Shown here: piece by piece, positions 1 through 35,930 of the stretch
Numbering within the stretch: position 1 is the first letter of the stretch
How the letters are laid out: every line of letters starts with the position of its first letter
NCBI GenBank assembly: GCA_964484435.1
Contig: CAZAGL010000001.1
Coordinates: 1-35,930 of the forward strand
DNA: 35,930 nt
Reading direction: 5' to 3'
Source of the DNA: an uncultured Caulobacteraceae bacterium
Lineage (GTDB): Bacteria; Pseudomonadota; Alphaproteobacteria; Caulobacterales; Aquidulcibacteraceae
Notes under the pieces: model-generated
Told to the model about the DNA's origin: nothing
Seen by the model: the letters and a program-made list of their open reading frames with translations, nothing else
Databases searched by the model: none
Program-made: the position numbers and the translations under genes

Positions 1-1
1 C

Positions 2-1177
2 ATGTTGGCAGGCTCGGCCATCCCGGCCTGGCGCGGCTGGGCGCTGTCTCCCAGGCTGGTGTTCGGATCGGCATTGGCCCTGCACGCGATTGCATTATGC
101 GGGATTCCCCTTTTTGAAGATGATTTTTATCGCTATCTTTGGGATGGCTATCGCACCGCGACTTCGGGCACGCCCTATGGCCCGCCGCCGGAGGCCTTCT
201 TTACCAATCCGCGCGTGCCCATCTTCATGCGCCGCGTGCTGGACGGGATCAATTATCCCGAAACACCGACGATTTACGGCCCCGTGCTGCAGATGCTTTT
301 TTGGCTCAGCCATGGTTTGGGCCCGGGGCAAGAGCGCGTGCTGCGCGCGCTGCTGTGCTTGGGCAATCTAGGCCTCATTCTCCTGTTGCTGCGCCGCCTG
401 CCGGCCGACAGGGTAGCGCTTTATGCCTGGAGCCCCCTGGCCTTCAAGGAAATCGCCCTTTCTGGCCATCCCGATGGGCTTTTGGCTTTGGCTTTGCTCC
501 TTGGCCTCATCTTGGGGGCGCGGCGCGCCAGCGTGCTGTTCGGGGCCTGCCTTGGCCTGGCGGCGGGCATCAAGCTTTCAGCCCTGGCGGCCTGGCCGGC
601 TTTGCTGCGCCTTCGCCCCGATTTGCGCGGCGCGGCGATTGGCGGTTTGGCCGCCGCCTGCGCCCTCGTGCTGGCCTATCTGCCCTTCGTGATCTTGGGG
701 GGCCATCACGCCAGCGATCTCGCTGGGCTGGCGGCCTTCGCCGCCAAATGGCAATTCAATGCCGGCCCCTATGCCTGGGCGGCGGGCGCGATCGGGGCCG
801 TGCCCGCAAAGCTGCTGCTCGGCGCGCTGGCGGTGGCGGCCATCGCCATCGTGCATATTCGGGCCAAAGCGGCATCGCCGCTTTATCCTTATCATGCCGT
901 GTTCGGCTGCGTGCTGCTGGTCTCTCCCGTGATCAATCCCTGGTATCTGCTCTGGGGCCTGCCCTTTGCCTGCGGCGCACGCCAAATCTGGCCTTGGGTG
1001 GCCTCCGGGGCGCTGCTGCTCAGCTATTGCAGCGGCCAGCAATTGCCGGGATCCGGCCTCGCGCTATTTGCCATTCATCCCGCGGCACAGGCGCTGGAAT
1101 GGGCCGCCATCCTGGCCGCCTTGGCCTTCGATGGCCGGCACATGATCTTGCCCAAGCCCAATCAGGGAATGCGCTGA
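2..1177 (+). CDS. Integral-membrane GT-C-type glycosyltransferase (DUF2029/GT87-like, polyprenol-phosphate-sugar dependent). The true 5' end may lie at or before the window edge.
   Basis: The 391-aa ORF is very hydrophobic, with many predicted TM segments. An acidic first-loop motif 'LFEDDFYRYLWDG' follows the first hydrophobic helix, which is the signature position and sequence type of GT-C/GT87 mannosyltransferase-like enzymes. Third codon positions are GC-rich. The ORF starts at nt 2, so the N-terminus is uncertain. Confidence 0.55.
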   Translation: MLAGSAIPAWRGWALSPRLVFGSALALHAIALCGIPLFEDDFYRYLWDGYRTATSGTPYGPPPEAFFTNPRVPIFMRRVLDGINYPETPTIYGPVLQMLFWLSHGLGPGQERVLRALLCLGNLGLILLLLRRLPADRVALYAWSPLAFKEIALSGHPDGLLALALLLGLILGARRASVLFGACLGLAAGIKLSALAAWPALLRLRPDLRGAAIGGLAAACALVLAYLPFVILGGHHASDLAGLAAFAAKWQFNAGPYAWAAGAIGAVPAKLLLGALAVAAIAIVHIRAKAASPLYPYHAVFGCVLLVSPVINPWYLLWGLPFACGARQIWPWVASGALLLSYCSGQQLPGSGLALFAIHPAAQALEWAAILAALAFDGRHMILPKPNQGMR

Positions 1178-2604
1178 AGCACCGAGATCAGCTTGCGGGT
1201 GCGGGGGCTGAACAAGGTGGGGCTGTAATAGGCGCTGGCCAAGCGCTTGACGATTTCGCCGCGCGTTGGATAGGGCGCGATGTATTTGGTGAAGGCCCGC
1301 ACGCTGAGGCCATTGGCCATGGCCAAGGTGACGATCTGGATCAGATCGCCGGCCCCTTCGCCCACGATCGTCGCGCCGAGGATTTTGGCCTTGGGCCCGA
1401 TCACCAGCTTGGCGAAGCCCTCATGGCTGCGCTCGGCCTGGGCGCGATCGTTTTCGTGAAAGCCCCAGCGCGTCACCATCACCTTATCGCCGAACTGGTC
1501 TTTGGCCTGCGCCTCGTTCAAACCGATCTGGGCCAGTTCCGGCTCGGTATAGGTGGCGTGCGGCATGGGCGAGCTATCGGCCCGCATCTTCACCTTGAAC
1601 AGCGCATTGGTCACGAACACGCTGGCATGAAAGCCGGCCGCATGGGTGAACTTTTCGCGCCCGCTGATATCGCCCACCACCCAAACGCGCGGATTATTGG
1701 TGCGCAGATAGGGTGTGTTGATCACGCCGGTTTTGTCGAACGCCACGCCACCGGCTTCCAGATCGAGGCCGTCGGTGTGCACGCTGCGCCCAACGGCCAC
1801 CAGCAAGTGCGTGCCATCAATGCGCGAGCGCGCGCCCGCCTCTTCGATCTCGACGCTGACGGCCCCCGCCTGGCCCGAAACCTGGACGGCCTTGGCCCCT
1901 TCCCGGATGACAACCCCATCGGCCCGCAAAGCCGCCACGACACATGCCGCCGCTTCCGCGTCATCGCGCCCGAGGCAGCGCTCCATTTCCAGCAACGTGA
2001 CATCCGAGCCAAGCCGGCGGAACGCCTGCGCCAGTTCCATGCCGATGGCCCCGCCGCCGAGCACGATCAAATGCTTGGGCAAATCCGGGATCTGGAAGAT
2101 GTTGAGATTGGTGTAATATGGCGTTTGCGCCAGGCCGGGAATGGGCGGCACGGCCGGCCCCCCGCCCGCGGCGATCACGATGCGCCGAGCCCGCACCCGT
2201 GAAGAGGCCGAAACGATCGTTTGCGGATCAGCAAAGCGCGCATGCTCGCGGATCACACGGCAGCCAAGCCCCTCGAAGCGCTCCTGGCTATCGATCGGGG
2301 CGATGGTGGCGATGACATCCGCGACATGCGCGCGCACCTTGGCCCAATCCACCTGCGGCTCGGCATTGGCGATGCCGAAGCGCGCCGCATGGCGCATGGC
2401 ATGCGCGCTTTTACCGGCGGCGATCAAGGCCTTGGACGGCACGCAGCCGGAATTCAGGCAATCCCCACCCATTTCGCCGCGCTCATACAGCACAACTTTG
2501 AGGCCAAGCTGGGCCGCCCCCGAAGCCACCGAAAGCCCGCCCGAGCCTGCCCCGATGACAACCAGATCCGCTTTATCTTCGGCCAAATCCGGGCTGCGCA
2601 TCAT
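1162..2604 (-). CDS. FAD-dependent pyridine nucleotide-disulfide oxidoreductase (dihydrolipoyl dehydrogenase / mercuric reductase-like class I)
   Basis: The N-terminal Rossmann motif is 'VVIGAGSGG'. The redox-active disulfide motif is 'GGDCLNSGCVPSK'. A second NAD(P) fold is 'LIVLGGGAIGMELAQ'. The C-terminal dimerisation region reads 'APYPTRGE', with Tyr where Lpd has the catalytic His. That argues for the MerA-like/uncharacterised branch rather than a true E3 subunit. The start overlaps the upstream gene by 4 bp. Confidence 0.85.
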   Translation of the reverse strand: MMRSPDLAEDKADLVVIGAGSGGLSVASGAAQLGLKVVLYERGEMGGDCLNSGCVPSKALIAAGKSAHAMRHAARFGIANAEPQVDWAKVRAHVADVIATIAPIDSQERFEGLGCRVIREHARFADPQTIVSASSRVRARRIVIAAGGGPAVPPIPGLAQTPYYTNLNIFQIPDLPKHLIVLGGGAIGMELAQAFRRLGSDVTLLEMERCLGRDDAEAAACVVAALRADGVVIREGAKAVQVSGQAGAVSVEIEEAGARSRIDGTHLLVAVGRSVHTDGLDLEAGGVAFDKTGVINTPYLRTNNPRVWVVGDISGREKFTHAAGFHASVFVTNALFKVKMRADSSPMPHATYTEPELAQIGLNEAQAKDQFGDKVMVTRWGFHENDRAQAERSHEGFAKLVIGPKAKILGATIVGEGAGDLIQIVTLAMANGLSVRAFTKYIAPYPTRGEIVKRLASAYYSPTLFSPRTRKLISVLQRIP

Positions 2605-3347
2605 GCCATCTCCTGCGGCTTGCTGGCCTTGAGCCGCTTGTAGAAAACAGGGATCAGCGACAGCACGATCAGGCCGACAATGGCCGCCAGCACCGTCGGC
2701 TGGGTAAGGGCACCGGCCAGATCCAGCTTGCCGCCTTGGGCGATCGTATCGCGCCCAGCCGCCCCGATCAGAGTGTACGTCATGGAGCCGGGAATGATCC
2801 CGAACAGCGTGGCGAAGAAATAGGTGCGCAGCTTCACGCCCAAAAAGGCCGGAACGATATTGACGATGAAGAAAGGAAACAGCGGCACGAGGCGCAAAAC
2901 CATCATGTAAGAAAACGCGTTCTCCCGAAATCCGGCTTCGAATTTGGCGACGAACCCGCCGGCGCGCGCCGCGAACACATCGCGGAAGGCGGTTTTGGCC
3001 GCAATGAACAAGGCCGTTGCCCCGCAGGTGGCACCCAGCACGGTCGGCATCACGCCGATCCAGCCGAACAACACCCCGCCTGTCAGCGTCAGCACCGCGG
3101 CACCGGGCAAAGACAGCGCCACCACGATGGCATAGGTAAGGCCAAAGGCCAGCATGGCCAAGATCAGATTGGCGCGCACCCAGGCATCGAGCGCCGCGAG
3201 ATTTTGCGACAATACGTCAAACGAAATGTATTTGTGCCAGCCCATGGCGAACACCAGGGCCACGGCCAGACCGATTACGGCCAATGGGGCAAATCGCAGC
3301 AGGCCCGGCTTTTTGGCGGCGGGCATGGGCTGTTCGGTCACACTCAT
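2601..3347 (-). CDS. TVP38/TMEM64 family (DedA-related, SNARE-associated) inner-membrane protein
   Basis: The 248-aa polytopic membrane protein contains 'LPGAAVLTLTGGVLFG' and 'RLVPLFPFFIVN', which are characteristic of TVP38/TMEM64-DedA proteins. It has ATGA-type 4-bp overlaps with both neighbours. Confidence 0.75.
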   Translation of the reverse strand: MSVTEQPMPAAKKPGLLRFAPLAVIGLAVALVFAMGWHKYISFDVLSQNLAALDAWVRANLILAMLAFGLTYAIVVALSLPGAAVLTLTGGVLFGWIGVMPTVLGATCGATALFIAAKTAFRDVFAARAGGFVAKFEAGFRENAFSYMMVLRLVPLFPFFIVNIVPAFLGVKLRTYFFATLFGIIPGSMTYTLIGAAGRDTIAQGGKLDLAGALTQPTVLAAIVGLIVLSLIPVFYKRLKASKPQEMA

Positions 3348-4159
3348 TTCGCGCTCCGGATTTCGTTGAGGCTCCAGTCATAGCCATAACCGGCGATGCC
3401 CGGGGCACCGGCGATCTTGGCCGCCTGGGCCGGGCTGGAATATTTGCTGAGATGGGCCAAAAGGGCCGCTTCATTGGGGCCGAAATCGGTTTTGAACCAA
3501 TCATAAATGCCCGAAAGCTGCAGCCCATCGGGCGTGACGCTTACGCCGCGCGGATTGCCGATATAGGCCCGGGCCGCCGCGTCCAGATCCGCGCTCAATG
3601 TCGCGGCGCGCCAGGCTTTGGTTGGCAGATTGGGGCAGCCGAAACTGGCGCAATTGACGGCATAATGCACGCGCGGATCCTTGAACTTGGCCCGCAAGGT
3701 GCCGTGCTCAATCTCATCGAGGGAATATCTCTTGCCCTCAATCGTCGCGACCTTGGTTTCCCATGGGCCGAGCAAGGCCTTGGGGCTGAGCGTGCCGGTG
3801 CTTTTGATATCGCGGATGGATTTGACGGGATAACTGCGCAGGATCACCCGAATGGTGATGGCATTATAAAGATTGGCCCAGGCGGCGAATTGTGCATCGC
3901 GCGAGAGCTTGGAGATCGGCGTCGCCTCGATGCCCTTGATATAGGCCTCCAGCGCCGCGACATCGGGCGTGCTGGCCTTCCAATCGGCATAGCGCACGCG
4001 GTTCACGCCATCCTGGCTCTGCACCACATAGCGGCCAAGCAGGCGATCAAACGCCGCGTCATCGATGGCCGCCTTGGCCGAGCCCCAAGCAAACAGCCCA
4101 AACATTGCAGCAATTAGGCCGCAGGTGAAATGTTTCCACGCCTGCATGATGCACTCCAT
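3344..4159 (-). CDS. DUF547 domain protein with an N-terminal signal peptide. The likely true start is the internal ATG at 4147.
   Basis: The core 'AFWANLYNAITIRVILRSYPVKSIRDI ... HYAVNCASFGCPNL' matches the DUF547 signature as I remember it. The N-terminus 'MQAWKHFTCGLIAAMFGLFAWGSAKA' looks like a Sec signal. A GGAG lies about 8 nt upstream of the ATG at 4147. Confidence 0.7.
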   Translation of the reverse strand: MECIMQAWKHFTCGLIAAMFGLFAWGSAKAAIDDAAFDRLLGRYVVQSQDGVNRVRYADWKASTPDVAALEAYIKGIEATPISKLSRDAQFAAWANLYNAITIRVILRSYPVKSIRDIKSTGTLSPKALLGPWETKVATIEGKRYSLDEIEHGTLRAKFKDPRVHYAVNCASFGCPNLPTKAWRAATLSADLDAAARAYIGNPRGVSVTPDGLQLSGIYDWFKTDFGPNEAALLAHLSKYSSPAQAAKIAGAPGIAGYGYDWSLNEIRSAK

Positions 4160-4415
4160 CTCTCTAGGACATCGATTAATCCGCTGAACTTTATGACATC
4201 GGGCAGGATGGGCGCAGAAATTCCGTTACGCCAACCGCCCCACACGCTCATGGCAGAACCGACCGACATTCTGTGAGCCCCAAGGCACCTCTCATGGCTC
4301 CAAGCTTTTACAATCATGTTAACGCCGGCCATCTTTTGGTTTTGCAGGATCAGCTATACGACTGCCTTGCGTTCACCACCAGCACGCAGCACAGCGCGGC
4401 GCAAACACATCACGT

Positions 4416-5210
4416 TCATTTCATCGCCAGCACGGCGGATGCCGGAAGCGTGGCGGGCAAAGCACGCCTTCGCCTACGCAAGGCTTCGCGCAGCACGACG
4501 TAAAGGATCTTGCCCCCCGCGCGCACGACGCCGCGCACGGTTCCTGAAATTTTTGATTTCCCGATGCGCCGGCGATATTGAACCGGGCGTTCCAGGCAGC
4601 GCAAGCCCATGCGCGCCGCCTTGATCTGCATTTCCACCGTCCAGCCGTAATCGCGATCGCGCATGGCCAGGCGCTCCAGCGCGCTGCGCGAAATGGCGCG
4701 GAACGGGCCCAAATCAGTGAAGTGCACGCCCCACAGGGCGCGAATCAGCGCAGGGGCCAGCCAATTGCCAAAACGTTGCGGGGCTGTCATCGCCCCCTTT
4801 TCCATATGCCCCGCTATGCGCGACCCGATCACCAAATCGGCCTGCCCGGCCAGAATGGGCGCAACCAGGCTGGCAAAATCCTCTGGCGCGTCGGATCCAT
4901 CGCCGTCGAGAAAGACCACGATCTCCACATCACTCGCCAGCGCGGCAATGCCCGCCAGGCACGCCGCGCCATAGCCGCGCGCCGGCTCGGCGATGACCTG
5001 CGCGCCCGCCCCGAAGGCGCGCGCCGCGGTGAAATCGGTCGAGCCGTTATCTACCACCAGGCATTGCGCGATCTGCCCTGCGCCGGCCGCCAGCACGGCG
5101 CGCACCACATCGCCAATGGCTGCCTCCTCGTTCAACGCCGGGATGATCACGCCGATTCGCGCCGCCTGAATGGGCGAAGAAGGGGCCGGGCCCTGGTTTT
5201 CTGACTGCAT
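4416..5210 (-). CDS. Family 2 glycosyltransferase (polyprenol-phosphate glycosyltransferase-like, DPM1/GtrB type)
   Basis: The sequence 'IGVIIPALNEEAAIGDVV ... VVDNGSTD ... VVFLDGDGSD' is the classic GT2 N-terminal fold with a DxD motif. I chose the start at ATG 5210 because a GGGGAGG Shine-Dalgarno lies 5 nt upstream. The track ORF extends to 5285. Confidence 0.8.
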   Translation of the reverse strand: MQSENQGPAPSSPIQAARIGVIIPALNEEAAIGDVVRAVLAAGAGQIAQCLVVDNGSTDFTAARAFGAGAQVIAEPARGYGAACLAGIAALASDVEIVVFLDGDGSDAPEDFASLVAPILAGQADLVIGSRIAGHMEKGAMTAPQRFGNWLAPALIRALWGVHFTDLGPFRAISRSALERLAMRDRDYGWTVEMQIKAARMGLRCLERPVQYRRRIGKSKISGTVRGVVRAGGKILYVVLREALRRRRRALPATLPASAVLAMK

Positions 5211-5321
5211 CCGCGCCTCCCCTTGCCGATTGCCGGACGAACGCTTTGCCGATTCTGCGTTTTCGCCAACCACCGAAACAACCATGGCGCGAGTTTATCG
5301 CCAGCGCCACATATTTGGCTC

Positions 5322-5342
5322 TTCGCGTTTACGTTACGCGAA
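5322..5342. promoter_or_regulatory. Perfect 7-bp-arm inverted repeat TTCGCGT-N7-ACGCGAA in the divergent GT2/MCP promoter region
   Basis: Read directly from the sequence: ttcgcgt ttacgtt acgcgaa. It sits in the 179-bp gap between the GT2 start (5210, minus strand) and the MCP start (5390, plus strand). Its function is unknown. Confidence 0.2.
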
Positions 5343-5389
5343 GGAATTGGCCGCTAGTTTGCTACGTGATTCGACCAACGAGGTAGCCG

Positions 5390-7324
5390 GTGCTCGCAGC
5401 CTTTCATAGCCGCCTGTCTTTGCTACAAAAGCTGGGCCTGCTTTCCGGCCTGATGGCCATTGGCGGAATCGTGCCGATCACCTTGCTGGCCCGCGCCAGC
5501 CTCATTGAATTGAGCTATGCCAAGGATGAAAACAAGGGGCGGCATTATCTGCGCCAATTGTGGCCGCAATTCGTAGCCGCCGCCCAAGAGCAACCCGCCC
5601 CGGCCATGAGCCCCGAAGCGCTCGCGCAAAGCGTGCAATTGGGGCTGGAAGAGCGCATCAAGGCCTTCGAGGCCGAGGGCTCAAGCGCAGAGCGCGTCAG
5701 CAAGGGGGCCGATCTCATCCGCGGTGCCGCTTCCTCGGCGGGGTTGATCCTCGATTCCGATCTCGATGCCTATTATCTCCTCGATCTGTTGACCAGTTCC
5801 TTGCCGGAAATCGTGCGCGTGGCAGCCGATGTGCGCGAGCGCGCGCATCATTCCCTGGAGCCGCTCGAAGACCGCCTGGCCCTGGTGGGGGCCTATTCCA
5901 AGCTCAGCCGCACCATGCTGCTGATCAACGACGCCCTGGCCAATATCGAAAGCGATGATCCGGCCGCCGCCGAAGTGCTCAAGCCGATTTTTTCGGATTT
6001 GGAATCGGCTTTGTTCGAACTGGATGATGCCGGCTTCAGCGCCTCCGATGCCGTCTTCTCCGGCGAAACGCAGATCGAGGCCGGGGATGTCGATGCGGCC
6101 GCGAAATCGGCCATCGAAGCGGTGAACACGGCCTGGATCGCCACCTATGATCAAACCGATGCGGTTTTGGCCAAGCGGCAAAAAGAAACGGCCACCACCT
6201 TCGCGGTGACGCTTTCGGTTGTGCTGGGGCTTTTGGCCATTTCGGGCATTCTTTCCGTGCTGATCGCGCGCGGCATCAGTTCACGCATCCGCGTGCAGCT
6301 GGCCGCCATGCGCCGCTTGATGGATGGCGATCTCAGCGTGGTGCCGCCTTACATGACGGACAAGCACGAAACCGGGGCCATCGCCGAGGCCGTGGCCGGC
6401 TTCAAGAACAGCCTGCTGGAAAAAAACATGTTGGAAGAAGCGGCCCAGGCATCGGAATTGCGCGCGGCGCAAACGCGCCGCGAGGAATTGCTGGCTCTGG
6501 CCGATCGCTTTGAAAGCAGCATTTCGGCCAATGTGGAAAAGCTTTCCCAAGCAGCGGACGATCTGGAACGCAATGCGCGCTCGTTGACGCAGGCGGCCGA
6601 AGGCTCGGCCCGGGTCAGCGAGACGGTGGCCATCACCTCCGATTCGGCAGCCATGAATGTGCAGATCGTGGCCGCCGCCACCGAAGAAATGAACGCCACC
6701 GCCGCCTCGATCGGCAGCCAAGTGCAAGAAGCGGCCAGCGTGGCCAGCACCGCCGTGACCCGCGCCCAAAAAACCGCGGCCAGCGTGCAGCATCTTTCCA
6801 ACGTGGCGGGCCATATCCACGAAGTGGTGGCGCTGATCGGCACCATCGCCAGCCGCACCAATCTTTTGGCGCTGAACGCCACGATCGAAGCGGCGCGGGC
6901 CGGCAGCGCCGGGCGCGGCTTTGCCGTGGTGGCCAGCGAGGTCAAGGCCCTGGCCGATCAAACCTCGCAGGCCGTGCAGGAAATCGGCCGCAAGGCCGAT
7001 GAAATCCGCACCAGCACGCATGATGCGGTGGCGGCCATGAAGCTGATCGATCAATCCATCCAGGCGGTGGAAAAAATCGCGCTGGGGGTCGTGAATGCCA
7101 CGGCCGAGCAATACGGCGCGGTTTCGGAAATCTCCCGCTCGATGAGCGAGATAGCCGGCAATTCAGCCGATGTGCGCAGCGCCGCCACCGAATTGCGGGG
7201 CGATGCGCAAAAAACCGGCGAAGGCGCGCGCGTCAGCCTGGAGGCGGCCCAGCAATTGTCGGCCCGCACCGAGCAATTGCGCGCCGATATCACCAGCTTC
7301 TTAGAGACGGTGCGCGCGGCCTAA
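5390..7324 (+). CDS. Methyl-accepting chemotaxis protein
   Basis: The highly conserved MCP signalling hairpin '[37 protein letters not shown]' is present. An N-terminal TM helix, a second TM helix near aa 270-290 and a HAMP-like segment are also present. The start is GTG, as in the ORF track. Confidence 0.9.
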
Positions 7325-8826
7325 TCTGAAGCCGCCCGCTCCTGGCGGGGGATCCAAAAGGTGGCCAAGGCCGCGATGGCCATCGAGCCGCCGCCCAAAA
7401 GCAGCGTGCGCACGGCATCGCCCCCTAAAAAATGCGTCAAAATCGCGCCCAGCACGCCCGAGGCGATGATTTGCGGAATGACGATGAAGAAATTGAAGAT
7501 GCCCATGAACACCCCCATTTTCTGCGCCGGTAGGGCATCGGCCAGCATGGCATAGGGCAAGGTGAGGATCGAAGACCAGGCCATCCCCACTCCCACCATC
7601 GACAAGAGCAGCCAATTGGGATCGCGGATGAAGTAAAACGAGGCCAGCCCCGCCCCGCCGCACAGCAGATTGAGGGCATGCACGGGGCGCTTGCCAAACC
7701 GGCCGACCAAAGCCGGCGAAAAGAACGAATAAATCGCCGCCACCCCGTTATAGACCGCAAACATCACCCCCACCCAATCGGCCCCATCACCATAGCGAGT
7801 ATCGTTCGGGCCTTGCGCGCCGAAATGATGGGCAGTGACAGCGGGCGTGGAATAAATCCACATCACGAACAGGCCAAACCAGGAAAAGAATTGCACGAAG
7901 GCCAGCCGGCGCATCACCTTGGGCATGGCGGTGAGATCACTGAGGATCTGGCTGAAAAACTGATCGGTGCGCTGGGCGTGTTCCAGCCAGGCATTGATGA
8001 GAAAGCCAAACCCCAAAAGGACAATCCCGATGCTGAGCACAAAAAGCTGCGCCTCGGCGTGCCAATGCCAGATGGCCCAGCTCCCCAGCAGGCCAAGCCC
8101 CAACAACGCCGCGCCCATGCGCAGATAATAGCCGGCCCCCGCCCCCGGGCGCAGTTCCTCGCGAGACAGGCTGGGCGGCTCTGTGAAGGCGGCGAGGCGT
8201 TCTGGCGGATATTCCTTGGTGGTGAGGATCGTCCAGAGAATCGCGGCCGTCAGCGCCGCCGCCCCGATATAGAATGAGAGCTTGACGGAATCGGGAATGA
8301 TCCCCTCCGGCGCGGAATTGGCCACGCCAAACCATTTGGTCAGCATGAAGGGCGCGGCCGAAGCCAGCAAAGCCCCTGCCCCGATGAACACGCCTTGCAT
8401 GGCATAGCCACGGGTGCGCTGCTCGGTTGGCAGCATGTCGCCGACAAAGGCGCGGAAGGGCTCGGTAGCGATGTTGAGCGAAGCGTCGAGGATCCAAAAC
8501 GCCCCCGCCGCCAGCCAGAGAAAGGGCGCGTTGGGCAAAACCAGCAAAGCCAGAGAGGTCAAAATCGCCCCGGCCAGAAAATAGGGGCGTCGGCGGCCCA
8601 AAGGCCCCCAGGTGCGATCCGAGAAATGCCCGATCAAGGGCTGCACGATCAGCCCGGTCACCGGCCCGGCGATCCACAAAATCGGCAGGGATTCGATGGG
8701 CGCGCCGAGTGTCTGAAAAATCCGGCTGACATTGGCCCCCTGCAGGGCAAAGCCAATCTGAATGCCGAAAAACCCGAAGGACAGATTCCAGATCTGCCAA
8801 AAGCCAAGCAAGGGCTTGCGTTCCAT
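7321..8826 (-). CDS. MFS sugar:cation symporter of the GPH/SLC45 (sucrose/maltose transporter-like) type
   Basis: The protein has 12-TM-type hydrophobicity. The loop motif '[19 protein letters not shown]' between TM2 and TM3 is the RxGRR signature of SLC45/sucrose-transporter-like MFS proteins. The start is set at ATG 8826 ('[21 protein letters not shown]'). The 38 upstream codons in the track ORF look non-coding. Confidence 0.8.
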
Positions 8827-8844
8827 ATCCACTCCCCAAGGCGA

Positions 8845-8859
8845 TGTAGTTTTTCTACA
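8845..8859. promoter_or_regulatory. Perfect palindrome TGTAG-TTTTT-CTACA, a candidate RpiR/HexR-type operator in front of the MFS sugar transporter
   Basis: Read directly from the sequence, 19 nt upstream of the MFS ATG. It has the same GTAG-N5(A/T-rich)-CTAC core as a site upstream of hexR (19590-19602). It resembles the published HexR-type palindrome TGTAAT-www-ATTACA as I recall it. Confidence 0.3.
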
Positions 8860-8951
8860 ACTTCCCTTGAATGACGGCGCTTGTCGAGCCCTGGCTTTGC
8901 ATGACGCCCATCCTTTCGCTAAGATCACGCCATAGATCATGGAATCTTGCG

Positions 8952-9896
8952 ATGAACAGGCGTTTCATCCTGGCCGGCATGGCGCTCACGGGGCTGGCCC
9001 CGCTTGGGCCCGATCTGGCCGCCGCGCAAGCCCAAGCACCAATTGCGCGCGGTGAATTCATCCGCCTCGATGCCTTCCCCTCGCAATCTGTGGCGGCGCG
9101 GCGGGTGGATATTTGGCTGCCGCCCGATTATGCTAAGGGCAAAAAGCGCTCTCGCGTGCTGTACATGCACGATGGGCAAAACCTGTTCGATCCCGCCAAT
9201 TCCACCTGGAACAAGATCTGGGCCGTCGATCAGCATGTTCTCCAGCTCCGTGCCGATCGGAAAATCGAGGACGTGATCCTTGTCGGCATCTGGAACACGC
9301 CGCTGCGCACGCGCGAATACGCGCCCGCCGATCTGGTGGCGCTGTTGCCCGATGCCCTGCAAGACAAGATGCGCGCCTATGCCGGCGGGCCGATCCTTTC
9401 CGATGGCTATGCTGATTTCCTGGCACTGGAGCTGAAGCCCTATATCGAGGCCAATTACCGCACGAGGCGCGGGTCTGAGCATCATGTTCTGATGGGCTCC
9501 AGCATGGGCGGCCTGATTTCGCTTTATGCGCTGATGCGCCATCCGCGCGCGTTCGGGGCCGCGGCCTGCCTTTCCACGCATTGGCCGCTTTCGGTGCCCG
9601 CCCGCGGCGGCTGGGATGAGGCCGATTGGCGCGCCGCCATCATCGCCGCCGAGCGCGCCTTCGTGCTGAACAGCGCCCTCGATCCCGAGCGGCATCGCCT
9701 GTATTTCGATTACGGCACCCAGACGCTGGATGGTGCCTATGAGCCCTATCAGCAGCAGGTGGATCAGGCGCTGGCCGCCAAGGGCTTTCGCTTTGGCCGG
9801 AACTGGGTGACGCAGCGCTTTCCCGGCGCTGCGCATGAGGAAAATTCCTGGAACGCCCGCCTCGATACGCCGCTGCTATTTCTGTTGGGCGCGTGA
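8952..9896 (+). CDS. Secreted alpha/beta-hydrolase of the 'putative esterase' family (PF00756-like)
   Basis: The start at ATG 8952 gives 'MNRRFILAGMALTGLAPLGPDLAAAQA', a Tat/Sec-like signal. The family motif 'VLYMHDGQNLFD', the nucleophile elbow 'GSSMGG' and a C-terminal His ('GAAHEE') are present. Confidence 0.7.
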   Translation: MNRRFILAGMALTGLAPLGPDLAAAQAQAPIARGEFIRLDAFPSQSVAARRVDIWLPPDYAKGKKRSRVLYMHDGQNLFDPANSTWNKIWAVDQHVLQLRADRKIEDVILVGIWNTPLRTREYAPADLVALLPDALQDKMRAYAGGPILSDGYADFLALELKPYIEANYRTRRGSEHHVLMGSSMGGLISLYALMRHPRAFGAAACLSTHWPLSVPARGGWDEADWRAAIIAAERAFVLNSALDPERHRLYFDYGTQTLDGAYEPYQQQVDQALAAKGFRFGRNWVTQRFPGAAHEENSWNARLDTPLLFLLGA

Positions 9897-11243
9897 GGAG
9901 GCGCGCGCCTCCCCCCAATGCAGGAAGGCCGCCGCCAACGCCCCCAAAGCCAACACGCCCAGGCCGATTATAGCCCCCTGACGCACATACAAAATGCTGG
10001 AATAGACCATATAGCCGCCCGCGCTGGCGAAGATCAGGGGGGCCAGGGGAAATAGCGGCGTGCGGAACGGCCGCTCGATCTTGGGCAGGCGCACGCGCAG
10101 CACGATCACCGCCAGGCCGCTCAAGCTCAAAAACAGCCAGTAAACCGGCGCGGTATAATCCACCAAGGTGCGAAAACCCTCGAGGCTGATCGCCCCCATG
10201 CCAACCAGCGCCAAAGCCACCAGGCATTGCGCGATGGAGGCGGATCGGGCCACACCCGATTTGGCATCGAAACCGGCCAGGAACCGCAATTGGGGCCAAT
10301 CGGCGGCGGCCGCGAACGTCGTGCGCGAGCCGGCGATCACCGTGGCGTTGATCGAGGTGATCACCGCGGCAAAGACGATGCCCAAGATCAGGATCTGCCC
10401 GATTTCGCCCATCCCCTTTTCCACGACGGCATAAGCGGGGGCCGCCGCCTGCGCCAGCCCGCCAAAGCCCAGCCCATAGGCCAAAGCCGCATTGACCGCC
10501 AGATAGAGGGCCGTGATGATGCCGAGGCTGATGATCAGCAAAGGCAGCATGGCCTTGGGCCCGCCGCGCAAATCGGCCGAAAGCGTAGTCACCTCGTTCC
10601 AGCCGCCATAAGCCAGCAAAACCAGCACCAGGGCCTGGCCAAAATGCAAAGGCGCAGGCGGGGCTTGCGCCTCATTCGGCGGCGCGATCTGCCCGGCCGC
10701 CAAAAATCCGGCCAATATGACCACAGCCAGGCCCAGCAACAGCGCCCAAGTCAGCCATTCTTGCGCCTCCACGCCGGCGCTGAGCTTGCGCAGGTTCAGC
10801 CCCGTCACCGCTAGCACGGCAATCGCCGCATAGATGGCCGGGCCATATGGCCCCAAGGGCAGCACGGCTTGCAGATAATCGCCCAGCACAAAGCCCAGCA
10901 AAGCCAAGGAGCCGGTATTGACCACCAGGAAGCGCGCCCAGGCGAACAAGAATCCCATCGTGCGCCCATAGGCCAAGCGCAGAAAATGATAATCTCCGCC
11001 GCGATTGGGAAAGGCGGCGCACAGCTCGGCGTAACACAGCCCGCCAATCAGGCTGATAACGCCCCCCAAGGCCCATAGACCCAGCAGCCAAACGACATCC
11101 GGCGTGTTTTGCGCCACGGCCGTCGGGCTTTTGAAGATGCCCGCGCCCACCACCATGCCCACGGCCATGGCCACGCCCGCCCACAGGCCAAGATGGCCTT
11201 CAGCACCAGAAGTTCGCGAGGCATCAGAAATCTGCGCACCCAA
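9876..11243 (-). CDS. APC-superfamily amino acid/polyamine permease
   Basis: The 455-aa protein has about 12 TM segments and an N-terminal 'VGMVVGAGIFKSP' motif typical of APC transporters. The track start is a TTG codon and the exact start is uncertain. The 3' end overlaps the convergent esterase gene by 21 bp. Confidence 0.8.
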   Translation of the reverse strand: MGAQISDASRTSGAEGHLGLWAGVAMAVGMVVGAGIFKSPTAVAQNTPDVVWLLGLWALGGVISLIGGLCYAELCAAFPNRGGDYHFLRLAYGRTMGFLFAWARFLVVNTGSLALLGFVLGDYLQAVLPLGPYGPAIYAAIAVLAVTGLNLRKLSAGVEAQEWLTWALLLGLAVVILAGFLAAGQIAPPNEAQAPPAPLHFGQALVLVLLAYGGWNEVTTLSADLRGGPKAMLPLLIISLGIITALYLAVNAALAYGLGFGGLAQAAAPAYAVVEKGMGEIGQILILGIVFAAVITSINATVIAGSRTTFAAAADWPQLRFLAGFDAKSGVARSASIAQCLVALALVGMGAISLEGFRTLVDYTAPVYWLFLSLSGLAVIVLRVRLPKIERPFRTPLFPLAPLIFASAGGYMVYSSILYVRQGAIIGLGVLALGALAAAFLHWGEARASSRAQQK

Positions 11244-11359
11244 TGTTAAGTATTACTGTGTGGTTTGGCAGGCACGGCCCCGCTGCGATCGTCAACCTTT
11301 CGCAAGGGAATGTTGCGTCAAGCTCCCAAAACAGGTTAGAGCACGGATAGATTGCCCAA

Positions 11360-13795
11360 ATGATGATGGATATTGCCCCCATGCGCACGCAAATCGCTTA
11401 TATCGCCGCGTTCAGCTTTTTTGCGCTGTGCGACGGGGCGCTGGCGCAGACGGCCAATAGCGATGAAATCGTGGTGCTGGGCTCGCGCACCAAAGAGCGC
11501 ACCGCGCTCGATACGCCCGTGCCCGTCGATACCTTCAGCGCCGAGGCGCTGGCCAATGCCGGCGTGGTGGGCAATGAGCTTGGCCAGGCACTGGCCATTT
11601 CGGCACCCTCCTTCAATTTTCCGCGCCAATCCAATTCCGGCACGTCCGATTCGGTGCGGGCCGGCCAGCTGCGCGGGCTTAGCCCCGATCAACTGCTGGT
11701 GTTGGTTAACGGGCGGCGCATCCACACCTCGTCCGTCGTCAATAGCGAAACCAAGATCGGGCGCGGCGTCGCGGCCGTGGATTTCAACACCTTGCCCTTG
11801 GGCGGCGTGAAGCGGGTAGAGGTGCTGCGCGACGGCGCGGGCGCGCAATACGGCTCGGATGCCATTGCCGGCGTCATCAATGTGGTGCTGGATGATCGGC
11901 CAAGCGGCTTCGAGCTGACGGGCAGCTATGGCACGCAGATCACCCGCGTCGATCCGATCAACCAGACCCTCTCGGACGGGGAGCAATACGTGTTCGAGGC
12001 CGAAGGCGGCGTGCCGATCTTCGAGCGCGGCTTTATCCGTTTCGGCGGCGAATACATCAATCGCAATGCCACCAACCGCGCCGGCTTTGATCAGATCCCC
12101 TTCTTCGTGGATCAAACACCGGCCAATCTGGCTTTGCAGGGCCAGCGCAATTATTTCGAGGGCGATCCCGAAACCGAAACCTATAATCTGTGGCTCAATT
12201 CGGAAGTGCCGATCGGCGCGGCCACGATCTACACCTTCGGCACGTTTGGCCAGCGCCAGACGGAAGGCGGCCTGTTTTTCCGCTATCCCGATGCCTTCGA
12301 TAATGTGCGGGCGGTTTATCCCAACGGCTATCTGCCGCGCACCACGGGCGACAATCTCGATTTCAACATTTCCAGCGGGGTGCAATTTCCCTTGGCCGGC
12401 TTTGCCGCCGATCTCGGAATCACCTATGGCAAAAACCGTTTTGAATATGGCGTCGTCAACTCGCTGAACCCATCCTTGGGCGCACAAAGCCCCACGCAAT
12501 TTCGCTCCGCCGCGTATGAAAACGGCCAGCTCAGCGTCAATTTTGACGTATCGCGCGATCTCGGCGCTTTGGCCCTGCTTGGCGAAGTCAGCATCGCCGG
12601 CGGCGCGGAATATCGGCGCGAGGGCTTCCAAAGCTCAGCCGGTGAGCCGGCCTCCTTCCAGGCCGGCCCGTTCGATCTCGCCATCGGCGCGCAGGGCGCG
12701 CCGGGCCTGACCCCGCAGGACACGCGCGACATCAGCCGTGACGTTTTTGCCGTCTACGGAGAAATCTCGGCCGATCCAACGCCGAAACTTCAGCTTTCCG
12801 CCTCGGGGCGCTATGAATGGTATTCCGATTTCGGTTCCACCGGCTCGGGCAAGGGCTCCATCCGCTATGAAATCGTGCCGCAATTGGCCATTCGCGGGGC
12901 GTTGGGCAACACCATCCGCGCGCCCAATCTGGCGCAGATCGGCTTTGCCGATCGTTCCACCAATTTCGGCGATAACCGGGCCTTGATCTCCACGCGCACG
13001 GTGCCGGTCAGTGATCCGATCGCGCGCGCGCTGGGCGCGCAGGATCTGCGCCAGGAGCGCGCCTTCAGCGCCAGCGCCGGTTTTGTGCTCAATCTGGCCA
13101 GCAATTTCACCGCGACCTTGGATGCCTTCCGGGTCCGGGTGAATGATCGCGTGACGCTTTCCGAGCGCCTGTTCGGCAGCGCCATCGAAACCGCCATCGC
13201 CTCCCTGCCCGGCGGCGCGGGCACACAAAGCGTGCGCTTTTTCACCAACGCGGTCGATACGCGCACGTTTGGCGTCGATGCGGTGCTAACCTACAAGGCA
13301 CAGGTTTTTGGCGGCGATCTTGGCCTTTCCGGTGCCTTCAATTATTCGCGGACGGATGTCACGGATTTTGCAGCGACAACCCCGCAATTGCGGGCCCTCG
13401 ATCCGACCTTGGCGCTGATCGGCGTGGAAGAACTCAACACCCTGCAAACCGCCACCCCGCGCACCAAGCTGATCCTCTCTTCCACCTATGCCAAGGGCCA
13501 ATGGGATGGGCTGATCCGGCTGTCGCGCTTCGGCAGCGCCGAGCGGGTGTTCAACTTTGGCGGCGGCTTTGAGCCGTCCCAGCGCTATGGTGCGGAATGG
13601 GCGCTCGATGTGGAGGCCGCGCGCCGCTTCGGGGAGCATCTGCGCCTCTCCATCGGCGGTCAAAATCTGGCCGATAATTATCCCGATCCCTCCAGCGCGG
13701 ATATCAACTTCTTTGGCAATCTGCCCTTTGACATCCTCTCCCCCATCGGGGTGAACGGGCGCTATGTCTATGTGAAGGCCAAATTGAGCTATTGA
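11360..13795 (+). CDS. TonB-dependent outer-membrane receptor
   Basis: The signal peptide is 'AAFSFFALCDGALAQ'. A TonB-box-like 'DEIVVLGSR' follows. Plug-domain motifs are 'LRGLSPDQLLVLVNGRR' and 'VEVLRDGAGAQYGSDAIAGVINVV'. A long beta-barrel ends in an aromatic residue ('VKAKLSY'). Confidence 0.9.
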   Translation: MMMDIAPMRTQIAYIAAFSFFALCDGALAQTANSDEIVVLGSRTKERTALDTPVPVDTFSAEALANAGVVGNELGQALAISAPSFNFPRQSNSGTSDSVRAGQLRGLSPDQLLVLVNGRRIHTSSVVNSETKIGRGVAAVDFNTLPLGGVKRVEVLRDGAGAQYGSDAIAGVINVVLDDRPSGFELTGSYGTQITRVDPINQTLSDGEQYVFEAEGGVPIFERGFIRFGGEYINRNATNRAGFDQIPFFVDQTPANLALQGQRNYFEGDPETETYNLWLNSEVPIGAATIYTFGTFGQRQTEGGLFFRYPDAFDNVRAVYPNGYLPRTTGDNLDFNISSGVQFPLAGFAADLGITYGKNRFEYGVVNSLNPSLGAQSPTQFRSAAYENGQLSVNFDVSRDLGALALLGEVSIAGGAEYRREGFQSSAGEPASFQAGPFDLAIGAQGAPGLTPQDTRDISRDVFAVYGEISADPTPKLQLSASGRYEWYSDFGSTGSGKGSIRYEIVPQLAIRGALGNTIRAPNLAQIGFADRSTNFGDNRALISTRTVPVSDPIARALGAQDLRQERAFSASAGFVLNLASNFTATLDAFRVRVNDRVTLSERLFGSAIETAIASLPGGAGTQSVRFFTNAVDTRTFGVDAVLTYKAQVFGGDLGLSGAFNYSRTDVTDFAATTPQLRALDPTLALIGVEELNTLQTATPRTKLILSSTYAKGQWDGLIRLSRFGSAERVFNFGGGFEPSQRYGAEWALDVEAARRFGEHLRLSIGGQNLADNYPDPSSADINFFGNLPFDILSPIGVNGRYVYVKAKLSY

Positions 13796-13863
13796 TGCCC
13801 CCAAAAGGGCCGCGTTGCCGCGAGGGCCTGTCTGAATGTTGTTGACGAAGCGCTTGTGCGTAC

Positions 13864-14325
13864 GTGTTGCTGATGCGCCGCGATGAAGCCCTCAAGCGCC
13901 TTCGACAGCACCGTGCCCGCTTAACCGCGCTTGGGGTGGCGCACGCCTACCTTTTCGGCTCGGTCGCGCGCGATCAAGCCGATGAAGGCAGCGATATCGA
14001 TGTGATCGTAGATACACCCGACGGCACCGCCCCCGGACTTTTCGCACTCGCCCGCATCTCGCAAGAACTGGAGCATGTCCTGGGCCGGCCCGTCGATGTG
14101 ATCTCGCAGCGCGGCCTTGATCACGCCGTGGATTTCAAACACCGCATAGCCAATGACCTCATCGATGTCTTTTGCATCAGACCGATAATCAAGGCCCTTC
14201 AGGCCCGCAGGGCAGCGCAGGCGCGGGCCCGGTCAGTAATTCCCGCCCAATCGCCGGCCGCGATCGCCGCATCCGTGGCGATCCAGGAGCCGCCAACGCA
14301 CACGACATTGGCCAGCGCCAGATAA
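13864..14325 (+). CDS. Minimal nucleotidyltransferase (MNT/MntA-type, Pol-beta superfamily) with a non-conserved C-terminal extension
   Basis: The motif 'LFGSVARDQADEGSDIDVIV' is the GSxxRG...SDxD NTase signature. The recognisable domain ends at 'NDLIDVF' (nt 14172). The ORF then continues 50 more codons, antisense into the 3' end of eda. Possible starts are GTG 13864 or ATG 13873. No HEPN/DUF86 partner follows. Confidence 0.6.
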   Translation: MLLMRRDEALKRLRQHRARLTALGVAHAYLFGSVARDQADEGSDIDVIVDTPDGTAPGLFALARISQELEHVLGRPVDVISQRGLDHAVDFKHRIANDLIDVFCIRPIIKALQARRAAQARARSVIPAQSPAAIAASVAIQEPPTHTTLASAR

Positions 14326-14822
14326 TCTGGCGCGCTTTCGAGGCTGATGCCGCCCGTCGGGCAAAAGCGCAGATCCGGCAAGGGCCCGGCCAGGCTCTTG
14401 AGCAGAGCCCGCCCGCCCGCCGCCTCGGCGGGAAACAGTTTCAACAGCCGAAAGCCCGCATCGCGAGCCAGCATGGCCTCCGAAGCGGTGGCCACACCGG
14501 GCAGCAAGGGCGCGGGGCAATCGCGTGCGGCCTGCGCCAAGGCCGGGGTCAGCCCGGGGCTGACCAGGAAATGCGCGCCCGCCTCGGCGGCACCATAGGC
14601 ATCGGCCGCGCTCAAAATCGTCCCGGCCCCCAGCGCCATCTGCGGCACCTCACCCGCCACGCGGCGGATGGCCTCCAAAGCCGCCGGCGTGCGCAAGGTG
14701 ATCTCGATCGCGCCGATGCCCCCGGCCAAGAGCGCGCGGGCCAGAAGCGGCGCAGAGGCCGCATCGGCGATGGTCACCACCGGCATGACCGGCGAAAGCG
14801 CCAGCATCTGTTCCAGGATCAT
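14199..14822 (-). CDS. eda: 2-keto-3-deoxy-6-phosphogluconate (KDPG) aldolase
   Basis: The 207-aa protein contains 'VVTIADAA.A..LARALLAGGI.AIEITLRTPAALEAI', 'GAGTIL' and 'LKLFPA', typical of Eda-family aldolases. It is the last gene of the zwf-edd-glk-eda series and overlaps glk by 4 bp. Confidence 0.9.
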   Translation of the reverse strand: MILEQMLALSPVMPVVTIADAASAPLLARALLAGGIGAIEITLRTPAALEAIRRVAGEVPQMALGAGTILSAADAYGAAEAGAHFLVSPGLTPALAQAARDCPAPLLPGVATASEAMLARDAGFRLLKLFPAEAAGGRALLKSLAGPLPDLRFCPTGGISLESAPDYLALANVVCVGGSWIATDAAIAAGDWAGITDRARACAALRA

Positions 14823-15784
14823 GCCATTTCCCCTTCATGCGCCATTAATGCCGCCGCGCAGCCCACCATCGCCAAATCGGATCGCAGCACGCAATAGCTG
14901 GGAATGGGCGTGACGAAATAGGAAAGGCGGCCTTTGTCCTCGAAACGGGCTCGAAAGCGGCTGGCCCTGAGGAAATCCAGCATGTTGGGCGCGATGCCCC
15001 CGGCGATGAACACGCCCGATTCCGCGCCATAGAGCAGGGCCAGATCGCCCGATACCGCGCCCAATACCGCGCAAAACCGCTCCAACGCCAAAAGCGCGAT
15101 GCCATCCGTGCCATCCAAGGCGCGCCGCGTCACCTCTTCGGGGCTGAGCTTGCGGGCGCTGCCCGCCTCTTGCGCGAAAAAGGCATCCATATCCGCCAGG
15201 CCTGGCCCCGAGAGCAGCCGCTCCACCGAAACCCGCCCGTAAAGCGGTCGCAGATAGGCCAAGAGGTGGTCTTCGATCTCATCGCCGGGTGCAAAAGCCG
15301 TGTGGCCGCCCTCGCCCTGCACAGCATAATCGCCCACCAGGGCGCTGACACCAAAGCCCGTGCCCGGCCCGCAAATGGCCCGCACCGGCTGCGCGCCTGG
15401 CGCGGGCGCATCGGGCCCGCCCATCGGGGCCAGCTCTTCCCCGGCCAGAACCGGCAAGGCCATGGCATTGGCAGTAAAATCATTGATCAAGCGCACCCGG
15501 GCAAAGCCAAAGCCCTCGGCGATGTCGCGCGCGGAAAACCCCCAGCCCGTATTGGTGAAGCGGATGGCCTGGCCGCGCACGGGGCCGGCAACCGCGAAGG
15601 CGGCGGCCTGCGGCAAATCCTGGCCAAGGCCGTGCGCGTAATGCTGCAAAGCCTGGGCCAGATTGGGAAAATCCGCGCAGCGCAGCGCCTTGATTTTCGC
15701 CAGATTGACGCGCCCATTTTCAAAGCTGGCATAAGCAAAACGGGCATTGGTGCCGCCGATATCCCCGACAATGGCCTCGATCAT
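14819..15784 (-). CDS. glk: Glucokinase
   Basis: The N-terminal ATP-binding motif is '[13 protein letters not shown]'. It is followed by 'AVAGPV', 'TNTGW' and 'LINDFTANA', typical of bacterial Glk. It overlaps edd by 4 bp. Confidence 0.9.
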
Positions 15785-17592
15785 GATCCGCCCCAGGCAT
15801 CGAACACGCTGGCCCCCGTCTCGGCCCCGCTCACCTTCTCGCGAAACGGCGCGAACAATTCCCGGCCGAGGCCTGCACCCGGCTGGCTATGGCGCACCGC
15901 ATCGCGGCTGGCAAACTCGGCGGGATCGACCTGCACGTCCAGGATGCCGCGCTCGGCATCCAGAAGGATGATGTCGCCATCGCGCACCCGGGCCAAAGGC
16001 CCGCCGCCATCGGCCTCGGGCGTGACGTGCAGCGCCGCGGGCGTCTTGCCCGATGCCCCCGACATCCGCCCATCGGTGACCAACGCCACCTTGAAGCCGC
16101 GATCCTGCAACAGGCCAAGCTGCGGCGAGAGCTTGTGCAATTCGGGCATGCCATTGGCCCGCGGCCCCTGAAACCGGATCACGGCCACATGATCGCGCTC
16201 CAGCCGGCCGGCATTGAAGGCCGCGATGAAATCTTCCTGATCGTGGAAAACCAAGGCCGGGGCGCGCACCAAGCGGTGCGGGGCCGCCACGGCCGAGGTT
16301 TTGATCACGGCCCGGCCCAGATTGCCGGCCAGCAGGCGGATGCCGCCATCACCCGCGAAGGGATCGGCCATTGCGCGCAGCACGTCGCGATCCAGGCTGG
16401 CTTTGGGCGCGTCCCGCCAGGCCAGCACCTCTCCATCCAGGAAGGGCTCGCGCGTGTAGGCCTCAAGGCCCTGGCCCGCCACGCTGGCGACATCGCCATG
16501 CATCAGGCCGGCACCCAGCAATTCGCGCAGCAAAAAGCCCATGCCGCCGGCGGCATGGAAATGATTCACATCCGCTGATCCATTGGGATAGATCCGGCAC
16601 AGCAACGGCGTGATGGCCGAAAGCTCGGCAAAATCCGTCCAGTCGATCAAAACGCCGGCCGCGCGCGCCATGGCCACGAGGTGCAGCGTGTGATTGGTCG
16701 AGCCGCCGGTGGCCAACAGGCCGACCACCCCATTGACGATGGCCCGCGCATCGATCATCGCGCCCATTCCGGGCCCGCCTTCTCTGGCCAGGGCCACCGC
16801 TTTGTGCGCCGCCGCGCGCGTCAAGGCCTCGCGCAGCGGCGTGCCGGGATTGACGAAGGCCGCCCCCGGCAAATGCAAGCCCATGGCCTCCATCAGCATT
16901 TGGTTGGAATTGGCCGTGCCGTAAAAGGTGCAGGTGCCGGCCGAGTGATAGGATTGGCTCTCGGCGGCCAGCAGGGCCTCGCGGTCCACTTTGCCTTCTG
17001 CATAGAGCGCACGGATGGCAGCCTTTTCCTTGTTGGGCAGGCCAGAGGGCATGGGCCCGGCCGGCGCGAACACGATGGGCAAATGCCCAAAACTCAACGC
17101 CCCGATGAACAGGCCCGGGACGATCTTATCGCACACGCCCAGCAGAATCGCGCCATCAAACGCATCGTGAGAGAGCGCAACGGCCGTGGCCATGGCGATC
17201 ACATCGCGCGAAAACAGCGAAAGCTCCATGCCCGGCTGGCCCTGGGTGACACCGTCGCACATGGCCGGAACGCCGCCGGCCACTTGCGCCGCGGCCTTGA
17301 CCTCGCGCGCGGCCGCCTTGATCAAATCGGGATAGGTGGCAAACGGCTGATGCGCCGAGAGCATGTCATTATACGCCGTGACAATGCCCAGATTGACCGG
17401 CCCCGCGCTGCTCTGTTTGGGCTTATCCGCCGCCGGGGACGCGGCAAACACATGCGCGAGATTGGAGCACGAAAGCCGGGCCCGCGCCGGGCCGCGCCCC
17501 TTCCACGCGGCGATCTTGTCCAGATAGGCCCCGCGCGCCTCCTGGCTGCGGGCTTCGATGCGGGCGGTGATCTCAAGCAGTTTCGGATGCAT
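15781..17592 (-). CDS. edd: 6-phosphogluconate dehydratase
   Basis: The 603-aa ILVD/EDD-family protein contains 'MCDGVTQG', 'GVCDKIVPG', '[13 protein letters not shown]' and '[14 protein letters not shown]'. Its position lies between zwf and glk. Confidence 0.95.
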
Positions 17593-17622
17593 GCTGGCTC
17601 CTTTACGGGCGCGCGCGGAAAA

Positions 17623-19071
17623 TCATTCTTGCCAGGAATGCTGATGGCGTTCCACCAGGCCGGCCGCCCCTTGCGGGCCCCAAGTGCCGGCGGGATAGGG
17701 TTTTGGCTCGATGCGCAGGATCTCCCAGCCCGCCACCAGGCCATCGATCCAGCCCCAGGCCGCCTCGATTTCATCGCGGCGCACGAACAATGTCGAGCGC
17801 CCCTCCAAAGCATCGAGCAGCAAACGCTCATAAGCGATGCGGCGGCGCCGATCCGCTCCCCCATAGGCCGCATCGAAAGACAGGTTCAGCGGCAATTGCC
17901 GAAGCGCCAGGCCATCGCGGGCGAGGCCCGGCGTGCTGTTCATCAATTGCAGGGAAATGCATTCATCGGGCTGCAAATCGATGATCAGGGAATTGGGAAT
18001 GATCTGGGATCTCGGGAAGATCGAATGCGGCACTTGGCGGAACTGGATGAAAACCTGGGTGCGCCGCTGCGCCAGGCGCTTGCCGGTGCGCAGATAAAAC
18101 GGCACGCCGGCCCAGCGCCAGTTATCGATATGGGCGCGGATGGCCACGAAGGTTTCGGCGCGCGCGGCAAAGCCCTCCATCTCTTCGTGATAGCCCTTGA
18201 CGGCCGCCCCGCCCACGGCCCCGGCGCGGTATTGCCCGCGCACCGTATCCTGGGCCACCGAATCTTGCGTGAACGGGCGCAGGCAGCGCAGCACCTTGAC
18301 CTTTTCATTGCGCACGGCCTCGGGATCGAGGCTGGCCGGCGGCTCCATGGCGATCAGGCAAACCAGCTGCAGCAAATGGTTCTGCACCATGTCCCGCAGG
18401 GCCCCATACTCATCGTAATAGGAGGCGCGCCCTTCAAGGCCCACCGTTTCGGCGATGGTGATCTGCACATGCTCGATCGAGTTGGCATTCCACAGGGGCT
18501 CAAACAGGGTGTTGGCGAAGCGCAGCGCCAAGAGATTTTGCACCGTCTCCTTGCCCAGATAATGATCGATGCGGAAAATCCGCTCTTCGGCGAAAACCTT
18601 GCCCACCGCCTCATTGATGGCGCGCGAGCTGATCAGATCGCGCCCGATCGGCTTTTCCAGCACGATGCGCGCGCGCTCATGCGCCAGGCCGGCCGCCGCC
18701 AGATGCCCGGCGATGGCCCCATAAACGCTGGGCGAGGTGGACAGGAAAAACGTGGTTTCCGCTTCAAGGCCGATGGCTCGGGCCAGGGCATCAAAATCGG
18801 CTTGGACGGATGCATCGATCTTGGCGAAGGCTAGGCGCGCCGCGAACGCGCCAAACACCGCCCCATCAAACCGCGCGCCGGCCCGGGCGCGCACCGCCTC
18901 TTCGACCATGGCCTGGAAGGCCGGCGCATCCATCGCGCTGCGCCCCGTGCCGAAAATGCGCAAGCCAGCAGGCAAAAGCCCCTCGGCTTCGAGGAAATAC
19001 AGCGCCGGAAACAGCATGCGGCGGGCCAAATCCCCCGTACCGCCAAAGATCACCAACGCGCGCTGCATCAT
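17623..19071 (-). CDS. zwf: Glucose-6-phosphate 1-dehydrogenase
   Basis: The NADP-binding motif is '[20 protein letters not shown]'. The active-site motif is '[13 protein letters not shown]'. 'RGQY' and the C-terminal 'YPAGTWGP' are also present. Two in-frame ATGs lie at 19071 and 19068. Confidence 0.95.
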
Positions 19072-19463
19072 GGAATGCCTTTTTTAGTCAAGCGCCTGAC
19101 CACGGGATCACGGTCAAATCCGATTGAGCCGGGCCCAAACGGCTTTATTCAAGAAATAGAGCATGGATCACGCGCGCCCGGAATGGCCTGATCGCGAGTT
19201 CAGCTGCGCCGCGACTGGCCGTGATTGCGGCTTGTGGCCATTGCCAAGCTCTCCACCGCCAAAAACCGCTTCCCAGGCCCCGATCAAGCCCCTAAACTGG
19301 GGGCAAGCCCATTTCGTGGAAACCCTCCCGTAGTTTTGCAACCGTTTCAAGCCCGATCCCACATTCCCCAGTTCATTCCAACCTCGCTTCGTTTTCGGTT
19401 TCCCTGTTTGCGCGAACTGTGCGCCAGCGCATGCTTTTGAAGACTGCTTGGGGTTTGTCCTGA

Positions 19464-19491
19464 ATTTCGGCGCGCATATTTCGGCGCGCAT
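19464..19491 (+). repeat. Perfect tandem duplication of a 14-bp unit (atttcggcgcgcat x2)
   Basis: Read directly from the sequence: atttcggcgcgcat|atttcggcgcgcat, inside the zwf-hexR intergenic region. Confidence 0.6.
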
Positions 19492-19589
19492 GGCAGCAAC
19501 GCCGCCCGCATCCGCCCGGTTAACCAAACCCAATACCGCATATCAAGATGTGCAAGCTTGACATCCTCCAGACAAAATCCGCGAACAGG

Positions 19590-19602
19590 GTAGCTAAACT
19601 AC
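19590..19602. promoter_or_regulatory. Inverted repeat GTAG-CTAAA-CTAC, a candidate HexR operator about 60 nt upstream of hexR
   Basis: Read directly from the sequence. It has the same arms and spacing as the palindrome at 8845-8859. A one-mismatch copy (GTAG-TTTTG-CAAC) lies at 19330-19342 in the same intergenic region. Confidence 0.3.
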
Positions 19603-19661
19603 TTTTCCCTTGGTAGGAAGGGTCAGGATCAATTTCCCTCAGGCCAGTGGGCGCCGCCGCC

Positions 19662-20486
19662 ATGATCATCGCCCGGATCAAATCCCTTCTCCCGGAGCTG
19701 CGCCCCTCCGAGCGCAAGGTCGCCGAACTTGTGCTCGCCCAGCCCAATCTCACGGCCGGGTCCTCGATCAAGATGATCGCCGCCAGCGCAGGGGCATCCG
19801 AGCCCACGGTGATCCGCTTTTGCCGGGCCGTTGGCTGCGTTGGCGTGCAAGATCTCAAGCGCCAGATCATCCGCGATCTGGGCCGTCTGACGCCGGAATA
19901 CCAGCCCGCTTTCGCACCCGGTGATCCCTTCCAGATGCTGGCGGCCACCCTGTGTGATCAGGCCTTTTCCGCCGTTTTCGAGCTGCGCCGCACGCTGGCC
20001 TCCCCGCTTTTGGGCCAAGCGGCCAGCCGGCTCGCCCAATCTGGGCGCATTTGGGTTTGGGGGTTTGGCAACGCCGCCTCCATCGCCAGCGCCTGCGCGG
20101 ACGCCTTCTCGCGCGAGGATCTGCCGGCGCGCTCCAGCAATGATCCCTATGTCCAGATCGAAGAGGCCAGCGCCTCGACCGCTGCATCCACCGCTCTGCT
20201 GATCAGCCTGGATGGCCTGCGCACGCAGCAAAGCGACGCCCTGCTCTCCCCCGCGCGCCTGGTGCGGGCGGCAGGCGGCACGATTATCACGCTGGCCCCC
20301 AGCACCAGCGCCTTGACAGCCTTGGCGCATATCGCCTTGGCCCTGCCCGAGGCCGATAGCCAGGCCGCCCTGGGCAGCCCGGCACCGCGCTTTGCCGCCC
20401 AGCTTTTGATCGATGCCTTGCGCATTGGCGCGGGGATGGCCCGGGCACAATCCGGCATGCGCCCGGCATTGGCCGCCGGGGCCTGA
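19662..20486 (+). CDS. hexR: RpiR/MurR-family transcriptional regulator (HexR-like; HTH_6 plus SIS phosphosugar-binding domain)
   Basis: The N-terminal 'IKSLLPELRPSERKVAELVLAQP......SIKMIAASAGASEPTVIRFCRAVG' is the RpiR HTH. A SIS-like region follows ('RIWVWGFGNAASIA'). The gene is divergent from zwf, as hexR is in other proteobacteria. The start is set at ATG 19662; the track ORF begins 5 codons earlier. Confidence 0.8.
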   Translation: MIIARIKSLLPELRPSERKVAELVLAQPNLTAGSSIKMIAASAGASEPTVIRFCRAVGCVGVQDLKRQIIRDLGRLTPEYQPAFAPGDPFQMLAATLCDQAFSAVFELRRTLASPLLGQAASRLAQSGRIWVWGFGNAASIASACADAFSREDLPARSSNDPYVQIEEASASTAASTALLISLDGLRTQQSDALLSPARLVRAAGGTIITLAPSTSALTALAHIALALPEADSQAALGSPAPRFAAQLLIDALRIGAGMARAQSGMRPALAAGA

Positions 20487-20491
20487 GCCGC

Positions 20492-22468
20492 ATGGGCAGC
20501 CCCGTATCCGATTTCGCGCATTTGCAGGAAGATATCGTGCGCCTTGAAAAGGCCACGCATTCCGATCCCTTCTCTGTTCTCGGCCTGCATACCGAGGCGG
20601 ACAATCAGGGCATGAGCGTGCGGGTGTTTCACCCCGGGGCGAGAGCCGTTGAGGCCGTGCTGGGCGGCCAGCGCATCGCGCTGCGTTCGCTGGGCCCCGG
20701 CTTTTTTGCGGGGCTGGTGGCACCCGCTGGCCTGCGTGTTGTGTCCTATCGCCTGCGCATCGAAACCCCAACGGGGTTGGTGGAATGCGAGGATCCCTAT
20801 CGCTTCGGGCTGGTCATCCCCCCCGAGGATGCGATCGATCTCAAAGCCGGGCGCTGCTGGCGGGCGCACAAGGTGCTGGGCGCGCACGAGGCCGAATTGG
20901 AAGGTGTATCGGGGATCAGCTTTGCCGTTTGGGCCCCGACAGCCAGGCGCGTATCCGTGCTCGGCGATTGGAATGGCTGGGAACCGGCGCGCCGCCCCAT
21001 GCGCTTTCGCCATGAAATCGGCGTCTGGGAAATGTTCGAGCCGGGCTTGGCCCCCGGCGCGCCCTACGCCTTCGACATCCTCAGCACGGACGGGCGCCGG
21101 CTGCGAAAGCGCGATCCCTATGCGCGGGCGCTCAGCACGGCGGCACCGGCAGCGGCCATCGCCGCACCAGCCTGCCCGGATGCCTGGGGCGATACGGCCT
21201 GGCTCGCCAAGCGGCGCGACCACAGGGCCGAAAGTGCCTTCACCGCGCTGCACTGCGTGACCGCCGGGGATCATGATCCCCGGCCCGGCGGGGAAAATGC
21301 GCTGCTCGATCGCATCCAACATCTCGGCGGCACGCATCTGTGCCTCATGCAAGCCTGGACGCCTCAGTCAAATGCCAATTGGAACACGGAGCCCCGCGCC
21401 TGGCTCGCCCCCTCGATGGCCTGGGGCGGCCAGCCTGGCCTGCAGCGCCTCATCGATGGCGCGCATGCGCGCGGCCTCGGCATCGTCATCGATTGGCCGA
21501 TCCATGCCTTCAGCGACGAGGCGGAGGGCCTGGCGCGTTTCGACGGCAGCGCAATGTACGAACACGCCAATGCCGCCCGCGCGCTTTCCCCGGATGGCTC
21601 TCTGCGGCGCTTCAATTATGTGCGCTATGAAGCCGCCAATTTCCTGATCTGCGCGGCCTTGTTCTGGCTGGAAGACCTGCATGTGGATGGCTTGTTCCTG
21701 CGCGGCGTGCGCCACGCGCTGCAGTTTCACGCCCCGCTTGGCCACGCGGGCGTCGTCGATGCCGCAGGCGTTGATTTCCTGCGCAGCCTCACCGAATTGG
21801 TGGCCGCGCGCGCCCCCGGTGCCTTTGTGCTGAGCGATGCGCATGGCATCTGGCCCGGCATCAGCGCGCCGACCTGGGCGGGCGGCCTGGGCTGCGCGCG
21901 CAGCACCGTGCCCCATTGGGCGGGCTGGCTGGGCGATCCCGCGCAGCGCATGCTGGCCATGCTGGCTTTGCCCGAGCGCGCCGGCGCGCTGGCCTTCGAA
22001 GATTGGCGCGCGCGCCAATCTTGCCCACCCCGCGGGCAAGAAGCGCGGCTGGCCGCCTTGGTGATGGGCGCCTTGCCCGGCTGGAAAATCTGGCCTGGCG
22101 ATCTGGCCAGCACGGGGGATAGCCAAGACAGCCCGCACGATGTGATCGCCGCCCTCAATCGCGCCCAGCCGCAAGGCGCGTTGAGCCTTCTGGCGCATCC
22201 CGGCGCGCAGCAGGATATGCTGGCCTTCACGCGGGGTGAGAATTTGCTGTGCGCGGCCAATTTTTCGCACACGCAGGCCCGCGCGCATTGCCCCGCGCCG
22301 GGGCCGGGGCCCTATCAGGTCTTGGCGCACAGCCAGCCGGATCGCGGGGCCGCCGGCCAGCCCATCCTGGCGCAAGCCGCGCCCGAAAGCGCGACGGGCT
22401 GGGCCCTGCGCTTGGATCTTGCCCCGCGCAGCGCCTTGGCCGCGCAGCGCATGGGAGCGCAGCCATGA
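20492..22468 (+). CDS. GlgB-like (1,4-alpha-glucan branching enzyme homologue) with a conserved N-terminal/CBM48 region but a degenerate GH13 catalytic domain. It is either a putative pseudoenzyme or a decaying gene.
   Basis: The N-terminal half aligns well with E. coli GlgB from memory ('SDPFSVLGLH', 'EDPYRFG', 'LGAHEAELEGVSGISFAVWAPTARRVSVLGDWNGWE..RRPMRFRHEIGVWEMF', 'RDPYA'). The catalytic half is collinear but eroded. Region I 'DWVPGH' becomes 'DWPIHA'. Region II 'D(A/G)LRVDAV' becomes 'DGLFLRGV', so the nucleophile Asp is Arg. Region III 'MAEEST' becomes 'LSDAHG'. The region IV 'SHDEVVHGK' motif is not recognisable. The frame stays open for 658 codons. The stop overlaps the malQ-fusion start (ATGA). 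Confidence 0.6.
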   Translation: MGSPVSDFAHLQEDIVRLEKATHSDPFSVLGLHTEADNQGMSVRVFHPGARAVEAVLGGQRIALRSLGPGFFAGLVAPAGLRVVSYRLRIETPTGLVECEDPYRFGLVIPPEDAIDLKAGRCWRAHKVLGAHEAELEGVSGISFAVWAPTARRVSVLGDWNGWEPARRPMRFRHEIGVWEMFEPGLAPGAPYAFDILSTDGRRLRKRDPYARALSTAAPAAAIAAPACPDAWGDTAWLAKRRDHRAESAFTALHCVTAGDHDPRPGGENALLDRIQHLGGTHLCLMQAWTPQSNANWNTEPRAWLAPSMAWGGQPGLQRLIDGAHARGLGIVIDWPIHAFSDEAEGLARFDGSAMYEHANAARALSPDGSLRRFNYVRYEAANFLICAALFWLEDLHVDGLFLRGVRHALQFHAPLGHAGVVDAAGVDFLRSLTELVAARAPGAFVLSDAHGIWPGISAPTWAGGLGCARSTVPHWAGWLGDPAQRMLAMLALPERAGALAFEDWRARQSCPPRGQEARLAALVMGALPGWKIWPGDLASTGDSQDSPHDVIAALNRAQPQGALSLLAHPGAQQDMLAFTRGENLLCAANFSHTQARAHCPAPGPGPYQVLAHSQPDRGAAGQPILAQAAPESATGWALRLDLAPRSALAAQRMGAQP

Positions 22469-25400
22469 TGCGTCCCGTTAACGGCTTGACTTTTGGGAGG
22501 CTTGGCCGCGCCAGCGGCGTGCTGACCCACATCACCTCTTTGCCCAATGACGAAGGCGTGGGCAGCCTGGGCCAGGAGGCTTTCGATTTCATCGATCAGC
22601 TGGCAGAGGCCGGCCAGCGCGTGTGGCAAATCCTGCCGCTCAACCCCACCCAAAACGATGGCAGCCCTTATGCGGCGCTCTCCTCCTTTGCGGGCGCGGA
22701 GCATGTGATCAGCCTCCAGCGCCTCACGGAGCAAGGCTTGCTGGCGGCCGATGAATTGGCTCCTTTGCGCGCGCTGGATGCGCGCAGGATCGATTTCGCT
22801 TTGGCCTTGCCACTGCGCCGGCATCTGGTGGCGCTGGCGGCCAGCCGCTTTGCGGCACGGGCCGATGCGCGGGCCTTGGCGCAATTGGCCGCCTTCCAGG
22901 CCAAGGCCGGTCCGCTCTGGCTGGATGATTACGCGCTGTTTCGCGCCTTGCTGGAAGTGCATGCCTGGGCCGATTGGAGCGATTGGCCCGCCCCTTTGCG
23001 TGCGCGCGCGCCGGAGGCTTTGGCCAAAGCCCGCGCAGCCCATAAAGAGCGGATCGCCAACATCGTCATCGAGCAATTCTTCTTTGATCAGCAATGGCGG
23101 GCCCTGCGGGCGCATGCCCAGGCCCGCGGCATCGCGCTGTTCGGGGACATGCCCATCTATGTGGCGCAAACCAGCGCCGATGTCTGGTGCGCGCCGCATC
23201 TGTTCCATCTGGATGCGCATGGCAAGGCCATCACCGTCGCGGGCTGCCCGCCCGACATGATGGCCGCGGGCGGCCAGCGCTGGGGCAATCCCACCTATGA
23301 CTGGGCGGCCATGCAGGCCGATGGCTTTGCCTGGTGGATCGCGCGCATGCGCCACATGCTGGATGCCTATGATCTGGTGCGCATCGACCATTTCCGCGCC
23401 TTCGCCTCCTATTGGCAAATCCCAGCGCAGGATGCCGATGCCAGCGGCGGCATTTGGGTGCCGGCACCCGGGGAAGCGCTGTTCACCACGCTGCGCGAGA
23501 TCTTCGGCAATCTGCCGGTCGTGGCGGAGGATCTGGGCTTCATCACGCCCGATGTGTATGCCTTGCGCGATGCCTTCGATTTTCCAGGCATGCATATCAT
23601 CCAGTATGATCTGGAAGCCGAGCCCTTGCGCCCGGAGCAACATCCCCAAGCCTATCGGGCCCGATCAGTGGCCTATTTCGGCAATCACGATAACGCCACG
23701 GCGCTGGGCTGGCTGGAGGCGCAGGCCCAAGGGCTGACGCCAGAAAACCTGGCCACGCGCCCGCTTTTGCAGGCTGCAAATCAGGCTGATGCGCCGCATT
23801 GGGCGCTGAACGCCTTGGCGCTGCATTCGGGCTCGGCGCTGGCGATTTTGCAAATGCAGGACGTGCTCGGCCTCGGCGCGGAGCACCGCATGAATGTTCC
23901 GGGCACGGCGAGCGGTAATTGGCATTGGCGCTATGCCCGCCAGGATGTGCGCCCCGCCGATTGGGCCCGCCTGCATGACATGACCAAGGCCAGCGGCCGG
24001 GCACCCGATTTGGCCGTGGAATTGGCGCGTGCCCCCTTGGCCCTGCGCGATCTGCTGGACGAGGTGGATTGCGAATTCCTGGCACGCCAGCATCCCGCCA
24101 CCGGTTTGCTGCCGGCCGGGCCCGCGCATAACGGCCATGGCGATTATTCCCACGCCTGGGTGCGCGATAATTGCTATTGCGTGATGGCCATTTGGGCCGC
24201 GGCGGCCGCTGCCAAGCGCGCCGGCCTGCCGGCCCGCGCCGCACATTATGAAGAGCGCGCCATCGCCGTCTTGCGCGGCTTGCTGAAGGCCATGCAGGGC
24301 CAGGCCGATAAAGTGGCCCGCTTTTGCGCCAGCGGCTCACCGCGCGATGCGCTGCACGCCAAATACAATGCCACCAACGGCATGCCCATTTCCGGTGATG
24401 CCGATTGGGGCCATTTGCAGCTGGATGCGACCTCGCTGTTTTTGTTGATCTGCGCGGACATGACGGGCGCGGGCCTGCGCATCATCCGCAATCAGAACGA
24501 GGCGCATTTCCTCGCCAGCCTCGCCGATTATGTCGCGCTGGCTTGGCGCTGCGGCGATTATGGGATGTGGGAGCGCGGCGACAAGCGCAATATCGGCCGG
24601 GTGGAGCGCAACATGACCTCCCTGGGCCTGGCCAAAGCGGCGCTGCACGCCTTGCCGAAACTCGATTTTCCGCTAGAGGATGGCGATATGCCCGCGCGCA
24701 TCGCCCCGCGCCCGCCGCATTTGCTGGCCTTGTTCGATTGCGCCCTGTGCGGTGTCTTGCCCGAAGAATCCTTCTCCAAGGAAACCGATGCCGGCCTGCT
24801 GGCCGTGATCGGCTATCCCGGCTATGCCTGCCATGCTTGGCCCGAACGCGCGCGCGAAACCCGGGAGGCGATCGCCGCGCGCCTGGCCGGCCGTTATGGC
24901 GCGGTGCGCTTTTTGCTGGACGGCCATCAGAGCGTCTATGAGCACCCCCATCGCCTGCATTACGAGCCCGGAGAGCTGGCCCGCTTTGCCGGCATCGAAT
25001 GCCAATGGCCGTTATTCATCGCCTTCGCGGCCATGGATGCGGCGATGGCAGGGGATCAGGCCGCCACGCAGGCCGCCTTGGCGCGCCTGGAGGCCGTCGC
25101 CGAGCCAGGAGCCAAATGGAAGCGCATCCCCGAATTGTTCATGCTATCCCCCCAAAATGCCGAGGCGGAACGCGCAAAGCCCGGCTCCCAGCCGCGCTCC
25201 AGCAATGACAATCTGCCGCTCTATTGGGCCCAAAGCCTCTATCTGGGCGCGCGCCTGCTGCATGGCGGCTGGATTTGCCCGGACGATCTCGATCCACTGG
25301 GCCGGCGCCATGCGCCGCCCGCCGCTTTGCCTCTTGCCCCCTCCACCGGCGATGCACTGCAGCATGTGTTGGCGCGCGGGCTGCTGCTGCGCGATGGCCG

Positions 25401-26040
25401 TGGGGAATGGCACGATGTGCTCTCGCCCCGGGCGGTGGAGGGAAACGGCTTTGAGGAAATCCCCGCGCCGCTCAAACACGGCTTGGCCAGCCGCGCCGCC
25501 GATTGGCGCGCGCGCTTTGCCAAGGGGGTGATCGCCCTGGATTTACCGGCACTGGCCGCTTTGGGCGATGGGGTGCTGGCCCGTCTGGAGGCGGGCCCCG
25601 ATCTCGACGCCGCGCTGCTCACGCACACAGGCCTTGACTGGGCGCAATGGCGCACGGATCGCGGCGCGCTGTGCCCTGTCGGCGGGGCGTTCGCCGCGAT
25701 GCTTTGGGGGGCGCTGGATCGCTGCGCGGGCCTGCGCTTTGGCCCTGGCCAGCGCCTCGATGCGGCTTTGTGCCGGGCCGATCACACCCGCAATGAGCGT
25801 GCGTTTGCCCATCGCCTGCTCTTGGCCATCACCGCCGGCCCTTGGGATGCCCCCGCCTGCCTGGCCCGCGCGCTGATGCTGGAGGCGATCTGCGCCTTCG
25901 TGGCCGGGCCCTATCGCATGGCCGGCGATTTGGATCTGGTGCACTGCATCGCGGCGGCGGGCGGGGCCGAGGCGCTCGGCCCGCTTTCCCCGGCTGCGGT
26001 GCGGGCGCGGATCGAGGCCGTGCTGCGCGGCTTGGAGTAA
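22465..26040 (+). CDS. malQ: Fusion protein: GH77 4-alpha-glucanotransferase (amylomaltase, MalQ) plus a phosphorylase-kinase-alpha/beta-like GH15 (glucoamylase-like) module plus an uncharacterised tail of about 240 aa
   Basis: The start is ATG 22465, with GGGAG 7 nt upstream; the track ORF extends spuriously to 22249. The GH77 part (about 22465-23990) has 'GVLTHITSLPN..GVGSLG', 'WQILPLNPT', the nucleophile motif 'LVRIDHFRAF', the acid/base motif 'VVAEDLGFITPDV' and 'YFGNHDN'. The GH15-like part (about 24020-25310) has 'GDYSHAWVRDNCYCVMAIW', 'DADWGHLQLDATSLFLLICADMTGAGLRII', 'GMWERGDKRNIGRVERNMTSLGLAKAAL' and 'LPLYWAQSLYLGARLLHGGWICPDDLDPLGRR'. These match the phosphorylase kinase alpha/beta glucoamylase-like domain as I recall it. 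No stop or frame change occurs at the junction. Confidence 0.8.
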   Translation: MMRPVNGLTFGRLGRASGVLTHITSLPNDEGVGSLGQEAFDFIDQLAEAGQRVWQILPLNPTQNDGSPYAALSSFAGAEHVISLQRLTEQGLLAADELAPLRALDARRIDFALALPLRRHLVALAASRFAARADARALAQLAAFQAKAGPLWLDDYALFRALLEVHAWADWSDWPAPLRARAPEALAKARAAHKERIANIVIEQFFFDQQWRALRAHAQARGIALFGDMPIYVAQTSADVWCAPHLFHLDAHGKAITVAGCPPDMMAAGGQRWGNPTYDWAAMQADGFAWWIARMRHMLDAYDLVRIDHFRAFASYWQIPAQDADASGGIWVPAPGEALFTTLREIFGNLPVVAEDLGFITPDVYALRDAFDFPGMHIIQYDLEAEPLRPEQHPQAYRARSVAYFGNHDNATALGWLEAQAQGLTPENLATRPLLQAANQADAPHWALNALALHSGSALAILQMQDVLGLGAEHRMNVPGTASGNWHWRYARQDVRPADWARLHDMTKASGRAPDLAVELARAPLALRDLLDEVDCEFLARQHPATGLLPAGPAHNGHGDYSHAWVRDNCYCVMAIWAAAAAAKRAGLPARAAHYEERAIAVLRGLLKAMQGQADKVARFCASGSPRDALHAKYNATNGMPISGDADWGHLQLDATSLFLLICADMTGAGLRIIRNQNEAHFLASLADYVALAWRCGDYGMWERGDKRNIGRVERNMTSLGLAKAALHALPKLDFPLEDGDMPARIAPRPPHLLALFDCALCGVLPEESFSKETDAGLLAVIGYPGYACHAWPERARETREAIAARLAGRYGAVRFLLDGHQSVYEHPHRLHYEPGELARFAGIECQWPLFIAFAAMDAAMAGDQAATQAALARLEAVAEPGAKWKRIPELFMLSPQNAEAERAKPGSQPRSSNDNLPLYWAQSLYLGARLLHGGWICPDDLDPLGRRHAPPAALPLAPSTGDALQHVLARGLLLRDGRGEWHDVLSPRAVEGNGFEEIPAPLKHGLASRAADWRARFAKGVIALDLPALAALGDGVLARLEAGPDLDAALLTHTGLDWAQWRTDRGALCPVGGAFAAMLWGALDRCAGLRFGPGQRLDAALCRADHTRNERAFAHRLLLAITAGPWDAPACLARALMLEAICAFVAGPYRMAGDLDLVHCIAAAGGAEALGPLSPAAVRARIEAVLRGLE

Positions 26041-26063
26041 AATTACACAAACCGCGCCCCGAT

Positions 26064-26088
26064 GGCGGGAATGCTCTGGATTCCCGCC
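26064..26088 (+). terminator. Strong stem-loop (9-bp stem GGCGGGAAT/ATTCCCGCC, 7-nt loop) downstream of the malQ fusion. It has no U-tract and may be an attenuator or processing site rather than a full terminator.
   Basis: Read directly from the sequence: ggcgggaat gctctgg attcccgcc, 24 nt after the stop at 26040. It is followed by 'tcaggctggg', which is not T-rich. Confidence 0.3.
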
Positions 26089-26150
26089 TCAGGCTGGGCA
26101 ATGATGAAGGGCAATCGCATAAACGGCCGGGCACAAGGCCAGGATGCACG

Positions 26151-28064
26151 ATGGGAGGAATGAGGATGCCCCACCAATCGCACCCCGTGCGGCTTGGCCT
26201 TTTTGCCCTGCTGGCCATGCTGGCCTTGACCGGCTTCAGCCTCAACGCGCGCGCCGCCGCCATCGATCGGTTCGAGCCGGCCTCCTGGTGGATCGGCTTC
26301 AAGGACCCTTCCCTGCAAATCCTGGTGCATGGGCCAAAGATCGGGGCGCTGACGCCAAAACTGGATTATCCCGGCGTCAAGCTTATCGGCGCAACGCCCG
26401 GGGCCAATGCCAATTACCTGTTCATCGATCTGGAAATCAGCCCCAATGCCAAGCCGGGCCTTGTCGAGATCGCCTTCCAGCGCAAGGGCCGCACGCTGGA
26501 ACGGCACCGGCTGGATCTGCGCGCGCGCGAGGCCGGCTCGGCTGGGCGCGCCGGCTTTGCCCCGAAAGACGCCATTTATCTGATCACGCCCGATCGCTTC
26601 GCCAATGGCGATCCCGGCAATGACAGCGTCAAGGGCCTGCGCGAAGCGGCCAATCGCGCCATCCCGGGCGGGCGCCATGGCGGCGATATCCAAGGCGTGA
26701 TCAATTCCCTCGATTACATCGAAAAAATGGGCTTCACCCAGATCTGGCTCAATCCTTTGCTGGAGAATGATCAGCCAGAATATTCCTATCACGGCTATGC
26801 CACGACGGATTTTTACAAAGTCGATCCGCGCTTTGGCAGCAATGGTGACATGCGCCGGCTCGCGGATGCGGCCAAGGCCCGCGGCATCGGCCTGATCATG
26901 GATATGATCGTCAACCATGTGGGCTCGAAGCATTGGTGGATGGCCGATCCGCCCGGGCCCGATTGGATCAATTTCGGGGGCAAGTTTTCCCAGACCAGCC
27001 ATTTGCACATCACGCAAATGGATCCTTACGTGACGCAGCGCGATGCCAAGCAATTCTCCGATGGCTGGTTTGTCGAGGTCATGCCCGATCTCAATCAACG
27101 CGATCCGCATCTGGCCAAATATCTGATCCAGAACAGCATCTGGTGGATCGAATATGCTGGGCTTTCTGGCATCCGCATGGATACCTATCCCTATCCAGAC
27201 AAGGCGTTCATGAGCGATTGGTCCGGCCGGATCAACGCGGAATATCCCAATTTCACGATCGTGGGCGAAGAATGGGTGCGCAATCCGGCCATGGTGGCCT
27301 ATTGGCAAAAGGGCCATGTCAACAAGGATGGATATGTTTCTTATCTGCCCAGCCTGATGGATTTCCCTTTGCAGGATATGATGCGTCAGGCTTTGATCGA
27401 GGAAGAACAGCAATGGCCCGCGAGCGGCCTGTTCAAGCTCTATGAGGCGCTGGCCAATGATTTCGTCTACACCGATCCGGGCAAGCTGGTGGTGTTTCCC
27501 GATAATCACGATATGGATCGCATCCTGAAACAAATGGGCGGCGATATCGCTTTGGCGAAGATGGCGCTGGGCTATGTGGCCACGGTGCGCGGCATCCCGC
27601 AGATTTATTACGGCACCGAAGTGCTGATGACCAATCCCGGCCCCAAGGATGACGGCATCATCCGCAGCGATTTTCCCGGCGGATTTGTGGGCGATCGCGT
27701 CAATGCCTTTACCGGGGCCGGCCTATCGCCCGAGCAGCGCGATTTCCAGGAATTCACCCGCATATTGCTGAATTGGCGCAAGGCCAATCCGGCCTTGATG
27801 GAAGGGCGGCTGCTGCATTACGCGCCCAATGCCGGCGATGCGCGCCGCAAGGGTGTCTATGTGCTGGCCCGGCAAAGCACCGATGATGGCGTGCTGATCG
27901 CCATCAACAAGGACACAGCGCCCAAATCCCTGCCCATCGGCGAATATGCGCAGGCGCTGCGCGGCAAAACCAGCGGGCGCGACATCCTCACCGGCAAGCG
28001 CATGGATCTCACCCGCACGTTGGATCTGCCGGCGCGGGCCATCACCATCATCGATCTGGATTGA
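26151..28064 (+). CDS. Exported GH13 alpha-amylase-family enzyme (cyclomaltodextrinase/alpha-amylase-like with a Cyc-maltodext_N-type N-terminal domain)
   Basis: The signal peptide is 'VRLGLFALLAMLALTGFSLNARA-AA'. The GH13 regions are intact: 'DMIVNHVG', 'GIRMDTYPY' (nucleophile Asp), 'GEEW' (acid/base Glu) and 'FPDNHDMDR'. Candidate starts are ATG 26151, 26160 and 26166, and a GGAGGAA at 26154-26160 favours 26166. The track ORF start at 25842 overlaps the upstream gene and is rejected. Confidence 0.85.
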   Translation: MGGMRMPHQSHPVRLGLFALLAMLALTGFSLNARAAAIDRFEPASWWIGFKDPSLQILVHGPKIGALTPKLDYPGVKLIGATPGANANYLFIDLEISPNAKPGLVEIAFQRKGRTLERHRLDLRAREAGSAGRAGFAPKDAIYLITPDRFANGDPGNDSVKGLREAANRAIPGGRHGGDIQGVINSLDYIEKMGFTQIWLNPLLENDQPEYSYHGYATTDFYKVDPRFGSNGDMRRLADAAKARGIGLIMDMIVNHVGSKHWWMADPPGPDWINFGGKFSQTSHLHITQMDPYVTQRDAKQFSDGWFVEVMPDLNQRDPHLAKYLIQNSIWWIEYAGLSGIRMDTYPYPDKAFMSDWSGRINAEYPNFTIVGEEWVRNPAMVAYWQKGHVNKDGYVSYLPSLMDFPLQDMMRQALIEEEQQWPASGLFKLYEALANDFVYTDPGKLVVFPDNHDMDRILKQMGGDIALAKMALGYVATVRGIPQIYYGTEVLMTNPGPKDDGIIRSDFPGGFVGDRVNAFTGAGLSPEQRDFQEFTRILLNWRKANPALMEGRLLHYAPNAGDARRKGVYVLARQSTDDGVLIAINKDTAPKSLPIGEYAQALRGKTSGRDILTGKRMDLTRTLDLPARAITIIDLD

Positions 28065-28078
28065 ACCTGGAGGCTAAC

Positions 28079-30181
28079 ATGCAAAGACGCTCGCTGTTGA
28101 TGGGCATGAGTGCGGCGGGCGCGCTGCTCGCTGCCGGCTCGGCCTTCGCGCAGACGACTGGCCCGCTGGAAGTTTCCTCGCCTGGCGGGGTGCTCAGCGT
28201 GCGCATCGGCTTTGGCGTGGCCAATATCGACACGGGCATCCCAACCTACGAAGTGCGGCGCTTTGGCCGCGCCGTGGTGAGCCCATCCAAGCTCGGCTTT
28301 CGCCTGGCCGATGCCCCCATCCTGGCCCCCGACATGGCCGTGACGCAGGTGGAGCGCCGCAGCGTCGACAACACCTGGGAACAGCCCTGGGGCGAAAAGC
28401 GCTTCATCCGCAATCATTTCAATGAATTGGCCATCACCTTCACCGAAACCACGGCCCTGAAGCGCAGCATGCGCGTGGTGTTCCGGGTTTATGACGATGG
28501 CATCGGCATGCGCTACGAACTGCCCGATCAGCCCAATCTCAAGAACGCGCTGATCACCGAGGAGCTGACGGAGTTTCGCTTCACCGAGGATGCCACGGCC
28601 TGGTGGATCCCCGCGCGCCAGCCCAATCGCTATGAATACCTCTACAACACCACCCCGCTCGATGAATTGTTCATGGCCCACACGCCGGTGACCATGCGCA
28701 CCCAGGATGGCCTGCATATCAGCATCCACGAGGCGGCCTTGGTGGATTACGCCGCCATGGTCCTGCGCCGCACCGGCAAACACACCTTCCAAGCCGATCT
28801 GACGCCCTGGTCCGATGGCATCCGGGTGCGGGCCAAAACGCCCTTTGTCACACCCTGGCGCACCTTGCAGATCGCCGATACGGCGGGCGGGCTGATCACC
28901 TCCTATCTGATCCTCAACCTCAATGAGCCCAACGCGCTCGGGGATGTTTCCTGGGTGGAGCCCGGCAAGTATGTCGGTGTGTGGTGGGAGATGCATCTCG
29001 GCACGGGCACTTGGGGCTCTGGCCCCAAGCACAGCGCCAATACCGCCAATGTCAAACGCTATATCGATTTCGCGGCCGAGCACGGCTTTTCGGGCGTGCT
29101 GGTTGAGGGTTGGAATATCGGCTGGGATGGCGATTGGTATCGCGAGGGCGGCAGCGCCTTCGAATTTGCACAGCCCTATCCCGATTTCGATCTGCCCGAA
29201 TTGGCGCGCTATGCCAAAGCCCGCAAGGTGCGCCTGATCGGCCATCACGAAACGGCGGGGAATGTCACGCGCTATGAAAGCCAATTGGCCGCCGGGCTCG
29301 ATCTCTATGAGCGCCACGGCGTGCGCGTGATCAAAACCGGCTATGTGGCCGATGCCGGGCAAATCCAGCGCGTGGATGAAAACGGTGTCACCCGGCGCGA
29401 ATACCATGACAGCCAATTCATGGCCCGCCACCATCTGCACGTGGTCAAGGAAGCGGCCAAGCGCAAGATTTCCATCAACCCGCACGAGCCGATCAAGGAT
29501 ACGGGCCTGCGCCGCACCTATCCCAATTGGGTGGCCCGCGAGGGCGCGCGCGGCCAGGAATACAATGCCTGGGGCAATCCCGGCAATCCGCCCGAGCACA
29601 CCGCCATCATCCCCTTCACGCGCATGCTGGCCGGGCCGATGGATTACACGCCCGGCGTGTTCGATCTGCTCAACACCAAGCGCGCCAACCGCGATACCCG
29701 CGTCGAAACCACTTTGGCCAAGGAATTGGCCCTTTATGTCATCCTCTATTCCCCCATCCAGATGGCCTGCGATCTGCCCGAGCATTACGAGGCCCGCATG
29801 GCCCCCTTCCAATTCATCAAGGATGTGGCCTGCGATTGGGAAGATACGCGCGTTCTCCATGCCGAAATCGGCGATTATGTCACCATCGCCCGCAAGGCAC
29901 GCAAAAGCGAGGATTGGTTCTTGGGCAGCTTGACCGATGAAACCGGGCGCCTGCTCACCGCCTCGCTCGATTTCCTGGATTTGGGCCGCATTTATAAGGC
30001 GCAAATCTATCGCGATGGGCCAAAGGCGGATTTCACCTCCGAGCCCTACGACATGGAAATCCTGGAAGGGCTGGTCACGGCGCAAACCCAATTGGCGCTG
30101 CGCCTCGCGGCCGGCGGCGGCCAGGCCATCCGCTTCACCCCCGCCAGCGCGGCCGATCGCCGCAAGCTGCGCAAGCTGTAA
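28079..30181 (+). CDS. Exported GH97 alpha-glucosidase (SusB-like)
   Basis: A Tat-type signal 'MQRRSLLMGMSAAGALLAAGSAFAQ' starts at ATG 28079, with GGAGG 5 nt upstream. GH97-typical blocks are 'GHHETAGN', 'GVRVIKTGYV', 'INPHEPIKDTGLRRTYPNWVAREGARGQEYNAW' and 'FTRMLAGPMDYTPG'. Confidence 0.88.
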   Translation: MQRRSLLMGMSAAGALLAAGSAFAQTTGPLEVSSPGGVLSVRIGFGVANIDTGIPTYEVRRFGRAVVSPSKLGFRLADAPILAPDMAVTQVERRSVDNTWEQPWGEKRFIRNHFNELAITFTETTALKRSMRVVFRVYDDGIGMRYELPDQPNLKNALITEELTEFRFTEDATAWWIPARQPNRYEYLYNTTPLDELFMAHTPVTMRTQDGLHISIHEAALVDYAAMVLRRTGKHTFQADLTPWSDGIRVRAKTPFVTPWRTLQIADTAGGLITSYLILNLNEPNALGDVSWVEPGKYVGVWWEMHLGTGTWGSGPKHSANTANVKRYIDFAAEHGFSGVLVEGWNIGWDGDWYREGGSAFEFAQPYPDFDLPELARYAKARKVRLIGHHETAGNVTRYESQLAAGLDLYERHGVRVIKTGYVADAGQIQRVDENGVTRREYHDSQFMARHHLHVVKEAAKRKISINPHEPIKDTGLRRTYPNWVAREGARGQEYNAWGNPGNPPEHTAIIPFTRMLAGPMDYTPGVFDLLNTKRANRDTRVETTLAKELALYVILYSPIQMACDLPEHYEARMAPFQFIKDVACDWEDTRVLHAEIGDYVTIARKARKSEDWFLGSLTDETGRLLTASLDFLDLGRIYKAQIYRDGPKADFTSEPYDMEILEGLVTAQTQLALRLAAGGGQAIRFTPASAADRRKLRKL

Positions 30182-30232
30182 CGCGGATGGCAACAGCCGC
30201 GCTTTGGGAATAGACATCCGCCAGGATGGAAT

Positions 30233-31390
30233 GTGAGCCTAGTGGATGCGGCGCGGATGATGTTTGGGCGAAAGGGGCAAAGCTGGCGCGCGCAAATCTT
30301 TGCCGCCGCCTTTGATTTGGGCCTGATGTTCAGTGCGGGCCTGCTCGCGCTGGCCGTTTATGCCAGCCATCTTCCGCAGGCGCGCGATTATCAGCTGGCG
30401 GCCCCGGCGAAGGCGGCCAGCCTCGCGGCGATGGATGCGGCGATCCGGGAAGCGGTGCCGCACGATCCAGAACATCTGCGCGATTTCCTGGTCAGCGCCA
30501 TCGATGCCGGGGAGAATGAGCTGGCACGCGGTGTCATGCTCAGCCTTGGGGATCCGGCCTTGCCCGATGGCCCGCGCCTGGCCCAATTCGTGGCCAGCCT
30601 GCCGCCCGCGGCCCAGGAATCGCTGCGCCTCGCGGCAGAAGAAGCGGGTAAAGGCCTGCGCGCGCGCCAAGCGGCCTTGGTGATCAGCCCCGATGGCCAG
30701 GCGGGAATCCATAGCATCGCCGCCGATACGTTGCTGGCCTTGGCCCAGCGCGCCGAGGAATGGCAGGCTGGCCAGCCCGTCGATGATTTCAATCTGAGGC
30801 TTTCCGGCTTGGATCTGGCCATTTCCGACCAACACGAGGGCATCCAGTTATTGCGGCTGGCGCGCCGGGCCGGGCGCCTCAACCCGCGATACGAAGCTCA
30901 TTGGCGCAACGCCTTGGCGCAAGCCCTGCCGGAGCCGGCCTTGCGCCGCGCCCTGGCCGCGGCGCGGGCCGATCAGGGCGATCCGCAATTTCCGGTGGAA
31001 ATCCCCAAGGCCTTCCGCGCCGCCCTCGATCCCGCTGCGGCGCAAGCCGTTTCGGCAGAATTTCAGATGCTTTCGGCGCTGCGCGCCGCGGCCCAAACCC
31101 CGGGCGCGCTCCTGCTCATCGCCCATGTGCATGCGCCGAATGACGCCGTGCGCCTGCGCCTCGCGGCCGAAATCGGCAAGGATCGGGCCGCCGCTTTGGC
31201 GCTTTTGAGTGGCCGCGAAGCCGTGCTGCGCACAATTCCGGGCACGCTGCGCAGCACGCCCGCTTTGCAGGCCATCATGGGCCTGCTGGCGGGTTGTGCG
31301 GCCTTGATGGGGATCGGCATCGCCGGATTCATCGCCTGCGAATGGCCATTTATGCGGCGCGCCAATGGCCTGGAAGAAGAATTATTCTGA
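30233..31390 (+). CDS. Hypothetical Ala/Leu-rich protein with one hydrophobic helix near each terminus
   Basis: The 385-codon ORF has GC-rich third positions. The N-terminal helix is 'IFAAAFDLGLMFSAGLLALAVYA' and the C-terminal helix is 'LQAIMGLLAGCAALMGIGIAGFIA'. I recognise no family motif. The start is uncertain (GTG 30233 or ATG 30257/30260). Confidence 0.45.
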   Translation: MSLVDAARMMFGRKGQSWRAQIFAAAFDLGLMFSAGLLALAVYASHLPQARDYQLAAPAKAASLAAMDAAIREAVPHDPEHLRDFLVSAIDAGENELARGVMLSLGDPALPDGPRLAQFVASLPPAAQESLRLAAEEAGKGLRARQAALVISPDGQAGIHSIAADTLLALAQRAEEWQAGQPVDDFNLRLSGLDLAISDQHEGIQLLRLARRAGRLNPRYEAHWRNALAQALPEPALRRALAAARADQGDPQFPVEIPKAFRAALDPAAAQAVSAEFQMLSALRAAAQTPGALLLIAHVHAPNDAVRLRLAAEIGKDRAAALALLSGREAVLRTIPGTLRSTPALQAIMGLLAGCAALMGIGIAGFIACEWPFMRRANGLEEELF

Positions 31391-31732
31391 TCAGGCGCGC
31401 AAGTATTGCAGCACCGAGTTGGGCCGCAGATTGGCGATGGAGGCGCTCTGCTCCTGCAGGCCCTGGCGCACCGAAAGCGCCAGCAGGCGCGCGGCATCGG
31501 CATTGGCCGGCGGGGAATTGGTCAGCGCCAAGGCGGCGAAGATGCTTTGCGGATCGGCGGGCGCGGGGGCATCCTCCGCCTCGATGGTATCGCGCACCGG
31601 CGCTTGCGCCTCTTGGCGCTGTGGGCGCTGGCCCGCCTGGGCGCTATCGGTTTGGGTTTGGGGGCCTGGCGGGCGCGTATCGAGCAGCCCAAGTGGGGAG
31701 AAACCTTGGGAATTGGGCCCCGTGATCGACAT
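31391..31732 (-). CDS. Small (113-aa) protein with a Pro/Gln-rich N-terminal half and a flagellin C-terminal (D0 helix)-like end
   Basis: ATG 31732 is preceded by GGAGG at 6 nt. The C-terminus 'NADAARLLALSVRQGLQEQSASIANLRPNSVLQYLRA' aligns with the C-terminus of the neighbouring flagellin, 'DADLARESARLQSLQVRQQLGAQALSIANQAPQIILSFFR'. It is the last gene of the flagellin module. Confidence 0.5.
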   Translation of the reverse strand: MSITGPNSQGFSPLGLLDTRPPGPQTQTDSAQAGQRPQRQEAQAPVRDTIEAEDAPAPADPQSIFAALALTNSPPANADAARLLALSVRQGLQEQSASIANLRPNSVLQYLRA

Positions 31733-31877
31733 GTCCAGCCTCCGACTTGAACCGGCACCATTCAGGGCCGTCGCGCGGCGAGAACACAATTAGCTCAATC
31801 GGCCATGCCAAACACCGCGCACCCCTATATGGGGGCGGCGTGGTTAAAACTTCGTTGCCCCACCCGTTCGCCGGGTG

Positions 31878-32219
31878 TCAGGCCTTGATATCCAGCCGCG
31901 CCAATTGCGCCGCACGCAGCGCCGCCGTCACCGCCCGCGCAAAGCGCAGATGGCTTTCGGACGGATACTGCGATACCGGATCGGGATCGGGCTCCAGATA
32001 GCGCTTCAGCACATAACGATTGGCCAATTGATCAATCTCGATGCGCAAGCGGGTGGACAGGCGCGCCTCCCGCAGGAGCGATTCCTGTTGCTCCGGCCGC
32101 CCGCTGGTTGGGGATTCGGGCTTTTCCAAATTTGGCGAAGGGTTTGGCCTTTGGCTATTTACCTCGGCCAGCGAAACGCCCAGGCGCGGGGCTTGGGCCG
32201 GCGATACCTCATAAGCCAT
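31878..32219 (-). CDS. flaG: FlaG-family flagellar protein
   Basis: ATG 32219 has GGAGG upstream. The 113-aa protein has a disordered N-terminal half. This is followed by 'RLRIEIDQLANRYVLKRYLEPDPDPVSQYPSESHLRFA', which fits the FlaG pattern (L.F..D......V.K..D..tgEV..Q.PsE..L). It lies immediately downstream of flagellin, the usual flaG position. Confidence 0.6.
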   Translation of the reverse strand: MAYEVSPAQAPRLGVSLAEVNSQRPNPSPNLEKPESPTSGRPEQQESLLREARLSTRLRIEIDQLANRYVLKRYLEPDPDPVSQYPSESHLRFARAVTAALRAAQLARLDIKA

Positions 32220-32271
32220 GATTTCATCCTCCTGAAGCCGTGTCTCCACTGCTGTTTCAGGACGTGGAGAC

Positions 32272-32294
32272 GGGCGGCGGGGATGCCGCCGCCC
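32272..32294 (-). terminator. GC-rich hairpin (9-bp stem GGGCGGCGG/CCGCCGCCC, 5-nt loop) just after the flagellin stop. A second 8-bp hairpin lies at 32242-32271. Likely a partial terminator or mRNA stabiliser.
   Basis: Read directly from the sequence. It lies between the flagellin stop (32312) and the flaG RBS and start (32219). No clear U-tract follows. Confidence 0.3.
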
Positions 32295-32311
32295 GCCCGG
32301 CCTTCAATCCA

Positions 32312-34012
32312 TTACCGGAAGAAGGAGAGGATGATCTGCGGTGCCTGGTTGGCGATGGAAAGCGCCTGCGCCCCGAGCTGCTGGCGAACCTGCAGCGATT
32401 GGAGGCGGGCCGATTCCCGCGCCAGATCCGCATCCACGAGGCTGCCCACCGCGACTTCCAGATTGTCGCTCAATGCGCCAAGGAAGCTTTGCTGGGTTTC
32501 GAGGCCACGGCTTTGCGCACCGAGATTGCCCAAAGCGGAATCGAAGCTCGATTGCAGCGCGGCGATAATCTGCTCCGCGCCCGAAGGATCACTGGTCAGA
32601 TCGAGCGTGCCGAGCTGCGAGAGCGCCCCACCATTGACGCGGAAATCATAACCGCGAACATTGGTGGTGCTGTTGGAAGCTTCTGTCCGCGTAATCGCCG
32701 ATTGAGCCGCCGAATTGCCCGTCAAGGTGGTGACATTGCTCGCCGGTGTCAGCGAGAAGCTGCTGACATCGCTATCCGCGGCGCGGAAGACGATCTGCCG
32801 CGTCGTGCTGTCGAAGGCAGCCGTGATCGAACCGCCCGTCCGTTCGGAAACGGAATCGAGCAATTGGCCGATGGTTTGGCTGTTATCGACCGTGAAGGTG
32901 AAGCTGTCGGTATTGCCCGCAGCCCGGGTGGCGGCCAGCGTGAAGGTGCCGGTCCGACCCGAAGAGAGCAGATCGCTGGCCAGCGTGCCGAGGCCTTGGC
33001 CGGAAGCCAGCGCCGTGAGCGCCAATTGCTGCCCGCCGCCGGTTTGACGTGAGCTGGAATTGACGGAGGTCGCGCCCAATGTGCCAGCCGCCGGCGTGCC
33101 GGTGAACTGGGCAGCATTGTTGGTGAAGAAATTGGCCCGGGCATTGACCGTGGCCAAATCATCGCTGGCACCCGCCGCGGCATCGACCGCAAGGCCGGTG
33201 CGGAAGTTCAGCGAGAAGTTCTGATTGGAATCATAAACGAGATTATCGCCATCAAAATTCAGGCTGACGCGGCCACCCGTCCGTTCGGAAACGGCATCTT
33301 GCAACGCGCCCAGATTGGCGAGGCCACCGATGCGGATTTCGATTGTCTCTGTTGTATTGCGGCTGGCATCCTGCAGATTGATAACCAGCGCATCATTGGT
33401 GCCGACTTGCACATTGGTCGCCACATTGGTGAGCGCCGCATTGGCCCCCAAGGTGTCGATGACGGTGGAGGCCGAAAGCGTCGTGGCCGCGGTAACCGTG
33501 GCATCGGCGGCATCCGCGCCCGTGGTTTGCTGCACGGTTTGCGGTGCAGCCGAACCGGTATCGGAGGTGACAACGTTGAACCCGGAAGTTTCGTTCGCGC
33601 CATTGAGCAGGTTGACGCCATTGATGGTGGCGCTGTTCAAAATCGCGTCGATCTGATTGCGGGCGGCGGCGAAGGAATCTTGCGCAGCTTGCCGATCTGT
33701 CGGGTTCGAGAAGGTCGCGGCCCGCTGGGCTTCCGTGCGCAATTGCGTCAGAATGTCCGAGACATCGCCACCGGCGCTGAGCGCCGTGTCGATGGTGTTG
33801 GTGGCGCGGCTGATGCCTTCATTAATAGCGCTGACCGAGCCGACGCGCGAACGCAGGCCCTGCGCGATGGCGAAGGCGGCACCGTCATCGCGGGCCCCAG
33901 CAACGCGCAAACCGGTGCTGATGCGGTTTTGCGTGGTGGAGAGTTCGCGATCGACGCTGTTGAGGTTTTGCAGCGCAACGAGCGCGCCGAAATTTGTATT
34001 AACGCTAGCCAT
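32312..34012 (-). CDS. fliC: Flagellin (566 aa) with a large central variable region
   Basis: The conserved flagellin N-terminus is 'MASVNTNFGALVALQNLNSVDRELSTTQNRISTGLRVAGARDDGAAFAIAQGLR'. The conserved C-terminus is 'LVDADLARESARLQSLQVRQQLGAQALSIANQAPQIILSFFR'. An AAGGGA RBS lies 7 nt upstream of ATG 34012. Confidence 0.95.
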   Translation of the reverse strand: MASVNTNFGALVALQNLNSVDRELSTTQNRISTGLRVAGARDDGAAFAIAQGLRSRVGSVSAINEGISRATNTIDTALSAGGDVSDILTQLRTEAQRAATFSNPTDRQAAQDSFAAARNQIDAILNSATINGVNLLNGANETSGFNVVTSDTGSAAPQTVQQTTGADAADATVTAATTLSASTVIDTLGANAALTNVATNVQVGTNDALVINLQDASRNTTETIEIRIGGLANLGALQDAVSERTGGRVSLNFDGDNLVYDSNQNFSLNFRTGLAVDAAAGASDDLATVNARANFFTNNAAQFTGTPAAGTLGATSVNSSSRQTGGGQQLALTALASGQGLGTLASDLLSSGRTGTFTLAATRAAGNTDSFTFTVDNSQTIGQLLDSVSERTGGSITAAFDSTTRQIVFRAADSDVSSFSLTPASNVTTLTGNSAAQSAITRTEASNSTTNVRGYDFRVNGGALSQLGTLDLTSDPSGAEQIIAALQSSFDSALGNLGAQSRGLETQQSFLGALSDNLEVAVGSLVDADLARESARLQSLQVRQQLGAQALSIANQAPQIILSFFR

Positions 34013-34084
34013 GGAATTTCCCTTCTGGGCTCAATGCGTCCAGGCCTTTTGCCGGGACGGCGCATAGGTGCGCGCCATGACCGA

Positions 34085-34100
34085 TCCAATTTCTGTGCCA
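34085..34100 (-). promoter_or_regulatory. Sigma-54-like -24/-12 element (TGGCAC-AGAAA-TTGGA) upstream of flagellin
   Basis: On the minus strand the sequence reads TGGCACagaaaTTGGa. The consensus is TGGCAC-N5-TTGC, so the -12 element is GG rather than GC. It would give a 5' UTR of about 60 nt. Flagellin genes are sigma-54/FlbD dependent in Caulobacter. It is only a near match. Confidence 0.25.
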
Positions 34101-34205
34101 AAGCGGATCAGGCCCTGAAGGTTAATCTGGCAAAGAATTTTTGTTTGAGGGCCGGGGCGACAAGTTAATGAGCATGCGCCCGGCCAAAAGGCATGCCAAG
34201 ATGCA

Positions 34206-34242
34206 CCCGGCAAGATTTGCCGGGGCCGGCAAGAATTGCCGG
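34206..34242 (-). terminator. Two tandem palindromic hairpins of the same family (CCCGGCAA-gat-TTGCCGGG and CCGGCAA-gaa-TTGCCGG) immediately downstream of flaF
   Basis: Read directly from the sequence. The stems are 8 bp and 7 bp with 3-nt loops, separated by 1 nt, and begin 10 nt after the flaF stop (34252). They could terminate or insulate flbT-flaF transcription from the flagellin promoter. There is no long U-run. Confidence 0.35.
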
Positions 34243-34251
34243 GCTGGCAGG

Positions 34252-34605
34252 TCAAGCCTTGCCGGACAGCCCCTCCATGATCGAGCGATTCACATCGATC
34301 ATATCCTGAACGGCGCTGATCTGGCGCAGCGCCTCGCGCGAATGACGATCAACCCAAAGCGCCAGGGAAATCAATTGCGCGCGCAACGGGGCCGGCAATT
34401 GATTTTCCGGCTGGGCGCAATCATCGGCCATCAAAGACCATAATTGCAGATTTTTGTTGATGGCCTCGACGCGGGCACCGGCATTGAGGCCATTTTCCTC
34501 GACCACGCGCACCAGCGCCGCCGTGGCGAACGAAAAGGCGCGCCATTCGACATCGCGCGGGGCCTCGGCCCTATTGGCGGCCTGCTGATAGGCTTTGATC
34601 GACAT
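34252..34605 (-). CDS. flaF: Flagellar biosynthesis regulator FlaF
   Basis: The sequence 'MSIKAYQQAANRAEAPRDVEWRAFSFATAALV.......R.EAINKNLQLWSLMADDCAQPENQLPAPLRAQLISLALWVDRHS' is typical FlaF. A GGGAGGGGG RBS lies directly upstream of ATG 34605. Confidence 0.85.
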   Translation of the reverse strand: MSIKAYQQAANRAEAPRDVEWRAFSFATAALVRVVEENGLNAGARVEAINKNLQLWSLMADDCAQPENQLPAPLRAQLISLALWVDRHSREALRQISAVQDMIDVNRSIMEGLSGKA

Positions 34606-34996
34606 GCCCCCTCCCTAAAATGTTTTCCTCATAGGCCATCAGCTTGCGGCAGCGGGTCAATGCCCGATAAAATTGCCCGTTATCGAGATCCTTGCCCATT
34701 TCCAGGCATTCCAGGCGCGCCTCGGGCTGGAGAACCGCCCCGGCGAATTCCTCGATGCGCTGGCGCGCCTCGCTATCCAGCGCTTGGCCATCGCCCTCCC
34801 CTAGATACAGCAGCATGATCGGGAAATAGATGCGCCGGGCCGGGCTTATCGCCTCTTCGGGCTGCATGATGTCCTTTTCGCGCAGGATCGAGGCATGGTT
34901 TTGCAGCATCAGCACGCAGCGCCGATCGCCGTTTTGCACGACAGCGCCATTGACCACGAAACGCTCGCTGGGGCGAAGCGATAGCTTGAGTGGCAA
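34571..34996 (-). CDS. flbT: Flagellar biosynthesis repressor FlbT (TTG start)
   Basis: The sequence '(M)PLKLSLRPSERFVVNGAVVQNGDRRCVLMLQNHASILREKDIMQPEEAISPARRIYFPIMLLYL' is the conserved FlbT N-terminus. There is no in-frame ATG at the conserved start. TTG 34996 is preceded by GGAAGGGG at 7 nt. The track ORF extends spuriously to 35182. The 3' end overlaps flaF by 35 nt. Confidence 0.8.
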   Translation of the reverse strand: MPLKLSLRPSERFVVNGAVVQNGDRRCVLMLQNHASILREKDIMQPEEAISPARRIYFPIMLLYLGEGDGQALDSEARQRIEEFAGAVLQPEARLECLEMGKDLDNGQFYRALTRCRKLMAYEENILGRGHVDQSLSAGRQ

Positions 34997-35199
34997 AGCA
35001 AAACCCCTTCCAGCAAATGCCCGGGCATCGAATGGTGCACGCACCACCCTCGATCCGGGACGAGCGGACACGGCCCAGAGGCAAGAATCTCTATGTGAAG
35101 ACTGGGGCGATATGGTTAATGAAATCTTGGCGCGCTTGACTTGGGTGCCTGCCTTCCACCAGTTAGTTGGCCAGAAAGCCAAACAGGATTTGCCGAAAC

Positions 35200-35930
35200 A
35201 TGCGCTTTGAAGGCACCAAGAATTATGTCGCCACCGAGGATCTGAAGATCGCGGTCAATGCCGCCGTAACGCTGCAGCGCCCGCTGCTCGTCAAAGGCGA
35301 GCCCGGCACCGGCAAGACGGTGCTGGCGATCGAGATTGCCAAGGCGCTGGGCGCGCCGCTGATCGAATGGCATATCAAATCGACCACCAAGGCGCATCAG
35401 GGCCTATATGAATATGACGCCGTGATGCGCCTGCGCGACAGCCAATTGGGCGATCCGCGCGCCACCGATATCCGCAATTACATCAAGCGCGGCAAGCTGT
35501 GGGAGGCTTTCATGGCCGATGAGCGGCCCGTTTTGCTGATCGATGAAATCGACAAGGCCGATATCGAGTTTCCGAACGATCTCCTTCAAGAACTCGATCG
35601 CATGGAATTTTATGTCTATGAATTGAACGAGACGGTGAAGGCCATCAAGCGCCCCGTGGTGATCATCACCTCCAACAATGAAAAAGAATTGCCCGATGCG
35701 TTTTTGCGCCGCTGCTTTTTCCATTTCATCCGCTTCCCCGACGAAAGCACGATGAAAGAAATCATCGACGTGCATTTTCCGGGCGTGAAGCAGCGGCTCA
35801 TCTCCGAGGCGCTCAAAGTGTTTTATGATCTGCGCAAAGTGCCCGGCCTGAAGAAAAAGCCCTCCACCAGCGAATTGCTGGATTGGCTGAAACTGTTGGT
35901 GACCGATGATGTCGATCCCGAAACCCTGCG
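35200..35930 (+). CDS. MoxR-like AAA+ ATPase (AAA_5 / CbbQ-NorQ-type), 5' partial; it continues beyond the window
   Basis: My own translation from ATG 35200 gives 'MRFEGTKNYVATEDLKIAVNAAVTLQRPLLVKGEPGTGKTVLAIEIAKALGAPLIEWHIKSTTKAHQGLYEYDAV...'. The Walker A motif is GEPGTGKT and the Walker B motif is 'VLLIDEIDKAD'. 'VVIITSNNEKELPDAFLRRCFFHFI' is also present. The ORF is absent from the track because it has no stop within the window. Confidence 0.85.
   Translation, partial: MRFEGTKNYVATEDLKIAVNAAVTLQRPLLVKGEPGTGKTVLAIEIAKALGAPLIEWHIKSTTKAHQGLYEYDAVMRLRDSQLGDPRATDIRNYIKRGKLWEAFMADERPVLLIDEIDKADIEFPNDLLQELDRMEFYVYELNETVKAIKRPVVIITSNNEKELPDAFLRRCFFHFIRFPDESTMKEIIDVHFPGVKQRLISEALKVFYDLRKVPGLKKKPSTSELLDWLKLLVTDDVDPETL

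Follow-up and report, generated by a model that had tools for sequence, protein, structure and literature searches.

Background

Glycogen branching enzymes (GlgB) are recognised by their domain order and by a set of catalytic residues, and the locus described here raises the question of what is encoded by a gene which has kept the former and lost the latter. The gene lies in a stretch of 35,930 nucleotides from an uncultured Caulobacteraceae bacterium (contig CAZAGL010000001.1, assembly GCA_964484435.1), referred to below as the window. The original prediction regarded the product as a non-catalytic, glucan-binding pseudoenzyme working with the MalQ-GH15 protein encoded downstream, and preferred this reading to that of a gene in early decay. 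The product, here named pseudo-GlgB, is found in a small alphaproteobacterial group, where selection has preserved it; rather than a gene on its way to extinction, it most probably represents a functional helper protein without enzymatic activity.

Domain architecture and predicted fold

The 658-codon open frame and the ATGA overlap at its end, both pointed out in the original prediction, are real. The gene and the domains of its product are as follows.

20492..22468, + strand: pseudo-GlgB, a catalytically dead GlgB paralogue, ATG start, 658 aa (NCBIfam GlgB scores, AF2, Foldseek)
20525..20800, + strand: GlgB_N (N1) domain, aa 12-103, well conserved (Pfam PF22019, E=5.7e-24)
20876..21124, + strand: CBM48 domain, aa 129-211 (Pfam PF02922, E=9e-20)
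21182..22171, + strand: what remains of the (beta/alpha)8 barrel, aa ~231-560, its beta-to-alpha loops shortened (AF2 strand/helix pattern)
22205..22444, + strand: C-terminal all-beta domain, aa 572-651, weakly recognisable (Pfam PF02806, Alpha-amylase_C, E=3.8e-5)

Pfam, the AF2 model and the TM-scores agree on the four-domain architecture of GlgB (GH13_9), with GlgB_N, CBM48, barrel and C domain in their usual order and beta strands predicted at aa 564-653. The curated score thresholds are nevertheless missed, and the PF00128 catalytic domain was not found by Pfam even at E<=10. Across the GlgB NCBIfam models the protein scores 176-269 bits against cut-offs of 463-2376, the best value being 268.7 bits (NF009221, cut-off 1270) and that for TIGR01515 being 211 (cut-off 464); the equivalog cut-offs exceed the scores 2-12 fold.

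The AF2 model has a pLDDT of 90 and a pTM of 0.90, and Foldseek gave it a TM-score of 0.86 to M. tuberculosis GlgB (3K1D) and of 0.84-0.86 across full-length GlgB structures. When AF2 was rerun with a 13-sequence alignment restricted to the family, the mean pLDDT dropped to 65 and the barrel loops fell below 50, so the high-confidence model leans on canonical homologues; the alternating strand/helix pattern of the barrel was identical in both runs.

Loss of the catalytic residues and erosion of the barrel

Active-site positions were read from a MAFFT L-INS-i alignment of the window protein, 12 members of its clade and 107 canonical GlgBs, and are numbered according to E. coli K-12 GlgB (Ec).

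21491..21511, + strand: region I remnant DWPIHAF, with D334 kept (Ec D335) and Ec H340 replaced by A339 (alignment)
21680..21709, + strand: region II remnant HVDGLFLRGV, with Ec R403 replaced by F402 and Ec D405 by R404, codon 21701-21703 (alignment)
21824..21847, + strand: region III remnant FVLSDAHG, with Ec E458 replaced by D449, codon 21836-21838 (alignment)
21992..22015, + strand: region IV remnant AFEDWRAR, without a His-Asp pair, Ec H525/D526 facing D504/W505 or gaps (alignment-dependent)

At Ec Y300/D335/H340/R403/D405/E458/H525/D526, eight residues retained in 105-107 of the 107 canonical GlgBs, pseudo-GlgB carries T/D/A/F/R/D/D/W; seven are lost and only the equivalent of D335 is kept. 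The loss extends to the whole catalytic triad, as the nucleophile D405 (Asp in 106/107 canonical sequences) has become R404, the acid/base E458 (Glu in 107/107) has become D449, and the transition-state residue D526 (Asp in 107/107) is W505 or a gap. The residues of the -1 subsite and transition state, Y300/H340/R403/H525, are replaced by T299/A339/F402/D504. Regions II and III were assigned identically when the protein was aligned independently by HMMER to the M. tuberculosis enzyme (3K1D); that of region IV is alignment-dependent, the HMMER local alignments ending at about aa 470-487. E503/D504, near region IV, were considered as a shifted transition-state Asp and rejected, as they are not conserved (P0006, for example, has G-A).

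These results match the by-eye reading of the original prediction. Region II was exact to the codon, including Phe in place of the conserved Arg; the VLSDAHG reading of region III was borne out, the HD motif of region IV is indeed unrecognisable, and no Asp/Glu/Asp triad emerged from the profile and multiple alignments, which place Arg404, Asp449 and Trp505 or a gap at the three positions. The shortfall of about 70 residues was likewise confirmed: pseudo-GlgB has 658 aa and E. coli GlgB 728, with 89 Ec residues deleted and 19 inserted (net -70). The shortening affects the barrel loops which make up its catalytic face, with deletions at Ec 258-266, 421-428, 493-507, 534-544, 578-594 and 610-621.

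The erosion is domain-selective. Median identity between pseudo-GlgB and canonical GlgBs is 36% in N1, 46% in CBM48, 28% in the barrel and 18% in the C domain, compared with 41%, 59%, 65% and 48%, respectively, among canonical sequences, in keeping with the predicted contrast between a retained N-terminal/CBM48 region and an eroded barrel. Canonical-invariant positions lost in the family number 79, of which 65 are in the barrel and none in N1.

Family extent and origin

Pseudo-GlgB belongs to a family of about 20 cluster representatives, reaching down to ~30-40% identity, all of them intact and all catalytically dead; the close clade has 13 members, including the window protein. The family is monophyletic in a tree built from the undegraded N1 and CBM48 columns and, judged from these sequences, is of single origin. 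Its proteins are annotated as "1,4-alpha-glucan branching enzyme" by JGI and, in one case, as "hypothetical protein" by NCBI.

A scan of genome contigs with the family alignment matched only canonical loci (<=39% identity), through N-terminal patterns common with real GlgB, and in a barrel-only scan of metagenome contigs all 80 among the matches listed had the canonical region II motif. A profile search returned 47 further dead-GlgB candidates, and dead GlgB paralogues appear to have arisen many times. The same kind of search suggests that public data hold many other GlgB-like proteins with substituted catalytic residues.

Operon context

The surroundings of the gene in the window are listed below.

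14199..19071, - strand: zwf-edd-glk-eda, an Entner-Doudoroff operon oriented away from the regulator gene (Pfam, NCBIfam)
19647..20486, + strand: RpiR/HexR-type regulator, stop 5 nt before the pseudo-GlgB start, divergent from zwf (Pfam HTH_6)
22465..22468, + strand: ATGA stop/start overlap of pseudo-GlgB and the malQ fusion, with GGGAG 6 nt upstream of the malQ ATG (sequence)
22465..26040, + strand: MalQ (GH77) fused to a GH15 domain similar to phosphorylase kinase (PhK) alpha/beta, with KPBB_C, 1191 aa (Pfam)
26160..28064, + strand: GH13 cyclomaltodextrinase-like enzyme, periplasmic, signal MRMPHQSHPVRLGLFALLAMLALTGFSLNARAAA, start set by homology to locus L081 (Pfam Cyc-maltodext_N, Alpha-amylase, Cyc-maltodext_C)
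28079..30181, + strand: GH97 glycosidase, Tat/Sec-like signal MQRRSLLMGMSAAGALLAAGSAFA (Pfam GH97_N, GH97, GH97_C)

The zwf-edd-glk-eda arrangement is repeated in three other loci (L081, L084 and L089). The nearest named relatives of the window Edd (a Caulobacteraceae MAG, Rhizomicrobium and Caulobacter sp. S45) are 67-70% identical to it, and FlbT is also encoded in the window.

One gene order is found in all 13 pseudo-GlgB contexts, which share one ancestor and are not independent: an RpiR/HexR-type regulator, pseudo-GlgB, and MalQ, which follows one or two genes downstream. In some contexts MalQ carries the fused GH15 domain, and in the others an intact GlgX comes before it. The gap between pseudo-GlgB and the next gene, MalQ or GlgX, ranges from -8 to +12 nt and is usually an overlap of 1-8 nt, with the identical 4-nt overlap in 8 of the 12 other contexts. 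A Shine-Dalgarno-like context accompanies the operon position of the gene.

The fusion passes NF011080 (582 bits, cut-off 477), and in the PDB its C-terminal 676 aa have no matches other than PhK alpha (E=6e-91) and PhK beta. Only 12 other cluster representatives share the MalQ-GH15 architecture, which with the window makes them equal in number to the close pseudo-GlgB clade. GlgX is a neighbour in four contexts (L094, L095, L176 and, at 5 kb, L093); the GlgX genes of pseudo-GlgB operons are catalytically intact and pass TIGR02100, and the distant family members adjoin plain MalQ and intact GlgX. The proposed partnership with MalQ-GH15 would therefore be one with MalQ in general, linked in 13/13 contexts, and not with the GH15 fusion specifically. 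In favour of GH13-fold modules working together with GH77, GlgX/MalQ bifunctional families have been curated (NF011082, NF011083) and GH13+GH77 fusions are numerous among the domain-architecture matches. Canonical glgB-glgX-malQ clusters exist in Burkholderiales. As to location, signal peptides are present in the GH13 and GH97 proteins but missing from both pseudo-GlgB and the MalQ fusion.

The most probable role of pseudo-GlgB, proposed with moderate confidence, is that of a subunit or scaffold, itself non-catalytic, in a cytoplasmic module for alpha-glucan catabolism. A glgB duplicate would have lost its branching chemistry once, long ago, and would have been retained since by selection as a non-catalytic protein. 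Made in fixed proportion with MalQ (here MalQ-GH15) and, in other lineages, with GlgX, it would act on the cytoplasmic side as a subunit or scaffold of these enzymes, its CBM48 holding or presenting alpha-glucan chains (imported maltodextrin, limit dextrin or glycogen), while the remodelled barrel and the linker motif described below would provide protein-protein surfaces. The products released could supply glucose to the adjacent glk/zwf/edd/eda pathway. Such a history may have begun with the recruitment of a glgB-glgX-malQ cluster for catabolism, after which branching would have been useless or harmful and the dependence of the partners would have kept the protein. We infer the physical partnership with MalQ/GlgX from the gene linkage.

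The regulator counts against this subunit role, as its coupling to pseudo-GlgB, a feature absent from the original prediction, is as strict as that of MalQ: it lies directly upstream in 13/13 contexts, at distances between -14 and +6 nt, and in 0/80 canonical glgB loci, making the coupling unique to the family. This coupling supports a rival regulatory reading, in which pseudo-GlgB would be an alpha-glucan sensor or co-regulator of the upstream RpiR/HexR-type repressor, binding or releasing it according to glucan load, much as Gal3, an inactive galactokinase paralogue which has kept its ligand site, acts on Gal80 in yeast. The regulator aligns full-length to 8JU9/8K3B, and relative to 8JU9 its SIS phosphate-binding motifs are degenerate (GFGASG to GFGNAA, ISQSG to ISLDG); the motif is kept in only 1 of 12 regulators of pseudo-GlgB loci, so these regulators may need another way of sensing substrate. 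However, the regulator is HexR-like (108 bits with the HexR subfamily model, cut-off 296) and, as is usual for HexR, its gene diverges from zwf, and the adjacency may reflect one insertion of glucan genes into a hexR transcript. Moreover, the former active-site cleft of pseudo-GlgB is without nearly all of its sugar-contact residues, unlike that of Gal3. A regulatory role is accordingly rated as unlikely, if still worth considering.

A broader and somewhat more doubtful conjecture would unite the two roles. Pseudo-GlgB, the regulator with its degenerate SIS domain and MalQ with its fused PhK-like domain might form one sensing and catabolic alpha-glucan assembly, in which pseudo-GlgB reports glucan status to the regulator in the manner of Gal3 while docking the enzymes. 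In bacteria it would correspond to the machinery which regulates the eukaryotic glycogen particle, to which it might even be related by descent, and dead GlgB paralogues would be an unrecognised class of regulators of bacterial glucan metabolism annotated as branching enzymes.

Glucan contacts and family-specific motifs

Trp159 of E. coli GlgB belongs to glucan-binding site IV (PMC10254366, Table 1). Its equivalent in the CBM48, W163 (nt 20978-20980), is invariant in 19/19 family members and in 52/52 canonical sequences, and is the sole canonical glucan-contact residue kept. The other surface-site residues invariant in canonical GlgBs, W586, W544, W628 and F294, are gone (4/5 lost), so putative glucan binding would depend on the CBM48 by itself. 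The glucan binding originally proposed keeps the support of the invariant W163 and loses that of the remaining sites. This loss also speaks against the subunit role, as do the non-independence of the contexts, the low barrel-loop confidence of the AF2 model built from the family only, and the rate of evolution of the gene, reported in the next section.

Conversely, 23 positions are conserved specifically in the pseudo-GlgB family, among whose specific residues is a conserved Asp, D423. The family also has a signature motif.

20840..20860, + strand: signature L-K-A-G-R-C-W, aa 117-123, in the helix between N1 and CBM48 (family vs canonical alignment)

Canonical GlgBs mostly have x-x-E-G-x-H-x at this site (E 85%, H 94%), and the motif is conserved in the family. 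The LKAGRCW linker may be a candidate new interface.

A further possibility is that pseudo-GlgB acts alone, as a glucan chaperone or competitor working through its CBM48, which would keep the long linear chains made by MalQ in solution, or prevent re-branching or re-synthesis while catabolism proceeds, outside any defined complex with MalQ or GlgX. The invariant Trp agrees with such a role, as does membership of a catabolic operon with MalQ, an enzyme which lengthens chains by disproportionation, and the operon position ensures co-expression. Nevertheless, such a task would require no more than a CBM48 on its own, which leaves 330 barrel residues and the family motifs under purifying selection unexplained, and most of the surface glucan sites have disappeared. 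The chaperone role is for these reasons considered improbable, and the subunit or scaffold role is preferred to it.

Residual acidic residues and selection

Continued enzymatic activity, by non-canonical chemistry or on another substrate, would have to use other acidic residues, such as D334, D449 or D423, instead of the GH13 triad. Most close members retain D334 and also have Asp where the acid/base residue would be (the D449 position is Asp in 10 of 13 close-clade members and Cys in the other 3), and D423 is conserved and family-specific. Yet there is no nucleophile candidate at the end of beta-4, where Arg404 is Arg in 12 of the 13 close-clade members and in P0246 and P0278, and P, T, W or I in the most distant members; the -1 glucose binders R403, H340, H525 and Y300 are all lost, the active-site loops are deleted, and no candidate acidic residue is invariant across the whole family. 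An enzymatic function is hence very unlikely. The idea that Arg404 is a conserved functional replacement throughout the family was rejected on account of the same P, T, W or I residues.

Selection was assessed on the retrieved coding sequences of orthologues, 8/8 of which are intact and free of frameshifts. The dN/dS of pseudo-GlgB is 0.23 against P0002 (95% bootstrap interval 0.17-0.29) and 0.31 against P0003, and 0.22 and 0.35, respectively, for the barrel only; the overall range is 0.22-0.35, with bootstrap upper bounds <=0.53, and the eroded barrel does not differ from the N-terminal half. Pseudo-GlgB evolves faster than any other gene in the operon (omega 0.23-0.31, vs 0.09-0.21 for its neighbours). 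The open frame is not an accident of GC-rich DNA, because GC1/GC2/GC3 periodicity is normal in all three segments of the gene and the frame is kept in homologues.

Homology, a shared fold and the loss of essential residues are joined here by purifying selection across diverged lineages, as in a pseudoenzyme, whereas the frameshifts or stops, omega near 1 and loss of synteny of a decaying pseudogene were not found. The alignments, the intact orthologues and the dN/dS values together support the original preference for a pseudoenzyme. Early decay, i.e. a unitary pseudogene with a chance open frame, could draw on pseudo-GlgB being the most relaxed gene of the operon and on the long spurious ORFs in other frames of the GC-rich window, but is made highly improbable by intact orthologues of similar length down to ~30-40% identity, the low omega with its bounded upper limits, the normal codon-position periodicity, the conserved synteny (13/13) and gene overlaps, and the conserved family-specific motifs.

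Implications

In plants, starch metabolism depends heavily on paralogues without catalytic activity, among them ISA2 and the inactive beta-amylases. For bacterial glycogen or maltodextrin metabolism, the literature that could be searched yielded no equivalent, nor any description of a pseudo- or inactive GlgB, a glgB2 or a GH77-GH15 fusion. With the pseudo-GlgB family, bacteria would provide their first such case, one descended from the very enzyme that branches glycogen, and three adjacent genes with co-expressible products make it a simple testable system. Metabolic reconstructions which count pseudo-GlgB as GlgB would wrongly infer a capacity for glycogen branching, and the many GlgB-like proteins with substituted catalytic residues in public data suggest that such mis-annotation is probably wider.

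Comparison with known systems

Bacterial GlgB (3K1D; E. coli 1M7X; V. vulnificus 9U77) is the closest system, sharing with pseudo-GlgB the N1-CBM48-barrel-C order, the site IV Trp, 35-40% identity over the first ~480 residues and TM-scores of 0.84-0.86. Unlike GlgB, pseudo-GlgB has seven of the eight catalytic and -1 residues replaced, lacks a PF00128 match, is 70 residues shorter and belongs to an RpiR-controlled catabolic operon rather than to a glycogen synthesis cluster. Chlamydial GlgA-GlgB fusions contain a GlgB-derived module argued to be non-functional in branching; there, inactivity is ascribed to the N-terminal GlgA extension and not to lost catalytic residues, and the context is synthesis, not catabolism (PMC7935935).

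Plant ISA2 is reported to be a non-catalytic isoamylase subunit and the partner of catalytic ISA1 (PMC12218847, PMC12510319). It resembles pseudo-GlgB in combining a CBM48 with a GH13 fold devoid of catalytic residues, in being kept by selection and in having a catalytic alpha-glucan partner, which for pseudo-GlgB is presumed; moreover, the neighbour in four pseudo-GlgB contexts, GlgX, is the bacterial counterpart of ISA1. Descent separates the two, as pseudo-GlgB is bacterial and derives from the branching enzymes (GH13_9), not from the isoamylase/GlgX group (GH13_11): its nearest relatives, like the models which it fits best, are without exception GlgB, and GlgX/pullulanase-type models match only its CBM48 region. 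Furthermore, the putative partner in the window is MalQ-GH15, not a debranching GH13 enzyme.

The SLC3 heavy chains 4F2hc and rBAT have non-catalytic ectodomains derived from GH13, and are a parallel for the re-use of a GH13 barrel as a protein-protein scaffold once catalysis has gone. They differ in being eukaryotic membrane proteins of oligo-1,6-glucosidase-like origin, which lack a CBM48 and are unconnected with glucan metabolism. Lastly, the GH77 glucanotransferase DPE2 of Arabidopsis carries CBM20 modules within its own chain. Its reliance on carbohydrate-binding modules for polymeric glucan offers a functional analogy for MalQ with a CBM48 partner, with the difference that the modules of DPE2 are of the CBM20 type and fused in cis, whereas MalQ would borrow its binding module from another protein, itself a dead enzyme.

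Loss of the active site

The reading frame at 20492-22468 is a real coding sequence, and the original prediction described its product, pseudo-GlgB, as a full-length homologue of the branching enzyme GlgB without the GH13 nucleophile. Its features are the following:

20492-22468, forward strand: pseudo-GlgB ORF, ATG start, 658 codons
aa 12-103 of the product: GlgB_N (Pfam)
aa 129-211: CBM48 (Pfam)
aa 572-651: C-terminal all-beta domain (Pfam, weak match)

No match to the alpha-amylase catalytic domain PF00128 was obtained from Pfam even at E<=10. Scores against the NCBIfam GlgB equivalog models were 176-269 bits, where cut-offs are 463-2376, and the alignments ended at about residue 470-487. 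Active-site residues were assigned with MAFFT L-INS-i on a set in which E. coli K-12 GlgB and the window protein were joined by 12 relatives and 107 canonical GlgBs. The E. coli residues Y300, D335, H340, R403, D405, E458, H525 and D526 were all confirmed as numbered, and each of the eight is kept in 105-107 of the 107 canonical enzymes; pseudo-GlgB carries T299, D334, A339, F402, R404, D449, D504 and W505 in this alignment. The assignment of regions II and III was identical in an independent HMMER alignment to M. tuberculosis GlgB (3K1D), and the loss of catalytic residues first read by eye was thus upheld. Sequence profiles failed to align region IV, where the residues assigned differ from one alignment to another and an H-D pair appears in none.

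The Arg codon expected at the nucleophile position is present at 21701-21703. Arg404 is kept in the close clade and not family-wide, and so is given no specific role. The anticipated shortfall of about 70 residues relative to E. coli GlgB is the net of 89 residues lost from barrel loops and 19 gained. Erosion is uneven across the domains, as reported in the table.

Table. Median identity by domain
Domain; window vs canonical; canonical vs canonical
N1; 36%; 41%
CBM48; 46%; 59%
Barrel; 28%; 65%
C domain; 18%; 48%

On the criteria tested for GlgB membership, pseudo-GlgB fails on catalysis and shares fold and ancestry.

A family of catalytically dead relatives

Homologue searches recovered a close clade (proteins P0001-P0010, P0020, P0057 and P0061) with 35-100% identity to the window protein and lengths of 631-830 aa, none of whose members has a precomputed PF00128 match; next come ordinary GlgBs, which align to about 70% of the query with about 35-40% identity. 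Searching 1.84 billion representatives exhaustively by profile added P0246, P0247, P0250, P0251, P0253, P0254 and P0278, all of them dead at the catalytic positions. In a neighbour-joining tree of the undegraded N1 and CBM48 columns, calculated without bootstrap and excluding P0278, the 19 family members form one clade, which points to a single ancient loss of catalysis. Seventy-nine positions with conservation of 95% or more among canonical GlgBs are kept in less than 30% of the family; most of them (65) belong to the barrel, another 9 to the C domain and 5 to CBM48, and N1 has none. Conversely, 23 conserved positions are family-specific, 12 of which fall within residues 107-212; these 12 include the signature L-K-A-G-R-C-W at residues 117-123 of pseudo-GlgB. 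Residues 160 and 423 also count among the family-specific positions.

The original prediction preferred a pseudoenzyme over a gene in early decay, and the evolutionary evidence bears this preference out. Reading frames are intact in 8/8 retrieved family coding sequences, and GC periodicity by codon position is normal across all segments of pseudo-GlgB. Pairwise Nei-Gojobori estimates, in which dS is saturating for pairs of 60% identity, gave a dN/dS of 0.23 against P0002 (dS 0.42) and 0.31 against P0003 (dS 0.33), while the barrel alone gave 0.22 and 0.35 respectively, not above the N-terminal half. Bootstrap upper bounds did not exceed 0.53, so that the proposed comparison of orthologues did find purifying selection. 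Neighbouring genes range from 0.09 to 0.21; pseudo-GlgB is clearly under constraint, though less so than any other gene of the operon. These comparisons establish it, at the level of sequence, as a conserved, single-origin and catalytically dead GlgB paralogue.

A wider GlgB-like set was aligned automatically (P0255-P0391, profile-search proteins from outside the window). The D405/E458/D526 triad is kept in only 54 among the 132 best profile matches of at least 600 aa, and the nucleophile is substituted in 47 best matches outside the family (N in 10, C in 5, others), where the family signature is absent. Dead GlgB paralogues may have emerged on many occasions, and their mis-annotation may be routine. 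Among named proteins, MBV1775150.1, '1,4-alpha-glucan branching enzyme [Burkholderiaceae bacterium DAT-1]', reads LRLHGLSAI in region II, and the GlgB-like MEJ2034107.1 (Deltaproteobacteria MAG) also has its nucleophile substituted. Three further GlgB homologues of 830-1215 aa (P0248, P0249 and P0252) carry a duplicated GlgB_N and CBM48 module before the alpha-amylase domain, and score highly against the family profile only because their N-terminal half matches twice; P0248 and P0249 have 8/8 catalytic-site residues, and P0252 stops before region II.

Organisation of the operon

The genes around pseudo-GlgB in the window are the following:

7321-8940, reverse strand: MFS transporter, further upstream than the TonB-dependent receptor
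11360-13795, forward: TonB-dependent receptor, upstream of the Entner-Doudoroff operon
14199-19071, reverse: Entner-Doudoroff operon zwf-edd-glk-eda, divergent from the regulator gene
19647-20486, forward: RpiR/HexR-type regulator, directly upstream of pseudo-GlgB
22465-26040, forward: MalQ (GH77) fusion gene, with a C-terminal part of about 680 aa at 24010-26037
30233-31390, forward: 385-aa ORF, downstream of GH97
32312-35182, reverse: flagellin and FlbT, downstream

Thirteen contexts of common ancestry were compared, namely the window and the contigs L081-L083, L084, L085, L086/L087, L088, L089, L090, L092, L093, L094, L095 and L176. All 13 share a core consisting of an RpiR/HexR-type regulator gene, the dead GlgB and downstream glucan-enzyme genes. 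The regulator lies directly upstream, separated by -14 to +6 nt, and the next gene follows at -8 to +12 nt, most commonly with a 4-nt overlap; in the window the predicted ATGA overlap is present at 22465-22468, and a GGGAG motif precedes the malQ ATG by 6 nt. The dead GlgB is followed by MalQ fused to GH15 and KPBB_C in the window's subclade and for P0247, by plain MalQ in L093, and by GlgX then MalQ in L095 and L176, while the L094 contig ends within GlgX. The operon GlgX genes passed TIGR02100 and keep the catalytic D/E/D.

The C-terminal part of the MalQ fusion matches in the PDB only eukaryotic phosphorylase b kinase alpha (8jfk_M, E=6e-91) and beta (E=7e-66), and it has a WERGDK motif and the KPBB_C region. 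Across 5.8 billion proteins, just 12 further cluster representatives show the MalQ-GH15 architecture, a number matching the size of the close clade, and a dead GlgB precedes the fusion wherever upstream context was retrieved. In sister lineages GlgX occupies the slot of the fusion.

Entner-Doudoroff genes surround the core, as does either a MalK-type ABC importer or a TonB receptor accompanied by periplasmic GH13 and GH97. Signal peptides are found on the window GH13 (start 26160) and GH97 (start 28079) proteins and on neither pseudo-GlgB nor the MalQ fusion, which indicates that this pair acts in the cytoplasm. The TonB-dependent receptor and the MFS transporter are possibly sugar-uptake components. 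Between zwf and edd, pgl is absent in the window, and a pgl-like gene (Glucosamine_iso) is found in L093; the closest named relatives of the window Edd are 67-70% identical. In the MAG contig L084 (GCA_021731965.1) the locus is syntenic except that zwf, at 7218-8666, is split into two called ORFs, 106 and 349 aa long, through a frameshift or a misassembly. The 385-aa ORF has no match in Pfam or NCBIfam and is conserved in L081-L083 (377 aa, 86% identity, dN/dS 0.21). The presence of FlbT marks the organism as alphaproteobacterial.

No RpiR gene was found near any of 80 canonical glgB loci. Three of these 80, all in Burkholderiales (L034, L061 and L073, contigs of Niveibacterium, Piscinibacter and Ideonella genomes), encode glgB-glgX-malQ with a catalytically intact GlgB and the gene order of L095 and L176, possibly the ancestral arrangement of the dead-GlgB operons.

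Predicted fold and glucan contact

An AF2 model from a 119-sequence alignment reached pLDDT 90 and pTM 0.90, and Foldseek matched it to full-length GlgBs (3K1D, TM 0.86, E=2e-50; 9U77, TM 0.84). With the 13 family sequences only, the N1, CBM48 and C domains were still confident and the strand and helix pattern of the barrel was unchanged, while the former catalytic-face loops (291-304, 338-380 and 450-499) fell below pLDDT 50; the modelling therefore supports the barrel topology and not the loop geometry.

E. coli GlgB has 12 surface glucan sites, each with one representative residue in Table 1 of PMC10254366. Canonical GlgBs show little or no variation at five of these residues (W159, W544, W586, W628 and F294). 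W159, in CBM48 site IV, corresponds to W163 in the window and is kept in 19/19 family members, and the other four are all lost in the family. This pattern makes it plausible that pseudo-GlgB binds glucan through its CBM48, on a protein whose barrel surface has been remodelled.

Role of the dead branching enzyme

The operon in which pseudo-GlgB is tightly co-encoded with the regulator and MalQ serves cytoplasmic alpha-glucan catabolism; GlgX or a GH15 domain accompanies MalQ in some contexts. The functional pseudoenzyme linked to MalQ that had been proposed finds support in its main point, given the intact frames, the purifying selection and the layout in 13/13 contexts; the partnership itself is inferred, and a regulatory role is a live alternative. 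Among five readings, taken here in falling order of support, the best supported is that pseudo-GlgB would belong to the MalQ/GlgX machinery as a non-catalytic subunit or scaffold. A glgB-glgX-malQ cluster would have been recruited for catabolism, and pseudo-GlgB retained afterwards because its partners depend on it.

Second in support, pseudo-GlgB could be the sensing partner of the RpiR/HexR-type regulator. The regulators upstream of dead GlgB (window, L081-L095) align over their full length to 8JU9/8K3B, and in 11 of 12 both SIS-domain phosphate-binding motifs are degenerate (GFGASG to GFGNAA, ISQSG to ISLDG), which favours this reading; only the L094 regulator retains the motif GSGRSG, and only there is the SIS domain found by Pfam. 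Third, pseudo-GlgB might act as a free-standing glucan chaperone. An enzyme with new chemistry is unlikely, since the nucleophile is absent and its position varies in the family (R, Q, P, T, W, I). Finally, a decaying gene is contradicted by the intact relatives and frames, the single-origin family, the purifying selection and the normal GC periodicity.

Comparison with known systems

JGI labels family members "1,4-alpha-glucan branching enzyme", and the NCBI label is "hypothetical protein" (MGF1462908.1, Maricaulaceae MAG). No description of a bacterial dead-GlgB family was found in the literature searched, including the 2024 Chem Rev survey of prokaryotic alpha-glucan enzymes, an absence which is no proof of novelty. 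In its putative role beside MalQ and GlgX, pseudo-GlgB has its nearest functional counterpart in plant ISA2, in which a CBM48 and a GH13 fold likewise form a non-catalytic partner of a catalytic glucan enzyme. ISA2 pairs with ISA1 in plants. The two differ in that pseudo-GlgB derives from GH13_9 and ISA2 from GH13_11, and in that the partnership of pseudo-GlgB is a putative one.
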